From: Candidatus Pacearchaeota archaeon
GTDB lineage: Archaea; Nanobdellota; Nanobdellia; Pacearchaeales; GW2011-AR1
Direction: 5' to 3'
Length of the DNA stretch: 64,000 bases
NCBI GenBank assembly: GCA_018303825.1
Contig: JAGVXK010000021.1
Coordinates: forward strand, 7,752 to 71,751
How positions within the stretch are numbered: the first letter of the stretch is position 1; every line of letters begins with the position of its first letter. Positions 1 to 64,000 of the stretch are shown here, one piece after another. The notes below the pieces were generated by a model. The model worked only from the letters and a program-made list of their open reading frames with translations. It ran no database searches and had not been told where the DNA came from. The position numbers were made by a program, and so were the translations under genes.

Positions 1-2174
1 AGAGAAAGAAATTTTATTCATTAAAGACTATCGCTAAATCTACTTTATTCACGCACAGAATTGAATCAGCAATTGCAACAGGAAGCTGGATTGGAGAAAG
101 GTCTGGAGTTACGCAGAATATGGACAAGACGAACTATCTTGCAATGCTTTCACAGCTGATGAGAGTTACTTCTATGCTTCCGGGAGAACAGGAGAACTTC
201 CTGGCCAGAACATTGCATCCGACACATTATGGAAGATTCTGCACTACGGAAAGCCCGGAAGGAGGAGAGCTTGGATTAAGAAAGAACTTATCTATATTAG
301 CAAAAATTTCAACTCATCTTGAATTTGATGAGCCTGCCGTAATGAAAAAATTCAAGGAGCTTGGATTGAATGCAGAGAATGGGAGCGACGTGTTTTTCAA
401 TGGAAGAGCAATTGGATTTGTCAGCAATCCTGGAGAATTTGCAGACAAAGCAAGATGGGCAAGAAGAAACTCTGAATTACCGAAGGAATTAAGTGTTAGA
501 TTTGATGAAGATACTGGAATAATTCTCATGTCAACTGAAGTTGGAAGAGTTCTCAGGCCTTTAATAGTTGTAGAAAATAGTGCCAGCAGATTGAGAGATG
601 AGCATTTGGAACTTTTAGAAGAGGGAAAAATAACATGGAGTGATTTAATTAGCCAGGGAATAGTTGAATATATTGATGCTGCCGAAGAAGATAATGCATA
701 TGTTTCTTTATTACAAGATAAATTAACAAGCGAACATACTCATTTGGAAGTAGACTGGGTGGATTTATTCGGACTTATTACAAGTTTAGTCCCATTTGCA
801 AACCACGATCCAGGATCAAGATTGATAAGAGGAAGCAAGACATTAAAGCAGAGCTTGGGAATTTATGCTGCAAACTATCTTGTAAGATTAGATACTGATG
901 TTTCTGTGCTGCATTATCCACAAAAGCCAATTGTTAGAAGTTTTGTGTATGACACTCTTGATGTATATCCTGCTGGGCAAAATATTGTTGTAGCAATTAT
1001 GCCTTTCGAAGGATATAATTTGGAAGATGCTGTTGTGTTGAATAAAGCAAGCATTGACAGAGGAATGGGCAGATCAACTTATTTTAGGCCATATTCCACA
1101 ACAGAATTGCAATATGCTGGAGGATTGTCAGATGAAATACTTATTCCAGATAAGGATGTTTCTGGTTATAGGACCGAAATGTCATATAAATATTTGGAAG
1201 ATGATGGAATCGCATTCCCCGAAGCTTCTATGAATGAAGGGGAAGTATTGATTGGAAAAGTAACTCCCCCTAAATTCTTGTCTGAGGCAAAAGACATAAG
1301 CATCCAAGCAAAAAAAGAAGCCAGCGTTGCAGTCAGACAGGAAGAAAAAGGAACAGTTGATGCTGTATTTGTCACAGTAGATCAGGAAGGAAATAGAATT
1401 GCACAAGTCAGGACAAGAGATTTGAGACTTCCAGAAATAGGAGACAAATTCTCTACGCCTCATGGGCAAAAAGGAGTAGTCGGATTAATTGCTGATGCCG
1501 AGGATATTCCGTTCACTGGAAGGGGGGTAAAGCCGGATCTGATGTTCAACCCGCAAGGCATCCCGAGCAGAATGACAATAGGATATCTTATTGAATTATT
1601 AGCCGGAAAAGTAGCTTCTACAAATGGAAAAATAATTGACGGAACTCCATTCGCAGGACAAACTGCCGAGGAATTGGAGGAGCAATTGAGGGAGATGGGA
1701 TTCAGCTATGACGGAAAAGAATCTATGTATAATGGAATTACTGGAAAAAAAATGGATGTTAAAATTTATATTGGGAATATGTATTATTTGAAATTGAAGC
1801 ACATGGTCGGAAACAAGCTTCACGCAAGAGCTTCTGGAAAAGTTGCATTATTGACAAGGCAGCCTATTGAAGGAAGAGCGAGGGGGGGAGGACTAAGACT
1901 GGGGGAAATGGAGCAGCAGGCATTAGCAGGGCATGGAGCATCATTGCTGTTGAAAGAAAGATATGATTCTGACAAGACAGTTATCTGGATTTGCAAAGAA
2001 TGCGGAAATATGACATATGAAGATACTTTAAGAAATAAAATTGGATGTGATATCTGCGGAAGCAATGAGTCGGAAGCCATAGAGGTTTCATATGCATTCA
2101 AATTACTAGTTGATGAACTTCTTGGATTGGGAATTCACACCTCATTTGAATTAAAGGAGAAATACGCACGATGA
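1..2174 (+). CDS. rpoB: DNA-directed RNA polymerase subunit B (Rpo2), C-terminal ~720 aa; 5' end outside the window
   Basis: ORF 120..2174 stays open in the same frame back to base 3 (..GSWIGERSGVTQNMDKTNYLAMLSQLMRV..). It carries RNAP-B blocks (GQKGVVG, PDLMFNPQGIPSRMT) and a C-terminal CxxC..CxxC zinc ribbon. TGA stop at 2172-2174. Confidence 0.95.
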   Translation, partial: RKKFYSLKTIAKSTLFTHRIESAIATGSWIGERSGVTQNMDKTNYLAMLSQLMRVTSMLPGEQENFLARTLHPTHYGRFCTTESPEGGELGLRKNLSILAKISTHLEFDEPAVMKKFKELGLNAENGSDVFFNGRAIGFVSNPGEFADKARWARRNSELPKELSVRFDEDTGIILMSTEVGRVLRPLIVVENSASRLRDEHLELLEEGKITWSDLISQGIVEYIDAAEEDNAYVSLLQDKLTSEHTHLEVDWVDLFGLITSLVPFANHDPGSRLIRGSKTLKQSLGIYAANYLVRLDTDVSVLHYPQKPIVRSFVYDTLDVYPAGQNIVVAIMPFEGYNLEDAVVLNKASIDRGMGRSTYFRPYSTTELQYAGGLSDEILIPDKDVSGYRTEMSYKYLEDDGIAFPEASMNEGEVLIGKVTPPKFLSEAKDISIQAKKEASVAVRQEEKGTVDAVFVTVDQEGNRIAQVRTRDLRLPEIGDKFSTPHGQKGVVGLIADAEDIPFTGRGVKPDLMFNPQGIPSRMTIGYLIELLAGKVASTNGKIIDGTPFAGQTAEELEEQLREMGFSYDGKESMYNGITGKKMDVKIYIGNMYYLKLKHMVGNKLHARASGKVALLTRQPIEGRARGGGLRLGEMEQQALAGHGASLLLKERYDSDKTVIWICKECGNMTYEDTLRNKIGCDICGSNESEAIEVSYAFKLLVDELLGLGIHTSFELKEKYAR

Positions 2175-2199
2175 AAACATTAATGGAAGGAGTTTAAAT

Positions 2200-2364
2200 A
2201 TGAAAAATTTAGCAAAAAAACAGATCGGGCAGCCCGGAGCATTTGAGATGTTAATCGGAGATGATATGCAGATGACAATAACCACTGGATGCGATGGACA
2301 GAGAATAATAATCGAAAATAGTAAAGTTATTGATTATAATATATTAGAGGAGATAAAAAAATGA
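2200..2364 (+). CDS. Small hypothetical protein (54 aa) between rpoB and rpoA
   Basis: ATG at 2200 is preceded by ggaaggag (Shine-Dalgarno-like). Its TGA overlaps the rpoA ATG as ATGA at 2361-2364. Translation: MKNLAKKQIGQPGAFEMLIGDDMQMTITTGCDGQRIIIENSKVIDYNILEEIKK. Below the ORF-track size cutoff. Confidence 0.35.
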   Translation: MKNLAKKQIGQPGAFEMLIGDDMQMTITTGCDGQRIIIENSKVIDYNILEEIKK

Positions 2365-5300
2365 TGGAACAATTTTTCAGAAAACAAGTAAGCGCATTAA
2401 AGTTCAGTTTGCTCAGTCCTGAGAAAATAAAGAAAGTCAGCGCGGCAAAGATAGTAACTCCTGAACTATATGATATTGATGGGTTCCCTGTTGATGGGGG
2501 ATTAATGGATCTAAGATTAGGAGCAATAGACCCCGGAGTAAGGTGCAGGACTTGCGGAAAAAGAGTCAAGGAATGTCCCGGGCATCCAGGAAGCATAGAA
2601 CTTGCAAGGCCTGTTTTCCACATTAAGTATATTCCTCTGATAGAAGTTTGCTTGAGATCATTCTGTGCAAAGTGCGGGAAATTACTGCTTACTGAAGAAA
2701 AACAAAAAGAGTTAACTCCGGGGCAGAGGGCTAAAAAGGCGAGGGATATCAAGAAGTGTCCATATTGCTCTGAAATGCTCGAGAAAGTAAAGCTGGAAAA
2801 ACCGAGCACATTCATGGTTGGAAAGAAAAGATTGAATCCTATAGAAATTAAGGATAGATTGCTGAATATTAAGGATGAAGAATTGAAGAGAATAGGAGTT
2901 AATGCAAAGACTGCCAGGCCTGAGTGGGCAATTATTTCATTGCTTTTGGTTCCTTCTGTAACTGTCAGGCCGAGCATTACACTGGAGACAGGAGAAAGAA
3001 GCGAAGACGATTTGACTCATAAGTTAAGTGATATTATAAGAGCAAACCAAAGGTTATGGGAAAACTTGAATGCAGGGGCTCCCGAAGTTATTATTGAAGA
3101 TCTTTGGGATTTATTGCAGTATCATGTAACAACATTCTTTGACAATAATGTTTCGAGAATTCCACCAGCAAGGCATAGATCCGGACAGCCATTGAAGACA
3201 ATTACAGAAAGAATAAAAGGAAAAGAGGGAAGAATAAGACACAATCTTGCAGGAAAGAGAGTTAATTATTCTGCCAGAACAGTTGTATCACCAGACCCTT
3301 TCATAAAATTAAATGAGGTTGGAGTCCCGTATGAAGTTGCAAAAGTAATTACGGTTGCTGAAACTGTAACAACATTGAATATAGATGAAATGAAAGAATT
3401 AATCAAGAAAGGGGATAATTATCCTGGAGCAAGTTATGTTATAAGACCGGATGGAAGAAGAAAGAAAGTAACAGAAGAATTAAAGGAGGAGCTTGTTAAT
3501 GAAATTCAGCAAGGATATAAAATTGAAAGACATTTGAGAGATGGGGACGTTGTGCTTTTCAACAGGCACCCTACACTTCACAAGCAGGGATTGATGGCTC
3601 ACTATGTCAAAGTTCTTCCATATAGAACATTCAGACTTCATCCTGCGGCTGCATTCCCTTATAACGCAGATTTTGATGGGGATGAAATGAACATTCACAG
3701 CCCTCAAAATGAAGAAGCGCTGGCGGAAGCGAGAGTGCTTTTGAACATAAGCAATAATATAATTTCTTCAAAAAATAACACAAACTTATGCGGAACTATC
3801 GCAGATGCTATTACCGGGGCATATATATTAGGAAAAGATGAATTGAACAAGGCGGAAGCTGACCAATTATTATTTTCTGCCGGAATTATTAATAATTCGA
3901 AGAGCAAGAAGATAGATGGAAGAGCTGTTTTCGCGCAAATAATTCCTAAGGGGAGCAGCATAAAGATTCCGGAAGAAATAACTGGAAGCAACGCATTCGG
4001 CGCGGAAGAAGGAAAAATGGTCAAGATTATAGATGAAGAATTTGGAAGGGAGGTTGCTGTTGATACAATATCAAAGGCGTTCACGCTTGGAACAGTTCAC
4101 TTATCCAGAAGAGGATACACTATAGCATTGCAAGATATTAATGTCAGTGATAAAGTCAAGAAAATAACTCAAGAAATAGTTGCAGAAGCAGAAAAGAAGA
4201 CAACGGAAATTATAAAGAAGGAGCAAAATGGAGAACTTGAAATAATCCCTGGAAAGACATTGGAGGAAACAAGAGAAACAAGAATATTGCAGATACTTAA
4301 CGATGTCAGAACTGAAGTTGCTAAAGTTGTTTCTGATAACTTCCCGCATGATGCAAACTTGAATAAGATGATCGCATCAAAAGCTGGAGGAAGCATGACA
4401 AATGTTACACAGATAGGTTGTTGCGTAGGACAGCAGTCTCTATGGAGCAAAAGAATCAGCTTAGGATATAAAGATAGAACATTAAGTTTCTTCAAAAAGC
4501 ATGACCTTAACCCAGAAGCAAGGGGTTTCATAAAGAATTCATTCCTTTCCGGATTAAGCCCAACAGAGTTCTTTTTTGGGGCGATAACAGGAAGAGACGC
4601 GCTTATGGACTTGGCATTAAGAACACCTAAATCCGGATATCTCTATAGAAGATTAGTCTCTGCACTGCAGGACTTAAAGGTTGAATATGACGGAACAGTC
4701 AGGGATGCCTCTGAAAATATCGTGCAATTTGCATATGGTGATGACGGGAAAGATGTTGCAAGATTGCACTTAAAAGATGATAAAGTAAGCCCGGGGGAAG
4801 CTGTTGGAGTTATAACTGCTCAAAGCTTTGGAGAAGCTTCAACCCAGATGGTTTTGAACGTATTCCATGCTGCAGGAGTCGCCCAAATGCAGATTACAAT
4901 AGGATTGCCAAGACTTGTAGAAATTCTCGATGCCAGAAAGCAGCCTTCTACGCCATTGATGACATTATACTTAGAAAGAGATTATAATAATGAAAAGGAA
5001 GCAAAAGTTCTTGCTGAAAAAATAAAGGAAGTTAAATTAAAAGAAATTGTTTCTGAGATAAAAGTGGATTTTGCAAACAAAAAGATTGAAATTGAGCTTG
5101 ATGCAAAGGCTTTGAAGACAGTCCACTCCGGACCTCAAAAGATAATTGACAGATTGCATGAAAAAGGATTTTCAGTTAAAGGAAATGACTTGAGAATAAC
5201 CCTTACTTTGCAGGATAAAGACTTCAAGGAAATGTACAGGCTTAAAGAAAAATTAAAAGATACTATAATCTCGGGAGTTAAGGGAATCTCACAGGTTGTT

Positions 5301-5798
5301 GTAGCACAAAGGGGGAGAGATTATGTTATAATGACTGCCGGTTCTAATTTGGCAGATGCAATAACTGTTAAAGGAATAAACAAGGAGAGAGTATTCTCCA
5401 ACGATATTCATGACGTTTCCGGAACATTTGGAATTGAGGCAGCTAGAGAAACAATTGTCAGAGAAATTAAGGAAGTTATGGAATCTCAGGGACTTGATGT
5501 TAATGAGAGGCATTTAAAGCTTGTTGCAGATGCAATGACTTCATCCGGAGTTGTTAAAGGAGTTACAAGAATGGGAATAATTTCTGACAAGGCGTCAATT
5601 CTTGCAAGAGCAACATTCGAAACACCGGACAAACAATTTGTTGATGCTACAATAAAAGGCGGAAGAGACGAGCTGAAATCTGTAATTGAAAATATCCTGC
5701 TTAACCAGCCCATACCTGTTGGGACTGGACTTCCAGGACTTCTTGTAAAAATAACCGGACCTTTGGTGAAAAAGCCCGAGAAAGGTAAGAAGGAGTGA
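2361..5798 (+). CDS. rpoA: DNA-directed RNA polymerase subunit A, with A' and A'' parts fused in one 1145-aa ORF
   Basis: N-terminal zinc motifs, the NADFDGDEMN catalytic loop, a bridge-helix region (GRDALMDLALRTPKSGYLYRRL) and a trigger-loop region (ITAQSFGEASTQMVLNVFHAAGVA) all lie in one frame. Confidence 0.93.
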   Translation: MMEQFFRKQVSALKFSLLSPEKIKKVSAAKIVTPELYDIDGFPVDGGLMDLRLGAIDPGVRCRTCGKRVKECPGHPGSIELARPVFHIKYIPLIEVCLRSFCAKCGKLLLTEEKQKELTPGQRAKKARDIKKCPYCSEMLEKVKLEKPSTFMVGKKRLNPIEIKDRLLNIKDEELKRIGVNAKTARPEWAIISLLLVPSVTVRPSITLETGERSEDDLTHKLSDIIRANQRLWENLNAGAPEVIIEDLWDLLQYHVTTFFDNNVSRIPPARHRSGQPLKTITERIKGKEGRIRHNLAGKRVNYSARTVVSPDPFIKLNEVGVPYEVAKVITVAETVTTLNIDEMKELIKKGDNYPGASYVIRPDGRRKKVTEELKEELVNEIQQGYKIERHLRDGDVVLFNRHPTLHKQGLMAHYVKVLPYRTFRLHPAAAFPYNADFDGDEMNIHSPQNEEALAEARVLLNISNNIISSKNNTNLCGTIADAITGAYILGKDELNKAEADQLLFSAGIINNSKSKKIDGRAVFAQIIPKGSSIKIPEEITGSNAFGAEEGKMVKIIDEEFGREVAVDTISKAFTLGTVHLSRRGYTIALQDINVSDKVKKITQEIVAEAEKKTTEIIKKEQNGELEIIPGKTLEETRETRILQILNDVRTEVAKVVSDNFPHDANLNKMIASKAGGSMTNVTQIGCCVGQQSLWSKRISLGYKDRTLSFFKKHDLNPEARGFIKNSFLSGLSPTEFFFGAITGRDALMDLALRTPKSGYLYRRLVSALQDLKVEYDGTVRDASENIVQFAYGDDGKDVARLHLKDDKVSPGEAVGVITAQSFGEASTQMVLNVFHAAGVAQMQITIGLPRLVEILDARKQPSTPLMTLYLERDYNNEKEAKVLAEKIKEVKLKEIVSEIKVDFANKKIEIELDAKALKTVHSGPQKIIDRLHEKGFSVKGNDLRITLTLQDKDFKEMYRLKEKLKDTIISGVKGISQVVVAQRGRDYVIMTAGSNLADAITVKGINKERVFSNDIHDVSGTFGIEAARETIVREIKEVMESQGLDVNERHLKLVADAMTSSGVVKGVTRMGIISDKASILARATFETPDKQFVDATIKGGRDELKSVIENILLNQPIPVGTGLPGLLVKITGPLVKKPEKGKKE

Positions 5799-5802
5799 GA
5801 AA

Positions 5803-6216
5803 ATGCAGTTAAACATGCAGTTAATGAGATATATTAATCTTCTAGATAAGGTAACTGGAGTGAAAACCACCAGGTGTTTTTTTTATAATAACGCCATAAT
5901 CTTTGCTGTGCCTAAAGGTTTCATGGCGCAGGCGATAGGAAAAAATGCCAGCAACATTTATTATCTGCAGGAAAAAATGGGGAAGAGGGTAAGAATTGTT
6001 CAGGAATCAAATGGAACTGAAGATATAGAAAGATTTGTCAGAAGCATAATTGAACCTGCTCAATTTAAATCTATAGAAATAAAAGAAAATGAGCTGATAA
6101 TAACTGCGGGGAGTATGCAGAATAAAGCTAATCTGCTCGGAAGAAACAAGAAAAGATTCGAAGAACTGAAGGAAATCATAAGGGATGATTTCAGCCTTGA
6201 GTTAAAAGTAATGTAG
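5803..6216 (+). CDS. nusA: Archaeal NusA-like KH-domain protein
   Basis: 137 aa with two KH-like GxxG-type segments (AIGKNASNIYYLQEKMGKRVRIV). It sits in the conserved position after rpoA and before S12. Confidence 0.8.
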   Translation: MQLNMQLMRYINLLDKVTGVKTTRCFFYNNAIIFAVPKGFMAQAIGKNASNIYYLQEKMGKRVRIVQESNGTEDIERFVRSIIEPAQFKSIEIKENELIITAGSMQNKANLLGRNKKRFEELKEIIRDDFSLELKVM

Positions 6217-6364
6217 GGAGATAAATATTAATATTACGACGATAAAACATCAAAGTTTGTTTAGGATATTATCATAAAATATTGATGATGAAATTAGCCA
6301 TTACCTTTTAATTTGACAGAACCAATAAATAAAGGGTTCAAAATAAGACTTACAAAGTCTTAAG

Positions 6365-6452
6365 TAAGTTTAAGGTTTCACGAGTGAAAGGTTTAAAATG
6401 GTCTTTAGAAAAGCTCACGGAAAGCAAGGTTTAATAAATGAAAGGTTTAAAA
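6365..6452 (+). promoter_or_regulatory. Tandem ~54-nt duplication carrying four AAGGTTT motifs; BRE/TATA-like AAAGGTTTAAAA boxes upstream of S12
   Basis: aaggttt occurs at 6372, 6388, 6426 and 6442 (spacing 16/38/16, i.e. period 54). tgaaaggtttaaaa is exact at 6385-6398 and 6439-6452. The second box ends ~27 nt before the ATG at 6480. Confidence 0.4.
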
Positions 6453-6479
6453 AGCGAAAAAATTAAGCATAAACATACA

Positions 6480-6902
6480 ATGGGATTAATGAATGCAAGA
6501 AAATTGATGAAAAACAGAAAGAAACATAGATGGAGCCAAAAAGCCCATAAAAAAAGAACTCTTAATCTTAAAATAAAATTCGATCCTCTGGAAGGGAGCT
6601 CGCAGGCAAAAGGAATAGTTATTTCAAAGTTTCAAAAAGAAGCAAGACAGCCTAACTCTGCAATGAGAAAATGCTGCAAAGTTCAGCTGATTAAGAATGG
6701 AATTTCTGTTGGGGCATTCATCCCGGGAAACCTTGCTCAGAAATTTATTGATGAGCACGATGAAGTTTTGATTGAAAGAATTGGCGGAAGAATGGGCCGT
6801 TCTCCGGGCGATATTCCTGGAATCAGATTCACAGTAATTAAAGTAAACGATCAGCCTTTGCATTTATTGTGGAAAGGCAAGATAGAAAAAGGTAGAAGAT
6901 AA
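6480..6902 (+). CDS. rps12: 30S ribosomal protein S12 (uS12)
   Basis: ..[40 protein letters not shown].. The conserved N-terminus MGLMNARKL begins at 6480. The ORF-track start at 6438 lies inside the duplicated upstream motif. Confidence 0.92.
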
Positions 6903-7192
6903 TGAACAAGAGAAGTTTTATGAGACGTCATGTCGGGGAAGAAGTTGTAGTAATTGGAGCAGACAATGCTACACTTGCTGAAGGAGTAGTTAGCAGAGTG
7001 AGGCACATGCCATTCACAGAAAATAGAGATCCTAAAAATAATGGATATTATGTGAGAAATAACCAGATTCCTCTAAGAGCTATTTATCGAACTTTAGATT
7101 TGAGTAACGCAAGCGTAGCAAAACCAGTTGTATATGCTGATTATGTTTCACCAAGCAGAATCAAGGAGGATAGCATAAAATGCCAATCATAG
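6902..7192 (+). CDS. Hypothetical protein (96 aa) inserted between S12 and S7
   Basis: ATG overlaps the S12 stop (TAATG). No family recognised. Translation begins [33 protein letters not shown]... Confidence 0.5.
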   Translation: MNKRSFMRRHVGEEVVVIGADNATLAEGVVSRVRHMPFTENRDPKNNGYYVRNNQIPLRAIYRTLDLSNASVAKPVVYADYVSPSRIKEDSIKCQS

Positions 7193-7225
7193 ACGGCACA
7201 TCCGGAGTATGTTCATGCCATAAGG

Positions 7226-7864
7226 ATGATGCGGAGTATTTTTCAAATGACAGAACAAACACAAGAACAAAAAGGATTTAAGATATTCGACCTTTATGAC
7301 GTTTCTAATATAGAAATAAAGGACCCTGCATTGAAGCCATACATAAATCTTGCTCCAAAATTATTATTAAAAAGCCATGGAAGAATAAAAACTAAGCTCG
7401 CAAAGACAAAAGTTAATATTGTTGAGAGGCTGGCTGCAAGGTTGCAAGTTCCGGGGCATGTTGGAAAGAAACATAAAATAATAACATCATGGAGTTCTGG
7501 AAAATATAACAGAAATATGAAGACTGTTCTTGAAGTATTGAAGATAATTGAAAAGAAAACTGGAAAAAATCCTGTTCAGATCTTTGTAGCTGCTATTGAG
7601 AATGGCTCTCCTAGGGACGAGATTACAGTTATTGAGCATGCTGGAGCAAGATACCCCCAGGCAGTTGACTGTTCCCCAATAAGAAGAATAGACCTCGCAA
7701 TTAGATGGATGACTATTGGAGCTTATGGCAGATCTTTTGGGAAGAAAAAGAAAATGGCAGACTCTCTCGCAGAAGAAATTATGAGGGCAGGTGAAGGAAG
7801 CATGGAAAGCTATGCCTGCTCAAAAAGAAATGAATCTGAAAAACAGGCTGATTCGGCCAGATAA
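7226..7864 (+). CDS. rps7: 30S ribosomal protein S7 (uS7)
   Basis: Archaeal S7 blocks (NIVERLAARLQVPGH.., GSPRDEITVIEHAGARYPQAVDCSPIRRIDLAIRW). The start may be the internal Met at ~7247. Confidence 0.92.
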   Translation: MMRSIFQMTEQTQEQKGFKIFDLYDVSNIEIKDPALKPYINLAPKLLLKSHGRIKTKLAKTKVNIVERLAARLQVPGHVGKKHKIITSWSSGKYNRNMKTVLEVLKIIEKKTGKNPVQIFVAAIENGSPRDEITVIEHAGARYPQAVDCSPIRRIDLAIRWMTIGAYGRSFGKKKKMADSLAEEIMRAGEGSMESYACSKRNESEKQADSAR

Positions 7865-7872
7865 ATTCTTGT

Positions 7873-8634
7873 TTGCATTATATATATTCTTACAGACTAG
7901 GATTATGTTTAGAATTATGCTTAAACTTTCATAAATATTATATACTCTTTAAGTTATTTGATTTTGTGAGTTTAATTAAGAGGAGAGCATCGATTGCGGG
8001 AGCATTATTATTAGCTTGTTCTGCTTCTTTAGCTGAAGAGGATATTTTAAGAGTAAGCTCTAACGAAAGAGAAATTAAATTTTCTCTCCCAAGTGTAACA
8101 GATGAGCTAGGAATAGCAAAAATCAATTCGCAGTTAAAAATTCCTTATTCTAATGCTTATCTAGAAGGCAGGAAATTTGACCTTGAAAAAACAATCTTAG
8201 AGACAGGAATAACTTATCCAAGTATAATGGGCTTTTACACTGGAAATAGCGTTGGAATGAAAATTTCTCAGAATTTTGAAAAAAGCCAGAAAAGAACAGA
8301 TTCAGAAGGCTATTTATCGTCTTGGTTAAGCAGGAGAATTGCATTGACTGGCCTCTTGAGCATTGACTTAAGCTTGTTTTATAATCATTCTTTAGAATAT
8401 AATGCAGACAATCTGGGCATTAACTTATACAAAGGGGTACAATTGTATAAAAATATCTATATTGGGGTTAGTGGATATATGTTCTCAGACTTCAAAGGAT
8501 ATGCCTACCAAAGTATTAATTCTTCGTTATTATTTAGGTTAGGAGATTTTAATTTTTCTGTATTTATGGAAAAGAGAAAGGATAATTACAAAGAAGGACA
8601 ATATATGGGACTTACTGTAGGAAAGAAATTCTAA
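7873..8634 (+). CDS. Hypothetical secreted or lipobox-bearing beta-rich protein
   Basis: A likely GTG start at 7966 gives VSLIKRRASIAGALLLAC|S, i.e. a basic RR n-region, hydrophobic core and LLAC lipobox-like motif. The rest is rich in alternating aromatic and polar residues and ends ..GLTVGKKF. Confidence 0.5.
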   Translation: MHYIYSYRLGLCLELCLNFHKYYILFKLFDFVSLIKRRASIAGALLLACSASLAEEDILRVSSNEREIKFSLPSVTDELGIAKINSQLKIPYSNAYLEGRKFDLEKTILETGITYPSIMGFYTGNSVGMKISQNFEKSQKRTDSEGYLSSWLSRRIALTGLLSIDLSLFYNHSLEYNADNLGINLYKGVQLYKNIYIGVSGYMFSDFKGYAYQSINSSLLFRLGDFNFSVFMEKRKDNYKEGQYMGLTVGKKF

Positions 8635-8776
8635 GAAATATACTAAAAAGCTTTAAAAACCCTCTTTATTATCAACATTTATTCTCATGATTGATATGAG
8701 ATTATAATATAACTATGGTAGAAAATAAACTTTATGAAAGTTTAAGAAAGCAAGGATTGTTTACTGGAGGTAAACA

Positions 8777-10966
8777 ATGGTAGAGAAAGAAGGAAGCTTA
8801 CACAAAATAGAAAGATTGACATTGGGAAGGGAAAATATAAGAAACGTAGCTACCAGCGCGCACATACACCATGGAAAAACTGCTTTCACAGATGTTCTTT
8901 TAGCTGCGGCAGGTATGATGGCTACTAAAAATGCCGGAGACTTGGATGAGGGAATGGCAACCTGGCAGCATTCGGACGAGCAGGAAAGATTAATGACGGT
9001 TGATGCAGCAAATGTAAGCATGGCTCATGAATATCTGGGAAAAGAATATTTAATTAATTTAATTGACACTCCTGGACACGTTGATTTTTCTGGAAATGTT
9101 ACAAGAGCTATGAGAGCTATTGACGGCACTTTTGTTTTAGTTTGTGCTGTAGAAGGAATAATGCCCCAGACTGAAACTGTACTGAAACAAGCATTAAGAG
9201 AAAGGGTAAAACCAGTTCTATTTATCAACAAAGTTGACAGACTAATCAAGGAATTGAAATTGACTCCTGAACAAATGCAAGAGAGATTTACAAAATTAAT
9301 TGCAGAGTTCAACAGGCATATCATGCAGATTGCCGAACCTGAATACAAAGAAAAATGGCAGGTTAATGTCAAGGACGGAAGTGTTGCCTTTGGTTCAGCT
9401 AGAGAAAACTGGGCATTGAACATTCCATTCATGCAAAAGAAAGGGATTTCATTTAAAGATATCTATAAAATATATGAAATGCCTGAAAATGAAAGAAAAA
9501 AATGGGTTTGGGAAAATGCGCCATTGCATGAAGTTGTTCTTGACATGGCCGTTAAGCATTTGCCTAATCCTATAACTGCGCAAAAATACAGAATTCCTAA
9601 GATATGGAGGGGGGACCCTGAGAGCAAATTCGGCCAAGACTTGGTAAATTGCAACAAAGATGGGGAAGTTGCGTTCGTCATTACAAGAATTGTCATCGAT
9701 CCAAGATCTGGAAAAGAAGTTTCTGCGGGAAGATTATATTCCGGGACAATAAAAAATGGAATGGAGGTTTATTCAAATCAATTAAAGAAGAAATACAGGG
9801 TGCAGCAAGTGCTGGTTTACAATGGAATTAAACCTGAGCAATTGGACAGTGTGCCATGCGGAAATGTTCTTGCAATTTCCGGATTAAATTGCAATGTCGG
9901 AGATACAATAACTGTAAATGAACAGACACAATTTGAGGAAATCAAGCACATTTTCCAGCCGGTTATTACAAAATCTATCGAAGTTGTTAAATCACAGGAT
10001 CTGCCAAAGTTAATTGAAGTATTAAGAAAAGTTGCAAAAGAAGACCCTTCAATTAAAGTCGAAATCAATGAAGAGACTGGAGAGAATCTTCTTTCAGGAA
10101 TGGGAGAATTGCATTTAGAAATTATAGAAGGAAGGATAAAAACAGAGAAAGGATTGCAGGTAAAAATGGGCAATCCGATAGTTGTTTATAGAGAATCTTT
10201 AACAAAAGATTCTGATGAAATAGAGGTAAGAACGCCTAATGGGCATAACATATTCTTCCTTTCCATAGAGCCTTTGGAAAATGAAGTTTATAATGCAATA
10301 GAAAGAGGGGAATTGCCAGAAGGAAGATTAAAGAAAAAGGCAGAGGATATATGGAAGAAATTGAATGCTCTTGGACTTCCAAATGAAGAAGCGAGGCAAT
10401 ATCAGGAAATATATAAGGGAAATGTATTTGAAGACAGGACCCGCGGACTGGTCTTGCTTCCAGAAGTAATTGAATCTATCATTGATGGATGGAGATTAGT
10501 CATTGACGGCGGACCATTGGCAAAAGAACCTATGATGAAGACAAAGTTTGTATTATTGGATGCTAAATTGCACGTTGACCACATGCACAGAGGTCCAGCA
10601 CAAATCTATCCTGCTATAAGAGAGGGAATGCATAGCGCATTAAAGAAAGGAGGAGCAGCCATATTGGAACCAATCCAGATGCATCTTGTGGAAGCTCCTG
10701 TTGACTTCATGGGAGTAGTGACTGGGCTTATTGGAAGCAAGAGGGGAGTTTTGATAGATGTCAGGCAGGAAGGGCACGACACATTTATCAAAGCAAAGAT
10801 TCCAGTAGCAGAAATGATTGGATGGAGCAACGATTTAAGATCCGCCACAGAAGGCAGGGGAGTTTCGAGCCTGATGGATCAGGAATTCCAGAAACTTCCG
10901 AATGAATTGCAACTTGAGGTGGTAAGAAAAATCAGGCAAAGAAAAGGACTTGCAGAACACCAATAA
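8777..10966 (+). CDS. fusA: Translation elongation factor 2 (aEF-2)
   Basis: GTPase motifs (AHIHHGKTAFTD, DTPGHVDF, NKVDR) and 729 aa. ggaggt lies 6 nt upstream of the ATG. Confidence 0.95.
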   Translation: MVEKEGSLHKIERLTLGRENIRNVATSAHIHHGKTAFTDVLLAAAGMMATKNAGDLDEGMATWQHSDEQERLMTVDAANVSMAHEYLGKEYLINLIDTPGHVDFSGNVTRAMRAIDGTFVLVCAVEGIMPQTETVLKQALRERVKPVLFINKVDRLIKELKLTPEQMQERFTKLIAEFNRHIMQIAEPEYKEKWQVNVKDGSVAFGSARENWALNIPFMQKKGISFKDIYKIYEMPENERKKWVWENAPLHEVVLDMAVKHLPNPITAQKYRIPKIWRGDPESKFGQDLVNCNKDGEVAFVITRIVIDPRSGKEVSAGRLYSGTIKNGMEVYSNQLKKKYRVQQVLVYNGIKPEQLDSVPCGNVLAISGLNCNVGDTITVNEQTQFEEIKHIFQPVITKSIEVVKSQDLPKLIEVLRKVAKEDPSIKVEINEETGENLLSGMGELHLEIIEGRIKTEKGLQVKMGNPIVVYRESLTKDSDEIEVRTPNGHNIFFLSIEPLENEVYNAIERGELPEGRLKKKAEDIWKKLNALGLPNEEARQYQEIYKGNVFEDRTRGLVLLPEVIESIIDGWRLVIDGGPLAKEPMMKTKFVLLDAKLHVDHMHRGPAQIYPAIREGMHSALKKGGAAILEPIQMHLVEAPVDFMGVVTGLIGSKRGVLIDVRQEGHDTFIKAKIPVAEMIGWSNDLRSATEGRGVSSLMDQEFQKLPNELQLEVVRKIRQRKGLAEHQ

Positions 10967-10987
10967 TTTTATATTTTATTTATTCTT
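10966..10987 (+). terminator. T-rich post-stop motif ATTTTATATTTTATTTATTCTT (copy 1)
   Basis: Starts at the last base of the EF-2 stop codon. An identical 22-mer follows the PEP carboxylase stop. Archaeal terminators are oligo-T tracts. Confidence 0.4.
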
Positions 10988-11131
10988 CCTAATACCAAGG
11001 GTCTAGCCTTGGGGATTATGCTCGATGAAGATAAGTTGCTGATGAAATAACAAAGTTTTTTGCTTTCCAATGCCCTGAGGTTCTGCCTTAGAGTTTTTTA
11101 TAATAATGATATTTATAAATGAGCATTATTA

Positions 11132-12604
11132 GTGAATATTATGCCAGAAGTTCTTAAAATCCCCAGATGCATGAGCACACAGCATCCTGATAATGTTACA
11201 ATCCCTTTTTTTGCTGAAAACACTGAACTTGGGGGAGAGGACGAAATACAGGAAGCGTATTACGCTTTCTCCATTCTAGGATGCGATGAGCAGATGTGGG
11301 ACTGCGAAGGAAAAGAAATAGATAATTTCGTAGTTAAAAAATTATTAACAAAATATGAACCATTTTTTAGGGAAAGAATTCTTGGAAAAGATGTTTTTTT
11401 AACATTAAGAGTTCCAAATCCAACTATTGAAAAGTCAGAGGCAAAGATACTTCTTGAAACATTGGAAAGCATCCCAAGGTCATTCGACGCAGCAAAATTA
11501 TTCTATAGAAAAGATATAGCCCCCATATTTGAAGTCATATTGCCTATGACTGCCTCATCAAAATGCATTAACAGGGTGTATGGCTATTATTCAGATTTTG
11601 TTGTCGGAAAACAAAATGCTCTCTTTAAGGATGGGGTCACAATAGCTGACTGGATAGGTGAGTTTAAGCCTGAAAAAATCAATGTCATACCCCTATTTGA
11701 AGATATGCCCCATATGCTCAATGCAGATAAAATTGTAAGAGAATATCTGAAAGATAAAAATTTGAAATATCAAAGAGTTTTTCTGGCTAGATCGGATCCA
11801 GCGATGAATTACGGATTGATTAGCGCCGTGCTACTGAATAAAATAGCATTACATAGATTGCATGACGCGGAAAATGATATAGGAATCAGGATTTTTCCCA
11901 TAATCGGTGTTGGCTCCGCTCCATTTAGGGGAAATCTTAATCCGAAAAATATAGAAAATGTTCTGGGAGAATATCCATACACCCACACATTTACCATTCA
12001 GTCTGCATTCAAATACGATTACTCTCCAAACGACGTCAGAAAAGCTATGGAAAATATTCAATTGGCACAAATAATTGAACAAGAGGGAATAGATGAAGAA
12101 AAATCACTTGATATCATAGAAAGATATTCACAAGAATATCAGAAACAGGTAATTTATTTAGCAGATATTATAAATAAAGTTGCCAGATATGTTCCAAGCA
12201 GAAGAAAAAGAAAGCTGCACATTGGATTGTTTGGCTATTCAAGAGAAGTGGAAAAAGTGAAGCTACCCAGGGCGATAACATTTACAGCAGCGCTTTATTC
12301 CCTTGGTTTGCCTCCGGAACTGATTGGATTAAATGCCTTATCTGGCTCTGATTTTGACTTTTTAAGAAAAAATTACAACAGTTTTGATTCTGACATTAGA
12401 GATGCATTATCCTATTACAATCCAAATTCATTGAAATTTCTGGGTCTTTCAGAAGACATGATAAAAATTCCAGTCAAATGCGAAACCAATCAAAGCCATA
12501 AAGAATTGACAGATATTATTATCGATTCTTTGGAGAAAAATAATGTTGAAATACTCGACGAGAATATACTAAGAGCGGCTCATATAAGAAAATTCCTCGG
12601 ATAA
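11132..12604 (+). CDS. ppcA: Archaeal-type phosphoenolpyruvate carboxylase
   Basis: The N-terminal signature IPRCMSTQHPDN and a ~490-aa length are typical of the archaeal PEPC family. The ATG at 11141 may be the true start. Confidence 0.85.
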   Translation: MNIMPEVLKIPRCMSTQHPDNVTIPFFAENTELGGEDEIQEAYYAFSILGCDEQMWDCEGKEIDNFVVKKLLTKYEPFFRERILGKDVFLTLRVPNPTIEKSEAKILLETLESIPRSFDAAKLFYRKDIAPIFEVILPMTASSKCINRVYGYYSDFVVGKQNALFKDGVTIADWIGEFKPEKINVIPLFEDMPHMLNADKIVREYLKDKNLKYQRVFLARSDPAMNYGLISAVLLNKIALHRLHDAENDIGIRIFPIIGVGSAPFRGNLNPKNIENVLGEYPYTHTFTIQSAFKYDYSPNDVRKAMENIQLAQIIEQEGIDEEKSLDIIERYSQEYQKQVIYLADIINKVARYVPSRRKRKLHIGLFGYSREVEKVKLPRAITFTAALYSLGLPPELIGLNALSGSDFDFLRKNYNSFDSDIRDALSYYNPNSLKFLGLSEDMIKIPVKCETNQSHKELTDIIIDSLEKNNVEILDENILRAAHIRKFLG

Positions 12605-12614
12605 GAACAACTAG

Positions 12615-12636
12615 ATTTTATATTTTATTTATTCTT
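12615..12636 (+). terminator. T-rich post-stop motif ATTTTATATTTTATTTATTCTT (copy 2)
   Basis: Exact repeat of 10966-10987, located 11 nt after the PEP carboxylase stop. Confidence 0.4.
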
Positions 12637-12796
12637 TTTCATTCTTTTTGAATAAAATTGCCCCATTTTAACACCGATAAAAAATATGAAAATTCCCAGG
12701 ACCATAAGGAATAAACCACTATAAAGATTGGTCATGTCATGCATTAATAAGCTTGCCAAAGAAGGGTTAAAAATGTTATGTAATTGATTTAACTAA

Positions 12797-13069
12797 TCAT
12801 ACGGACTTCTCTTCCCAATTCAAGCCCGCACAATACGCAATTGTACATTTCACCAGCGCTGCCACATAAGGGTCCAATGTCATCATAATTGGACTTTGAT
12901 ACCCTCTCAAGAACAAACCCACAATTAGTACAATATAAGCATCGGTGACCCTATTACCAATAACCACAAAGTAGGTAGATAAGCTTCTACCCTCCTCACC
13001 TGTCGATTCAGATATATCTCCAAGTTTTCTTATCTTAGCTTTGGGGTTTTGCTCTTCGAATTCTTTCAT
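12797..13069 (-). CDS. Hypothetical protein (90 aa), possibly a remnant
   Basis: The ORF is open upstream of its Met without an ATG (..GIYARRLAEIKRVAREKKVAFAS-M..). No family recognised. Confidence 0.3.
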   Translation of the reverse strand: MKEFEEQNPKAKIRKLGDISESTGEEGRSLSTYFVVIGNRVTDAYIVLIVGLFLRGYQSPIMMTLDPYVAALVKCTIAYCAGLNWEEKSV

Positions 13070-13235
13070 AGAAGCAAATGCAACCTTTTTTTCCCTTGCT
13101 ACTCTTTTTATCTCTGCTAATCTTCTTGCATAAATACCTGCTTTTCAGTAGCAAGTTGTCTTAAAAGTGGGCAGTCGATTACCCTATCCATCTTTCGGGG
13201 CAGAGTTCTCTATTTAAATAGATTATGTCAGTAGA

Positions 13236-14453
13236 TTATACAATTTCTCCATAGCCAATTAATCTCCAATGGCCGTTCATGTTCCTTGCTATCCCTAAAC
13301 TATCTCCTTTAAATGGAATGACTGGAATTTTCAATGAAAATTCAATCGTATCATTCTTTATGTGCTTTACAACTCCTGAAGACATCGTCGTATTTATTGA
13401 AAGCATCAAGAGTTCAGAAGCTTTTACAGGTTCTACTTTTATATGAGCTCCAAGACCATAAACTTCAGGGAAGAGTTTATATTTTACATTTAAACTAAGA
13501 GCAATATCTGGAAGTTTCCCAACAGTGGAGGTCACGCATCCTGCAAGAGAATCAGATTTTCCTATACTCATATCAAGCTCCGTTTCAATGCTCATGCTCC
13601 CTCCAGGAGTTAGCTCATTCATTTCCCTTGTCCCATTCAGCAACCTTACTATTTTTGTCCTCAAATTTTTGTATTTGTATTGATTTGCCTCTTTGACCAA
13701 AAGTCCTGGTTTTATTTCTATTTCATCTCCAACTTTTAGTTTTCCCTGTTTTAATGTCCCTCCAAGAACTGTTCCATGTAATTTTTCTGGTGAGGTTCCT
13801 GGACGATTAATATCAAAACTTCTGGCAACCAAGAATATCGGATTTCCGGAAAGATTTCTGTCAGGAACTTTTATTTCGGCGATTGCCTTGTATATTTTAT
13901 CCAGATTAATTCTTTGCTGTGCGCTAACAGGAATTATCGGTGCGTTGTCAAATCTTCCCTTCAAAAGGGATTTTATTTCTTGGAAGTTTTTCTTTGCCTG
14001 GGCAATGTCAACAAGGTCTATTTTGTTTTGGACAACTATTAAATTTTTGATATCCTTTGCCTGCAAGGCCATAAGATGCTCTATTGTCTGGGGTTTTATC
14101 CCCTCGTTTGCCGCAACAACTAAAATTGCGACATCAATTATGGCAGCGCCAGAAAGCATGGTAGCCATCAACATTTCATGTCCGGGAGCATCAACAAAAG
14201 AAACATGCCTTATTGGGGTTCCTTTCTCTTTATTGTAATTTTCTCCGTCTTTGTAAAGAATAATGTCTGCATAACCCAGCTTTATTGTAATCCCCCTCTT
14301 CAGTTCTTCGCTATGAAGAGAGGCCCATTTTCCGGAAAGCCTTTCAAGAAGAGTTGTTTTCCCGTGGTCTATATGACCAACTATTCCAATGTTTACCGTC
14401 GGTATCTCTTCAATCTTGCCGGTTTGTTTTTCACTTATTGCTTTCTTTGCCAT
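13236..14453 (-). CDS. eif2g: Translation initiation factor 2 subunit gamma (aIF2-gamma)
   Basis: GHIDHGKTTL, DAPGHE and NKIDL GTPase motifs, followed by beta-barrel domains. 405 aa. Confidence 0.93.
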   Translation of the reverse strand: MAKKAISEKQTGKIEEIPTVNIGIVGHIDHGKTTLLERLSGKWASLHSEELKRGITIKLGYADIILYKDGENYNKEKGTPIRHVSFVDAPGHEMLMATMLSGAAIIDVAILVVAANEGIKPQTIEHLMALQAKDIKNLIVVQNKIDLVDIAQAKKNFQEIKSLLKGRFDNAPIIPVSAQQRINLDKIYKAIAEIKVPDRNLSGNPIFLVARSFDINRPGTSPEKLHGTVLGGTLKQGKLKVGDEIEIKPGLLVKEANQYKYKNLRTKIVRLLNGTREMNELTPGGSMSIETELDMSIGKSDSLAGCVTSTVGKLPDIALSLNVKYKLFPEVYGLGAHIKVEPVKASELLMLSINTTMSSGVVKHIKNDTIEFSLKIPVIPFKGDSLGIARNMNGHWRLIGYGEIV

Positions 14454-14487
14454 ATCATTATGTTATCCATTCAAAAGTCTAGAAAAG

Positions 14488-15006
14488 CTATTTTAAAAGC
14501 CTATTGTTTTTTATTAACTTAAGATTTAAGATGTTGTTAAAATATGCCAGATTGTTGGCAACAAGTCTTATAGATTCTGCTCCAAAGTCAAAATACATTG
14601 ATGCACTGCCTTGGTCCATGCCTCTTCTCATTAGCTGTCCGGAAACAAATGGTTTTGCCAAAGCTAAAATAGCACCTAGTCCAATAACAGTTCCAAGCTT
14701 TGCCTGGTCTTTAAAAAATCTGGAAGCATCAAATCCCTTGTACCTGGTATAACAATCGTAAATATAAACTGGGGCAAAAATTAATCCTCCCCCTATATAA
14801 TTTCCCACCAACTGACAAGTTCCAATCAATTCAGGATTAGCTGCCTCATCAGCATTAGCAAGATATTTCAGGGCCATTTTTCCAGCTAAAACTCCGCCAT
14901 ATATGGAAGCTGCAAAAGCCGGAACTCCTGCTAAGGGAACTCTGAAATCTTTTAATTTTATTGCTTTTAATTTATCCTCTATGTTTATTTTATCAACTAG
15001 ACTCAT
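14488..15006 (-). CDS. Hypothetical membrane protein
   Basis: 172 aa with several Gly/Ala-rich hydrophobic segments. No family recognised. Confidence 0.5.
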   Translation of the reverse strand: MSLVDKINIEDKLKAIKLKDFRVPLAGVPAFAASIYGGVLAGKMALKYLANADEAANPELIGTCQLVGNYIGGGLIFAPVYIYDCYTRYKGFDASRFFKDQAKLGTVIGLGAILALAKPFVSGQLMRRGMDQGSASMYFDFGAESIRLVANNLAYFNNILNLKLIKNNRLLK

Positions 15007-15028
15007 ATTAGAAATAGCTCCTGTTTAA

Positions 15029-15454
15029 TCAAGCAGCTAGAGCGGGCTGTACTACAGCATTAGTTTTCTTCTCTTTTGGTTTGTTTTGTTCTGGAAATAT
15101 TTCAATTAGGGGTTTGCTTCCTTGCTTTATAACTTTTAAATTAATCAAAGAAGTCGCTGTCGAAATAGTTTTTCCCCTTACTGTTTTCTTCCTTCTGACT
15201 CCTTCTGTGTTATCTTTCATTCCCCATCCTTTTTTTAACATTACTTTTCTTAAGTTTAATCCTGGGAGTTCATTATATAATGGAAATCCGGCGCTATCAC
15301 TTCCGCCAGTTATCTCTAATTCGTATCCTTCCAATTCGGGCTTTATTTCCTTTCCTTGGATTTTATCTCCGAGATTCTTTCCAACAAAGAATTCTGATTC
15401 AGTCTCCAGTTTCCATGCCTTTCCCTTATCACTTATATTTAATTTGAATACCAT
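15029..15454 (-). CDS. rps6e: 30S ribosomal protein S6e
   Basis: MVFKLNISDKGKAWKLE..GYELEITGGSDSAGFPL..GVRRKKTVRG matches the S6e pattern. Confidence 0.9.
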   Translation of the reverse strand: MVFKLNISDKGKAWKLETESEFFVGKNLGDKIQGKEIKPELEGYELEITGGSDSAGFPLYNELPGLNLRKVMLKKGWGMKDNTEGVRRKKTVRGKTISTATSLINLKVIKQGSKPLIEIFPEQNKPKEKKTNAVVQPALAA

Positions 15455-15619
15455 TTCTTTGAGAGAAAAAATAGGTTTTTAAGTGTTGTGCTTCCTGCTC
15501 CCTAGGATTTAGAAAGTCCCTGTAAGATTTATTATTTAGGTTAGGCGGTATCAAATCTCATGAACCTACACAAATCAATCTTTAATTAGGTTTAAATACC
15601 TTAAAAAATTTTAATAAAT

Positions 15620-16339
15620 ATGAACGAGAATCCTGATGTAAAACAGGCAAATAAAACTCTATACATTGCTTTGGCAGTAATAGTCATATTAATCATTGGT
15701 TTGTTCACAAATGGCTTTGGACTATTTGGCAAAAGTTCTAACAGTGTAACAGTTATTCCTAATCCTCAATTAGAAATAGGAAATTCTCCCGTTCTTGGAA
15801 ACCCTGATGCAAAAGTAACAATTTATGAATTCTCAGATTTTTCTTGCCCATTTTGTGCAGCAGCAGATGGAGAGAATCAACAGTATATGAACTCATTAAA
15901 ATCGCAGGTTAAAGGATGGGAGCCACCAGTTCCGAATATAATAGAAGAATATGCAAAAACAGGAAAAGCAAAGATTGTCTTTAAATACCTTAAAACACAC
16001 GGCACAGGACAAGCAGCTCACGTTGTTGCCAGTGGATTAAAAAAACAAAGTGATACATTATTCTGGCAATTCCATGAACTTGCATTCGCAAACCAGGCTG
16101 ATACGGGAGATATAATAAAAATGAAAGCTCTTGCACAGCAGTTGGGGGCAAACATAACACAATTGGATGAATATATTGCATCTGGAGCTTTCAATTCTGA
16201 ATTCGAAAATGATAAAAATATGGCAATCGCAAATGGAGTCCAGGGAACTCCTTCGTTTATAATAGGAAATATCTTAGTTGATAAACCTATAGCTTATTCA
16301 GAATTCAAGAAGATAATTGATGACCAATTAACAAAATAA
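15620..16339 (+). CDS. DsbA-family thiol:disulfide oxidoreductase with N-terminal membrane anchor
   Basis: A TM segment is followed by VTIYEFSDFSCPFCAAA (CPFC active site) and a GTPSFIIG motif. Confidence 0.8.
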   Translation: MNENPDVKQANKTLYIALAVIVILIIGLFTNGFGLFGKSSNSVTVIPNPQLEIGNSPVLGNPDAKVTIYEFSDFSCPFCAAADGENQQYMNSLKSQVKGWEPPVPNIIEEYAKTGKAKIVFKYLKTHGTGQAAHVVASGLKKQSDTLFWQFHELAFANQADTGDIIKMKALAQQLGANITQLDEYIASGAFNSEFENDKNMAIANGVQGTPSFIIGNILVDKPIAYSEFKKIIDDQLTK

Positions 16340-16343
16340 AAAA

Positions 16344-16634
16344 CTAATGTTGCTCTAACTCTTCTTCTTGCATATACTGGCGAGCCTGATGTTTAAGGGC
16401 TTGATAGACAAGAATCATATCTGAAAATGTTCCAGCCCTTTGTTCCGGAGGATGTGATTCAGCAAGTGAAGCAATACAATCAGCCATTTTACGATTCTCA
16501 CGAACAATTTCTTCCATTCATGCACGAGATTGAGATAAATCAGTTGAAAGCATATGTCTGCCCATTAAGCTAATTGTTTGTCCAGTAATCACTGGCAGGC
16601 CATCTTCTGTGTACTTTTGATTATTTCTTTCCAT
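16344..16634 (-). pseudogene. Two abutting small ORFs (38 aa + 57 aa) separated only by TGA-ATG; possible disrupted gene
   Basis: Minus strand: MERNNQKYTEDGLPVITGQTISLMGRHMLSTDLSQSRA, then TGA (16518-16520), then MEEIVRENRKMADCIASLAESHPPEQRAGTFSDMILVYQALKHQARQYMQEEELEQH. A further start-less fragment lies at ~16735-16890. Confidence 0.3.
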
Positions 16635-16975
16635 TCTTCTTTCAAAAATACCGCATTTATAAATCTTCCCATTTATAACCACTATTAAGTTACATTAAAA
16701 TTTAAGTCCGGCATGATAATAAATTCTTAAAAGAAACGTGATTCTTGTCTTTTAAAGAACCTTTTTTCAAGTTTTCCACATATATCTGAAAATGTTCCTT
16801 CTGTCGGACCTTCTACAATAATCCCCACTGGGGCGCCATCCCTCCAATCGCCACTTGCATCATATTTGATTACTACATCCTCAAATAGATAAATATTGTG
16901 CTATATTATATTTCAGGATACAACACATGATTGCTGAATAGCAAAGTTTAAATAATCTGTTGTTACTTTAAAATT

Positions 16976-17569
16976 ATGAAAAAATCCCTTATTTTAATGG
17001 GCCTGGCACTATCATTTCTAATCCTAGCGGTCACTATGACATCAGCTTATACTAACTATCCAACTTACTACTCAAATAATTACAATAACTACTATTCGAA
17101 CACATATCCTACTTACTCGCAATCTGCAAGTGCCAATTCGGGCTCAAACTCCCAATACTTTAATTTTGGCCCTATAACAAGCAGGAATACGTATTATGAT
17201 TCAAAGTTTGCAAGCTCAAACTTTGACTCAACAGACTATGCCCTAGCCTATCAAGGTCCAATGGCATCAAGAGCAATAACTTATGATTCTTATTTAAAGA
17301 TAAAACCTTCTGGAAAAGTAATACAGACTGTATCTTATGCTGATAAATCAAACTTTGTTGGGGAAATAGCTTTAGAAACAGCTAACTCGCGAAATAGAAG
17401 AACCTCAGCTTCAGAAACGATAAAAACATCAACTGATAATTCCTGGAAGGGCTACACTTGGAGCAACAAAGAAGCATTTGACAACAGCAAATATTCGCAG
17501 AATTCTGGCTGGGATAATTACTATTATCGACCTGTTTTCTCAAACGGTTATTACAACTGGGACTGGTAA
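16976..17569 (+). CDS. Secreted Tyr/Asn/Ser-rich low-complexity protein
   Basis: A signal-peptide-like N-terminus (MKKSLILMGLALSFLILAVTMTSA) is followed by YTNYPTYYSNNYNNYYSNTYPTY.. repeats. Confidence 0.55.
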   Translation: MKKSLILMGLALSFLILAVTMTSAYTNYPTYYSNNYNNYYSNTYPTYSQSASANSGSNSQYFNFGPITSRNTYYDSKFASSNFDSTDYALAYQGPMASRAITYDSYLKIKPSGKVIQTVSYADKSNFVGEIALETANSRNRRTSASETIKTSTDNSWKGYTWSNKEAFDNSKYSQNSGWDNYYYRPVFSNGYYNWDW

Positions 17570-17620
17570 AAAATAGTTGGCACGTTAAGAAAGCCCCTCG
17601 TGTCTTGAATATTTGTTCGT

Positions 17621-17694
17621 GAATCTCTCTTCGAGTGGAATTGACGGCTATTTTAAGTTTGGATTTATGATTTGCGGTGGTGGGAAGGTGCGCT
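17621..17694 (-). repeat. Island repeat, inverted partial copy (arm A)
   Basis: Perfect reverse complements of blocks in copy B: 17681-17694 vs 18145-18158 (14 bp), 17661-17675 vs 18218-18232 (15 bp), 17639-17647 vs 18244-18252 (9 bp). Confidence 0.75.
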
Positions 17695-17701
17695 TTGTGC
17701 A

Positions 17702-18091
17702 TCAAATAGCTACTAATATACTCTCTTTTGCTCTGCTAGTCTCATCTGCAAATGGAACACCTCTCTTGTCATTATACCATCCATATGTTTCTACTTTAGC
17801 TCTTTGTTCTGCAAGTTTCTTTGCAATATCATGTGTTCTTTGCTCCACATTTTCACATTCATCGACTATTCCAATAACGCCATGCACATGTTCAATTCTA
17901 ACTTGCGCTCTATTTTCAAGTAACAAAATAACATATTTGCCATCAATTGGTTTTTCTGGAGTAGCAACTACTATCGTATTCCATACGTCATCTCTTAAAG
18001 GGTTAAAAAATTTAAAAGCAGATATATATTTATAGCCATCATTCCGTTCTGGTTTCCTTTCCTGCAAAACAATCCTTGGTCCGCTACCCAT
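17702..18091 (-). CDS. Hypothetical protein (129 aa) bracketed by inverted repeat arms
   Basis: Balanced, charged composition. The overlapping + strand ORF 17613..18035 is Ser/Cys/Leu-rich and starts inside the repeat. Confidence 0.55.
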   Translation of the reverse strand: MGSGPRIVLQERKPERNDGYKYISAFKFFNPLRDDVWNTIVVATPEKPIDGKYVILLLENRAQVRIEHVHGVIGIVDECENVEQRTHDIAKKLAEQRAKVETYGWYNDKRGVPFADETSRAKESILVAI

Positions 18092-18144
18092 CTTTAAACA
18101 ATATTCATCGCCCTTTTAATTATTTCTATATTGTAAAATATGTT

Positions 18145-18423
18145 AGCGCACCTTCCCATTTCTTATTCATCAATTATTTCGCGAAGCGACTATTTAGGGG
18201 CGGGTGGTCGGGGGAATGCAAATCATAAATCCGTTTAATATTTCCGTCAATTACGTTTAAGCGAGATTAAACTGTCTGCTTTCTGATTTGGGAAAGGGCT
18301 TAAGCGTAACGAGAAGAGAGATTGAGAATTATTTTCATTCTGAAAATAACTTCCTATTTAATTTATAATATTAAGAAGCAAATTTCAAGTTCATTTAATC
18401 GTTCAGGCTAAAAGAACTTTCAA
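18145..18423 (+). repeat. Island repeat copy 1, 5' half (B); candidate structured RNA or MITE-like element
   Basis: Hairpin tcgc-gaa-gcga at 18179-18189. G-rich block at 18197-18214. Hairpin cgtttaagc/gcttaagcg at 18254-18262/18298-18306. 28-nt block at 18396-18423 identical to 22758-22785. Confidence 0.7.
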
Positions 18424-18485
18424 CCAAAAGAAGACAAATCCGAAAAATATATATACCATGATTTATCACTATATTCAATTAACTC

Positions 18486-18509
18486 CATGAGATCTGTAAG
18501 GATCTCATG
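18486..18509 (+). promoter_or_regulatory. Perfect 9-bp inverted repeat catgagatc-tgtaag-gatctcatg just upstream of the NYN gene start
   Basis: 18486-18494 pairs with 18501-18509. It ends 9 nt before the ATG at 18518. Confidence 0.35.
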
Positions 18510-18517
18510 TTTTTTAT

Positions 18518-19066
18518 ATGAATTCCAAAAAAGAGAAGGTTGCGATTTACATCGATGGTAGTAATTTATATTTCTCAATAAAAGATACATTCAATTGTAA
18601 AATTGACTTAGAAAAATTCTGTAAAAAATTAGTGAATGATGATGATTTAGCGAAGATTAATTATTATATTGCTCCTGTTGAGCAATTAGAAAATCCTAAA
18701 GCATACGCTCAACAGCAATCATTCTTTGAAAAATTAAGGAAAATTGATAAACTAAATCTAATTTTTGGCAGGCTAGAAAAGAGAAAGAAAGATGGAGAAA
18801 TATACCATGTAGAAAAAGCAACAGATGTAAATCTTGCCCTTGATTTGGCTTTAGATGCACAAAAAGGGGAATATGATAAGGCTCTTCTTATCTCAAATGA
18901 TGGTGACTTTTCTGGAGCGGTAACTGCCGCAGTCAGTTTCAAAAGAAAAGTCATTTATATTGCCATAGGCACCAACAAATCTATATCTTATCATTTGAAG
19001 AAAGTGGCATCTGCAACCTTTCGAATTAATAAGGAATTCATTGATGAATGTAAATTGGATGAGTAG
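18518..19066 (+). CDS. NYN-domain (LabA/DUF88-like) protein
   Basis: VAIYIDGSNLYFS.. at the N-terminus and ..ALLISNDGDFSGAV.. match the NYN/LabA-type nuclease fold pattern. Confidence 0.75.
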   Translation: MNSKKEKVAIYIDGSNLYFSIKDTFNCKIDLEKFCKKLVNDDDLAKINYYIAPVEQLENPKAYAQQQSFFEKLRKIDKLNLIFGRLEKRKKDGEIYHVEKATDVNLALDLALDAQKGEYDKALLISNDGDFSGAVTAAVSFKRKVIYIAIGTNKSISYHLKKVASATFRINKEFIDECKLDE

Positions 19067-19144
19067 AGTTTTCGGCTATTAGTATATGGTGAAAGTTGGG
19101 TTAAATCTCGTTTCGAACTAAGAGAACAATTATGGAATAATTGA

Positions 19145-19326
19145 GAGATTTACCTTTTAGCAGAGATTAGGCGAGTCTGAAAGACCTCGAGCTACGAACT
19201 AAGAGTCTCGAGTTAGCTAAACCTCACAAGAATGGGCTCTTTGCGTAATTGCTGAGAATCTTATGTTCTTAGGGCATTTCATTTGTATCTGTCGGGGGCG
19301 CGTTTTTGCTTCTCGCAGAAAATCTC
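19145..19326 (+). repeat. Island repeat copy 1, 3' half (C)
   Basis: gagattaggcgag at 19163-19175 (identical to 22884-22896). ctcgag/ctcgag stem at 19186-19191/19207-19212. cgtaattg at 19244-19251. G-rich arm gtcgggggc.. at 19291-19326. Confidence 0.7.
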
Positions 19327-19409
19327 TGATTTTCTGAGCCATCAAGAACTTTGTTCTTGAGGTTTTCTGAAAAAGAAGATTTTTTATATGTTGTTTATTA
19401 TTAATATCT

Positions 19410-19727
19410 ATGACTTATGCAGTTTATACAACTGAGAGTTTTGATAAAGAGGTTGAGAAATTGTCTGGAGGAGACCGAGAGATAATTCAGAAAATGTTTT
19501 TTAAGATTAAAGACAATCCTTACGCCAGTAACCAATTAAGATACAAGAATCTTAGAGAGAAGCGAATTAGAGAAAAAAGAGTTTATTTTCTAGTTTATGA
19601 TGATTTGCGAGCAGTTCTTATTGTTGCTATAAGCGGTAAGAAAGACCAACAAGCAACAATCAATCATATAATCAATTACTTTGATGATTATAAAGAATAC
19701 TTGGAAAAATTGCTAGGAAAAGATTAA
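19410..19727 (+). CDS. relE: RelE/ParE-family toxin
   Basis: 105 aa. The pattern ..EKRIREKRVYFLVYDDLRAVLIVAISGKKDQ.. is typical of RelE/ParE mRNA-interferase toxins. Confidence 0.7.
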   Translation: MTYAVYTTESFDKEVEKLSGGDREIIQKMFFKIKDNPYASNQLRYKNLREKRIREKRVYFLVYDDLRAVLIVAISGKKDQQATINHIINYFDDYKEYLEKLLGKD

Positions 19728-19879
19728 GCAACCTGTCTTACTCTGCCAGCTTTAACATCTTCTAAACTTGCCTTGAACTGCCTTAATAAATCAAAGTCTA
19801 TCTTTTCTAGCTCTCTGAGCATAGCTACTTGAGCCTTCATCTTCTCGTATTCATCTTTTGGTACCTTTACCATTTCCAT
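19724..19879 (-). CDS. Small antitoxin-like protein (51 aa), convergent with and overlapping relE by 4 nt
   Basis: MEMVKVPKDEYEKMKAQVAMLRELEKIDFDLLRQFKASLEDVKAGRV resembles the C-terminal ..DIKAGRV helices of Phd/YefM-type antitoxins. Below the ORF-track cutoff. Confidence 0.4.
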   Translation of the reverse strand: MEMVKVPKDEYEKMKAQVAMLRELEKIDFDLLRQFKASLEDVKAGRVRQVA

Positions 19880-19936
19880 AAATATTTCTAAGAATCAAAG
19901 TTTTTAAGCTTTCTGGAAGTCACTTTTGCCCCCTTG

Positions 19937-20074
19937 TTATTGGTTAATTATCTCTATTTTGAGCTCTACTATCGTTCCCGGTTTTAGTCTCTCCTCTAAC
20001 AATTTAGGCATGATTATTATAGCTTGTTTGCCGTGCTTGGCGATTTTCTTGATTATTGTGAATTGAGTTGTCAT
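19937..20074 (-). CDS. AbrB/SpoVT-like small DNA-binding protein (45 aa)
   Basis: MTTQFTIIKKIAKHGKQAIIIMPKLLEERLKPGTIVELKIEIINQ follows the AbrB/MazE-type swapped-hairpin pattern (..G.s..v.iPk.l.e.l.l..G..v.i.i). Confidence 0.45.
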   Translation of the reverse strand: MTTQFTIIKKIAKHGKQAIIIMPKLLEERLKPGTIVELKIEIINQ

Positions 20075-20258
20075 CTTACTAATTTATAGATCTCATAAAT
20101 AGATACTCCTAAAATTGCATATCTTATTGCAATATTCTTTGCAAAATCCCAGAAAGGATTACCTAAGGGCGAGCCTAAAAATAAAGTATTAAACTTTATT
20201 CCAATAATCTATATTTTCCCACGAGATATCGTAGACAATTGTTTAAAAATTTACTAAC

Positions 20259-20429
20259 TTATTCTGCGGTGAGCCCTAAACTATCTTGATCTGGCAATGC
20301 ATCAGCATAGCAGTCATCTAACAATCTTTCATCAATTCTCTTCAAAGCCCTTCTTTCTCCAATAATTGGAATTGAATCTTTAACAAGTTCGACTAACGAA
20401 ATCTTTTTGTTATTTGCCTTCTCTTTCAT
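20259..20429 (-). CDS. Small hypothetical protein (56 aa), third gene of a minus-strand operon
   Basis: The ATG at 20429 lies 5 nt after the stop of 20435..21145. Translation: MKEKANNKKISLVELVKDSIPIIGERRALKRIDERLLDDCYADALPDQDSLGLTAE. Confidence 0.35.
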   Translation of the reverse strand: MKEKANNKKISLVELVKDSIPIIGERRALKRIDERLLDDCYADALPDQDSLGLTAE

Positions 20430-20434
20430 TTTTT

Positions 20435-21145
20435 CTAACCTCGTATTGAATCTTCTACAATTCTATTCACTTCTGAAAGTATGCGTTCCCTCGTTCTCTG
20501 ACCAAAAATCCTATGGATTAATGAACTATCGTCATAACTTTGTAAAACAAACTCAACATTTGGAGGAGATGTAAATTTCTTAAATCTTCTAAGGGGATAA
20601 ATAGTAGTAACTTTAACCACACAACCATTTTGTTCTCCACCATTTCTTCTTTCAAACAAATCTGTTTCTGCATTCTTTCCATATTCGTCTACTACTCGAT
20701 GGTCGTCTAATACTTGGAGGTATTGTAAATATGGAATTTGACCTTTAGGACAAACGTTTTTTGGTCTAAAACTAAAAGGTTCTTTGTTAATTTTATCTGC
20801 TACAAAGGTCAAGATGTCTTCGGGTGCCTTGAATAAATGTCTACCAAAATCCCTAAAATCTTGCCCTAAAATACCTATTTGAACGCCTTCCCTAGCAGAA
20901 AAACTATAATCTTTCTTTGTATCAAATTCTGTCCAAATATGCCCGCCTAGACTCTCTAAGTGCCCAGTACCATCCAGATGGTTTACAAGAAAAGCGGGCC
21001 AAGTTCCCTTATTGTAATATCCTACCTGACATCCTGTAATTCTTACATTGCCCATTCCATGCAAAAGGTACATTAAATGCTCTGGGCTAATACTATCAAA
21101 TATGGCACTGTTTTGTACTCTCTTATCATACTTTTGTTCAATCAT
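20435..21145 (-). CDS. Hypothetical protein (236 aa)
   Basis: Long ORF with normal composition. Its start overlaps the stop of the upstream gene (ATGA). His/Gly-rich segment HLDGTGHLESLGGHIW. No family recognised. Confidence 0.6.
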   Translation of the reverse strand: MIEQKYDKRVQNSAIFDSISPEHLMYLLHGMGNVRITGCQVGYYNKGTWPAFLVNHLDGTGHLESLGGHIWTEFDTKKDYSFSAREGVQIGILGQDFRDFGRHLFKAPEDILTFVADKINKEPFSFRPKNVCPKGQIPYLQYLQVLDDHRVVDEYGKNAETDLFERRNGGEQNGCVVKVTTIYPLRRFKKFTSPPNVEFVLQSYDDSSLIHRIFGQRTRERILSEVNRIVEDSIRG

Positions 21146-21723
21146 TTTCTTTCACCTCCGAATTTTTTCTGAAGAAAATCCAATGCTAGTTGCCTTTCTC
21201 TTTCTGATTCAAAAATAACAAGGGGCCTTGGCCAAGGTTTGTTACATTTTTTAATAAAAAATTCAAGCAGGGATTGATGAGAAGAAGCTAATAGATGATC
21301 AAACCCGCTAGGGGTTAAATCTGAGTAACCTGGTGTCATCGGGCGACCTATTTTGTCTGCGATAGAATTAACCTCATAGGGTCTTGGTGTGAATGATAAC
21401 GCATAAACCCTCAAACTATCTCCAAACCTACCTGTATTGACGTGCTGAATTAGGCATAATTGATCTCCCAAATAAAGATGCATTTGCATATCCATTTTAT
21501 CTCTTTCATCCGCATTACAATAAATACGCCCGCCAGGAACAACGGGTGATGCTCCGCATAGAGTTATTTCGCCAAACTGAGCAACCCTCTCTAAGTAAAT
21601 TGGACCCCCATCATTAAATCTCGGTGCACATAATGATAAGTTAACACTTCTCTCTCTACAAAAAATTGCGTTTGCCATTTCTTGATGGGCGTCTTTTCTT
21701 TCTATGTTTAATCTTATTCTCAT
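21142..21723 (-). CDS. Hypothetical protein (193 aa)
   Basis: First gene of the operon divergent from the TrmB-like gene at 21852. No family recognised. Confidence 0.6.
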   Translation of the reverse strand: MRIRLNIERKDAHQEMANAIFCRERSVNLSLCAPRFNDGGPIYLERVAQFGEITLCGASPVVPGGRIYCNADERDKMDMQMHLYLGDQLCLIQHVNTGRFGDSLRVYALSFTPRPYEVNSIADKIGRPMTPGYSDLTPSGFDHLLASSHQSLLEFFIKKCNKPWPRPLVIFESERERQLALDFLQKKFGGERK

Positions 21724-21851
21724 TTTCTATTTCTCCCAAGTTTATTTACTATCATAAGATAATGGCATAATAAAGTGTATTTAAATTATTGTTGTAAGGA
21801 AGCTATTAACAATTTAGAAAGAATTAAATATAACAATTCACTTGATTTTAT

Positions 21852-22565
21852 ATGGAAATAACTACACTCGAGAGTCTTGGAATGAACAAAACAGAGGCCA
21901 AAGTATATCTGGCTTTACTTGAATTGGGAGAAGTACAAGCAGGACAGATAAGTAAAAAATCAGGAGTTAATAGAACAAGCACGTATGATTCATTAGAAAG
22001 ACTAATATCGAAGGGTCTCGTTAAATATGTTATTCAATCAAATAAAAAGGTATTCGGGGCAGATAAACCCAATAAAATAGTTGAGCAATTAAAAGAACAG
22101 GAGAGAATAGCTAAGCAAATACTGCCAGAACTTAATAATTTGTTTAAAGAATCAAAAAAAGATGAGGAATCTGAGATCTATAAAGGCAGAAAAGGGATAA
22201 GGTCTATCTTGTTTGAAATAGTAAAATATAAAGAATATATTGCTTTTGGCTCAAAAGGCAAGTTTTTAGAGATAATGAAGCACGATTTTGAGATTTTTCA
22301 AAAAAGGAAGAAAAAATTAAAGATAAAAGCCAGAGTAATATTAAGAGAATCTGATAGGACTTCTGAATCTGTTAAGGTTGCTTATAGTGATTTTAAATTT
22401 GTTCCTGATGAATATGGATCTCCGACTACTACATTTGTTTATGGAAATAATATTGCCATAATTGTCTGGCTGTCTGAGCCAATCGCTACAGTAATAAAGA
22501 GTAAAGAGGTCGCTGAAAGCTATTCGCATTATTTTGAACTACTTTGGAAACTCGCAAAGCCCTAG
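21852..22565 (+). CDS. TrmB-family transcriptional regulator (paralog 1)
   Basis: The N-terminal winged helix LESLGMNKTEAKVYLALLELGEVQAGQISKKSGVNRTSTYDSLERLISKGLV is a typical TrmB HTH. Confidence 0.8.
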   Translation: MEITTLESLGMNKTEAKVYLALLELGEVQAGQISKKSGVNRTSTYDSLERLISKGLVKYVIQSNKKVFGADKPNKIVEQLKEQERIAKQILPELNNLFKESKKDEESEIYKGRKGIRSILFEIVKYKEYIAFGSKGKFLEIMKHDFEIFQKRKKKLKIKARVILRESDRTSESVKVAYSDFKFVPDEYGSPTTTFVYGNNIAIIVWLSEPIATVIKSKEVAESYSHYFELLWKLAKP

Positions 22566-23037
22566 ATGATACCTTCTTCGGCGTGAGCCGAAGCTCTCTG
22601 TGCGAAGCACCCAAGCCCCCGACCAATTTCTGTTTGACTGAAATGCCTACAATCAGCAATTTCGTTTAAGCTTGATTAAACCTTTGGATTTTTTGTTAGT
22701 GGCTTAAGCGGAGCAAAGAGCCAATTACTATTTTAAAGTTGAGGTTTACTTTTCGTCTAATCGTTCAGGCTAAAAGAACTTTCAAGGCAATTGTTAAAAG
22801 TCAAAATAATTGAAAGTTACAGAAAATTATGGTTTCCATAAAGGAAATACTTTAGGATAAAGTAAATAATTTTTCTTTTAGTGGAGATTAGGCGAGTCCA
22901 AAGGACCTCTTGGTGCGAATTAAGAGCCAAGAGTTAGTAAACCACAACGAAATATTTGCGAATAAGTGTAATTGCTGGCTATTTTGGTTTTGGGGCTGGC
23001 GAGGCGTTTTTCTAAGGGGCACTTTTTCCTAGTCTAA
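22566..23037 (+). repeat. Island repeat copy 2 (D), full length; candidate structured RNA or MITE-like element
   Basis: GNRA hairpin cttcggc-gtga-gccgaag at 22576-22593. gtgc-gaa-gcac at 22600-22610. C-rich block at 22611-22623. Hairpin at 22663-22671/22702-22710. 28-nt block at 22758-22785. gagattaggcgag at 22884-22896. Stem at 22907-22913/22927-22933. aattgctg at 22970-22977. G-rich arm at 22992-23027. Confidence 0.75.
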
Positions 23038-23544
23038 CTAGTTAATTAAAAACCTATAATAAGATGTAAGAAAATCCAAATTATCTTTAGGATTTATATT
23101 CATATTTCCCTCTCCTGTAAAAATAACCTTGTCCCTGAGAGGATATAATGGTGACGACCTAAACTCTACATATCCAACTCCCGCCACCCTAAACCATGGC
23201 TCAAAGTCATCATGACCACCCGTGGGCAAAATTATCCCATTTCTAATCTCACTCAAAATATGTACAATTTCTGATCTATCCCTCATTCTTGTCAATTTAG
23301 CAAAATTGAATTTTGTTATTGCATGTGCAACAAGCTTCCTATAAAACTCTGTGCCATACTCGTGATCTGAATTTGAATCGAAGTTCCTTCGACAAAAATG
23401 AAATTCCAGAGGATTTCCTTCAAAATTGGATGACTTAATCAAATTAAGACTATCTTCCAAAAACACGTCTAACGCATTCCGAATACACAACGGGTACTTA
23501 CCAACCCTTCTGAATATAAACGCGTCATCATATAACTTCTCCAT
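23038..23544 (-). CDS. Hypothetical protein (168 aa)
   Basis: Divergent from the TrmB-like gene at 23630. No family recognised. Confidence 0.6.
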   Translation of the reverse strand: MEKLYDDAFIFRRVGKYPLCIRNALDVFLEDSLNLIKSSNFEGNPLEFHFCRRNFDSNSDHEYGTEFYRKLVAHAITKFNFAKLTRMRDRSEIVHILSEIRNGIILPTGGHDDFEPWFRVAGVGYVEFRSSPLYPLRDKVIFTGEGNMNINPKDNLDFLTSYYRFLIN

Positions 23545-23629
23545 GAACTCTCTGTCTTGCCTAGTCTTTTAAATCTTAGTTGTTATTATTAATAACAACA
23601 TTTAAATAATCACTACAATAAAACTAATA

Positions 23630-24337
23630 ATGGAAGAACTCATAGAAAATTTAAAAATGGCCGGTCTAACTGGAAATGAATCAAAAGTTTACGTAGGTCT
23701 AATTAAGATTGGAGAAACTTCAGCCAACGAATTAGCAAAAAATCTGAGTTTAGACAGAACATTAACATATACTATTCTAAACCATTTAATAGAAAAGGGA
23801 ATGGTTGGCTATGTTATCAAAGCAAATAAAAAGTTCTTCTCGGCATCTGAACCACAAAACCTATTAAATAAAATAAAAAAAGATGAAACAGCGATAAAAA
23901 GAGTGATAGAAACTTTAAAAACAATGAAAACAACAAACGAGCCCTCCCCGAAAGTGAATGTTTATGATGGGAAAGAGGGACTCAGAACATTCTTAAGGCT
24001 TCTGACAAAAGATAAGAAGATTTCTGCATTTGGAGCGACAGGCAGATTATATGACTCTCTCTTCGAAACAGAAGCCATCGCAAAAGAATTAAAAAAAACA
24101 TTATCTGCTAGAATTATTGCTAGTAATAAATATCGCACCCATCCAATTAGGAAAATAAAGAGAATTGAAGTAAGATATTTAGATGTGGACAACGAGGCAA
24201 CAACAACCATTTTCGGAGATTATATTGCCCTACATCTTTTAACAGATAAACCATTCATAATAACAATCAAGAACAAAGAAATTGCGCATGGTTATCTAAA
24301 CTATTTCAATCTTCTCTGGAAAATCGCCAAGAAATAA
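23630..24337 (+). CDS. TrmB-family transcriptional regulator (paralog 2)
   Basis: LKMAGLTGNESKVYVGLIKIGETSANELAKNLSLDRTLTYTILNHLIEKGMV. Its C-terminus ..YLNYFNLLWKIAKK parallels ..YSHYFELLWKLAKP of paralog 1. Confidence 0.8.
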   Translation: MEELIENLKMAGLTGNESKVYVGLIKIGETSANELAKNLSLDRTLTYTILNHLIEKGMVGYVIKANKKFFSASEPQNLLNKIKKDETAIKRVIETLKTMKTTNEPSPKVNVYDGKEGLRTFLRLLTKDKKISAFGATGRLYDSLFETEAIAKELKKTLSARIIASNKYRTHPIRKIKRIEVRYLDVDNEATTTIFGDYIALHLLTDKPFIITIKNKEIAHGYLNYFNLLWKIAKK

Positions 24338-24797
24338 TCTGAAAAAGTGCCCCGTTCTGCTGTTTGATAATTATTGTTCGTATTTTCGCCAACAGGCGAC
24401 TATCTGTGCGTAGCACCACCGAGCCAGCCCCTATCGAACTTCCAGCAATTTTGTTTAAACTAGATTAAACGCTCTGCGTCTGATTTCTGAAAATGGTTTA
24501 AACGAAACGAATGAGCAAATCCCTAAAGAGGTTTACTTATCGTTTAATCGTTCGTAATAAGAGTGGTTTTAGCCATTAATACTTAAATCGTATGAGCTAA
24601 AACTAAGACTAAATTCCGTCTTTCTACTAAAGAAAGTATTTCAGGATGAAATAAGGAATTTATCTCTTATGTGAGATTAGCCGACCACTTTAGTAGCGCG
24701 AGCTGATTACGAAAATCCTCGCGACTTTTGCTTTGTTCTCAGCCGATTTCGAAGCGTAATTGCCAAGATTTATAAAGTAGTAGATTTTATTTAGATT
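24338..24797 (+). repeat. Island repeat copy 3 (E), near full length
   Basis: aaaaagtgcccc at 24342-24353. Hairpin tcgcc-aaca-ggcga at 24386-24399. gtgc-gta-gcac at 24406-24416. gccagcccc at 24423-24431. Hairpin gtttaaac/gtttaaac at 24453-24460/24496-24503. gagattagccgac at 24673-24685. Stem cgcgag/ctcgcg at 24697-24702/24718-24723. aattgc at 24758-24763. Confidence 0.75.
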
Positions 24798-25085
24798 ATG
24801 GGTTGGAAAAACTGGAGTTATTGGTTGAGAGGAGGTTTTTTGCTAGCAACGATTTACTTTATTTATACTTTACTTATAAATCAATTATATGGGACAGTTA
24901 TAAAAGCAGGATTATATCGCATATTATATGAGGTCGGATATCCCTTCAATTTTGTACGGTTTTTGGTTATGGGCTTTAATGAATCATTCATAGCCATAAT
25001 TTTCAGTTGGATAATTGCATATATTGTCTTTTTCCTTCTTGGAGCAATAATTGGTTGGATCGTTGGTAAAATAAAATCTAAGTAA
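24798..25085 (+). CDS. Small membrane protein (95 aa)
   Basis: Three hydrophobic segments. Flanked on both sides by island repeat copies. Confidence 0.55.
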   Translation: MGWKNWSYWLRGGFLLATIYFIYTLLINQLYGTVIKAGLYRILYEVGYPFNFVRFLVMGFNESFIAIIFSWIIAYIVFFLLGAIIGWIVGKIKSK

Positions 25086-25100
25086 TTCTTTTTTGAATAA

Positions 25101-25367
25101 TTGGCAATTTCGTTTAAGCAAGCTATTGTGCGACATCTCTGATTCGCACCCAGCGGTTAAGCGGAGCGAGAAATTAACGGGCTGAGAATTGCAAGCCGAA
25201 AGGGGCAAGAGTTTACAGGCAATATTCTATTTGTTACTATGGAAACTCTGAAGGGGAAGGGGCTTTCTTTTTCTTGAGGGGATTTGCAACCCGAGCGATA
25301 GCGAAGGGCAAAGCAAAAGTTTGGTTAATCATACTTAAACGAACATTAAGAATGAAAAAGAAAGGAT
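25101..25367 (+). repeat. Island repeat copy 4 (F), partial and rearranged
   Basis: ggcaatttcgtttaagc at 25103-25119, with the 3' arm ggttaagcggagcgag at 25155-25170. The inner stem gtgcga../..tcgcac replaces the usual loop. Further fragments are gagtttac and cttaaacgaac. Confidence 0.55.
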
Positions 25368-27926
25368 TTAACCTAATATGCTCAAATTCACTTGGACTTC
25401 TGGTTCTTTTGGAACTTTAACAATATCCGCCACTTTGTCTCCTTCTTTCAACTTAACCACATGGACTCCCTGCGTGGCTCTTCCCATGACTCTCAAGTCC
25501 CTCATGCTCGTTCTAAGGACCATCCCTTTTGTTGTCGTTATTATCACAGAATCACGGTCGTTGACACACAAAGAAGAGATGACATTTCCTGTTCTTTCAG
25601 AAACATCAAGACTAATTACTCCTTTTGCGCCCCTCGATGTCTTCCTATATTCTTCTAAATCTGATCTCTTCCCGAATCCTTTTTCTGCTACGGTAAGTAT
25701 TGTTGTTTTCCCATTCATCGGAAGACTTTCAAGAGCGACAACTTCATCTGTCTTTCCTAATTCTGCGCCTTTTACCCCATAAGATACCCTTCCCATAGGC
25801 CTTACCTCGTCGCTGTTGAATCTAACCGCCTGCCCTTTCTTTGTGACAAGCATTACTTCCTGCTTATCTATGACATGACTTACATTGATTAAAATATCAG
25901 AATTATCTGCCGGGAGATTTATTACCCTAACGCCCGTATTTCTTGGTTTGCTCAAATCTTTCAGTGGAAGCTTCTTTACCATTCCAAGTTTCGTGGCAAA
26001 CATCAAATATCCCACATCGAAATTCTTTACAGCTTTTACATTTGCTATGGCTTCATCTCTTAAACTTAAAAGATTGACAATTGCTTTCCCCTTTCCTTGT
26101 CTTTCTGCTGATGGAATATCATTTGCTTTCAGCCAATAAACCCTCCCCCTTGTTGTGAAGAACAATAAGAAATCATGTGTTGAGCAGGTAAGCATCTTGT
26201 TTACAAAATCTTCCTCTTTAAGTTCTGCCCCGCTTGTTCCAGCTCCGCCCCTCTTCTGCTCTTTATATGCCTTAACATCAACTCTCTTCACATATCCTGA
26301 GTTTGTAATCATAATGACAACATCTTTCTTCTCAATAAGGTCTTTTTCTGTTATTTCCTCAACCCTTCTTAATATTCTTGTTCTTCTCTCATCACCATAT
26401 TTTGTCTTAAATTCCTGAACCTCTCTCTTTATAACCTTTAGAATTTCTTTTTCGTCTCCAAGAATTTTCTTCAAGTCAGAAATTCCCTCTTTAAGCTTCT
26501 TTTCCTCATCCCTGAGCTTTCCTTCTTCTAATCTTGTCAATTGCTGCAATCTTATCTCCAAAACTGCCCTTGCCTGCTTATCAGTCAAAGAGAATTTCTT
26601 CATTAAGCCATCGTGTGCATCTGTCGCATTAGCTGATTTTTTGATAAATTCAACAACTTTATCAATATTCTTCTGCGCAATTAAAAGACCTAAGACAATT
26701 TCAAGCCTTTCTTCAGCTTTCTTCAATTCAAACTTGCTTCTATTCCTGACTATTAATCTTCTGTATTTGATATATTCTTCAATTATCTGCTTCAAATTAA
26801 GAACAACCGGCTTATTTCCAACAAGAGCAAGAAGATTTGCATCAAAACTCGTTTCCAGGTTAGTTGAAGTGTAAAGCTTGTTCAATGTAAATTTAGAATC
26901 AACTTCTTTTTTCAATTCAACAACAATTCTTACCTTTCCTTTGGAAGATTCGTCTCTTAAGTCATAAACATCTGGGAGCTTTTTCTCAGTTGCAAGCCTT
27001 GCAATCGATGTAACAAGATCAGACTTGTTAACCATGTAAGGTATTTCATTAATGATTATGATTGGCCTCCCTTTGCGCTCTTCAACTGTTGTTTTTCCTC
27101 TTATTACAATTTTTCCCTTTCCAGACTTATACATATCTTTTATTCCGTCTCCAAATATCTGTCCCCCTGTTGGAAAATCAGGGCCCTTTACTACTTCAGC
27201 AAGTTCATCTATAGTTATTTCCGGCTTGTTTATGCATTCAATTATTGCATCGCATACTTCTGTTAGATTATGGGGGGGAATATTTGTGGCCATTCCTACA
27301 GCTATTCCCGTAGCCCCATTAATTAGTAAATTTGGCAATTTCGCAGGAAGTGTTTCCGGCTCTTTTGTTGAATTATCGAAGTTAGGCCTCATCTTCACAG
27401 TTTCTTTATCAATGTCTTCAATTAATTCCTGTGAAATCTTTGAAAGTTTTACTTCTGTGTATCTTTGTGCTGCCGGACTATCTCCATCGAGTGAACCAAA
27501 ATTTCCTTGCCCGTGCACAAGTGGGTATCTTAAAGAAAAATCCTGTGCCATTCTCACGAGAGAATCATATACTGCAATATCACCATGTGGATGATACTTT
27601 CCTAAAACTTCTCCTACTACTGCCGCTGATTTTCTTGTTGGCTTGCTCGCATCAAGCCCAATAGAATGCATCGCATATAAAATTCTTCTGTGCACAGGTT
27701 TTAACCCATCCTCAACACTTGGAAGTGCTCTCTGAACAATAACGGACATTGCATAATCTATATATGCCTGCTCCATTTCCTCGACTATTTCCACGTTTGC
27801 TACGCCCTTCTCAACTTCTCCCTTTGCTCTTCTTTCCTGCTCTTTCTTTTCTGCTTCTATATCTATCTTTTTCTCTGTTTCATTCCCATTGCAATTTCCA
27901 TTTTTGTTTTCTTGCTTCTCCGCCAT
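25368..27926 (-). CDS. gyrA: DNA gyrase subunit A
   Basis: [29 protein letters not shown], with the active-site Tyr region ..[10 protein letters not shown].. and C-terminal beta-pinwheel repeats. 852 aa. Confidence 0.95.
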
Positions 27927-27927
27927 C

Positions 27928-28116
27928 TTACTTTAATTTATCCTCCTCGTGGTGAACCAGCAAGTGTCCAGATTTAATATCTATATGAAAATGTGATTTG
28001 GTATTTTTCAATTTATTTAACTTATTAATTAATTCTTCTATTTGATTATTATTAACTTCTATTTCAATCACATTATCCTCTTCATCCTTTGTTTTTTGAT
28101 TAGCTTTTATTGCCAT
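27928..28116 (-). CDS. Small hypothetical protein (62 aa) within the gyrB-gyrA operon
   Basis: Ends 1 nt before the gyrA start. Charged, coiled-coil-like, with a His-rich tail ([19 protein letters not shown]). Confidence 0.45.
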
Positions 28117-28120
28117 GTTT

Positions 28121-28321
28121 TTATTTTTTCTCCTTTATTATTTGAGTCTTAACTGGAAAACTTACCAAACCAACCACGCCATTCCCTGAAAAATTAAGCC
28201 CGCAATCAAGGCAATAATCATGACTTTCTGAAACACTTGCTTCGATTCCTATATTCTCGCTCTCGCATTTAGGGCAAAACTTCGCTTCCCTTACTTTTTC
28301 AATTTTCTTTTCTTCGACCAT
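28121..28321 (-). CDS. Zinc-ribbon protein (66 aa) within the gyrB-gyrA operon
   Basis: CPKC..(17 aa)..CLDC four-Cys motif. Tightly packed between its neighbours. Confidence 0.55.
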   Translation of the reverse strand: MVEEKKIEKVREAKFCPKCESENIGIEASVSESHDYCLDCGLNFSGNGVVGLVSFPVKTQIIKEKK

Positions 28322-28322
28322 T

Positions 28323-28730
28323 TTACTTTAAAGCCTCCAGCTCTTTGCAAAGATTATCAACACTATCAAACCTTATCGTTTTCTCAGCAATCTGATTTAA
28401 GTAAGTATTCCTTACTCTACTATTAATTGCAAGAATTATTCTTTTCTTCTTGGCAATCGAATAACCTGCTTCCATTAATAACCCCTCACTTCTATTCTCG
28501 GAGTTAACAAACAATAAAATAGCATCGGAACCATCAAGAAATTTCAAGGCATGGTCCAAATAATCCTTTTCATTCCAACCATCAAATTTCTTAGGATTAT
28601 CGGCATAATCTATAAAGGTACACTTAGATTTATGTCCTGCTTTTTCGAGAGCAGATACTATTCTTCTTACATCTCTCTCTAACTGAATAAAATCTTTATT
28701 ACTTACCCTTTCTGCTATAAATATCATCAT
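28323..28730 (-). CDS. Nucleoside 2-deoxyribosyltransferase-like protein within the gyrB-gyrA operon
   Basis: MMIFIAERV.. at the N-terminus and ..LLMEAGYSIAKKKRIILA.. resemble the family pattern (FlAGp .. E.G.A.algKpv). The Met at 28730 avoids overlap with the gyrB stop (28732-28734); the longest ORF starts at 28754. Confidence 0.5.
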   Translation of the reverse strand: MMIFIAERVSNKDFIQLERDVRRIVSALEKAGHKSKCTFIDYADNPKKFDGWNEKDYLDHALKFLDGSDAILLFVNSENRSEGLLMEAGYSIAKKKRIILAINSRVRNTYLNQIAEKTIRFDSVDNLCKELEALK

Positions 28731-28731
28731 A

Positions 28732-30633
28732 TTAAATATCCAATTGGGCCTCATGAGACCTTTCCGCTATGAACTGTCTTCTTGGCTCAACATCATCCCC
28801 CATTAATTTTGAAAACACTTCATCTGCAAGAGCCGCATCTTCTATTGTGACCCTGTTTAGCAATCTTCTTTTTGGGTCCATTGTTGTTTCCCACAACTGC
28901 TCAGGATTCATTTCTCCAAGTCCTTTGAATCTTTGCACATCCACATTGCTTCCCATCCTTGAAACTACTTCCTTCAATTCCTTGTCTGAATAAACATAAT
29001 GGTCTCCTTTCTTTCTTATCCTGTAAAGTGGAGAAACTGCAACATATATGTTTCCGTTTTCTATCAATTTAGGCATAAATCTGAAGAAGAAAGTCAGCAA
29101 AAGAGTTTTAATATGCGCCCCGTCTACATCGGCATCAGACATAATTATTATTTTTGCATACCTAAGTTTCTCCTGATTAAATTGCTCTCCTACTCCGGTT
29201 CCTATCGCAGTTATTAAATTAGCGATTTCTTCGTTTGAAAAAACTTTTACTGGCGCTACCCTTTCTACATTAAGAATTTTACCTCTTAATGGAAGTATGG
29301 CCTGAAATTCTTTATCTCTCGCCTGCTTTCCTGAGCCAGATGCACTGTCTCCCTCAACGATAAATATCTCGCTCAATTCTGTTTTGTTGCTTGAACAATC
29401 TGCTAATTTTCCTGGAAGTCCGCCAACAGAAAATGCATTTTTCCTTCTTACAAGCTCCTTTGCTTTCTTAGCAGCATTTCTTGCTTTTTGCGCTTCAAGA
29501 GCTTTTTCAACCACCCTCTTCGCAATTGTTGGATTCTCCTCAAAAAATATGCTGAGAGAATTCATCGTAACAGAATCAACTATTCCCTTTACTTCGGAAT
29601 TTCCCAGCTTCGTCTTTGTCTGTCCTTCAAACTGCGGCTCTGGAACTTTGATGCTTATTATTGCTGTAAGTCCCTCTCGAACATCGTCTCCAGTCAATCC
29701 TTCGCCTTTTCCATTATTTTTCTTGCTATATTCATTGATAGCCCTCGTCAGGGCAGTTTTAAACCCCGCAACATGTGTTCCGCCTTCAACAGTATTAATA
29801 GTATTAACAAAACTAAGAACATTTTCCTGATAACCTGAGTTGTATTGCACAGCACACTCAACAACCACCTTATCAACCTCTTTTATGAAATAAATAGGCT
29901 TGTGCAAAGGCTCTTTTGACTGATTGGCATGCTTTACAAACTCTACTAATCCGCCTTCATAATGAAAAGTCTCCTTTTTTTCATTATATTCATCTTTTAG
30001 AATTATCTTCAAACCCTTATTCAAAAAGGCTATTTCCTTAAATCTAGCAGATAATATTGAAAACTCGAATTTTATTGTTGAAAAAATACTATCATCAGGC
30101 CAAAAAGTCACAATTGTCCCTGTGTCTTTTTTATCGCATTCTCCTTTTACTTTTATATCATATAACGGCTTCCCAATTTTATAATCTTGCTGATAAATCT
30201 TCCCATTTCTTTTAACAACCACTTTCATTAGCCTAGAAAGAGCTGCCACAACCGAAATTCCCACGCCATGCAACCCCCCAGAAACAGCATAGCTTCCCTT
30301 ATCGAACTTTCCACCAGCATGCAATTTCGTAACAACTATTTCCAAAGCTGGTTTTTTGTAAACTGGGTGCATTTCAACCGGAATTCCCCTGCCATTATCT
30401 TCAACAGTTACACTGCCATCCTTATTTAGTGTAACAATTATCTCGTCACAATAACCCCCCATCGCCTCATCTACGGAGTTGTCAACAACTTCCCAGACAA
30501 GATGATGCAATCCTGTCTTGCTTGTACTTCCTATGTACATCGCCGGACGCAGTCTCACTCCTTCCAGTCCTTCCAAAACCTTAATCTTCTCTGCGCCATA
30601 CTCTTTTGAGCTTTTTTCTTTATCTGCTGCCAT
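28732..30633 (-). CDS. gyrB: DNA gyrase subunit B
   Basis: GHKL ATPase motifs (GLHHLVWEVVDNSVDE, GGLHGVG), a Toprim domain (EIFIVEGDSAGGS-like, PLRGKILNVE) and a C-terminal GLGEMNPEQLWETTM. Confidence 0.95.
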   Translation of the reverse strand: MAADKEKSSKEYGAEKIKVLEGLEGVRLRPAMYIGSTSKTGLHHLVWEVVDNSVDEAMGGYCDEIIVTLNKDGSVTVEDNGRGIPVEMHPVYKKPALEIVVTKLHAGGKFDKGSYAVSGGLHGVGISVVAALSRLMKVVVKRNGKIYQQDYKIGKPLYDIKVKGECDKKDTGTIVTFWPDDSIFSTIKFEFSILSARFKEIAFLNKGLKIILKDEYNEKKETFHYEGGLVEFVKHANQSKEPLHKPIYFIKEVDKVVVECAVQYNSGYQENVLSFVNTINTVEGGTHVAGFKTALTRAINEYSKKNNGKGEGLTGDDVREGLTAIISIKVPEPQFEGQTKTKLGNSEVKGIVDSVTMNSLSIFFEENPTIAKRVVEKALEAQKARNAAKKAKELVRRKNAFSVGGLPGKLADCSSNKTELSEIFIVEGDSASGSGKQARDKEFQAILPLRGKILNVERVAPVKVFSNEEIANLITAIGTGVGEQFNQEKLRYAKIIIMSDADVDGAHIKTLLLTFFFRFMPKLIENGNIYVAVSPLYRIRKKGDHYVYSDKELKEVVSRMGSNVDVQRFKGLGEMNPEQLWETTMDPKRRLLNRVTIEDAALADEVFSKLMGDDVEPRRQFIAERSHEAQLDI

Positions 30634-30843
30634 TTTCCCTAATTTAAGATAATTTACACCATGTCTTACCCGTAATTTGGTTTAAAACATGCTAAATTCC
30701 AGCTAAAAAAAGTCAACTTGCTTTATAAACCTTACTATGCCTTTTTTACTTTTATCGTCGACAAAATGGTTTTTTGTAAAATCTTTCTGAAATTGCATAA
30801 AAAGTGGCTAAATGCTTAAAAAACCATGATGTATTGAATAATT

Positions 30844-31314
30844 ATGGAAAGTAATGGAAAAAATTTAGTGAAGATTATGGATTTTTCGGACAATAAATTA
30901 TTAAAAAATATCAAGAAAAATCTTCCAAATTTGGAAAAACTGCTTGAAGAGATAAAGGACCATTGGGCAGAAGAAGACCTGATTTATAGGTACTACCACA
31001 ACTCATTTAAAGTTTATAGAATCCAGTCTTTAACATCCTCTATTTTAAAAGCTTTAAATGACATTTCTCCGCATGAAGACAAAAAAATCCCTAATGAATC
31101 ATACTTAAAGATAATAGCTGATGGCTCAGGAAAAGTTTGGAAGCCAGAGCATAATAGAAATTGGGATGAAATAACAAGACCTATGCTGGAAGCATTTTTC
31201 CATTCAAAATACTTCCTTGAAATGGCTATAAAATATGGAAAACAATACAAAAAAGCCCCGCAATTAATGGATTCTGGCTGGGCAGCACTATTGGAATTGT
31301 ATAATATCAGGTAA
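30844..31314 (+). CDS. Hypothetical protein (156 aa)
   Basis: Intact ORF with normal composition. No family recognised. Confidence 0.55.
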   Translation: MESNGKNLVKIMDFSDNKLLKNIKKNLPNLEKLLEEIKDHWAEEDLIYRYYHNSFKVYRIQSLTSSILKALNDISPHEDKKIPNESYLKIIADGSGKVWKPEHNRNWDEITRPMLEAFFHSKYFLEMAIKYGKQYKKAPQLMDSGWAALLELYNIR

Positions 31315-31356
31315 AATTTGAACAATTAAGATAAATTATATAAAAATTAAAAAAGA

Positions 31357-31563
31357 TTAAATTGAATATTCAGGTTCTTTTCTTTCACGCAATTTGTCAG
31401 AAATATCAATTGGATGATCAAGCAATTTCCATCTTCCAGTTATAGTCCTGGGCTCGGGACTTAAGGCTTCCTGAGATCTCATTAGAACAGTACGCATATA
31501 CTTTGCGTGTCTTGCCATTCTTTCATTTAATAGTTTTGGGGTATATGATTTATTAAAATCCAT
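31357..31563 (-). CDS. Hypothetical protein (68 aa)
   Basis: ORF only. Basic composition. Confidence 0.4.
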   Translation of the reverse strand: MDFNKSYTPKLLNERMARHAKYMRTVLMRSQEALSPEPRTITGRWKLLDHPIDISDKLRERKEPEYSI

Positions 31564-31625
31564 TAAGAATTAAAGGTATTGCGATTTTTAAATATTTGTA
31601 TAATATCAAAATACTGATTATTTGA

Positions 31626-31949
31626 TTATTTCTTGGCTTCTTTGGCCTTTTTGTCAGTTCTGGCTTCTTTAAACGCCTTCCTTACTATTGCTTTTTCATC
31701 AGCTACTTTCTTTGCTTCTTTGGCATCCTCAACTTTCTTTGCTTCGTGAGCTATTTCTCTTGCAGCATTTGATTTCAAAGAATCTTTATATGTCAATGTC
31801 CATTTCAACTTTCGTTTATCTCTTCCCAACTTTAAAGAATTTTTTCTGCATTTACTTGAGCAGTAAAAATCAACTGTGCCATCATTCTTGATTAAATGAA
31901 CACCAGTATAATCTGGTTCTTCTCTTCCGCAAAATACGCATTTTGTCAT
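31626..31949 (-). CDS. rpl24e: 50S ribosomal protein L24e with Lys/Ala-rich C-terminal tail
   Basis: MTKCVFCGREEPDYTGVHLIKNDGTVDFYCSSKCRKNSLKLGRDKRKLKWT matches L24e. Confidence 0.85.
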   Translation of the reverse strand: MTKCVFCGREEPDYTGVHLIKNDGTVDFYCSSKCRKNSLKLGRDKRKLKWTLTYKDSLKSNAAREIAHEAKKVEDAKEAKKVADEKAIVRKAFKEARTDKKAKEAKK

Positions 31950-32305
31950 CTTCTCGCTTCCCAGGAGAGGACTCCAAGGTTATCATAATAGTCTACAATT
32001 ACAAGTCTTCTGCAATTAGGGTCAACAGACTCCATAGCTATTCGAGAATTGTCAAGAACGTCTGGATGCTCTTTGGAAGCACCAACTATTAAATAACCTT
32101 TATGCCCATATGCATGTATAAATCCTACACCTGAAAATGGATTAGTTGTTCTTAAAAAGATACGAAAATCCTCTTTAATTTTAAAATACTTTTCTGTTAG
32201 TTGTTCAAATTCCACCCCAGAAATAAAACCCTCAGCAATTTTTCCCGATAGACCGCTTATTCTCAAAGAAGAAGCACTGTCTTGGGTTTTCTGTGTATCA
32301 TTCAT
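31946..32305 (-). CDS. Hypothetical protein (119 aa) inserted between S28e and L24e
   Basis: Overlaps the L24e start by 4 nt and begins 1 nt after S28e. No family recognised. Confidence 0.5.
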   Translation of the reverse strand: MNDTQKTQDSASSLRISGLSGKIAEGFISGVEFEQLTEKYFKIKEDFRIFLRTTNPFSGVGFIHAYGHKGYLIVGASKEHPDVLDNSRIAMESVDPNCRRLVIVDYYDNLGVLSWEARR

Positions 32306-32306
32306 C

Positions 32307-32612
32307 TTATCTAGACCTCGACCCTGCTACAGTCCTTGTATTCGAACCTTTAATTCTTCTGGCTTCTATTTCTGTTTCTCTTAGTGTGACCAAATCTCCA
32401 ACCTTAACAGGTCCTTTAATATTTCTTCTCATTGTTCTTCCTTTGTTTCTTCCATCAAGAACCTTGACCTTTGCTTGTGTAACTTCTCCTCTGGCTCCTG
32501 TTCTTCCTATAAATTCTTCTACCAAGCCATTAACAACCTCTGTAGAAAAAGTCATTCTTGTGCTTGGTCCAGTTTCTTGTGTTTTATCCCTTATTCTTTG
32601 TTCTTTAGCCAT
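32307..32612 (-). CDS. rps28e: 30S ribosomal protein S28e with N- and C-terminal extensions
   Basis: Core [52 protein letters not shown]. Confidence 0.85.
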
Positions 32613-32629
32613 GTTTTACCTTAAATATT

Positions 32630-32938
32630 TCACTTAGTTTTCTTCAAAGCAGCTATTTCTTTATCCGTCTCGCCCGCATTAACTACTGCGACAGCGCTCG
32701 CCCCAACTTTTATTCCAGCCGCAATTCCAAGTTTTTGTTTAGAATCAACTTCTTGACAAGGTATTCCTTTCTCTTTCGCAATAACAGATAAATGAGCAAC
32801 AATTTCTTTCGGGAAAACATCAGCAGCATATACAACTAGCTTGGCTACTCCCAGCTCGATAGCTTTTGTCGCTTCGTTTATTCCTTTGTCGATTTTTCCT
32901 GTTTTTCTTGCTCTTTCAATAATTGAATAGAAGTCCAT
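32630..32938 (-). CDS. rpl7ae: 50S ribosomal protein L7Ae (kink-turn binding)
   Basis: KGINEATKAIELGVAKLVVYAADVFPKEIVAHLSVIAKEKGIPCQEV matches the L7Ae/L30e family. Position upstream of S28e-L24e. Confidence 0.8.
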   Translation of the reverse strand: MDFYSIIERARKTGKIDKGINEATKAIELGVAKLVVYAADVFPKEIVAHLSVIAKEKGIPCQEVDSKQKLGIAAGIKVGASAVAVVNAGETDKEIAALKKTK

Positions 32939-33021
32939 TTTAGACCTCCGTAATCCGATGAATTACTTCATGGGTTAATTATACTTTAAAAAGTAGGTTT
33001 ATAAATCTTTTTGTAGAAAAT

Positions 33022-34008
33022 TTATTTCCAACTAACATCAACTTGGTCAGTTCTTTCCCTTGGCTTTATATCGACTTTATCAAAATCAAGAGCAATCTTC
33101 CTATCTGCATTATACATTAATTCTCCGGTATACGCAATCATTCCAGCATTGTCCGTTAATAAACTTCTTTCAGGACAATAAAACTTGCAATCTCTTTCTT
33201 TGCACATTATTCTGCACATTTCCTGAAGCCTAGAATTGCAGGCAACCCCCCCACCTAGAACAAGCTCTTTCTTTCCAGTATGAGCCAAAGCTCTTTCAGC
33301 TGCCTCAACAAGCATTGCAAATGCTGTCTCCTGAAGGGAAAAAGACAAATCTTCTTTAGCTTTTTCTTTATCCTGTGCTTTACCATATAATTGCTGTAAT
33401 TTTGTCTGCATTCCTGAAAAGGAAACATCCATTCCCTTTATTGAGTAAGGCAACTCAATATATTTTCCATTCTTCGCAAGTTGTTCTATCTTTGGCCCTC
33501 CGGGAAAACCAATTCCCATATGTCTTGCCACTTTATCAATAAAATTGCCAACTCCTAAATCCAAAGTTTCTCCAAAAACCCTATACTTTCCAGAAGCATA
33601 TGCAATTATCTGTGTGTTAGCACCAGAGGCATAAAGTAGAACAGGGTCTTTTGCCCCAATTGACTGCCCTATTTCAAGATGAGCAATGCAATGATTTACC
33701 GGAACTATCTTGATACCCAATTCTTTTGCTTTCTTTTTTGCAAATTCCAATCCTGCAAGCAAACAAGGAGCCAATCCGGGAGCATTTGAAAAAGCAATTG
33801 CATCTATATCTTTCTCCTTAATTCCAGATTCTTGCAATGCCCTTCCATACAATATGTCTGCAATCTCTCTGTGATGTTTCGCGCTTTCTGTAGGAATTAT
33901 TCCTCCTTCTTTTGGGACAAACATATCTTTAATATTAATAATTATTTTTCCCTTTTCTACAAGAGCAATTCCAAACGTATGTGCCGTTGATTCAATTCCC
34001 AAAATCAT
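33022..34008 (-). CDS. kae1: tRNA N6-adenosine threonylcarbamoyltransferase Kae1 (no Bud32 fusion)
   Basis: MILGIESTAHTFGIALV.., the metal-binding HCIAHLE motif and GGVACNSRLQEM. Confidence 0.9.
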   Translation of the reverse strand: MILGIESTAHTFGIALVEKGKIIINIKDMFVPKEGGIIPTESAKHHREIADILYGRALQESGIKEKDIDAIAFSNAPGLAPCLLAGLEFAKKKAKELGIKIVPVNHCIAHLEIGQSIGAKDPVLLYASGANTQIIAYASGKYRVFGETLDLGVGNFIDKVARHMGIGFPGGPKIEQLAKNGKYIELPYSIKGMDVSFSGMQTKLQQLYGKAQDKEKAKEDLSFSLQETAFAMLVEAAERALAHTGKKELVLGGGVACNSRLQEMCRIMCKERDCKFYCPERSLLTDNAGMIAYTGELMYNADRKIALDFDKVDIKPRERTDQVDVSWK

Positions 34009-34051
34009 AGATATAAATCAATAACAGGATATAAAAATTAATCGTTCGGGT

Positions 34052-34786
34052 TTAAAGCCCACTTGAATCAAGGCTTTCTGCTTGTTCTTTTGTCAGATGA
34101 AGACCGCATTCTTTGTTCTGCTCCCTGCCTTTAAAAATATCAAAATAATGTCTATTAATTGGAAGATTATTTCTTCTAACATAATCAAGAACTTCATTTT
34201 CAGTCCAGTAAAATATGGGATGGATTTTGTAGATGCCATCTTCCCTTCTGGAAAGAATATTGTTTTCTTTCCTTTTCCCAGTCTCCCAGCTCATAATTCC
34301 GGAAAACCAGGCTAGGACATTCAATTCCTTTAATGCCCTCTCAAGAGGTTCAATCTTATAATCATATTTATATTCTTTAGCCAATCTCTTTAATTCCAAA
34401 TTATCTTCGTTATTTATTGCACTATCAATATCAGCTATTGGTCTTCTTGGAGCAAGAGAATCAAATTGGTGGAAATTCAAATGGTACCTCCTTCTCAAAG
34501 ATAAAACAAATTCAGCATTTCCATTTGAAAATTCATCAATATATGGATGTTTGACATAAATAACTGAAATATCTGGCATAACTCTTGTTACGATATTTAT
34601 CATGACTGCTGAGTATTTTCCAAAGCTGGATGTCATTACCAATCCTGTTGGAAATCTTCCGTTTGCCCATTTTACAATATAATCTGCATTCATATCCCTC
34701 AAAAACCCATTTTTCTTATCGATATCAACTAAATTCATCAAATATGCTGTGGAAAAGCGTTTATAAACTCTGTTTACTACTTGCAT
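34052..34786 (-). CDS. Phosphoadenosine phosphosulfate (PAPS) reductase-family protein
   Basis: SSFGKYSAVMINIV.. (PP-loop-like) and ..YKIHPIFYWTENEVLDYVRRNNLPINRHY are typical of the PAPS_reduct family. Confidence 0.7.
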   Translation of the reverse strand: MQVVNRVYKRFSTAYLMNLVDIDKKNGFLRDMNADYIVKWANGRFPTGLVMTSSFGKYSAVMINIVTRVMPDISVIYVKHPYIDEFSNGNAEFVLSLRRRYHLNFHQFDSLAPRRPIADIDSAINNEDNLELKRLAKEYKYDYKIEPLERALKELNVLAWFSGIMSWETGKRKENNILSRREDGIYKIHPIFYWTENEVLDYVRRNNLPINRHYFDIFKGREQNKECGLHLTKEQAESLDSSGL

Positions 34787-34801
34787 AGATAGTATTTATG
34801 A

Positions 34802-35044
34802 CTAATTCAACTCTGCAAAAAAGAAATTTCTTACTCTTCTCATAGGAGTCGATTCTACGGTTGCAAGAACATCATCTATATAATTTAAACTTGCGGTTCC
34901 GGCATGAACGCCTTTTAACATACTAGAAACACCTTCTTTCAGGCAAAAAAAGTAATCATCCTTTATCCTTCCAGCATCCACTTCCGGATGCCTGTCTCTG
35001 AGCTGAATTATCTTCCCTGCATGATAAGATTTGAGCAATACCAT
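34802..35044 (-). CDS. Hypothetical protein (80 aa)
   Basis: ORF only, immediately upstream of the PAPS-reductase-like gene. Confidence 0.4.
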   Translation of the reverse strand: MVLLKSYHAGKIIQLRDRHPEVDAGRIKDDYFFCLKEGVSSMLKGVHAGTASLNYIDDVLATVESTPMRRVRNFFFAELN

Positions 35045-35153
35045 ACAAGAGCCCAGAATCGATGGCTTAAATACCTAACCATGAAGAGCAGAGAAAAATT
35101 ATAAAAATAAAAAAGGAAAAAAGATGGATCGAAAATTGAAAAAATACGATTAT

Positions 35154-35276
35154 TTATTTCTTCTTCTTTCTTCCGCCTCTTGCCATTCTAGCCTCGCATA
35201 CATTTCCTTTACCATCTACATAGTAAAGATAACCTGGCTTTCTTTTGACGACGTTCTTAACCAATATTGTTCCCAT
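35154..35276 (-). CDS. Small basic protein (40 aa)
   Basis: MGTILVKNVVKRKPGYLYYVDGKGNVCEARMARGGRKKKK. Below the ORF-track cutoff; the overlapping + ORF 35124..35336 looks spurious. Confidence 0.4.
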   Translation of the reverse strand: MGTILVKNVVKRKPGYLYYVDGKGNVCEARMARGGRKKKK

Positions 35277-35396
35277 TTTTTAACCTCCTTTTGCTTTATA
35301 TATCAAACGTATTATGTAAATACTATTCGTATTTAAACCTTTTTATTCTTCCGACGATAAAATGTCTTCTCTAAATAATGGCACTCAATTTTTAGA

Positions 35397-35726
35397 TTAT
35401 TTTAATAAATTATTTATTAATTCCCTGTTTTTTTTGTTAATAGGAATTTCAATTAGTTTCCTAAACTTTATTTTGGGTGCAACTGATGGAGAAAATGGCT
35501 TGACAATTTTCTCTTCAATTACTTTATTTTCCGCATCAAGCCAAACTGCAAGAAAAGAAAAAAATACAAAATAAGAATGAATAAACATCATAGTATCCCT
35601 TGGAAATTCAAACAGCAGATTATCCGAATTCCTTGATTTAAACATTAAACCGGTGAACTTGCCAAAATTAGACAATCTTCTGGCGCTTACTTTGATTTTA
35701 CCCCTTCTTTTAATATTGATTATCAT
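35397..35726 (-). CDS. DUF192-family protein
   Basis: ..FTGLMFKSRNSDNLLFEF..IHSYFVFFSFLAVWLDAENKVI.. fits the DUF192 pattern (GLM.r...GmLF.f ... LDi.f.d). Confidence 0.6.
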   Translation of the reverse strand: MIINIKRRGKIKVSARRLSNFGKFTGLMFKSRNSDNLLFEFPRDTMMFIHSYFVFFSFLAVWLDAENKVIEEKIVKPFSPSVAPKIKFRKLIEIPINKKNRELINNLLK

Positions 35727-35774
35727 CTTTTCATTTATGAACCTTGCTTTTCTTATACTTTCTAAATATAATTA

Positions 35775-38700
35775 TCACTTCGAATGAGGTTTATCATGGC
35801 TATGAGATTCATGATAGACATGATGCCTCTTTAATTCATGATAATATCTCATTATTTCATGGTATATTTTATGCTTCTTTTTTTCTTCAAGGGTTTCATA
35901 AATCTCCTTTATTTTATGATAAATCAACCTGGCAAGATGCAAATTCTTTTCTTTAATCGCTTTTTCTCCTTTCTTGATTAGTCTTCTTATCTGCTCCAAT
36001 TTATCCTTTCTCCTCTTCCACAACCAGAACAATATTAAGTCTAAGATTATCAAAAATATGATTAACCACCATAATATTTTGTTGGCAAAAGATATCGTTT
36101 CGTTATTAGTACATTGTCTGCAGCTTCCACCGCAATCTATTCCAGTTTCATCCCCGTCTAGAATACCATTGTAACAAGATGGACAATAACCCTCTCCTTG
36201 CACAAATTGTATGTTTAATCTTCCTGATTTCTTCCACTCTTCAATATTTATATTAGTTACCGGAAGTCCGCTCAATCTGTCTATTGCTATCAAGGTTATC
36301 TTTCCGCAGACTTCTCTCTGGACAAAATCAATCTTCTGAGTTGACCCGCAAAGCATAGTATCTGTATAATTAGCTATGCAATTATTTTTATCATAGCATA
36401 TCCTTTCATTCTGCCCTGATTTCCTTATCTCTCCATTAAATATGTCCTCTACTAAATTTTCACTAACACAACCGCTCCAGATTCCGCAAACTATCTCTGA
36501 TGTGCAGTTCAAATTGCAAGATTGGCTCTCTGTTTTTCTCGCATCGCAGTTATTTCTGCACACTCTTGTCTTATTTCCATTTGTGCATGAAATTGTATCC
36601 CATTTGGGACAATTCCATCCTGTTGAAATACATCCTCCACCTCCTCCGCCTCCACCTCCTCCGCTGCTTACTGGAGCTGCAATTTCAAAGCTGCTGAAAA
36701 CAGAGTCATTTCTGTTTCCTATTGTGTCATTGCAATATGCCCTTAATGTATATGTGTCATTTAAAGCCCCGGTTTTGCTATAATTAAATACCAATCCATT
36801 TCCATCAAAACCGCTGGCATTCGCCATTGTCAAATTCGTAAGTCCGCTGTCTAGGGAGAAGATACAATAACCTCTCTCATTCAGCGTTATATTAACTAGA
36901 TAACTATTAGTGGCATATACTTCCCCGTTTACAGGACTTCCTATTGATACTTGGGGAGGCGTGCCATCAACACTAAACACAATGGATTCTGTTCTGTTCC
37001 AGTTTCCAGAAGTATCATTTGCATAAACTCTAAAAGTATAGCTACCATCTACAATTGAATTATTTGTTGCATTAAATTTCTCTCCAAACAAGACTGATTC
37101 GTTTCCAGTCATGCTGATGTTTGTAGCTCCATTATTTAAGCTATATAAAACTGAGCCATTTTCATTCAATGTCACATTAAACATTAATCCAGAAGTTACC
37201 TCAGCATTATTGTATGTTTTATTCGTTGGATTTATGATTGTAACCAATGGAGCAATTATATCTGCATTTATTGAAATTGTCCTTGTTTCTGTGCAATTTG
37301 CATTTCCAGAAGTATCGGAAGCGCATGCTTGATATGTATAAACACCGTTATCCAATCCTGCAGTGCTGTTCTTGCTTTGATTTATATACAAATACCATTG
37401 AGTTGAATTGTACTTTTGTAAATTACTCATATACAGTTCACTAATCTCTCCAGCAGTCAAAGACCTGTTCCATATTCTCAATTCATCTATTGAGCCGTTT
37501 AAGCCAAATGAATTATCAAATCCATCCCTAAATAAGTTTAATGCGATTCCAGAATCGTCCGAAACACTGCCACTTCCAATGTCCTGGGTTGAATAAGCTA
37601 CTTCATTGCCATTCAAATACAAACGAATTTTGTTGTCAGTATTACTCCACATATAAGCTATATGGTTCCAAGTATTATTTGAATAAGTAGTAGTGCTCTG
37701 GCTGACAGCCCAACCGCCTAGTGTTGATCTATAAAATCTTGCATATAAAGTATTATTTGGAGTAAGAAAAATCAGGTAACCGGCGGTGTTGTCTGAATTT
37801 CTTTTGACTATAAATGGTCCATTCAAGCTAGAACTCTTAATATATGCCCAAGCAGATATAGTAATTCCTGTTTTCCCATTAGCATCAATAGCCGAAGAAC
37901 TAGTTATATTGACGTAATCATTCACCCCATCAAATCGCAATGAGCTTCCGTACTTTCCAGATACATTATAAATCCCTCCACCGATAATTGTTCCATTATT
38001 TGAATATCTGCTTAAATCAACAACTTTAGTATCATTATCTCCCAAACTGCTTATATTATCAAAATTGTACATCAAGACAAGAGATAAATTATCATATATG
38101 TTATAGTTTGTTCCGTTCCAATTAAATGTCAGATTAGCAAGATTCTGCTCAAAGGTAGAAACGTTAATTGTTATGCTGGTACTTGTAGTTACTGTCCCGT
38201 TTGCTGGTGTTGGGGCTGTGAAGTTAATCAATGGGTTTGTTGTATCTGCACCGGCATCTAAAACAGAATAATTACTCCAACTGCTAACATTAAATACAAT
38301 TGTTCCGGCATTCAATGATGTAAAATTCGAGCACGTTGGAACCGTTGTCTCATCGCATTGACTTATCCCATTAACATAAATCTTTGGATTAACCATTGTT
38401 GTCGGTAATCCATAAAGAACAACATTTGCACTTGTATTCAACACTGTATTGGTCGAATCAACAAAAGCAGAATTATTTCTTATCGACACATTGCTTCCCA
38501 AAATTCCAGAGATAGTTGATATATCTAATGCATTAATCCAACCTATCTGTCCATTACTGGAATTCATAATTTTCAATTTCATAGTATTAAGATAATTGTT
38601 GCTTGTTTCAGTTAAAGCAGTTGAATAATTGAAAAGTAATATTCCGACATCGCCAGAAGTTCCTCCAGTTCCCCCGTTAAGATTTACAGTTATATTTGTA

Positions 38701-41342
38701 ACATTAAGCAAGCCATTATTCCAAAGATTTACCATTCCACCTACGCCTCCAGTTCCAGATGCTGTCCCTGCTCCCCCGCGAACATCAAATATGGCGCTTG
38801 AGATTACATTTCCAGTAACTGTTACATTACCTCCAGCTCCACCAAAGGGAGCCACAGCAAAACCTAGCACACTACCTCCATTCAAAGTAGCATTTGTAAT
38901 ATTTGTGTTTGTCAATACCACTACTGCCCCCCTCCCGGGAACAGCCTGTCCCTGCGTTGCTCCACTATAACCTTTTATCAAACTTATAGTCGAATCTGAC
39001 GCATTTACTTTCCCCCCACTTCCAGAAGGATATGCGGAACCGGCAGCATCGTTGGCTCCGCCATAAATGTTTAAAGTCCCCAAAATAGAATTAGTAGACA
39101 ATATTATTCCTCCTGTTCCTCCCCTATAAATTCCTCCAGTTCCCCCATAAGCATTTATCGTTGTGATATTTGAAGAGGTTGCATTTATCGTTCCCCCATT
39201 TCCTCCGCTACCAAGCACACCAAAATTACCACCATAACTATCTATTCTGTCTATCGTGGAATTAACTACAACCAAGTCCCCTCCATTATACCCCCAATTG
39301 TTAATATCAGTCGCCCCAAAATTGGCAATATCGATACTAAAGTTGTTTATTATGCAATTTCTCAAAGTCAAACCATACCACCCATCACCTGTAAGATTTC
39401 TAGCACTAATACCATTTCCTGCTCCCTTTCCAATAATTGAAAATCCAGAACAGTTAATATTGACATTATTAGTAGTGACATTAATGCATGTCCCCGTAGA
39501 AGATAAAGACTGGTTAAGACTATAATTTCCAGCACTTAAGATGTCTCCGCACTGCCAGATGATATTGCTTACATTTGCCTCAGGGTCAACAACATAGTCA
39601 TATTCAACATCCCCAATTGAAAGCAAGTCAAAAGTATCCTGGCTATTAGTCAAATTCGTCAAAAATATTTGATATTTCCCATCTTCATTAACATTCTCGA
39701 ATCTTGCTATTTCTTCAAGCCCATCTTTCTCATAAACTCCTATACTTGCATTAGTCGCCTTAGCATAAATGGTGATATCTTTCTCATTGGTTAAATTCTG
39801 CTCAAAAGTTACCCTAATATAATGTCCGTTTGGAATTAAAGAATAAACACTATCTCTGGTTTGAACAAGAGAATAAACATCCTCTATGTAAGTTCTATTT
39901 TCATCAAGATGCTCTGCTTTTGTTATTAAGATAATTTCAAAAGTCTGATTGCTTAAATGAGGAGTTATCCACTCTATATAATCAAGCTTTCCATTTTCGT
40001 TATTATCATAAGCATCAAATTCAACAAGGGACGCATTTTCCTTCCAATAAACCCTTATTTTATCCTCTTGCCCAACATTGTAAAGCTCGGGAATCTCAGT
40101 ATAACTCAAGATGTCAGTATAGTTCAAATCATCCGGACCGCTTATAACAACCACCTTTCCGTTGCTTGTTTCTGTTTCAATCGCGGTAGGGGCAGGAGTC
40201 TCGTATTCAATGACATATTCGGTTGCATTATCCTGTAAAATAACGTCAATGCCATCTGCAATAGGTTCATCTATAACCCTTCCAGTAAATACCCCAAACA
40301 TTTTCTTAAACCATCTTTTCAATAAAGGCTCTCTTTTTAATTCAATATCCAAAGCAACATTTCCAGTTATAATTGAATTAGCTTCCTTTTCGACATCATT
40401 CCCATCAACCTGCTCTATTTTCTTTACTTCTATAACTGTGGCTTCCTTAGGCAGCTCAACTATTGCCTCTCCTGGAGAATCAAGAGAAACATTCTTTGTC
40501 CACTTGACCGGCTGACCAAGCCTGATTGCTCCGCGAGAAAGCTTAACATCAATTATTGTTGCGTTTGTATCATTAAGAATAGTTTGATTAATTAGCGTTT
40601 CATTTAAGAGGGTAGTATTTATAGCGGTGATATTGGTTAAAGTTTCATTATTAGGAGTCAAATTACCAGTAAAATTAGCAGAAATTACATTAATTATTGT
40701 TTCATTTCCAAGTTCAGAGACATTTTCATCGCCCAAACTATCATTCATTGATGTTTCATTTATGGTTGTTCCACTAATTGTATCATTTACGACCACACCA
40801 ATTACAGTTTCATTGTTTGTTGTCTCATTTGCGGGAGTTTCAGAAACAGTTTCATTATTAACTAGCTCATTTATCACTTCTGAAATGTTTTCGGGAGGTG
40901 TTTCTAAAAATATTTCTGAGGGAATTGGATTAGTTTCAACAGGTATTTCGGGAGGTGTTTCCTGGTCCTGTCCAGAAGAGCCATCAGTCACGCTAGTTGT
41001 TTCTACAGGAGTTTGAGTGCCATCTAGATTATTGCCGATTGCATTGCCGAGAGTCTCACCAGCATTTTCCAAGGCCTGCCCTATATCCTGACCCTGTTCT
41101 TCTATCGTTTTTCCAGTAATAGACAGGTATCCAAGGTCTAAAACAATTATTCCAAGCAAAAAAACAAGAAAAATCTGTAGAACAACCAGCCATTTTCTGT
41201 TATTTCTGCTGGTTCCAGGCAATGAAGTTCCAAGATATCTCTTCTGAACCCTTCCCTCTGCATCTCTATAAGACTCATAATAATAAGGACCCATCAATTT
41301 ACCATTCTTTTTTACATACTTCTTATAAACCATGTGGAACAA
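35775..41342 (-). CDS. Giant membrane-anchored surface protein (1855 aa)
   Basis: From N- to C-terminus: TM segment, Asn/Thr-rich low complexity, Gly-rich beta-helix-like repeats, a LamG/concanavalin-like domain (LRFDGVNDYVNI..ELRIWNRSLTAGEISELY), Ig-like repeats, a G9 tract, a Cys-rich module, a second TM and a His-rich tail. Confidence 0.85.
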   Translation of the reverse strand: MFHMVYKKYVKKNGKLMGPYYYESYRDAEGRVQKRYLGTSLPGTSRNNRKWLVVLQIFLVFLLGIIVLDLGYLSITGKTIEEQGQDIGQALENAGETLGNAIGNNLDGTQTPVETTSVTDGSSGQDQETPPEIPVETNPIPSEIFLETPPENISEVINELVNNETVSETPANETTNNETVIGVVVNDTISGTTINETSMNDSLGDENVSELGNETIINVISANFTGNLTPNNETLTNITAINTTLLNETLINQTILNDTNATIIDVKLSRGAIRLGQPVKWTKNVSLDSPGEAIVELPKEATVIEVKKIEQVDGNDVEKEANSIITGNVALDIELKREPLLKRWFKKMFGVFTGRVIDEPIADGIDVILQDNATEYVIEYETPAPTAIETETSNGKVVVISGPDDLNYTDILSYTEIPELYNVGQEDKIRVYWKENASLVEFDAYDNNENGKLDYIEWITPHLSNQTFEIILITKAEHLDENRTYIEDVYSLVQTRDSVYSLIPNGHYIRVTFEQNLTNEKDITIYAKATNASIGVYEKDGLEEIARFENVNEDGKYQIFLTNLTNSQDTFDLLSIGDVEYDYVVDPEANVSNIIWQCGDILSAGNYSLNQSLSSTGTCINVTTNNVNINCSGFSIIGKGAGNGISARNLTGDGWYGLTLRNCIINNFSIDIANFGATDINNWGYNGGDLVVVNSTIDRIDSYGGNFGVLGSGGNGGTINATSSNITTINAYGGTGGIYRGGTGGIILSTNSILGTLNIYGGANDAAGSAYPSGSGGKVNASDSTISLIKGYSGATQGQAVPGRGAVVVLTNTNITNATLNGGSVLGFAVAPFGGAGGNVTVTGNVISSAIFDVRGGAGTASGTGGVGGMVNLWNNGLLNVTNITVNLNGGTGGTSGDVGILLFNYSTALTETSNNYLNTMKLKIMNSSNGQIGWINALDISTISGILGSNVSIRNNSAFVDSTNTVLNTSANVVLYGLPTTMVNPKIYVNGISQCDETTVPTCSNFTSLNAGTIVFNVSSWSNYSVLDAGADTTNPLINFTAPTPANGTVTTSTSITINVSTFEQNLANLTFNWNGTNYNIYDNLSLVLMYNFDNISSLGDNDTKVVDLSRYSNNGTIIGGGIYNVSGKYGSSLRFDGVNDYVNITSSSAIDANGKTGITISAWAYIKSSSLNGPFIVKRNSDNTAGYLIFLTPNNTLYARFYRSTLGGWAVSQSTTTYSNNTWNHIAYMWSNTDNKIRLYLNGNEVAYSTQDIGSGSVSDDSGIALNLFRDGFDNSFGLNGSIDELRIWNRSLTAGEISELYMSNLQKYNSTQWYLYINQSKNSTAGLDNGVYTYQACASDTSGNANCTETRTISINADIIAPLVTIINPTNKTYNNAEVTSGLMFNVTLNENGSVLYSLNNGATNISMTGNESVLFGEKFNATNNSIVDGSYTFRVYANDTSGNWNRTESIVFSVDGTPPQVSIGSPVNGEVYATNSYLVNITLNERGYCIFSLDSGLTNLTMANASGFDGNGLVFNYSKTGALNDTYTLRAYCNDTIGNRNDSVFSSFEIAAPVSSGGGGGGGGGGCISTGWNCPKWDTISCTNGNKTRVCRNNCDARKTESQSCNLNCTSEIVCGIWSGCVSENLVEDIFNGEIRKSGQNERICYDKNNCIANYTDTMLCGSTQKIDFVQREVCGKITLIAIDRLSGLPVTNINIEEWKKSGRLNIQFVQGEGYCPSCYNGILDGDETGIDCGGSCRQCTNNETISFANKILWWLIIFLIILDLILFWLWKRRKDKLEQIRRLIKKGEKAIKEKNLHLARLIYHKIKEIYETLEEKKKHKIYHEIMRYYHELKRHHVYHESHSHDKPHSK

Positions 41343-41418
41343 CTCTTTTTTATTGATAATCAGTACAAAAAGAGATATTTAAAAGTTGCTAAGTTGATGT
41401 TTGGGGGGTTGTTCTACA

Positions 41419-41865
41419 TTATTTCCAGAAGAAATAACTTTTTTTCTTCTCTATTCTATCCTCAAAATCAGCCAGATTTGCCTGCTTTGCTTCCTTCTTT
41501 TCCTTCAGATTAACGAATTTTTCATACATTACTTCTATATTTTTCTCGCACACAAAGTCATGCTGCCTAAATCCCCCGCCAAATGTCCTTGGAACATGCA
41601 TTAACTCATGAATTATAACCTTGTCCTGCTCATTCTTATCCAATCTATCAAATTTTTCAAGAAATTCAATGGCATAAAATGCCTTTGTTTTCATTGCCTT
41701 CTGCATTAACTTTCCAAGAGTATGACATCTTGCTATTGTCCTTCTTGTAGAAGAGCCAAAACTCCTTATGCATTCTATTCTATTGATATCTATATGACCC
41801 ATATTTAGCATGGTTATTATCTCATTCATTCTCTCTTTCAAATCTGGCGCATCTTCGTATTTCAT
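41419..41865 (-). CDS. Predicted zinc metallopeptidase (HExxH)
   Basis: The IIHELMHVP motif sits in a ~148-aa protein typical of small archaeal predicted metallopeptidases. Confidence 0.6.
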   Translation of the reverse strand: MKYEDAPDLKERMNEIITMLNMGHIDINRIECIRSFGSSTRRTIARCHTLGKLMQKAMKTKAFYAIEFLEKFDRLDKNEQDKVIIHELMHVPRTFGGGFRQHDFVCEKNIEVMYEKFVNLKEKKEAKQANLADFEDRIEKKKSYFFWK

Positions 41866-41908
41866 TTTATGAACCTCAACTTTCCATGAGCTTTTTTAAA
41901 GGTCATCT

Positions 41909-43234
41909 TCATATTTCGCAATGATCTCCTAAATTATATAATCCAGAAATCTCAGCTACAGTCAAGCTCCTACTCCATATCTTTACCTCATCTATAACTC
42001 CATCAAAATAATGACCTTCTTCGTTTACCTGGGCCGCATAATATCTCCCGATAATAAATTCCTGGCCACTCGCAGTATTTATGTTAACATTTCCATTTGA
42101 AGGAGAGCCGCCATTCACAGCATTGACATAAACATCAAAATCAGTCAATCCTATGCCCTTCCTTGTTATGACAACATGATTCCAGGCATTTATAGTCATT
42201 TTCCCCAATCCAGAAGTTGCCAATTCAGAACCAGCACAATCAACGCTTAAATCTATTCGTCCAGTATCGTGAGTATAAACAGACCATCCATTTTCACAAA
42301 CCCAGCTGCCATATCTTGAACCAGAGATGATTCCATTATATCCTGAAAAACTAGTAGGGTAAGCCCAAAAACTAATTGTAAAGTTGTTCTTAGCAAAATC
42401 AAACTCATTGCTATCAATTATTGAAACATAATCATTAATTCCATCAAATCTCAATGCTGAACCAGTACCAACCTGGCAAGTTTCATAACCTATCCCTCCC
42501 TGTAAAGCCCCATCATTATTTCCAACCTGATCAAATGCATTATCATCAAAATTCCAATAGGAAATAAATGAATTCTTATATTCACAATAACTAGTTGTTG
42601 ACCCTGGATTAATGCAACTGTCTTGCGTGTTGAGATTGCCATCCGTGCAATTAGAATCAACTGTGCAAATTATACTTGGTGGAATAGGTGGGCTGGGCGG
42701 ACTAATGGTCCCCTCATCTCCTCTTACTGTATAAATATATTCATTCTTTCCTTGCAATTCAAGCCCATCTTTATTATACACAAATGGAACAACACTTACT
42801 CTTCTAAGCAATCCAAGACCCGAACTAGAATAATCTATATTCTTTATTGTAGTTTGCAATTCATTAAGTGATTCGTTATATCTAAATGGCACTTTCTTCC
42901 CATTTATATCTTCTAGAACTATAACAAAGGCAGCCATATTTCCTGCTCCTTGTTCTCTCTTTATAGCTAGTGTTAAATTTCCCTGTGTTTCATTTAACCT
43001 AACAGATTCTCTTGGTATTGTCAATGAAGTTGTAAATATACTTGAATCTATCTGGCTTCCTGCCTTGTATAATGTATTTCTAAGAAAAGCCCATATCAAT
43101 ATAATTGCGGCCAATACAATCAATATAATTAAGATAACTGTAATTATATCGCTCAAACCTTTTCTAGCAACACCTCTTTTAGCCATTAAGAATAAAGAAT
43201 AAATAGGTTTAAAATACTTTTTATAAAACTTCAA
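41909..43234 (-). CDS. Archaeal type IV pilin-like N-terminus fused to a LamG/concanavalin-like domain (paralog 1)
   Basis: Class III signal-like RKGLSDIITVILIILIVLAAIILIW, with C-terminal LRFDGINDYVSI..ISFWAYP..DEVKIWSRSLTVAEISGLY. Confidence 0.75.
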   Translation of the reverse strand: MKFYKKYFKPIYSLFLMAKRGVARKGLSDIITVILIILIVLAAIILIWAFLRNTLYKAGSQIDSSIFTTSLTIPRESVRLNETQGNLTLAIKREQGAGNMAAFVIVLEDINGKKVPFRYNESLNELQTTIKNIDYSSSGLGLLRRVSVVPFVYNKDGLELQGKNEYIYTVRGDEGTISPPSPPIPPSIICTVDSNCTDGNLNTQDSCINPGSTTSYCEYKNSFISYWNFDDNAFDQVGNNDGALQGGIGYETCQVGTGSALRFDGINDYVSIIDSNEFDFAKNNFTISFWAYPTSFSGYNGIISGSRYGSWVCENGWSVYTHDTGRIDLSVDCAGSELATSGLGKMTINAWNHVVITRKGIGLTDFDVYVNAVNGGSPSNGNVNINTASGQEFIIGRYYAAQVNEEGHYFDGVIDEVKIWSRSLTVAEISGLYNLGDHCEI

Positions 43235-43436
43235 ACACCCAATCTTTGTTCATATCTTGCCCAGCATATTCTATTTTGCCAGGTGAGGCTCCTATTTTTC
43301 TGGAAAGCATATGTATAATCACATTTGCAGAATCATCATCTTGCTCAAAAGGAAGGTAAAGAAGATACTTATTACCTCCAAAATTCTCAAAATATTCTTT
43401 TGATGTATTGAACTTGACTTTTACAACTACTTTCAT
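43221..43436 (-). CDS. DUF167 (YggU)-like small protein (paralog 1)
   Basis: MKVVVKVKFNTSKEYFENFGGNKYLLYLPFEQDDDSANVIIHMLSRKIG.. fits the DUF167 pattern (V.VkPnskk ... dGkAN..li..Lsk.lgv). Confidence 0.5.
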   Translation of the reverse strand: MKVVVKVKFNTSKEYFENFGGNKYLLYLPFEQDDDSANVIIHMLSRKIGASPGKIEYAGQDMNKDWVFEVL

Positions 43437-43443
43437 CTTTTAG

Positions 43444-43524
43444 TTATCTCCCACATGATTTAAACCATCTTATAATATTTGGTTCCTTATTTAATTCTAT
43501 GCCCAAACTTACATTCCCAGTCAT
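43444..43524 (-). pseudogene. Truncated copy of the 82-aa membrane-protein gene (only the C-terminal motif retained)
   Basis: MTGNVSLGIELNKEPNIIRWFKSCGR parallels MTGNVSLNIELNREPAIVRWFKAFKS at the end of 45372..45620. The upstream frame is open but has no start and is closed by TAG. Confidence 0.45.
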
Positions 43525-43585
43525 TTTCTTCGCAACATAACATATTAAAATCAAAAAGACAATGTGGTCTTCGTCTTTTGGATGT

Positions 43586-43617
43586 TCAAGATACTACTCT
43601 GCATTCAAGTATCTTGA
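43586..43617 (-). other. Perfect 10-bp stem hairpin 9 nt downstream of the pilin-LamG paralog 2 stop
   Basis: tcaagatact (43586-43595) pairs with agtatcttga (43608-43617) around a 12-nt loop. No oligo-U tract follows on the minus strand. Confidence 0.35.
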
Positions 43618-43625
43618 CATAAGGA

Positions 43626-45110
43626 TTATCCGCAATTATTATTTAACTGGCAGGCATATAAACCATTAATTTCCTGCTGTGAAAGATTTCTATTCCATAT
43701 CATTACTTCGTCTATTGTTCCATTAAAAACAACCTCTGGATAAGGGAAGATTCTCTTCAATGCGCCTATTGAAATATGACTTGGGTCACCATTTACCCCA
43801 AAGCTATCCGCTGCCCAATCACTTTGTGCCCCTGAGCCGCATGGATAATTATTGAATGTAACTGTTTTTTCCACATTATCCAAAAATACCCTTATCTTAT
43901 TTATTCCATCAGCCATAAAAACAACAAAATGCCAACTTCCATTATTAACTTCAGCATCTGTGAAAAAGTGGCTCCAGCATCCTACTCCATTTATTTGATA
44001 TTCGATAGTTAAATTCCCATTTGATACAAACCATGCATAATGGCCCCTCCAATTAAATATTTGATTTCCATATCCAATAATTATTCCGGAAGTAGATGAA
44101 TTTGTCTTTATCCAGGCAGCAATAGTCCCTGATTGGGTGGTATCTAAAAGATCATCTGAATTGGTAATAGCGTAATCATCCAGCCCATCAAAATCGATTG
44201 CTTTTCCATAACCGTTTCTACCAGAAGAATAAATTGGCATCCCGCCATAAAATGTTCCATGATAATTGTTACCCGAGCTATCTAGAGTGTTGTCTTCCAT
44301 TTTATAATAAGCTATCAATCCGCCTGCTGGAACAACAAATTGGAATGTCTGATTATTGGCACTTGCATTCACAGATTCTCCGATTGAAGCATTCTTAGCT
44401 CTTATATGATAATATTGCTGTGTTAAGGGCAACAAACCAAAATGTGCATACGAAACAATATTATTTGGAAGATCTATCAACAAAGAATATGGACCGTTGA
44501 CATTGCCGGAATTCTCTAAAACATATCCTTCTTCATTTGAAACATCATTCCAGGTCAAATTAATGCTATCATAGGAAAGAGTGCTTGCTTTAAAATTGGC
44601 AGGAGGATTTATTGTTGGGACTGGAGGTGGTGCGATAATTCCCTGCCCAGAAGAGGAAATTGTATAGCAATCTTCCTGTTTTCCCTGCAATTCCCTCCCC
44701 TCTTTATTCAAAACAAAAGGGACAACACAAACCTTTGTTAAATTCATCAATCCAGAACTATAAGAGATAGTTTTTCCAATTGTCTGCAATTCTTGCAGAG
44801 ATTCGTTATATCTAAATGCCTTTTTATTCCCCTTAATGTCTTCTAAGACAATAATAAAAGCGCTCATTGTTCCAATCCCTTCCTGCCTCTTGACAACTAA
44901 TGATATATCTGTGCTATTTACCTTTACAGATTCTTCAGGAACTGTCAATCTTGTTGTAAATACAGAAGCATCTACCTGACTTCCAGATTTAGAAATATTA
45001 TACTTGAAGAATGCCCATATTAAAATGATCAAAGCCAAGGCAAGAAGTATAATTAAGATAGTGGTAATTATCGCGCTTATCCCTTTTTTGTTCACCATCC
45101 TTTTATTCAT
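43626..45110 (-). CDS. Archaeal type IV pilin-like N-terminus + FN3-like + LamG domain protein (paralog 2)
   Basis: NKKGISAIITTILIILLALALIILIW, then an FN3-like segment (PPANFKASTLSYDSINLTWNDVSNEEGYVLE), then IDFDGLDDYAI..DEVMIWNRNLSQQEINGLY. Confidence 0.75.
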   Translation of the reverse strand: MNKRMVNKKGISAIITTILIILLALALIILIWAFFKYNISKSGSQVDASVFTTRLTVPEESVKVNSTDISLVVKRQEGIGTMSAFIIVLEDIKGNKKAFRYNESLQELQTIGKTISYSSGLMNLTKVCVVPFVLNKEGRELQGKQEDCYTISSSGQGIIAPPPVPTINPPANFKASTLSYDSINLTWNDVSNEEGYVLENSGNVNGPYSLLIDLPNNIVSYAHFGLLPLTQQYYHIRAKNASIGESVNASANNQTFQFVVPAGGLIAYYKMEDNTLDSSGNNYHGTFYGGMPIYSSGRNGYGKAIDFDGLDDYAITNSDDLLDTTQSGTIAAWIKTNSSTSGIIIGYGNQIFNWRGHYAWFVSNGNLTIEYQINGVGCWSHFFTDAEVNNGSWHFVVFMADGINKIRVFLDNVEKTVTFNNYPCGSGAQSDWAADSFGVNGDPSHISIGALKRIFPYPEVVFNGTIDEVMIWNRNLSQQEINGLYACQLNNNCG

Positions 45111-45144
45111 TAATCAATAAGAATAACTGCATTTAAAATACTTT

Positions 45145-45360
45145 TTATAAAACTTCAAAGACCGAATCCTTGTTCATATCCTGACCGGCAAAATCTATCC
45201 TGCCTGGCGGCGTCCCAATTTTTCTGGAAAGCATATGTATAATCACATTTGCAGAATCATCATCTTGCTCAAAAGGAAGGTAAAGAAGATACTTATTCCC
45301 TCCAAAATTCTCAAAATATTCCTTTGACGCATTGAATTTTACTTTTACTGTGACTTTCAT
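45145..45360 (-). CDS. DUF167 (YggU)-like small protein (paralog 2)
   Basis: About 85% identical by eye to 43221..43436, including an 80-nt perfectly identical DNA stretch (45218-45297 = 43294-43373). Confidence 0.5.
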   Translation of the reverse strand: MKVTVKVKFNASKEYFENFGGNKYLLYLPFEQDDDSANVIIHMLSRKIGTPPGRIDFAGQDMNKDSVFEVL

Positions 45361-45371
45361 TTTTCTTATAA

Positions 45372-45620
45372 TTAACTCTTAAATGCCTTGAACCACCTGA
45401 CAATTGCTGGCTCCCTATTGAGCTCAATATTCAATGATACATTTCCAGTCATTTTTTTCAAAATTAAGAATATCAAAAGCAAGACAACAATAATAACCAA
45501 AGACCACATAATATATCTCAACAGCTTGCTCTTCCTACTACTATTAACATTCAATCTCCTTTCAATGTCCCTCCTATTAATTCTTTTAACATATAATTTT
45601 TTCACTTTCTTTTTTGCCAT
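45372..45620 (-). CDS. Small membrane protein (82 aa) with C-terminal TGNVSLNIELNREPAIVRWFK motif
   Basis: Basic N-terminus, one TM segment (IMWSLVIIVVLLLIFLIL), then a motif shared with the giant surface protein. Confidence 0.55.
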   Translation of the reverse strand: MAKKKVKKLYVKRINRRDIERRLNVNSSRKSKLLRYIMWSLVIIVVLLLIFLILKKMTGNVSLNIELNREPAIVRWFKAFKS

Positions 45621-45658
45621 ATTAAAAAATCAAGGAAAAAAGAGTATATAAGTATTTC

Positions 45659-46018
45659 TTAACTTTTACTTTGATCAACATTTCTTGAATACAAAGTTGA
45701 ATCAAACAATATCATAGAACCTATTCCACTGTCCTTTGTCACATCAAATATCCTGTTGCTAACTTCGTAATGTTGTTTTACTTCCTCCTGGAGAAGTTCA
45801 ATCAAACTTCTCTTTACTCTATTGTAAGTTCCATAATAGTCAAAATCGTAGGGCTTTGGTAAGCCTTCAAGCTTCATTGCATAATGATGTGCGCATAATT
45901 TTAAATCTCTAAGAAAAAAGGCGACAGTTTTTCTAAATTCTTTGTCTGTTGCATACTTATGTCCAAAAACCGCTCTACGGGACATCATATCATTAACAAT
46001 TTCCTTAAAGCTTTCCAT
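45659..46018 (-). CDS. Hypothetical protein (119 aa)
   Basis: ORF only. No family recognised. Confidence 0.5.
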   Translation of the reverse strand: MESFKEIVNDMMSRRAVFGHKYATDKEFRKTVAFFLRDLKLCAHHYAMKLEGLPKPYDFDYYGTYNRVKRSLIELLQEEVKQHYEVSNRIFDVTKDSGIGSMILFDSTLYSRNVDQSKS

Positions 46019-46028
46019 TTTTCTGCTC

Positions 46029-47225
46029 CTATTTAGTCATAATCTCAAAGCCATCCATATGGTTTAATTTATAATCTTTCCCAACCGCCTTTTTAGTTCT
46101 TACATCTACTGCTTTCACAAAATTCTTCCCAATATCAGAATGTAATCTATAGGCAAAGTCAAGGGCAGTGCTGCCTTTCTTCATTAAATAACAATCTGGA
46201 AGAATATTTCCTTTTGAATCAGCCAATTTATCTCCCGCTGGAAATATAGCGATGTATCCTAGAACTTCAAGGACTGTTTTATTCAAAACTTGCTGCACCC
46301 CAGTAGTCCCAAACTCGTTCACGACTTCTTTTATCCTATCAAGAGCCTGCTTTTGCTTTCCGGAAAGCTCTTTTTTCTCAATAAATAAGCTTTCTCCTGC
46401 AACATATTCAATTAATCCTGCCTTGTCTGCCTCCCTTAATGCTAATTCCCCGTCAGCAAAGCAAGGAACCATAGGATAATCAAACTCTTTTTTTACTTTT
46501 TCATAATTTGCAGGTCCATTTGGAGTATCAACTTTATTTGCGGCAATTACCATTGGTTTTGTATATCTTCTTAATTCTCTTGCGAAATTAAATACTTGTT
46601 CATCAGTCCAGGAAGCAGGCTTTTCATAATTTAATTGCATTTTTAGCATTAAATGCTTAACATCATCTACAGTTACTTTCAATCCAGAAAACTGCTTTGC
46701 AACAGATTCAGCAAAATTAGAGTGCTGCATTTCTAATGTTCTTGCAAAAGTCTTCCAAACTTTTCTTAAAATCCCACTATACCATAAATCCAATTCCTTT
46801 TCAATTATTCTTATGTCATTTCCAGGATAATAGTCTTTTGTTGGCTTTCCTACCCCGTCAAATTCTCCTGACATGTCAACAATATGAATAAATGCATCTG
46901 CGGCGCTTAAATCAGCAAGGAATTCATTACCCAATCCTTTTCCCTCTGAAGCACCTTCAACAAGTCCAGCAACGTCCATTAAATCAAAGGGGACAAATCT
47001 CCATATTTTATCCCCTGCTTTTCTAACATAGCCCTCTCTCGGATTGCTTATCTTCCCAAATTCAGCCGCAAGGTCAGGAATTTTGATATATCCCATCCCA
47101 TGATTAGGTTTTATTGTCGCGAAGGGATAGCTCGCAATAAGAACATCCATGAGCGTTGCTGCCTTAAAGAAAGTTGATTTGCCTGCGTTGGGCCTTCCTA
47201 GAACACCAATTAACATATATCGCAA
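46029..47225 (-). CDS. Obg/YchF-family GTPase with C-terminal TGS-like domain
   Basis: G1 GVLGRPNAGKSTFF, G3 DVAGLV, G4 ANKVD. 398 aa, typical of the archaeal YchF/Ygr210-like group. Confidence 0.85.
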   Translation of the reverse strand: MRYMLIGVLGRPNAGKSTFFKAATLMDVLIASYPFATIKPNHGMGYIKIPDLAAEFGKISNPREGYVRKAGDKIWRFVPFDLMDVAGLVEGASEGKGLGNEFLADLSAADAFIHIVDMSGEFDGVGKPTKDYYPGNDIRIIEKELDLWYSGILRKVWKTFARTLEMQHSNFAESVAKQFSGLKVTVDDVKHLMLKMQLNYEKPASWTDEQVFNFARELRRYTKPMVIAANKVDTPNGPANYEKVKKEFDYPMVPCFADGELALREADKAGLIEYVAGESLFIEKKELSGKQKQALDRIKEVVNEFGTTGVQQVLNKTVLEVLGYIAIFPAGDKLADSKGNILPDCYLMKKGSTALDFAYRLHSDIGKNFVKAVDVRTKKAVGKDYKLNHMDGFEIMTK

Positions 47226-47246
47226 AGAAAATAGGAGTTTAATAAA

Positions 47247-47816
47247 TTATTTGTTTTCAAGTTTTTCACCAATATTCTTATATATCTCTTCTATCTGCTT
47301 CACTGACCCTGCTAAATCTCCCTCATTAACAATTACAAAATGAGCCATTTCAATAAGCTTCCCAGTTTGTTGACCCATAGGGTCATTTACATCAAAATTA
47401 TCCCTCTCATCCATTTTTAGAAAATCTTCCCATGTTTTTGGGTCAGATGATTTGTTTCTTCTCAAAATCCTCTCAAATCTAGCTTTTTGTGGAGCATCAA
47501 CTCCAATCAAAACAAAATCCTTTACCGCCTCTTTGAGAAAGACGGCTTCCCCTGTATTCCTTAAACTATCTATGATATAGTTTTTTCCAGGCTCCATCTT
47601 ATTCAAAAACATCTTCATCAAAACACCAACCCCTTGCTCCTTCCTCAACCTATCAGCCAAATCCTGCTGATTCTTTCTAGTTATTTCCATTCCTTTTTTT
47701 TGTAGCTCTTCATTTATTAATTTAAAAGTTTCAAAATAGATAAACCCCTTATCCCTCAAAAATTGGGTAAGCGTCTCTTTCCCAGCGCCAACTCTTCCAC
47801 ACATACCAATAATCAT
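47247..47816 (-). CDS. P-loop nucleotide/nucleoside kinase-like protein (dephospho-CoA kinase / dNMP kinase-like)
   Basis: Walker A MIIGMCGRVGAGKET in a ~190-aa kinase-sized protein. Confidence 0.55.
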   Translation of the reverse strand: MIIGMCGRVGAGKETLTQFLRDKGFIYFETFKLINEELQKKGMEITRKNQQDLADRLRKEQGVGVLMKMFLNKMEPGKNYIIDSLRNTGEAVFLKEAVKDFVLIGVDAPQKARFERILRRNKSSDPKTWEDFLKMDERDNFDVNDPMGQQTGKLIEMAHFVIVNEGDLAGSVKQIEEIYKNIGEKLENK

Positions 47817-47850
47817 AAAACTAAATTAGAAACTTGCTATAAATACCTAA

Positions 47851-47869
47851 GCTATCATTTTATGATAGC
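47851..47869. promoter_or_regulatory. Palindrome gctatcat-ttt-atgatagc in a divergent promoter region
   Basis: 8-bp perfect arms between the kinase-like gene (-) and the MTHFR-like gene (+). Confidence 0.3.
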
Positions 47870-47921
47870 AAATTTATCTATCTTTAACAAGATTTATTAA
47901 AAAACAAATCCCGCTAAAAAG

Positions 47922-48743
47922 ATGAATTTACAAGAGTTAGTAAAAATTTCCCGAATAGAAATTCTTCCCTTTAAGTCTGTTATCCAAAAGTTAAACATCA
48001 TTCCGGAAAGAACCAGCATTCAAATAGCAACCCACAATTTATCAAAAACCCTTGATTTTTTGTCAATGGTTCACGGAAGATTCAACCTCAACTTTATTCC
48101 TCATCTTCCAGCGAGATTATTTAACAATGAATACCAATTATTGCAAACATTAGACTCATTAGCGGAAATGCAGGTTAGAGATATATTTGTCATAGGCGGA
48201 GATGAAAAATCTCCAAAAGGTCCATATTCAAATTCATTTAATATATTTGAAAGAATGCACAAACTTGGATACACCTCCTTGTTTAAAGAAATAGGAACAG
48301 GAATTTATCCAAGCGGACACCCATTTCTTTCAGATAAAGTAACATTTGAGGCATTAAAATTAAAACATCAGTTTGTAACATATCTAGAATGCAACCTTGA
48401 CTTCAATCCAAGGAATATCTCTAATTATATCTCAAAAATAAGAAAAGAAGGAATTGACAAGCCAGTTATTGTTTCTGCTCTAGGAGCAGTTGACAAGAAA
48501 AATCTTTTTCCATTATTAAAAGAATTCAGCCCAAGAAAGACAATTCGTTATCTGGCTCTCCACCCCCTCCTTTTACTGAACCTTACAAGAGGAAGATATA
48601 CTCCAGATAAATTCTTAGAATCCCTGGATGATAACCTTGCTAAGGACAATAACGTTGAACAAATCAGAGGACTTATCTTCTCAACCTTCAACAGCTTAGA
48701 AAGCCATTACAAGTGGATGCACAAATATTTAAATACAAACTGA
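47922..48743 (+). CDS. Methylenetetrahydrofolate reductase-like protein
   Basis: ..RDIFVIGGDEKSPKG.. and ..IGTGIYPSGHPF.. resemble the MTHFR blocks (lalrGD, yPe.HP). Confidence 0.5.
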   Translation: MNLQELVKISRIEILPFKSVIQKLNIIPERTSIQIATHNLSKTLDFLSMVHGRFNLNFIPHLPARLFNNEYQLLQTLDSLAEMQVRDIFVIGGDEKSPKGPYSNSFNIFERMHKLGYTSLFKEIGTGIYPSGHPFLSDKVTFEALKLKHQFVTYLECNLDFNPRNISNYISKIRKEGIDKPVIVSALGAVDKKNLFPLLKEFSPRKTIRYLALHPLLLLNLTRGRYTPDKFLESLDDNLAKDNNVEQIRGLIFSTFNSLESHYKWMHKYLNTN

Positions 48744-48756
48744 ACTCATAAGAAAG

Positions 48757-48933
48757 ATGATAAAAAATAATTATGAGATTTTAGAAAAAGAATATGTTGT
48801 TCCTATCCTAACTCTAGGCACTGGCGATGAAACAGGACATTTTAGAATAATTAAGCCAGAGGATGATCTTGAAGGGGAAGCAAGAGAAGCCTTTTTGCAT
48901 CTTCAAAGAATGTTTCCTCCAAGAGATAAGTAA
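48757..48933 (+). CDS. Small hypothetical protein (58 aa)
   Basis: MIKNNYEILEKEYVVPILTLGTGDETGHFRIIKPEDDLEGEAREAFLHLQRMFPPRDK. More protein-like than the overlapping minus ORF 48814..49011. Confidence 0.35.
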   Translation: MIKNNYEILEKEYVVPILTLGTGDETGHFRIIKPEDDLEGEAREAFLHLQRMFPPRDK

Positions 48934-48959
48934 ACTAATTTCATCTTTAAAAACATAAA

Positions 48960-48974
48960 ACATGATCCCGCTGG
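48960..48974. repeat. Distal direct repeat acatgatcccgctgg (candidate att site)
   Basis: Exact 15-nt copy of 57589-57603, which covers the last 12 nt of tRNA-Ile plus 3 flanking nt. Confidence 0.5.
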
Positions 48975-49114
48975 TCAGCCATACATTCTGTCTACTTCGA
49001 GTATCAGTCAATTTGATATTTTTTCACTTGTATATTACTTTAGCATCGCTAGTATTTATATTTTTTGGATATAATTGATACTAGGTCCACACCGACAGCC
49101 ATCAAAATTGTTTA

Positions 49115-51779
49115 TCAGAAATGTTCCAGTTTGAAAAAATTCTTCTTTTCGTTTAATTTTTTTAAGATATTAAATATAATAACTATAATAATTGCAGAGA
49201 CTATTCCAAACAGCCAGCCAGCCACTCCTATTGGAACGGTTCCAAACGCTTTGTTTAAAGGAGTATAAATGATAGCTATTGTTGCTAGGATAGAGACTAT
49301 TGAGGCATAAAGTAAGTATTTATTTACTTTTAATGATTCAAATGACACTTTGTGCCTAAAAGACATAAAGCTATACGCATTAGCTATTTCTAAACAAATC
49401 AATGATAGTAAGGCTGTTGTTCTTGCAAACTCAGTAGTTTGATGAAGGACATTAAAACTTACAAAGAAAACAACTAAGGTCAGTATCGCCATAGATATTC
49501 CTGCAATTCCTAGCCAAATTATAAGTGATTTGTTCAATATTTCTTTTTTCTTTCTTGGTTTTTCTTCCATAATATCTAAAGAAGAAGGAGTTAGTGCAAG
49601 GGTTATCGCAGGGAGGTCATCTGTAACAAGATTCATGAATAATATTTGAAGTGCGAGAAGTAATGGAATCTGCCAACCAAGGAATGGGGCAAGCAACACT
49701 CCAAAAAACAATATCATAAGCTCGGCGTAATTGCATGATAATTGATAACTAATAAATTTTCTAATGTTCTTGAATATAGTTCTTCCTTCTCTTATTGCCA
49801 TGACTATAGTTGCAAAATTATCATCTTTTAATGTTAAATCTGCGACTTCTCTTGAGACATCTGTTCCGTTTTTACCCATTGCCACTCCAATGTGGGCTTC
49901 TTTAAGAGCTGGAGCGTCATTAACCCCATCTCCAGTCATTGTAACAATTTCCCCATTTAATTTTAATGCTTTAACAATCATTAATTTATGTTCGGGTCTT
50001 ACTCTTGCAAAAACAACTATCTCATTAACTATCTTTGAAAGTTCAATTTCAGTCATTTTATCCAAATCTTTTCCTTCTATTACTCTACCACGTAATCCTA
50101 TCTTTTTAGAGATGGCCAAAGCGGTTTCCTTATTATCTCCAGTAATCATCTTTACACTTATTCCAGCACGTATGCATAAAGATATAGACTCCTTGACTTC
50201 CTCTCTTGGAGGATCTTCCATTCCAACTAGACCTAAAAAGATTAGGTCCTCTTCAAAATGGTCTTTGTTAAATGAGCTTACTTTTTTATATGCAATTGCC
50301 AGTGTTCTTAATGAGTCAGAAGCAAGGTCATTACTTATATTGAGAATATTTTCTCTTCCTTTTCCAGTCAATGTAAACTCTCCTCCTTCTTTTTGTATCT
50401 TTTTACACTTTGTTAATAATATCTCTGGAGCTCCCTTAGAAAACACATATTTTTCTTTGTTAAGCTCGCATAAAACAGACATCATCTTCCTTTTAGAGTC
50501 AAAAGGCATTTCTTCTATTATTTTAAAGTTTAAATCCTCTCTGTGTATATTTGCTTTTGCAGCCATTATTAATAAGGATGCTTCTGTAGGAGTTCCGTTT
50601 ATGTTGTAAAGATTATCTTCTCCAGTCCTTTCTATCCTTGCATCATTGCAAATAATTGAGCTTTTTATTAAAAGAGATAAAACATTATCTTTTTGAACAT
50701 TTATCTGCTTATTACCTATTAAGAAATCTCCTTTTCCTTCAAAACCTGTCCCAGTTATATTTATTAAATGATTGTCTGCGAAAACTTTGCTTACAGTCAT
50801 CTCTCCCTTAGTTATTGTTCCCGTTTTATCCGAACATATAACTGTTGTTTCTCCAAGAGTCTCAATTATTGACATTCTATTCACAATTGCATTTTTCTGA
50901 GCCATGCTATATACTCCTTTAGCAAGGGCAGTAATCAAGACTACTGGAAATCCTTCTGGGAAAGCAGAAACGGCTAGTGCAATCATCAATATTAAAGCAT
51001 CAATAAAGAGATTTTCAGACGGAGGGCTTATGAAAATCATAAATAATCCTGTAAGTACGGAAAAGACAATAGCTACGATAGCCATATATTTGGAAATTTT
51101 ATTAACTTTGTTTTGAAGTGGAAGTTCTTTTTCAGCAGTTGAAATCATACTTGCAATGCTTCCAAATTTTGTATTCATTTTTTCCATTTACTACAAATGT
51201 CCCCATGAAAAGAGTATTTTTTTCAGAATAGTCTTTTTCACTCTTCGTAGCTATTTTTTCTACTTCCTTTGATTCCCCCGTAAGTATAGACTCATTAACT
51301 AAAAGTTCTTTTTCTTCAATAACTATGCAATCAGCAGGAACTTTTTCACCGTTTCTTAATAAAATAATATCTCCGGGAACTATATTCTTGGAAAGAATTT
51401 CTTTTTCTTTTCCATCTCTTATCACAATCGAAATAGGCACAAGCATATTCTTTAGAGACTTAATTGCTTTTTCGGCTTTGTATTCTTGGATAAATCCTGT
51501 AAAAATAAGAACAAGAATAACTGCTAATATGACGTAAGCAGTTATTGATTTCCCAACAATAAAAGATAATGCTGCCGCAATAATAAGCAGATAAATGATA
51601 TAATTCTTCTTTATTTGTCTAAACAGTATTTTTATTGGAGATATTACTAAGTTTTCCCTGATCTCGTTCAACCCATATTGTTCAAGTCTTTTCTCTGCTT
51701 CTTTTTCAGTTAATCCTCTTTTTTCCATTTCAGCTTTAACACAGAGAAGCTTTATATAATTAATCAAAAGATATCGCAA
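49115..51779 (-). pseudogene. P-type (Ca2+/cation, type II-like) ATPase broken into two ORFs (215 aa + 690 aa)
   Basis: The N-terminal ORF 51132..51779 ends ..TGESKEVEK..LFMGTFVVNGK, then runs out of frame. The second ORF 49115..51187 starts MEKMNTKFGSIA.. and carries CSDKTGTITKGEM, TGDN and GDGVNDAPAL. The junction is at an A6 run (51178-51183). Confidence 0.7.
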
Positions 51780-51853
51780 GAATATGTGATAGGTTGGGTA
51801 TAAGATTGTTTGACCAACTAAAAATTTAAATAACCTAAGAACTCAGATAAGTT

Positions 51854-52972
51854 ATGCCTTTCAAAAGAATAATAGAGAGGCTAAAAGATGCTTTAGTTGA
51901 TGTAGAAAATTTATTTTTGAAAAAAGAAAGTAAAGTGTCCTTAGTCATTCCAGCGTTTAATGAAGAGAAAACTGTAGCGCGAGTTATTGGTGAAGCAAGA
52001 AAAGTCAAGGGACTTTCCGAAATAATCTTAGTTGATGATGGTTCAGTAGATAAAACGCCCGAAATAGCCGAGAAATTAGAAGTTAATGTAATCAGGCACC
52101 ACTCAAATCTCGGAAAGGGAGAAGCATTAAGAACGGGAATATCTGCCGCTAAAGGAGATATAATCGTCTTTATAGATGCAGATTGGAAGAATGTAACTCC
52201 TGAAAAAATTAAATCTCTCTTCTTACCAATATTAAAAAATAAAGCAGATTTCACAAAAGCATCTTTCTCATTAAAAAGAGGGAGGGTCACTGAGGTGGCT
52301 ATAAAACCAATAATGAAAATTTTATATCCCTCATCTAAATTTAAACAACCCATTAGTGGGCAGTTTGCTGGGAAAAAGGATTTTTTAGAAAAGCTGAAGA
52401 TAGAGCCTAGGTGGGGCATTGATATCTCTATCCTATTGGATGCCATAGAACATGGGCAAAGAATTTCCGAGGTAGATGTTGGGGAAGTTGTTCATAAGGG
52501 CAGGACAATGGAGGAAAAGGCGGAAATGTCTGAGCAAGTATTGGAAACCATACTGAAAAAATCAGGACTTTTATGCTCAAAGCATAAATTAATAATTTTC
52601 TCAGATAAAACCCTATTTCAGTATGATAGACTTTCCGAGACTTCTTTAAAGATGATAGATATACTGAGGAGAAAAAGATTAAGATTATTTTTATTTACAA
52701 CTAAAGATGTAAGGCCTGAATATAGGAGCAAATTTGATAAAATTATAAAAATAGATTTGAATCCAGAACATATCGCACTTGATGCAAAACAACAAGCAAA
52801 AAAGACGAATGTGAGATTAAGTGAGGTTATACTTGTAGCTAACATGCAGGGATTTGAGGATTTGGCCCGCTCGGTTGACAAATCTTTTTGTTTCGAAAAA
52901 TCACCACAAAAATTGAAAAATGAGAGTAAGATAATTAAAACCCTACCAGAGCTTTTCATATATCTTGAATAA
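51854..52972 (+). CDS. Glucosyl-3-phosphoglycerate synthase-like glycosyltransferase with extra C-terminal domain
   Basis: VIPAFNEE, LVDDGSVDKT, FIDADW, RGRVTEVAIKPIM, QPISGQFAGKK, WGIDISILLDA and EVDVGEVVHKGR parallel GpgS/MpgS-type (GT81) blocks. The C-terminal ~130 aa have a HAD-like outline, but motif I reads FSDKTL. Confidence 0.65.
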   Translation: MPFKRIIERLKDALVDVENLFLKKESKVSLVIPAFNEEKTVARVIGEARKVKGLSEIILVDDGSVDKTPEIAEKLEVNVIRHHSNLGKGEALRTGISAAKGDIIVFIDADWKNVTPEKIKSLFLPILKNKADFTKASFSLKRGRVTEVAIKPIMKILYPSSKFKQPISGQFAGKKDFLEKLKIEPRWGIDISILLDAIEHGQRISEVDVGEVVHKGRTMEEKAEMSEQVLETILKKSGLLCSKHKLIIFSDKTLFQYDRLSETSLKMIDILRRKRLRLFLFTTKDVRPEYRSKFDKIIKIDLNPEHIALDAKQQAKKTNVRLSEVILVANMQGFEDLARSVDKSFCFEKSPQKLKNESKIIKTLPELFIYLE

Positions 52973-52974
52973 AA

Positions 52975-54642
52975 ATGAATATACTAATTATAACTTGGTT
53001 ATTTCCTCCGAGTAATGGGGGAGTAGAATCCTATACATATAATTTAGCAAAGAATCTGTCAAAAGAGCACAAGATTACCATACTGACATGCCTGGGACAT
53101 TATCCTACAGAGAAAAAAGAGAAGTTTAAGATATATAGGATGAAAGAGATGTATCCTTACGGAAGAAAAAAAGAAGATTATGGAAAGATATATAAAAAAG
53201 TTTTAGAGATATTGAAAAAAGAAGATATAGACCTTGTGCACAGTCATAATTTAGTTTGCTTGGAGACAAGCTTCACAAAGGCAATAGTAAATGCTGTAAA
53301 AAGCAAAGATTTACCTTTAGTAGACCATTGCCATGATGCGAGGTTTAAATATTTAAACAAAGAATTAAAATATGAAAAATTCGATAGAATAATCGCAGTA
53401 AGTAAATTTGTAAAAAAGAGACTAATTAACCTCGGTTTTAATAAAAATATTCTCGAGGTAATATATAATTCTTCAGATTCTAAAGTTTTTAATTCAGGAA
53501 AATATAGTTCTTTGCAGGCAAAAAAGTTCTTTAGAATACCATTAAATAAGAAAGTAATCATATTCCCCTCGAGGGCTATCAGGACTACTACAGGAGAATT
53601 TGGAGAGCAGAAAAACTTCATTACGCTCTTGAATTCCACAAAATTAATTAAGAAAGATTTTGGTGATGACTTTGTTGTTATTTTCCCTGTCAAAGTGGGA
53701 ATGAAAAGAAAGAATGATGCTATCAAAAAAACACTTTATTCGTTAAGAGAAAAGTTAAAGAAAGACGGGTTGATTGAGAACGTGATTCCTATAACTAAAA
53801 AAGTAGGATACGAAAATATGCCTTTGCTTTACAAAACGGCAAACATAATGTGCACCCCCTCGACAGAAGAAGCTTTTGGCTTAGTATTTTTAGAGGCCTC
53901 ACTTATGCAACTGCCAGTTATAGGTGCAAAAAGTGGTGCAACAAAGGAAATAGTCATCAACGGAAAAACTGGTTTTTTGGTTCCTCCAAAAAATAAGAAG
54001 AGGCTGGCAAAGATAATCGTTAGATTGCTCAAAAGCAAAGAGTTTAGGGACAAAATAGGAAAAGCAGGAAGAAAATATGTAAAAGATAAATTCGATTCTA
54101 ATAAAATGTTAACTGAGGTAGAAAGAACATATAAAAAAGTTTTGGAGAACAGAAAAGTTATTTATTTAGTAAGACATCCAGAAACAAAAAATAACAGGGA
54201 AAACAGGCTAACTGGCTGGGAACATTCCCAATATACCTCCGAAGGAAATAAGCAATTTGCCAAAATAAGTAATTATTTTAAAGATTATCAAGGACAAATT
54301 TTTTCTAGTGATTTAAAAAGAACTAGCAAACTCGCAGTTTCAATTGCAAAGAAAAATGGCATAAAACCGATTATTACACCTTTGCTTCGTGAGAGAAATT
54401 TCAAAGAAACTTTGCCGCATCATACTTATGAGACCGAGTCCTCTGTTGCCAAAAGAACTAAGAAATTTTATGATAAATATCATCCACGCAAGGCAATTAT
54501 ATTCACTCACGGCGCTATCCTGAGGCACATAGCGAGACATTATCTAATTACTAATAGAAATGAATTTGAAGAGCCAAGAAATGTTATATTCAAGATAGAA
54601 ACAAATAAAAACGCTGCTAAACTAAAAAAGATAAGGTTATAA
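52975..54642 (+). CDS. GT4-family glycosyltransferase fused to a histidine-phosphatase (phosphoglycerate-mutase-like) domain
   Basis: GT4 C-terminal core (PSTEEAFGLVFLEASLMQLPVIGAKSGATKEIVINGKTGFLV), followed by IYLVRHPETKNN..LTGW..SSDLKRT (RHG-type phosphatase motifs). Confidence 0.75.
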   Translation: MNILIITWLFPPSNGGVESYTYNLAKNLSKEHKITILTCLGHYPTEKKEKFKIYRMKEMYPYGRKKEDYGKIYKKVLEILKKEDIDLVHSHNLVCLETSFTKAIVNAVKSKDLPLVDHCHDARFKYLNKELKYEKFDRIIAVSKFVKKRLINLGFNKNILEVIYNSSDSKVFNSGKYSSLQAKKFFRIPLNKKVIIFPSRAIRTTTGEFGEQKNFITLLNSTKLIKKDFGDDFVVIFPVKVGMKRKNDAIKKTLYSLREKLKKDGLIENVIPITKKVGYENMPLLYKTANIMCTPSTEEAFGLVFLEASLMQLPVIGAKSGATKEIVINGKTGFLVPPKNKKRLAKIIVRLLKSKEFRDKIGKAGRKYVKDKFDSNKMLTEVERTYKKVLENRKVIYLVRHPETKNNRENRLTGWEHSQYTSEGNKQFAKISNYFKDYQGQIFSSDLKRTSKLAVSIAKKNGIKPIITPLLRERNFKETLPHHTYETESSVAKRTKKFYDKYHPRKAIIFTHGAILRHIARHYLITNRNEFEEPRNVIFKIETNKNAAKLKKIRL

Positions 54643-54647
54643 AAAAG

Positions 54648-55277
54648 ATGAATCCTATAGCAAGTATTTTAGGAGATACAATATTCAATGATTGGTTAAA
54701 GGTTGCATTCATTATCATAATTGGAGTACTCCTCGCATTTGGGCTAAAATTTTTATTTAACAAACTTGCAAAAAAGATTATATATCCCTGGATCAGAAGA
54801 ACTTCACCAGAGAATTATAAGCAGACGGTTTCGGGCACAATGTTACTTTCTGCAATAATATATTGGTTTGTCTTAATAATTTTTATTTTAATTGCACTCT
54901 CTGTTTTGAACATAGATATTTTAGCACAAATCACTTCAAAGATTATCAACTTTGTACCTAAGATTGCGATAGCATTTGGCGTTATCTTAATTGGACTTTT
55001 AATTACGAGTGTAATCTCTCGAAAAATAAAAGACCAAAATTTTAGGACTAGTCTACTGTTGGCAAGGATATTCGAGATAATATTTATCTCAGCTACAATT
55101 CTTTCTGCACTAGAAGTTATTAATATTAAATTGACCCCGTTTGAAGAATTATTCAGAGTCCTTCTTTATACTATTGGATTAACTGTTGCAATCGCTCTAG
55201 GCATATCCCTTGGTTTCGCCTTGAAACCAGAGATAGTGAGAATGGTAAAAGGCATAAGGCGGAACAGCCATAAATAA
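54648..55277 (+). CDS. Multi-pass membrane protein (209 aa)
   Basis: Four to five hydrophobic helices. No confident family. Confidence 0.55.
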   Translation: MNPIASILGDTIFNDWLKVAFIIIIGVLLAFGLKFLFNKLAKKIIYPWIRRTSPENYKQTVSGTMLLSAIIYWFVLIIFILIALSVLNIDILAQITSKIINFVPKIAIAFGVILIGLLITSVISRKIKDQNFRTSLLLARIFEIIFISATILSALEVINIKLTPFEELFRVLLYTIGLTVAIALGISLGFALKPEIVRMVKGIRRNSHK

Positions 55278-55315
55278 ACAGCTCAAAGAGTCTTGAAAAT
55301 CTTTCCCAGATTTAA

Positions 55316-55501
55316 TTAAACTAATCCCTTTTTGCAATGCTGACAAAACTTTCTCCACTTAGAATTAGATTTACCACAATTTGTGCATACTATCTTTGGT
55401 ATTTTTACCTCGATTTCTTTTTTCATATTTACTTTTTTCATCATTTCTTTATATTTTCTTCTGAACTTCACAATTTTTAAACCTTTACCAAAAACAATCA
55501 C
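55316..55501 (-). CDS. Small zinc-ribbon protein (61 aa)
   Basis: CTNC..(10 aa)..CQHC near the C-terminus. Confidence 0.4.
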   Translation of the reverse strand: MIVFGKGLKIVKFRRKYKEMMKKVNMKKEIEVKIPKIVCTNCGKSNSKWRKFCQHCKKGLV

Positions 55502-55600
55502 TTACTTTTTCCTGAGTTTAATCATTTTTCAAAGCATTATCAAAAATATTAAAAGTATTTTCTAAAGAAACACTCTATATTTACGGAGGGGTAAAAAGAC

Positions 55601-56158
55601 CTAAAACGGGTAATAATAGCTATGATGGACCTTCTTCTTAGGAATGATGATCTGTAACTTTTCAGGCTTATTTCTTACATACCACCTTAATTTTTTTAAT
55701 ACGGTCTTTCTAGTATAGGTCTTACCAAACTTCCTGTATTTCTTTAATAAGTTGCGATTTGTCACAACAAAGAACCAATCTTCTCCGAAATGGTCATTAC
55801 ATATCTTAACTTTGTTCAAAAATTTGACTTTATCCTTCAAAACTTTTCCTATTTCTACTTCAATCCCTATTTTCTTGTTTCTAAATTGAAAAATAACATC
55901 TGGAAGAGTGGTTTTGAATATCCAAACCTTAAAATGCTTTGATAAATATCTAGCAATATCCATTACAAGAAAGAAATGTTGTAATCCTTCATTACGTTCC
56001 GGTTTTAATAGGTAATATCCTCTTCTTCCCGTTATACTTTTCCCATAAAAATACTTATATTCTCTATCTTGTAAATGTTCGAACTGCCAATCACTTTTGA
56101 TATATCTAACATCGTAAAATCCTTCTCTCCTATTTTTGAATAATTTATCTTCTTTCAT
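55601..56158 (-). CDS. PD-(D/E)XK nuclease-like protein (185 aa)
   Basis: ..LPDVIFQFRNKKIGIEVEIGK.. fits a PD..(D/E)xK motif. Located next to the integrase. Confidence 0.45.
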   Translation of the reverse strand: MKEDKLFKNRREGFYDVRYIKSDWQFEHLQDREYKYFYGKSITGRRGYYLLKPERNEGLQHFFLVMDIARYLSKHFKVWIFKTTLPDVIFQFRNKKIGIEVEIGKVLKDKVKFLNKVKICNDHFGEDWFFVVTNRNLLKKYRKFGKTYTRKTVLKKLRWYVRNKPEKLQIIIPKKKVHHSYYYPF

Positions 56159-56185
56159 AAAAAATCCTGAAGGTTTCTAGCTAGG

Positions 56186-64000: not shown

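Follow-up and report, generated by a model that had tools for sequence, protein, structure and literature searches.

The DNA analysed in this study, hereafter the window, is a stretch of 64,000 nucleotides from the core chromosome of a DPANN archaeon with AT-rich DNA. Among its genes are those for RNA polymerase subunits, S12, S7, EF-2, aIF2-gamma, S6e, L7Ae, gyrA and gyrB, and the same region was also found in Rifle aquifer assemblies. A tRNA with a long intron is encoded in the window as well. An array of large repeated elements, punctuated by protein genes, lies between the aIF2-gamma/S6e genes on one side and the gyrA/gyrB genes on the other. No strain-level cassette polymorphism was observed at this locus, the cassette order being the same in three assemblies. 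GC skew was considered as a pointer to the replication strand and rejected, since it merely follows gene orientation.

The foot motif of the element, AATTNNGTTTAARCNNGATTAAAC, occurs three times in the window against 0.05 expected occurrences. The match ranges obtained by nhmmer and blastn delimit copies B (18160-18425) and C (19082-19306), which are split by an NYN gene, copies D (22566-23037) and E (24338-24797), a 3' fragment A (17575-17700) and a long 5' variant F (25099-25350). The sequences quoted in a preliminary description of copy D and its relatives are all present at their positions in the window. The features of the array are as follows, where H0, H1 and H2 denote strands of a tail and H0', H1' and H2' strands of a leader.

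17575..17700, + strand: copy A, at the array start; truncated 3' domain (3' hairpin remnant) and tail, with an nhmmer 3'-module match (m3) at 17585-17646; tail strands H0 17639-17647, H1 17661-17675 and H2 17682-17693, partner the leader of B (exact complementary strings, cofold)
17702..18091, - strand: spacer gene of 129 aa that matched no family, enclosed in the loop that the A-tail:B-leader stem closes and flanked by complementary strands of 9, 15 and 12 bp
18146..18395, + strand: copy B, leader and 5' domain (Y); leader with H2' 18146-18157, 5' hairpin 18179-18189, a G-rich motif, H1' 18218-18232 and H0' 18244-18252; 5' domain with foot hairpin 18254-18306 and GATTA loop 18265-18269, then a variable hairpin
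18396..19310, + strand: copy B/C, 3' domain (X), beginning at the TAATC box 18396-18400; helix 4 strands 18415-18423 and 19089-19097 with the cargo gene between them; GATTA 19165-19169; 3' hairpin 19186-19212; tail strands of C H0 19247-19255, H1 19273-19281 and H2 19291-19299, partner the leader of D
18518..19066, + strand: cargo ORF in the apical loop of helix 4, NYN-domain nuclease (Pfam NYN, 7.9e-19; PADLOC HEC-09, a candidate defence family, 2.3e-26)
19410..22565, both strands: spacer C-D with six ORFs, including a ParE-like toxin homologue, small ORFs, two unknowns and a TrmB-family regulator (21852-22565)
22566..22757, + strand: copy D, leader and 5' domain, the right end of the upstream cassette; 5' hairpin 22576-22593, H2' 22615-22623, H1' 22639-22647, H0' 22653-22661; foot 22663-22710 with GATTA loop 22674-22678 (foot helix supported by covariation)
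22758..23030, + strand: copy D, 3' domain and tail, the left end of the downstream cassette; TAATC box 22758-22762, helix 4 22777-22785/22810-22818, GATTA 22886-22890, 3' hairpin 22907-22933; tail strands H0 22970-22978, 22992-23000 and 23016-23028, partner the leader of E
23038..24337, both strands: spacer D-E with two divergent genes, a 168-aa unknown gene (-) and a TrmB-family gene (+)
24338..24797, + strand: copy E; leader strands 24341-24353, 24423-24431 and H0' 24442-24450; 5' hairpin 24386-24399, foot 24452-24504, TAATC 24545-24549, GATTA 24675-24679, 3' hairpin 24697-24723; H0 24758-24766, partner F
24798..25085, + strand: spacer gene E-F, 95 aa, membrane-like
25099..25350, + strand: copy F, long 5'-domain variant (nhmmer m5 match 25099-25349), with H0' 25101-25109, foot from 25111 and TAATC box 25326-25330; the last array module, adjoining the gyrA 3' end, with homologous long variants in loci L001 and L006

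A search with the foot motif yielded eight loci in species-representative genomes and 87 stretches in metagenomes. The eight loci lie in MAGs of Nanoarchaeota, Woesearchaeota or Pacearchaeota, with the exception of one contig labelled Deltaproteobacteria, which is probably mis-binned. With about 90 related loci across Woesearchaeota, Pacearchaeota and Nanoarchaeota, the family is confined to these DPANN groups as far as sampled. The iterated nhmmer profile of the 5' module gave 140 matches and that of the 3' module 101, and at every locus all modules are on one strand and alternate in the order 5', 3', 5', 3'. The core measures about 340-490 nt (337-489), or about 600 nt with leader and tail. 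Between a 5' module and its 3' module the gap is 56-64 nt when they are contiguous and 530-850 nt when cargo ORFs are inserted, while 253-3395 nt, with one to six genes, separate a 3' module from the 5' module that follows. Co-oriented copies punctuate the accessory genes of these arrays.

When the whole window was compared with the Rfam 15 covariance models, tRNAs alone reached the gathering score, and at E values up to 10 nothing relevant appeared in the region 18000-25500. The identity of the element with a group I or II intron, RNase P or SRP was consequently rejected, as no model matched. Nor did blastn against phage and plasmid collections give a match. In IMG/VR, the foot pattern retrieved one stretch (L096), which has neither a 5' nor a 3' module, and the pattern of the 3' domain had no matches; a viral origin was rejected because no family copy came from these pattern scans or from the phage and plasmid searches. 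A full-text literature search returned no description of these arrays or repeats, and in the light of this lack of a described counterpart, we rate the arrays as a new kind of system.

The structure of the core was evaluated with RNAalifold on 27 distinct contiguous cores, which resulted in 66 pairs in nine helices, 41 of the pairs having compensatory double changes. In this structure, 96.3% of the cells were paired, compared with 78.5% in column shuffles, and none of 500 shuffles reached the observed value; the paired fraction was at most 51% once partners were slid by 1-3 columns. Similarly, the covariation score was 0.51, against 0.17 in the shuffles (0 of 500 reaching it) and at most 0.10 with slid partners. 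The 27 copies are divergent (mean identity about 70%), and each helix keeps 92-99% of its pairs in them. The core is composed of the foot, helix 2, helix 3, helix 4 (a hairpin), a three-way unit of helices 5-7, helix 8 and helix 9. The foot and helix 9 correspond to the foot hairpin and the 3' hairpin of the preliminary description, both of which were borne out: the former has 12 pairs, 96.9% paired, four with double changes and many U·G pairs, and the latter has eight pairs, 94.9% paired, six with double changes. Helix 2, UAAUC/GAUUA, is invariant save for one covarying flanking pair. Three pentamers, TAATC, GATTA and GATTA, are invariant in 27 of 27 copies, one GATTA being located in the 3' domain (helix 2) and the other in the foot loop of the 5' domain.

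The 5' hairpin with changing sequence, proposed on the basis of copies B, D and E, was also recovered and, like the foot and the 3' hairpin, covaries across the roughly 90 related loci. About 19 distinct leaders carry it directly 5' of CU(A/C)UCUGU, with stems that include UCGCC/GGCGA, CUUCGGC/GCCGAAG, UCUGC/GCAGA and CUUUGC/GCAAAG and with loops many of which are GNRA or GNNA; it is a feature of the leader, possessed by a subset of the copies. A pseudoknot between the foot-loop GATTARRCG and CGYY plus TAATC was considered as well and rejected for want of covariation (0.758 vs. 0.753), the invariant 5-nt core being uninformative either way.

The T:G pairs that had been taken to favour the + strand do so in the whole core, where 58 G·U cells stand against 14 A·C cells (26 against 13 with the foot left aside). 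Because G·U far outnumber A·C, the fold is assigned to the + strand, and the excess shows that it is this strand, in single-stranded form, that folds. For single copies, z-scores of the minimum free energy did not separate the strands (-3.3 vs. -3.2 for D). The claim that the element is a structured plus-strand RNA thus stands with respect to a conserved multi-helix fold of the + strand and strong covariation in a large alignment. Its assignment to RNA goes further than these data, as a folded single-stranded DNA, by analogy with integron attC sites and IS200/IS605 ends, would be expected to leave the same signatures.

The long-range closing helix, described as joining the two flanks of the same copy in D and E, is present in sequence but had been given the wrong partner, as its true partner is the next copy. 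With both strands anchored on AATT, self-closing within one copy gave a mean contiguous run of 5.0, compared with 5.2 for random pairs (p = 0.82), and was rejected. When the 3' strand of copy n was paired with the 5' strand of copy n+1, the mean run of this helix, H0, was 8.55, with at least 9 bp in 71% of 56 junctions (neighbour over own copy, p = 4.5e-12, Mann-Whitney). The H0 strand has the form AATTG plus four nucleotides and typically forms 9-10 bp across the intervening genes, with 36 G·U against 14 A·C. In the window, the H0 pairs are as follows.

A to B: AATTGACGG/CCGTCAATT
C to D: AATTGCTGA/TCAGCAATT
D to E: AATTGCTGG/CCAGCAATT
E to F: AATTGCCAA/TTGGCAATT

The pairing extends beyond H0 through H1 and H2/H3 into a long interrupted stem whose loop holds the genes. 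When 120-nt segments of a tail and of the following leader were cofolded, the median ddG was -20.7 kcal/mol, compared with -8.3 for the own leader and -9.2 for mismatched loci (neighbour advantage, p = 2.7e-18). The pairing amounts to 9+15+12 bp between A and B, 9+9+13 bp between D and E, and 9+9+9 bp between C and D, where it spans 3.4 kb and six genes. The stem sequence varies from junction to junction, with 276 G·U pairs on the + strand against 126 on the - strand, and often includes a G-rich motif (e.g., GGGTGGG) on both strands; an alternative type pairs a G-rich tail with a C-rich leader. The closing helix encloses the gene-containing spacer between neighbouring copies. Inspection of 16 predicted minimum-free-energy stems revealed no bulge-helix-bulge, defined as two 3-nt bulges on opposite strands 4 bp apart. 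In 72% of the tails, runs of T5-6 follow GC-rich segments, with 1.32 T-runs per tail against 0.44 A-runs. A CTATT box is conserved in the tail as well.

Comparison of related contigs defined the unit in which these sequences are inherited. Matches of more than 93% identity between contigs begin or end at the invariant TAATC box, which separates the 5' from the 3' module, in at least six independent contig pairs, including L009/L010, L011/L094 and L036/L056. L035 and L071 have a common cassette of 1998 nt with a TAATC box at both ends, and L077 and L092 have the same Y, followed by a normal X in one contig and by a short variant, X2, in the other. The identity of window copy B with L041 and L009 (93%) likewise extends as far as the TAATC box only. 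Since identity breaks at this box, the co-inherited unit consists of TAATC, X, tail, genes, leader and Y. The X part (TAATC box, helices 2-9 and tail) is inherited with the downstream genes and the Y part (leader, foot hairpin and variable hairpins) with the upstream genes, and all strongly covarying helices, including the tail:leader stem, fall within this unit. Accordingly, 22566-23037, which had been presented as one self-closed molecule, is actually composed of two cassette ends, the right one (leader and foot domain) of the upstream cassette and, directly adjoining it, the left one (TAATC box through tail) of the downstream cassette.

The variant X2, of the form TAATCAYYNTTAACCG...GCGTTCGGCGCTTCGCGCCTCAC...GGCTATTTT, is the final module in 16 of 16 unique cases, so that these arrays finish with Y plus X2; six loci have one and the same RsmB/F-type methyltransferase gene downstream of it. 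The IMG/VR matches to a pattern of the X2 GC hairpin were unrelated sequences. Several arrays begin directly at the box and X. One clear deletion of a 5' domain occurred via microhomology away from the TAATC box, and some of the breakpoints could represent microhomology deletions or assembly joins at the conserved box; against a joining artefact, L077 and L092 have only the box in common on one side. Exchange of cassettes at the DNA level at a fixed box is seen. The preliminary description had also named terminal repeats of a DNA transposon with target-site duplications as an alternative; taken literally, this does not apply, as the flanking repeats covary and are unaccompanied by duplications.

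The cassette genes are typical accessory cargo, namely toxin-antitoxin, restriction-modification and regulator genes. Singletons account for 85 of the 143 array proteins. Pfam families that recur are TrmB (8), DUF2283 (6) with the PBECR2 toxin (5), presumed to constitute a toxin-antitoxin pair, Lrp/AsnC (4), and PIN, NYN, ParE and MarR (2 each); single instances were found of a cytosine methylase accompanied by an NgoPII restriction enzyme and of a DDE_3 transposase, along with assorted enzymes. Spacer genes lie on both strands (46 + and 59 -), about half being antisense to the element. The ORFs inserted in helix 4 favour the + strand (23 vs. 9), and in 14 of 14 split copies checked the cargo lies in the apical loop of this helix with its strands still complementary. 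No integrase or recombinase was present among the top 25 families listed for 137 cassette proteins, among the top 25 listed for 47 other proteins of the window, or in 10 further ORFs of the window. Genes for Y1_Tnp (IS200-type) occur only in L012 and L075. The transposase of L012 is part of a separate IS, which interrupts a cargo gene and has unrelated hairpin ends of its own. Both Y1 genes belong to IS with unrelated ends, so that IS200 TnpA seems an unlikely mobiliser, although a trans-acting enzyme may be encoded elsewhere in the genome. A reverse transcriptase was likewise absent from the top 25 families listed for the arrays.

Based on these data, we tentatively favour structure-guided, strand-specific recombination of cassettes by a trans-encoded enzyme, a reading whose chances we put a little short of even. 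Here, the + strand of a cassette would fold as single-stranded DNA, and the tail:leader stem would draw its two ends together. The TAATC box may be presented through pairing with one of the two GATTA motifs, in helix 2 of X or in the foot loop of Y. A strand-specific enzyme encoded in trans, either HUH/Y1-like as in IS200/IS605 or a tyrosine recombinase as on integron attC, would cut and rejoin at TAATC; as a result of such cutting and rejoining, cassettes would be released as circles, each with a single restored Y-X junction, and would integrate at a different TAATC box, the primary landing site possibly being the box beside X2.

Such recombination would account for the position of the boundary, at the base of helix 2, for the polarity and co-orientation of the arrays, the pairing between the two ends of one cassette, and all three invariant pentamers, with TAATC flanked by a GATTA in each end. 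It would also account for the breakpoints exactly at TAATC, the terminal X2 and the accessory cargo, and it is consistent with the structure statistics, the G·U excess of the + strand and the tail:leader pairing of neighbours. It is weakened by the lack of a recombinase or transposase in or beside the arrays among the top 25 families listed, by the only Y1 transposases seen, which belong to an unrelated IS with its own ends, by the foot-loop extension that does not covary with the bases 5' of the box, and by those breakpoints that may be microhomology deletions or assembly joins. Moreover, a fold of at least 12 helices with conserved loops far exceeds the known single-stranded DNA recombination sites and is, in its complexity, more like a functional RNA.

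This last point leads to the main rival, a functional + strand RNA, which we regard as possible, if rather unlikely. Every junction would be transcribed into such an RNA, or the RNA would form the 3' UTR of the cassette gene upstream, with its 3' end at the T-runs of the tail. It might serve as a scaffold for an RNP, as an element for processing or insulation, or to stabilise cassette transcripts, with neighbours linked by tail:leader pairing in cis, on read-through transcripts, or in trans. The multi-helix architecture with its invariant loops, GNRA/GNNA leader tetraloops and conserved G·U positions would be expected of it, as would the retention of nearly all pairs of every helix in all 27 divergent copies. 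The T5-6 runs resemble archaeal terminators for + strand transcripts, and RNA offers the better precedents for stems that close loops as large as 3.4 kb, as in the processing stems of rRNA operons; ORFs are tolerated in apical loops only, and those in helix 4 lean to the + strand. The T-runs, the long stems and the + strand lean of the cargo also count against recombination at the DNA level. On the other hand, roughly one in two spacer genes runs antisense to the element, and no Rfam model matches. The shuffling of cassettes would be secondary to the RNA, recombination simply taking place at the best-conserved sequence, which leaves the unit of X, genes and Y with its breaks exactly at TAATC, the polarity with terminal X2 and the two additional invariant GATTA motifs unexplained.

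It seems quite unlikely that the arrays represent a new class of large catalytic or self-assembling RNA, in which the tail:leader stem would unite the X and Y halves into an active RNA that cuts and joins at UAAUC, or that guides a host enzyme on DNA. Whole cassettes released or circularised in this way would constitute an RNA-based gene-cassette system in DPANN archaea. Very doubtful is a permuted ribozyme-like unit, in which X, as the 3' half, and Y, as the 5' half, would be joined by the tail:leader stem and would cleave and ligate at UAAUC, freeing circular cassette RNAs or joining neighbouring units. The arrangement of X, a stem with genes in its loop, and Y fits the layout of permuted introns and exons, with the unit borders at one invariant pentamer at the base of helix 2, and there is a precedent in the natural permuted group II introns that produce RNA circles (PMC8637638), although those circles are merely 15-86 nt (PMC8637638). 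No similarity to the group I or II models was found even at E values up to 10, many enclosed genes are antisense, and the breakpoints at the DNA level would need reverse transcription, for which no enzyme is among the top 25 families listed. A non-autonomous, MITE-like DNA transposon, with the complementary strands read as terminal inverted repeats of double-stranded DNA, is highly improbable and largely refuted: inverted repeats of about 100 nt do flank the genes in many copies per genome and one DDE_3 transposase is among the cassette genes, but the repeats are cassette-specific and covary, whereas transposase-binding ends are conserved, G·U pairs are in excess on one strand, target-site duplications are lacking, the conserved part lies between the repeats of neighbouring units rather than at the tips, and all copies of a locus have a single orientation.

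How DPANN archaea, with their very small genomes and their dependence on hosts, acquire and reshuffle accessory genes is poorly understood. The arrays lie within the core chromosome and contain toxin-antitoxin, restriction-modification, candidate defence and regulator genes. Whichever nucleic acid folds, the element is among the most elaborate conserved structures without an Rfam family, and its topology, a chain of units paired with their neighbours around genes, is unprecedented. If the arrays are a platform for cassette capture, they would be an independent invention of the integron idea with a different and much larger folded site, and they could yield a new strand-specific insertion tool.

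Among known systems, permuted intron-exon arrangements and circularly permuted group II introns also consist of two structured halves united by pairing around an internal segment, but no similarity to group I or II introns is seen in the Rfam models. The processing stems of archaeal rRNA operons are likewise long stems formed by sequences that flank a kilobase-scale segment; they differ in that the segments enclosed here are protein genes on either strand and that no bulge-helix-bulge was seen on inspection of the 16 predicted stems. The ornate noncoding RNAs GOLLD, ROOL, OLE and raiA have the same size of several hundred nucleotides and many covarying helices, and they too were found via metagenomes with no function assigned at discovery. 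However, they are single genes and not chained arrays whose halves follow different flanking genes, they are bacterial or phage-borne and not archaeal, and no Rfam model matches the present element.

IS200/IS605 elements are strand-specific and have structured subterminal ends without classical inverted repeats or target duplications. Their cleavage and insertion take place beside a fixed sequence of 4-5 nt that is recognised through internal guide sequences, they pass through a circular junction intermediate, and passenger-only derivatives are mobilised in trans. The arrays have in common with them strand-specific folded ends, a fixed short boundary sequence and boundaries free of target duplications, and the TAATC/GATTA pentamers may parallel the internal-guide recognition of cleavage sites in IS608. 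The archaeal ends, in contrast, are multi-helix structures of at least 200 nt, several times larger, the Y1 genes seen (in L012 and L075) belong to IS with unrelated ends, and one pentamer would serve both ends, which would lead to head-to-tail arrays.

Integrons, including those with the Vibrio VCR, have the same co-oriented arrays of diverse, toxin-antitoxin-rich accessory genes, in which cassettes lack a recombinase of their own; integron arrays without a nearby integrase are known. Their repeats also keep structure rather than sequence, with one strand folding, and crossover takes place at a short invariant core of co-oriented sites, a role that TAATC would have here. An attC site consists of a single imperfect hairpin, about 55-140 nt long, that bears R and L boxes (RYYYAAC...GTTRRRY), whereas the archaeal element has 340-490 nt, at least nine core helices and the core TAATC instead of GTTRRRY. 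The archaeal integrons reported to date have canonical attC sites (PMC9668308). Unlike in integrons, no intI adjoins the array among the top 25 families listed and 10 further ORFs of the window, the genes lie on either strand, and the ends of a cassette pair with each other around its genes. In its logic, the array may be regarded as an archaeal counterpart of integron cassette arrays that is built from different parts.

The commonest gene of the cassettes encodes a TrmB-family regulator whose protein ends in ...LWK(I/L/V)AK, and genes of this family are located immediately upstream of the leader, where the usual divergent partner is an unknown gene on the - strand.

Window 21852-22565, TrmB-family regulator gene
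Window 23630-24337, TrmB-family regulator gene
L001 4581-5333, TrmB-family regulator gene
L004, L010 and L046 (further related loci), TrmB-family regulator genes

A protein of ~300 aa whose membrane anchor is C-terminal recurs at 12 loci (e.g., L006 3975-4880 on the - strand, L095 and L029) and gave no Pfam match; its gene directly follows the tail, on the - strand in every case.

X2, the short variant of the 3' domain X, is always the module that closes its array; it is often found upstream of a gene for an RsmB/F RNA methyltransferase and may represent the primary landing site. X2 carries hairpins of its own, namely TTAACCGC...GCGGTTAA and GGCGCTTCGCGCC.

L005 and L002, X2 at array ends
L006 5088, L007 2337 and L039 5148, X2 at array ends

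Within the 5' domain, the foot and variable hairpins were wholly missing from some copies (…CAATTTCGTYTAATC…). The box TTTCGTYTAATC and the 5' strand of the foot AATTTCGTTTAAGC look alike, and a 117-nt microhomology deletion of the foot/variable-hairpin part separates one near-identical pair of contigs.

L077 ~2740-2810, L095 ~4790-4850, end of the L046 array, and L015 versus L035: foot-less copies or deletion

Junction stems, in which the tail of one copy pairs with the leader of the next, have G-rich motifs (for instance GGTGGTGGG and GGGGCGGGTGGTCGGGGG) in their two strands at once, as at window 17676-17688 and 18191-18215; the motifs might form a G-quadruplex or a protein site. Mini-hairpins of the GCGAAGC type were also present in leaders.

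Concerning the source organisms, one tRNA gene, missed by ARAGORN, contains a ~55-nt intron, which is consistent with an archaeal origin.

Window 57592-57719, - strand, intron-bearing tRNA gene (Rfam, 57.3 bits)

The L004 contig (MGPL01000001.1), deposited as 'Deltaproteobacteria bacterium GWA2_55_10', contains the archaeal element together with a TrmB-type gene and was probably mis-binned.

Transposase genes of the IS200 type also occurred at two loci.

L012 802-1236, - strand, IS200-type Y1 transposase gene (Pfam Y1_Tnp, 1.7e-32)
L075 1383-1802, + strand, IS200-type Y1 transposase gene (Pfam Y1_Tnp, 1.6e-27)

In L012 this copy forms a small IS lying between the hairpins GCAGCAAGCTGCGGGGTAT and GTAGCAAGCTACGGGGTAT. 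The IS is inserted in the gene for a PBECR2 toxin, and that gene is in turn cargo of the loop of helix 4, a hairpin in X.

What the first reader, a model, noticed from the sequence alone, without database searches (positions are those of the whole stretch)
22566..23037. Compensatory base changes in four helices suggest the element is a structured plus-strand RNA
Four helices keep pairing while the sequence changes between copies.
1. The 5' hairpin reads cttcggc-GTGA-gccgaag (D 22576-22593), tcgcc-AACA-ggcga (E 24386-24399) and tcgc-GAA-gcga (B 18179-18189).
2. The foot hairpin reads cgtttaagc/gcttaagcg in B (18254-62/18298-306) and D (22663-71/22702-10). In E it reads tgtttaaac/gtttaaacg (24452-60/24496-504), where a g:c pair becomes a:t and a t:g pair becomes t:a.
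3. The 3' hairpin reads ctcgag/ctcgag (C 19186-91/19207-12), ctcttgg/ccaagag (D 22907-13/22927-33) and cgcgag/ctcgcg (E 24697-702/24718-23).
4. A long-range closing helix reads caattacg/cgtaattg (B 18248-55 with C 19244-51), cagcaatt/aattgctg (D 22654-61 with 22970-77) and gcaatt/aattgc (E 24445-50 with 24758-63).
The T:G pairs are wobble-compatible only on the + strand transcript.
Basis: seen in the sequence. Interest (0 to 1): 0.8.

Follow-up and report, generated by a model that had tools for sequence, protein, structure and literature searches.

The report
Ornate hairpin modules separating archaeal gene cassettes

Summary
Three of the four helices (5' hairpin, foot hairpin, 3' hairpin) covary across about 40 copies from about 25 genera of one Pacearchaeota family. 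The foot shows 43 G-U pairs against 1 A-C, so the plus strand is the folded strand. The fourth helix, the 'closing' helix, is mis-assigned: its 3' strand pairs with the 5' domain of the NEXT copy, across the intervening gene (5.1 of 6 variable positions paired, against 2.7 for the own copy; 0 of 10000 permutations).

The real anatomy is an array of two alternating self-contained domains:
- A is a ~135-nt branched hairpin bounded by invariant TAATC...GATTA.
- B is a long fold-back whose apical loop holds a promoter and gene(s).

No Rfam family matches, and no paper describing it turned up in the full-text searches run. In relatives, a distinct XerA-type tyrosine-recombinase paralog sits directly after the last module.

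My best reading (confidence about 0.45) is an integron/IMEX-like cassette platform. The A hairpin has the R box-bubble-L box-branched tip layout of a large attC site, and the plus strand is probably also the structured 3' tail of the cassette mRNAs. A purely RNA function (about 0.3) is not excluded, because no transcript data exist.

The parts
18146..18400 (+). It holds a C-rich box 18146-57, hairpin H1 18179-89, G-box 18197-18214, P1 strand 18244-52, foot P2 18253-62/18298-18307 and hinge TTTAATC 18394-18400.
18401..19164 (+). A domain with cargo. P5 is 18408-14 with 19154-60. P6 is 18415-23 with 19090-97. The P6 loop holds a TATA-like box and the NYN-domain ORF 18518-19066. The three-way junction P7/P7a/P7b lies at 19098-19153.
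   Evidence: (ORF-less form of the same hairpin in the community)
19165..19309 (+). It holds GATTA+flank 19165-75, P8 19175-85, P9 19186-19212, P3' 19234-44, P1' 19247-55, P0.5 19272-81, P0 G-box 19291-99 and a U-run 19300-09.
19310..22565 (.). Apical loop of holder C->D. Cargo genes are a ParE-family-like ORF 19410-19727 (+), small and unnamed ORFs on the minus strand (19724-21723), and a TrmB-type regulator 21852-22565 (+).
22566..22762 (+). Right arm of holder C->D, the first part of the finding. It holds H1 22576-93, H2 22600-10, P0' C-box 22615-23, P0.5' 22639-47, P1 22653-61, foot P2 22660-71/22702-13, P3 22713-22, and pre-hinge+TAATC 22752-62. Each long-range strand is complementary to 19165-19299, not to D's own 3' part.
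22763..22885 (+). A domain of copy D. It holds linker GTTCAGG 22763-69, P5 22770-76/22875-81, P6 22777-85/22810-18, P7 22821-30/22866-76, P7a 22832-48, P7b 22849-63 and a 4-nt linker. With TAATC (22758-62) and GATTA (22886-90) it forms a ~134-nt unit laid out as R box-bubble-L box-branched tip.
22886..23027 (+). Left arm of holder D->E, the last part of the finding. It holds GATTA+flank 22886-96, P8 22896-22906, P9 22907-33, P3' 22954-59, P1' 22970-78, P0 22992-23000, a U-run 23004-12, and an outermost strand 23014-27 that pairs with 24342-53.
23028..24341 (.). Apical loop of holder D->E. It holds an ORF of 168 aa (23038-23544, minus), divergent promoter region, and a second TrmB-type regulator 23630-24337 (+).
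24342..24549 (+). It holds H1 24386-99, H2 24406-16, P0' 24423-31, P1 24442-50, foot 24449-60/24496-24507, P3 24515-20 and hinge 24540-49.
24550..24674 (+). A domain of copy E, a variant stem set. P5 is ATAAGAG/CTCTTAT 24557-63/24664-70. P6 is 24565-73/24596-24604.
24675..24797 (+). Left arm of holder E->F. It holds GATTA+flank 24675-84, P9 24697-24723, P3' 24738-50 and P1' 24758-66, followed at once by a TATA-like box.
24798..25085 (+). Cargo of holder E->F: a 95-aa membrane-like ORF with no family match.
   Evidence: (community contigs join 24766-24809 to 25094-25101)
25086..25330 (+). It holds P1 25101-09, foot 25108-19/25155-66, P3 25170-86, a long variable insert and hinge 25321-30.
25331..25373 (+). 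Array end. GGTTAATC ... GATTTAACC closes a 34-nt loop, a minimal, branch-less A position. The stop of gyrA (minus strand, 25368) follows.

Best explanation
The stretch is one period of a cassette array built from two alternating, self-contained fold-back domains on the plus strand.

A is a ~135-nt hairpin. It has an invariant 5-bp base (TAATC with GATTA), an asymmetric bubble (7 x 4 nt), a covarying 7-bp stem (P5), and a branched tip (P6 plus a three-way junction).

B ('holder') starts at GATTA and ends at the next TAATC. Its two arms pair through four to five short covarying helices (extended P4, P3, P1, P0.5, P0) and carry side hairpins (P8 and P9; foot P2; H1 and H2). Its tip holds an archaeal TATA-type promoter and one or more small genes: toxin-antitoxin pairs, HTH regulators, small membrane proteins. 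The tip of A can also hold genes (NYN here, DUF4258/DUF2283-like pairs elsewhere).

I read this as an integron- or IMEX-like gene-capture platform. Cassettes would be gained, lost and shuffled by site-specific recombination at the TAATC/GATTA core, carried out by a dedicated XerA-type tyrosine-recombinase paralog. The A hairpin would be the folded single-strand substrate, laid out like a large attC site. The same plus strand is most likely also transcribed as the long structured tail of each cassette mRNA, from the promoter in the loop to the U-run after the next P0. The U-G-rich foot and the tetraloop hairpins would act there, in transcript stability or termination.

Shown: the structure, its covariation, the array anatomy, the cargo, the family-wide spread, and the linkage to the recombinase in relatives.

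Inferred: recombination itself, the single-stranded DNA substrate, and transcription.
For: (1) Nine copies or part-copies lie in two arrays of this genome. The 3' domain model hits 24 of 151 genomes (24 genera) of the same family, 18 of 105 in a second sample, and 0 of 45 genomes from 8 sister families. A hinge pattern finds real copies only in Pace-/Woese-/Nanoarchaeota genome bins.

(2) Covariation. The A domain is 94.9% paired against 36-51% slid, with 29 of 46 pairs changed on both sides, on an alignment made without reference to structure. The 3' domain is 92.9% paired, 31 of 34 pairs. The foot is 97.2% paired.

(3) Holder topology. The next foot is the best duplex partner (rank 1 of 26) for 16 of 25 3' domains, while the own foot ranks 14-26. 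In the anchored P1 test the next foot pairs 5.1 of 6 positions against 2.7 for the own foot, with 0 of 10000 permutations. For P0 the next copy is rank 1 in 8 of 25 and rank 5 or better in 16 of 25. Arm-arm cofolds reach -124 to -157 kcal/mol.

(4) Cassette-like biology. The genes are small and mostly co-oriented, including TA, NYN and HTH genes. The element plus its TA cargo is 81% identical between two genera whose flanking housekeeping gene no longer aligns, and the ParE block sits at a different array position. Element segments are 3-10 times deeper than their flanks in four metagenomes.

(5) The A unit shares the R box-unpaired spacer-L box-variable (sometimes branched) tip layout and the size range of large attC sites such as VCR. 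Its boxes read RYYTAATC and GATTRRRY, which is the integron consensus with one extra base pair (the consensus itself is from my own knowledge).

(6) Recombinase link. In 6 of about 15 'type 2' loci a XerA paralog lies 0.3-4 kb downstream, directly after the last hinge, with different housekeeping genes beyond it. These paralogs are 59-72% identical to each other, 45% or less to both XerAs of this genome, and co-exist with a canonical XerA. The subfamily is found in 10 of 23 model-positive genomes against 22 of 127 model-negative ones. At least 12 of 33 such genes abut a contig end on their upstream side, as expected next to a repeat. Where upstream DNA exists, nearly all show the same head and G-box modules, then AACAY, a palindrome with 12-15-bp arms, and a promoter. 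In two genomes the palindrome reads GATTA+flank...flank+TAATC, i.e. an empty holder.
Against: This genome (86% complete) has no member of the array-linked XerA subfamily. Its two XerAs lie on other contigs.

XerA copy number does not track element presence. The subfamily association is modest and the genomes are not independent.

No excision, circle or empty-site junction at TAATC/GATTA was seen.

The integron-type signature, that the core and inverse core of one cassette match, is only weak outside this genome: 5.3 of 7 for the next unit against 4.6 for the own.

The recombinase is not an IntI, the boxes are not AAC/GTT, and nothing like the B arms is known in integrons.

The foot's 43:1 G-U bias, with up to 3 wobbles in 12 bp, and the GNRA-type loops fit RNA better than DNA.

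The palindromes next to the recombinase gene differ in sequence between genomes, which is odd for a core site of a 60-75% identical enzyme.
Confidence: 0.45

Rival explanations
1. Purely RNA-level element: a new family of large ornate RNA. It would be either the structured 3' tail of each cassette mRNA or a read-through precursor in which the B stems enclose the next ORF, acting in transcript stability, termination/insulation or processing. The arrays would have grown by duplication and homologous exchange. The recombinase would be a neighbour or cargo without a role.
For: The foot shows 43 G-U pairs against 1 A-C. The plus strand folds 19.5 kcal/mol better than the minus strand. H1, H2 and P8 carry GNRA-type loops (GUGA, GUAA, GAAA, GAUA). 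There are two three-way junctions with almost no unpaired junction bases. A TATA-like box about 22-30 nt before the loop ORF and a U-run after P0 frame a unit of ORF + right arm + A + left arm. ORFs are mostly co-oriented with the modules. ORF-less compact forms exist (G011; joints).
Against: A transcript that starts at the loop promoter lacks the partner strands of P0, P1, P3 and extended P4, which are the best-covarying long-range helices. Loops reach 3.4 kb and contain antisense genes, promoters and U-runs. The A domain shows no strand bias (11 against 7). No Rfam family matches. No RNA data exist. This reading does not explain the invariant TAATC/GATTA pair, the cassette shuffling between genera or the recombinase adjacency.
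Confidence: 0.3
2. Non-autonomous DNA transposon (MITE or fold-back element). B units would be fold-back transposons with about 10-bp terminal inverted repeats (GATTARNCGA...) that carry passenger genes and insert next to A hairpins.
For: The B ends are imperfect inverted repeats of 10-11 bp. The elements are multi-copy, carry passenger genes and show mosaic similarity.
Against: No target-site duplication flanks the units; the flanks are ...CAGA and GTTCAGG.... No transposase, TnpB or Y1-type gene is nearby, and no TnpB was found in the genome. The arms are not mirror copies. They are different sequences with short complementary segments that covary and with arm-specific side hairpins. This is the signature of selection on a folded single strand, not of repeat binding sites.
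Confidence: 0.08
3. Self-splicing or enzymatically spliced RNA: a group I or group II intron with an ORF in a loop, or a bulge-helix-bulge stem cut by the archaeal splicing endonuclease to give circular RNAs, as in rRNA processing stems.
For: ORFs sit in hairpin loops. Long stems enclose the genes, as processing stems enclose rRNAs. GTGCG follows the first hairpin in some copies.
Against: No Rfam intron or ribozyme family reaches E<=5 over window 17500-26500, or E<=0.1 over the seven related loci. The modules lie between genes, so there are no exons to join. No domain-V-like hairpin was seen. A scan for 3-4-3 bulge-helix-bulge motifs found none at a conserved position in six holders. GTGCG is absent from other copies.
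Confidence: 0.03

Closest known systems
Integron cassette arrays and attC sites (including large branched sites such as Vibrio VCRs; archaeal integrons of Ghaly et al. 2022, PMC9668308)
   Same: [quoted passage not shown] The A unit has a conserved-box duplex, an unpaired spacer, a second 7-bp duplex and a variable, branched tip. Its 134-140 nt fall within the attC size range. A tyrosine recombinase sits next to the array in some genomes.
   Different: The boxes read TAATC/GATTA, not AAC/GTT. The recombinase is a XerA paralog without the IntI additional domain and lies at the downstream end in the same orientation. Every cassette gene is further wrapped in a 150-250-nt-per-arm fold-back (B) with its own promoter. 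Genes can sit inside the tip of the site itself. The plus (coding) strand carries the wobble bias, whereas integrons use the bottom strand.
IMEX elements and the folded single-strand attP of CTX phage at dif sites (from my own knowledge)
   Same: In both, elements pile up in tandem beside a short palindromic site served by a Xer-type recombinase. Two distant half sites are brought together by folding of one strand.
   Different: Here the recombinase is a dedicated paralog encoded beside the array. The units are gene cassettes of 0.8-4 kb, not phages. No replication or phage genes are present. Nothing has been shown experimentally.
Large ornate bacterial non-coding RNAs (ROOL, GOLLD, OLE, HEARO/omega RNA, raiA)
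   Same: They are similar in size (0.3-0.6 kb), multi-branched, supported by covariation, often multi-copy and found in mobile or variable regions.
   Different: No match to any of these Rfam models. Those RNAs are closed single genes. Here the long-range helices link neighbouring copies across protein genes, and genes sit in the loops. No IscB/TnpB partner is present.
Small intergenic repeats that fold in mRNA (ERIC, BOX, Correia/NEMIS, RUP, REP/BIME; e.g. PMC3184786)
   Same: They are intergenic, co-transcribed with flanking genes, hairpin-forming and modular.
   Different: Those are 35-150 bp and are kept alike by recent spread, not by compensatory change across genera. They have no three-way junctions, no cargo genes in their loops, no strict A/B alternation and no linked recombinase.
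Archaeal rRNA processing stems and bulge-helix-bulge introns
   Same: Both have long inverted flanks that enclose a functional sequence in a giant stem-loop.
   Different: No conserved bulge-helix-bulge motif is present. The enclosed sequences are protein genes with their own promoters.

Membership tests
Integron (attC site / IntI) | Integrase of the IntI type with the additional domain around patch III | tested here: not met
   Both XerAs of this genome and three array-linked paralogs pass the XerA equivalog cut-off (220-269 bits, cut-off 220). They fail the integron-integrase model (197-213 bits, cut-off 265) and match it in two stretches with the middle missing.
Integron (attC site / IntI) | Core boxes R'' RYYYAAC and R' GTTRRRY with the conserved AAC/GTT triplet | tested here: not met
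   The invariant boxes are (Y)TTAATC and GATTARRY in 14 of 14 aligned A units, one base pair longer than the consensus.
Integron (attC site / IntI) | Folded layout of R box, unpaired central spacer, L box and variable terminal structure; 57-141 bp | tested here: met
   P4 (5 bp invariant), bubble 7 x 4 nt, P5 7 bp (96.9% paired, 5 of 7 pairs covary), and a branched tip P6+P7. TAATC to GATTA spans 134 nt in D. The attC anatomy is from PMC2727003. Extrahelical bases were not examined.
Integron (attC site / IntI) | The core site at the start of a cassette is complementary to the inverse core at the end of the same cassette | tested here: inconclusive
   The flank of GATTA pairs with the flank of the next TAATC at 5.3 of 7 positions, against 4.6 for the own unit and 4.65 background (n=21/13). 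It is clear in 5 of 6 units of this genome.
Integron (attC site / IntI) | Recombination of the folded bottom strand by the integrase | not testable with these tools
   This needs an enzyme assay or population data. The wobble bias here is on the top strand.
Any Rfam 15 RNA family (incl. group I/II introns, ROOL, GOLLD, OLE, HEARO, SRP, RNase P, ribozymes) | Score at or above the family's gathering threshold | tested here: not met
   Only three tRNAs score in the 64-kb window. Nothing reaches E<=5 in 17500-26500, and nothing reaches E<=0.1 in seven related loci.
MITE / DNA transposon | Terminal inverted repeats plus target-site duplication; a cognate transposase somewhere | tested here: not met
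   Inverted ends of 10-11 bp exist, but no duplication flanks them. No TnpB was found, and no transposase lies near the arrays.
Bulge-helix-bulge intron / processing stem | 3-nt bulge, 4-bp helix, 3-nt bulge at a conserved place in the stem | tested here: not met
   No motif occurs at an equivalent position in six holders.
Xer/dif-type site (IMEX platform) | Short palindromic core (about 11-6-11) recognised by the neighbouring Xer recombinase, with integrated elements beside it | tested here: inconclusive
   A palindrome with 12-15-bp arms and a 4-8-nt spacer lies between the last hinge (AACAY) and the promoter of the paralog in nearly all of about 20 genomes. Its sequence is poorly conserved.

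The most novel reading that the evidence does not exclude
A new class of gene-capture platform in DPANN archaea. Cassettes would be exchanged by a XerA-derived recombinase at ~135-nt branched, attC-like hairpins with a TAATC/GATTA core. Each captured gene would be housed, with its own promoter, in the tip of a second conserved fold-back. The plus strand would double as a large structured RNA, so one sequence is under selection both as a recombination substrate and as RNA.
Probability: 0.3. Interest if true: 0.88.

Novelty: new variant of a known kind. Interest (0 to 1): 0.78.

Why it matters
DPANN archaea have tiny genomes and depend on hosts, and how they acquire and shuffle accessory genes is largely unknown. 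This system occupies about 0.5% of an 0.8-Mb genome and recurs in many genera of one family. It keeps an elaborate fold through extensive compensatory change, and it carries exactly the kind of cargo seen in integrons: toxin-antitoxin pairs, regulators and small envelope proteins.

If it is a recombinase-driven platform, three things follow:
- The integron principle (structure-specific sites plus a tyrosine recombinase) extends to a Xer-derived enzyme and to a different core.
- Searches keyed to the AAC/GTT core triplets would be expected to miss it.
- It offers a new structure-specific recombination system.

If instead the fold works as RNA, it is one of the largest and most modular RNA architectures known in archaea, with genes nested in its loops. 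Either outcome can be tested directly with existing groundwater samples.

Tried and rejected
- Rfam gathering and E-value scans found no family.
- BLAST of D against 40 relatives gave only AT-rich chance hits; the covariance model was needed.
- Alifold on the 3' domain alone proposed GAUUA pairing with UAAUU near the 3' end. I dropped this once full-length alignments showed GAUUA pairs with the hinge UAAUC.
- Group II intron idea (hairpin followed by GTGCG): no domain V, GTGCG is missing in other copies, and there is no Rfam hit.
- Bulge-helix-bulge scan: no conserved motif.
- The 'S piece' (a GC-rich hairpin after array-terminal hinges) as the ancestral 3' half or a known RNA: it also occurs alone after convergent genes, so I treat it as a separate small element.
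- XerA copy number against element presence: no relation.
- Duplex-energy rank test for extended P4: noisy and uninformative. The anchored test gave a weak effect.
- Sequencing runs: no RNA holder listed.
- Laying four DNA runs gave contigs broken at the repeats and joints between paralogous copies, but no clean excision or empty-site junction.
- Viral contigs: the single pattern hit carries no element.
- Literature: six full-text searches turned up no paper describing the element. Only canonical archaeal integrons and archaeal group I introns came up.
- Not run: metagenome-contig scan, structure prediction of the recombinase, complex prediction.
Full report
OBSERVATION. The window is contig C22:7752-71751 of an 806-kb, 35% G+C, 86%-complete genome bin. 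The runs that hold the stretch are groundwater and soil metagenomes. Related loci carry titles naming Candidatus Pacearchaeota, Woesearchaeota or Nanoarchaeota archaea. The 472-nt stretch folds better than shuffles on both strands. The plus strand reaches -134 kcal/mol (z -3.3) and the minus strand -114.5 (z -3.2).

COPIES AND SPREAD. A profile of the three window copies finds a second array of five copies or part-copies on contig C18 (locus L001), and a further half copy in the window (F, 25086-25330). I built a covariance model of the 3' domain (R1).
- It hits 24 of 151 genomes, all different genera, of the same family, with 1-12 copies each.
- In a second sample it hits 18 of 105 genomes of that family and 0 of 45 genomes from eight sister families.
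- A 26-nt hinge pattern scanned over 185,579 species' genomes returns 32 loci. All of the roughly 20 archaeal loci carry real copies and none of the 12 bacterial ones does.
- The one viral-contig hit is a chance match.
- Rfam 15 has no matching family.

COVARIATION.
- 3' domain (40 matches, 36 distinct): 92.9% of cells pair, against 37-55% when the partner is slid. 31 of 34 pairs change on both sides. This alignment is fitted to the model.
- A MAFFT alignment of 14 ORF-less central units from 9 genomes was therefore also counted. It is 94.9% paired against 36-51% slid, with 29 of 46 pairs changed on both sides. P5 is 96.9% paired, P6 99.2%, P7 94.4%, P7a 94.3% and P7b 99.0%. TAATC/GATTA never varies.
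- Foot, in 24 copies: 97.2% paired, with four pairs changed on both sides.
- The 5' hairpin occurs with at least eight different stems, always followed by ACUAUCUGU and a second covarying hairpin.

THE FOURTH HELIX AND THE TRUE TOPOLOGY. The 3' strand AAUU-NNNNNN does not covary with the NNNNNN-AAUU in front of its own foot. It covaries with the one in front of the next foot downstream, across the intervening gene(s).
- In 19 units from 12 genomes, 5.1 of the 6 variable positions pair with the next foot. The own foot gives 2.7 (n=10) and the background is 3.2. No permutation out of 10000 reaches the observed total.
- Duplex energies for P1 plus a newly found helix P3 make the next foot the best of 26 candidates for 16 of 25 3' domains.
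- The G-rich box after each 3' domain pairs with a C-rich box before the next 5' domain (P0): rank 1 in 8 of 25 and rank 5 or better in 16 of 25.
- In this genome the matches are perfect 9-11-mers that differ from unit to unit.
- The flank of GATTA also matches the flank of the next TAATC better than its own in most units of this genome. Across genomes the effect is weak: 5.3 against 4.6 of 7, and own pairing is only 71%.
- Cofolding the two arms gives -124 to -157 kcal/mol.

REVISED ANATOMY. The array alternates two self-contained domains.
- A runs from TAATC to GATTA.
- B (the 'holder') runs from GATTA to the next TAATC, and has genes in its apical loop.
- The finding's 22566-23037 is therefore three pieces: the right arm of holder C->D (22566-22762), the A domain of D (22763-22885), and the left arm of holder D->E (22886-23027).
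- The partner strands of the first piece lie at 19165-19299. Those of the last piece lie at 24342-24549.

CARGO AND SIGNALS.
- Holder loops contain one to several small ORFs, mostly co-oriented with the modules. Here these are a ParE-family-like ORF, two TrmB-type regulators, unnamed ORFs and a 95-aa membrane-like ORF.
- A TATA-like box lies 22-30 nt before the loop ORF, and a U-run follows P0.
- The tip of A (the P6 loop) can also hold genes. It holds an NYN-domain ORF in the window (18518-19066). In C18 and in at least four other genera it holds a pair of small ORFs that look like DUF4258/DUF2283 toxin-antitoxin genes by eye; these were not scanned.
- Community contigs join 18423 to 19090 through 21-25 other bases, which is the ORF-less form of that hairpin.
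- The module plus its TA cargo is 81% identical between this genome and G127, although the adjacent homoserine-dehydrogenase-like gene no longer aligns. The ParE block sits at another array position there.
- Module segments are 3-10 times deeper than their flanks in four metagenomes.

RECOMBINASE LINK.
- This genome has two XerA-type recombinases on other contigs. They are 45% identical to each other, and both lack the integron-integrase additional domain.
- It has no TnpB and one reverse-transcriptase gene elsewhere.
- Across 151 family genomes, XerA copy number does not follow element presence.
- In 6 of about 15 loci of a divergent module type ('type 2'), however, a XerA paralog lies directly after the last hinge on the same strand. 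Different housekeeping genes lie beyond it: a P-type ATPase, SpoIIM/STT3, PolB, topoisomerase I and SRP54.
- Five of these six paralogs are 59-72% identical to each other (the sixth, from G144, only 39-46%), none is more than 46% identical to this genome's XerAs, and they co-exist with a canonical XerA.
- The subfamily occurs in 32 of 151 genomes: 10 of 23 model-positive against 22 of 127 model-negative.
- At least 12 of 33 genes abut a contig end on their upstream side, as expected beside a repeat.
- Where upstream DNA is present, nearly all show the same head and G-box modules, then AACAY, a palindrome with 12-15-bp arms, a TATA box and the start codon.
- In G103 and G144 that palindrome reads GATTA(or CATTA)+flank ... 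flank+TAATC, i.e. a holder with nothing in it.

WHICH STRAND, WHICH MOLECULE. The foot has 43 G-U against 1 A-C. The A domain has 11 against 7. The earlier count over A plus P8/P9 was 30 against 15. So the plus strand is the folded one, at least for the holder arms. Evidence points both ways on RNA against single-stranded DNA:
- RNA is favoured by the wobble-rich foot, the GNRA-type loops and the promoter/U-run framing.
- A DNA-level role is favoured by long-range helices that span promoters, U-runs and antisense genes, by the invariant core pair, by the cassette behaviour and by the recombinase.
No RNA run was available, so this remains open.

MECHANISM. I commit, at about 0.45, to an integron/IMEX-like platform. 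The A unit has the layout described for attC sites: R box, unpaired spacer, L box, and a variable and sometimes branched tip (PMC2727003). It also falls in the size range of large attC sites, but it has a TAATC/GATTA core and a Xer-derived enzyme. The holders are an added layer that supplies each cassette with a promoter and a terminator and that may also work as RNA. A purely RNA reading gets about 0.3. A fold-back transposon gets about 0.08; there is no target duplication and no transposase, and the arms are not mirror copies. Introns or bulge-helix-bulge processing get about 0.03.

COMPARISON AND NOVELTY. The system works like an integron but fails two defining tests, the IntI domain and the AAC/GTT boxes. 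It meets the structural test for the site. Canonical integrons are known in Nanoarchaeota (PMC9668308), but nothing with this site, these holders or this enzyme turned up in the paper searches. I rate it a new variant of a known kind. It would be categorically new if the dual DNA/RNA role or an RNA-only role were proven.

LIMITS.
- All genomes are draft bins.
- Related copies are not independent, so the shuffle statistics overstate significance.
- Model R1 misses divergent types.
- The DUF4258/DUF2283 naming is by eye.
- The integron consensus boxes and the IMEX analogy rest on my own knowledge.

Noticed in passing
L001:2870-3000 (G000 C18 about 10870-11000, minus); also L019-L023, L044, L086-L115: A small GC-rich element (GCGTTCGGCGCTTCGCGCCTCA-like, then GGCTATTTTT) follows the last hinge of many arrays. 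It also occurs alone after convergent genes. It is present in 77 of 401 family genomes, often 2-3 per genome and sometimes in tandem 0.4-1.5 kb apart, with none in the reversed-pattern control. No Rfam match. It may be a terminator hairpin or a separate small RNA.
   Followed up: partly
window 57592-57719 (minus): Rfam calls a tRNA spanning 128 nt (57.3 bits) that ARAGORN does not report. It is probably an intron-containing archaeal tRNA.
   Followed up: no
window 40306-45452: There are three diverged direct repeats (69-71% over 65 nt; a 300-nt pair at 70%) spaced 1.9-3.2 kb apart. They look like the starts of three paralogous minus-strand genes in tandem.
   Followed up: no
G000 contig C20:55852-56473 (loci L051, L052): The only reverse-transcriptase match of the genome is split into two adjacent matches, the stronger of which reads through one TGA. 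It is not near any module. It could belong to a diversity-generating retroelement, or be a broken or recoded gene.
   Followed up: no
L124:3790-3890 (G000 C5 about 11790-11890): A remnant of the 'type 2' module (P8/P9 and a G-rich tail only) lies 5.7 kb upstream of this genome's second, divergent XerA paralog. G-box-like tails recur at L124:4040-4070 and 4455-4480.
   Followed up: partly
window 18197-18214, 19291-19299, 22992-23000; tails of many related loci: The G-rich boxes (e.g. GGGGCGGGTGGTCGGGGG) stand out in a 35% G+C genome and have three to four G-runs. Besides pairing with the C-box, they could form G-quadruplexes. Some relatives' tails resemble a Shine-Dalgarno-like GGAGGTG.
   Followed up: no
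L131, L134, L137, L141, L142 (upstream of array-linked XerA genes): A third foot variant occurs (stem CCTTTTATCC ... GGATAAAAG with an inner hairpin), followed by H1-ACTATCTGT-H2 and a G-box. This suggests a wider superfamily of such modules than model R1 detects.
   Followed up: no
window 19410-19879 and L001:8995-9568: A ParE-family-like toxin ORF is followed by a small convergent or overlapping ORF. This is a likely toxin-antitoxin pair that recurs at 81% identity at a different array position in another genus.
   Followed up: partly

Follow-up and report, generated by a model that had tools for sequence, protein, structure and literature searches.

The window analysed in this work, i.e. 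the whole stretch of DNA under study, extends over positions 7752-71751 (64 kb) of contig C22 in an archaeal genome assembled in 23 contigs (806 kb, 86% complete). The host is a DPANN archaeon (Nanoarchaeota), close to Pacearchaeota/Woesearchaeota; its DNA gyrase A, encoded on the minus strand (25368-27926), is 72-78% identical to that of Candidatus Pacearchaeota, Woesearchaeota and Nanoarchaeota MAGs. The presence of TrmB-family regulators agrees with this placement. Adjoining gyrA there is an array (approximately 17500-25000) in which copies of a repeat alternate with small ORFs. Read along the plus strand, the array contains the 3'-end fragment of one copy (17589-17675), a copy split by the gene of a 182-aa NYN-domain RNase (18518-19066), the gene of a RelE/ParE-like toxin directly after this copy (19410-19727), and the genes of two paralogous regulators, TrmB1 (21852-22565) and TrmB2 (23630-24337), each trailed by a further copy (D and E, respectively). 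The array is a lineage-specific island: at the corresponding position of 80 related genomes the whole of it was missing. Repeat copies and small ORFs alternate also in a second island, located on contig C18, and the genes found in the two islands include TrmB paralogues, RelE/ParE toxins and the NYN RNase.

Two observations concern other parts of the window. Rfam identified a 128-nt tRNA (57592-57719, minus strand), which was missed by ARAGORN and is probably an intron-containing archaeal tRNA. The GC skew changes sign several times between positions 1 and 64000 (around 11-13 kb and 51-53 kb), probably because the genes change orientation and not because of replication origins.

Anatomy of the repeat

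The segment 22566-23037, which an earlier note on this DNA had interpreted as a structured plus-strand RNA, is one copy (D) of a previously undescribed non-coding intergenic repeat of approximately 0.45-0.55 kb. All sequences quoted in that note are present in the DNA as described. We derived the anatomy of the element from an alignment of 20 copies (A2) collected from the host genome and 21 metagenome contigs, from mapping with nhmmer, and from analysis of the ends. The element begins with a region of approximately 100-150 nt containing a variable 5' hairpin, followed by a subterminal inverted repeat (CAGCAATT / CGTCAATT), a "foot" palindrome, a 27-mer, a CTCGAG-type 3' hairpin, the counterpart AATTGCTG of the subterminal repeat and a T-rich, G-rich tail.

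In the nhmmer copy map D occupies 22552-23000 on the plus strand, its homology with one of the copies in the C18 island (c18c) beginning at 22552. At its 5' end D overlaps the stop codon of TrmB1 (22563-22565), and it closes with the T-rich tail CTATTTTGG. Its 5' hairpin (CTTCGGC-GTGA-GCCGAAG, 22576-22593) is weakly conserved as a pair. The subterminal inverted repeats CAGCAATT and AATTGCTG (22654-22977) bound a core of approximately 320 nt, within which lie the 9-bp foot palindrome CGTTTAAGC / GCTTAAGCG (22663-22710), the best-conserved helix of the element, the invariant 27-mer AATCGTTCAGGCTAAAAGAACTTTCAA (22759-22785), and the 3' hairpin CTCTTGG / CCAAGAG (22907-22933), which is of the CTCGAG type in other copies. 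In the RNAalifold consensus the ends of the 27-mer pair with the downstream motifs GAGATTAG and TTGAAAGTT over distances of approximately 100-800 nt. Copy E (24338-24800, plus strand) follows the stop of TrmB2 (24337) without a gap, and 4 bp separate its end from a 95-aa ORF on the same strand; its subterminal inverted repeats are at 24443-24450/24755-24762, its core at 24445-24762, its foot at 24452-24504 and its 3' hairpin at 24697-24723. Like D, copy E is complete.

The earlier note had listed B, C, D and E as copies of one element. They do form one family, but B and C count as one copy: B supplies the 5' half and C the 3' half of a single element (BC, 18140-19300, plus strand), which is split by the NYN ORF. 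The 5' half (18140-18430) has an outer repeat GCGCACCTTCCC at approximately 18143, the left inverted repeat (18248-18255), the foot palindrome (18254-18306) and the 27-mer (18397-18423), whereas the 3' half (19067-19300) carries the GAGATTAG motif, the 3' hairpin (19186-19212) and the right inverted repeat (19244-19251). What had been described as a long-range closing helix is the subterminal inverted-repeat pair, which in BC flanks the ORF insertion; its pairing is indeed kept. This pair is present in most copies, but it does not mark the ends of the element, because approximately 100-150 nt of conserved 5' region and the T/G-rich 3' tail lie outside it. Some copies additionally have, outside the subterminal pair, an outer 12-nt inverted repeat: GCGCACCTTCCC opens some copies and its inverse GGGAAGGTGCGC closes others, with exact matches in several, such as the fragment at 17589-17675, which terminates in an exact GGGAAGGTGCGC.

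Copies and distribution

The host genome contains seven to nine copies, all of them within the two islands, four of these copies or part-copies being on contig C18. Sequence identity between copies is 66-97% and is distributed in patches. Further copies were found in 21 metagenome contigs from related DPANN archaea, most of which represent other strains or species with different genes next to the repeat. The exact 27-mer AATCGTTCAGGCTAAAAGAACTTTCAA occurs five times in the host genome and in the 21 metagenome contigs, but in none of 400 other sampled Nanoarchaeota genomes of GTDB, and the repeat was not found near gyrA in the 80 related genomes, thus the family is lineage-restricted and resides in variable islands. 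The 27-mer had no match in the viral contigs of IMG/VR, nor had the repeat in a phage database. The array of a related strain (L092) is a mosaic, in which copies of the C18 and C22 types are separated by different ORFs.

Two features expected of miniature inverted-repeat elements (MITEs) were found, namely inverted repeats at or near the ends (the subterminal pair in most copies, the outer repeat in some), and presence in several copies, at different loci as well as in related genomes. A third, ends common to an autonomous transposon, was not found in the host genome. This genome encodes an IS200-type Y1 TnpA (151 aa; C17:12284-12649), an IS4-family DDE transposase (C20:7066-7620) and, away from the arrays, two tyrosine recombinases (C4:19377-19847 and C5:17891-18376); the element showed no similarity to any of these loci. 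Flanking sequences were often co-duplicated between copies. Neither target-site duplications nor, in a search limited to the vicinity of gyrA, empty sites were found, and contigs belonging to one species were all 100% identical and showed no polymorphic insertion. In a metagenome contig of another organism (L097) a gene for an IS4-like DDE transposase (1131-2042, minus strand) is located between two element copies.

Conservation of base pairing

Python was used to count pairs and to run the controls on the copy alignments; in the control one arm of a helix was shifted by 1-3 columns and the pairing was recounted. Compensatory changes had been claimed for four helices. Three of them, the foot, the 3' hairpin and the long-range pair, hold up and beat the shifted controls, but the 5' hairpin does not. 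In the foot palindrome all 144 cells of the 16 copies with this segment in A2 were paired, compared with 14-52% after shifting of the arm. Six of these cells were compensatory, with G:C replaced by A:T at one pair; one position was T:G, T:A, C:G or G:C in different copies, and a second position was T·G. The 3' hairpin was 75% paired in A2 and exists in covarying versions (CTCGAG...CTCGAG; CTCTTGG/CCAAGAG in D and L102; CCCAAG/CTTGGG in L109). For the long-range pair CAGCAATT/AATTGCTG the value was 80%, as opposed to 19-55% in the shifted controls (A2), with some compensation, e.g. A:T to G:C in L098. The 5' hairpins differ in sequence, their positions are roughly homologous, and they were 59% paired, a figure obtained from few copies.

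In an alignment of the core of 12 copies, 97.4% of the cells of the RNAalifold plus-strand consensus structure were paired and 110 were compensatory. In 500 per-pair shuffles of this alignment the corresponding values were 82.3±0.8% and 31.8±4.4, and none of the 500 reached the level of the consensus fold. It must be noted that the margin over the shuffles is partly built in, because the structure was predicted from the same sequences. The compensatory changes, together with pairing above the level of the shifted controls, indicate that selection keeps the intramolecular pairing, a conclusion that we regard as well supported. The family of structured repeats is thus real, and its helices have been kept paired across the copies.

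Strand and transcription

The plus strand of every copy folded more stably than the minus strand and had more G·T pairs, but dinucleotide-shuffled copies showed the same advantage of the plus strand. The preference is therefore explained by the G-rich composition of the plus strand (G>C bias), and the proposal that the plus strand is the folding strand loses its basis, as the shuffles matched both the G·T asymmetry and the fold stability. It is true, as the earlier note had pointed out, that the T:G pairs themselves are compatible with the plus-strand transcript only; being compositional, however, they do not point to the existence of a transcript. The Rfam covariance models yielded no match, either at the gathering thresholds or at E<=1. 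A look-up of RNA reads covering the repeat gave none, a result that carries no weight in either direction.

The positions of the copies do bear on transcription. In approximately 10 of 13 informative contexts the 5' end of the element was 0-20 bp from an upstream stop codon on the same strand. The upstream genes differ: TrmB1 precedes D, TrmB2 precedes E, an Lrp-like regulator precedes c18c, a 97-aa ORF precedes c18b, and others were found in the metagenome contigs. Many copies in A2 end in T-rich tails. Location directly after same-strand stop codons makes co-transcription of the plus strand likely, thus, judging from the sequence context, the repeat is probably co-transcribed into the 3' UTRs of the upstream genes.

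The NYN RNase and the toxins

The product of the ORF that splits copy BC (18518-19066) matches the Pfam NYN family (E=7.9e-19) and, over residues 6-181, the PADLOC model HEC-09 (E=2.3e-26), the match covering the full length required by the model; the conserved acidic residues of the HEC-09 family are kept. HEC-09 proteins, which have three conserved aspartates, were found embedded in Hma defence systems, but no phage defence was seen in E. coli (bioRxiv 10.1101/2024.01.29.577857). Inside the ORF insertion, 9 bp before the start codon of the NYN gene, a T-run directly succeeds a perfect 10-bp palindrome, an arrangement that resembles a terminator (18486-18509, plus strand). The insertion of an NYN gene in the element recurs in other strains (L093, L101 and L107), and it recurs together with a TrmB-like protein and a ParE-like toxin. 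In our genome, only one of the seven copies has the NYN gene. In the C18 island, a ParE toxin (L001 7681-8133, minus strand) adjoins the 3' end of an element, and the block consisting of the element 3' end and the toxin is duplicated between the two islands (70% over 1 kb).

Discussion

We think that these sequences are REP/MITE-like, structured selfish repeats restricted to a lineage of DPANN archaea, and estimate the probability of this interpretation at somewhat below one half (roughly 0.45). It is consistent with the multiple copies and their mobile-like distribution, the inverted repeats near the ends, the version carrying the NYN gene as cargo, the rearranged arrays, the pairing beyond the controls and the abutment on stop codons. 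Against it, we found no transposase or recombinase with matching ends, no target duplications and no polymorphic insertions, the flanks are often co-duplicated, and the copies are few and confined to two islands. The nested inverted repeats, i.e. the outer 12-nt repeat of some copies, the subterminal pair, the foot, the internal helix anchored by the 27-mer and the 3' hairpin, whose pairing is kept by compensatory changes, would be the architecture recognised by a mobilizing or recombining enzyme, most likely as a folded single strand, similarly to the ends of IS200/IS605 elements, REPs and attC sites. By such a putative mechanism, probably involving recognition of the folded element, the family would spread and be reshuffled inside islands, one version carrying an NYN RNase gene. 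Since each copy trails a same-strand gene, it would probably form part of the transcript of this gene, as a structured 3' UTR or terminator; position and T-rich tails suggest a similarity in this respect to bacterial REP/BIME and ERIC/Correia elements. Any role as RNA would then be secondary to the spread of the element.

It is interesting to compare the repeat with the bacterial families mentioned above. REP/BIME elements (REPINs) are likewise multi-copy and intergenic, often lie directly downstream of genes, and consist of imperfect palindromes with compensatory changes; transcribed together with genes, they become part of the 3' ends of mRNAs, whose stabilisation or processing they bring about, and they are mobilised as folded single strands by the IS200-like RAYT. 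However, a REP is approximately 35 nt and a REPIN approximately 100 nt long, whereas our repeat, with its nested helices, has approximately 500 nt, i.e. about ten times the length of a REP, and REP/BIME elements occur in tens to hundreds of copies with a RAYT nearby, as opposed to the seven to nine copies, without an adjoining RAYT, in the archaeal DPANN host. We therefore rejected identity with REP on the grounds of size and copy number; the IS200-type Y1 TnpA is on another contig. ERIC and Correia (CREE) elements of Enterobacteria and Neisseria share with our repeat a length of a few hundred bp, terminal inverted repeats, intergenic location and a MITE-like character, and are often co-transcribed, forming stable RNA stem-loops in 3' UTRs. 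They are bacterial families with their own consensus, whereas here TA target duplications were not detectable, the arrays are cassette-like and one version has the NYN gene. IS-derived MITEs are also non-coding and multi-copy, with near-end inverted repeats, different loci in related genomes and ORF-carrying variants, as here, but our repeat lacks a detected partner transposase, is confined to two islands, has a low copy number and has an elaborate internal structure.

The most serious alternative, plausible though in our opinion less likely, is that the element is a functional cis-acting structured RNA, a 3' UTR domain of read-through transcripts of the upstream gene. The role of such a domain would be e.g. 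stabilisation or processing of the mRNA, or to serve as substrate or regulator of the NYN RNase or the RelE toxin, in a manner similar to type III toxin-antitoxin (TA) systems. This would agree with copies beginning at same-strand stop codons, with the compensation seen in three helices, with a consensus fold superior to the shuffles (though it was derived from the same data), and with the T-rich tails after the closing stem, which fit archaeal termination. The composition-based explanation of the strand preference, the lack of an Rfam match and the presence of the NYN gene in only one of seven genomic copies are less easily accommodated, and the multi-copy, mobile-like anatomy is more simply explained by selfish spread. 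The idea that the repeat is an RNA element in its own right is not supported by its anatomy, which is that of a multi-copy repeat with internal and outer inverted repeats, an ORF-carrying version and arrays that vary between strains.

Copy BC deserves separate mention. The terminator-like palindrome that precedes the NYN gene between the two halves is loosely reminiscent of toxI-toxN, and the NYN protein is, as a HEC-09 member, a candidate defence RNase. Like the type III TA system ToxIN, copy BC, but no other copy, combines an RNA-forming element, a terminator-like hairpin and a downstream RNase gene. It differs from ToxIN in that the RNase is of the NYN (HEC-09) type, not ToxN, and most copies of the family have no toxin; upstream of the RNase there are no tandem RNA antitoxin repeats, just one half of the element. 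We regard it as quite improbable that the repeat, the NYN (HEC-09) RNase and the RelE/ParE toxins constitute an RNA-based system, and it seems equally improbable that, within such a system, the 3'-UTR element RNAs would be structured substrates or RNA antitoxins of the NYN RNase. If true, this would mean that in DPANN archaea a mobile repeat is linked with a function in defence or as a toxin-antitoxin system.

We also considered, as a distant alternative, that the elements are integron-like recombination sites, which, folded as single-stranded DNA in the manner of attC, would allow a tyrosine recombinase to shuffle ORF cassettes. As in integron arrays, structured elements alternate with ORFs, abut the upstream stop codons and are all on one strand within each island, the arrays differ between strains, and the genome encodes two tyrosine recombinases. 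These are, however, on other contigs, one element has the NYN ORF in its interior, and with approximately 500 nt the repeat is about four times longer than attC sites (57-141 nt). The R'' (RYYYAAC) and R' (GTTRRRY) boxes of attC were not found at the element ends, and no integrase gene adjoins the arrays, thus identity with attC was rejected. Integron attC sites and gene-cassette arrays are not known in archaea. The attC sites fold on the bottom (antisense) strand; in our repeat the plus-strand folds are favoured and the G·T signal is on the sense strand, but dinucleotide shuffles give the same bias, so this signal is compositional. Finally, the location of a repeat copy directly after each of the paralogues TrmB1 and TrmB2 suggests that gene and downstream copy were duplicated together, and some copies have common flanks, but plain segmental duplication of such blocks (TrmB1 with D, TrmB2 with E) without any activity of the element itself, with palindromes that are ancestral and kept as protein-binding sites in DNA, is hardly probable as an explanation of the family, being largely contradicted by the occurrence of the element next to different neighbours in many unrelated contexts and organisms, by the invariant 27-mer common to different species and by the consistent internal anatomy of the copies.

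The covariation found here shows that in repeats of this kind conservation of pairing cannot, by itself, prove that the structure acts as RNA. DPANN archaea are symbionts with small genomes, and very little is known about their non-coding repeats, regulatory RNAs and mobile elements. Islands with TrmB, RelE/ParE toxins and a candidate defence NYN protein raise the question whether the repeat is simply selfish or belongs to an island with a toxin-antitoxin or defence role. Bacterial REP and ERIC elements are known to shape mRNA stability, and a repeat located at the 3' ends of genes in cassette-like arrays would be their archaeal counterpart.
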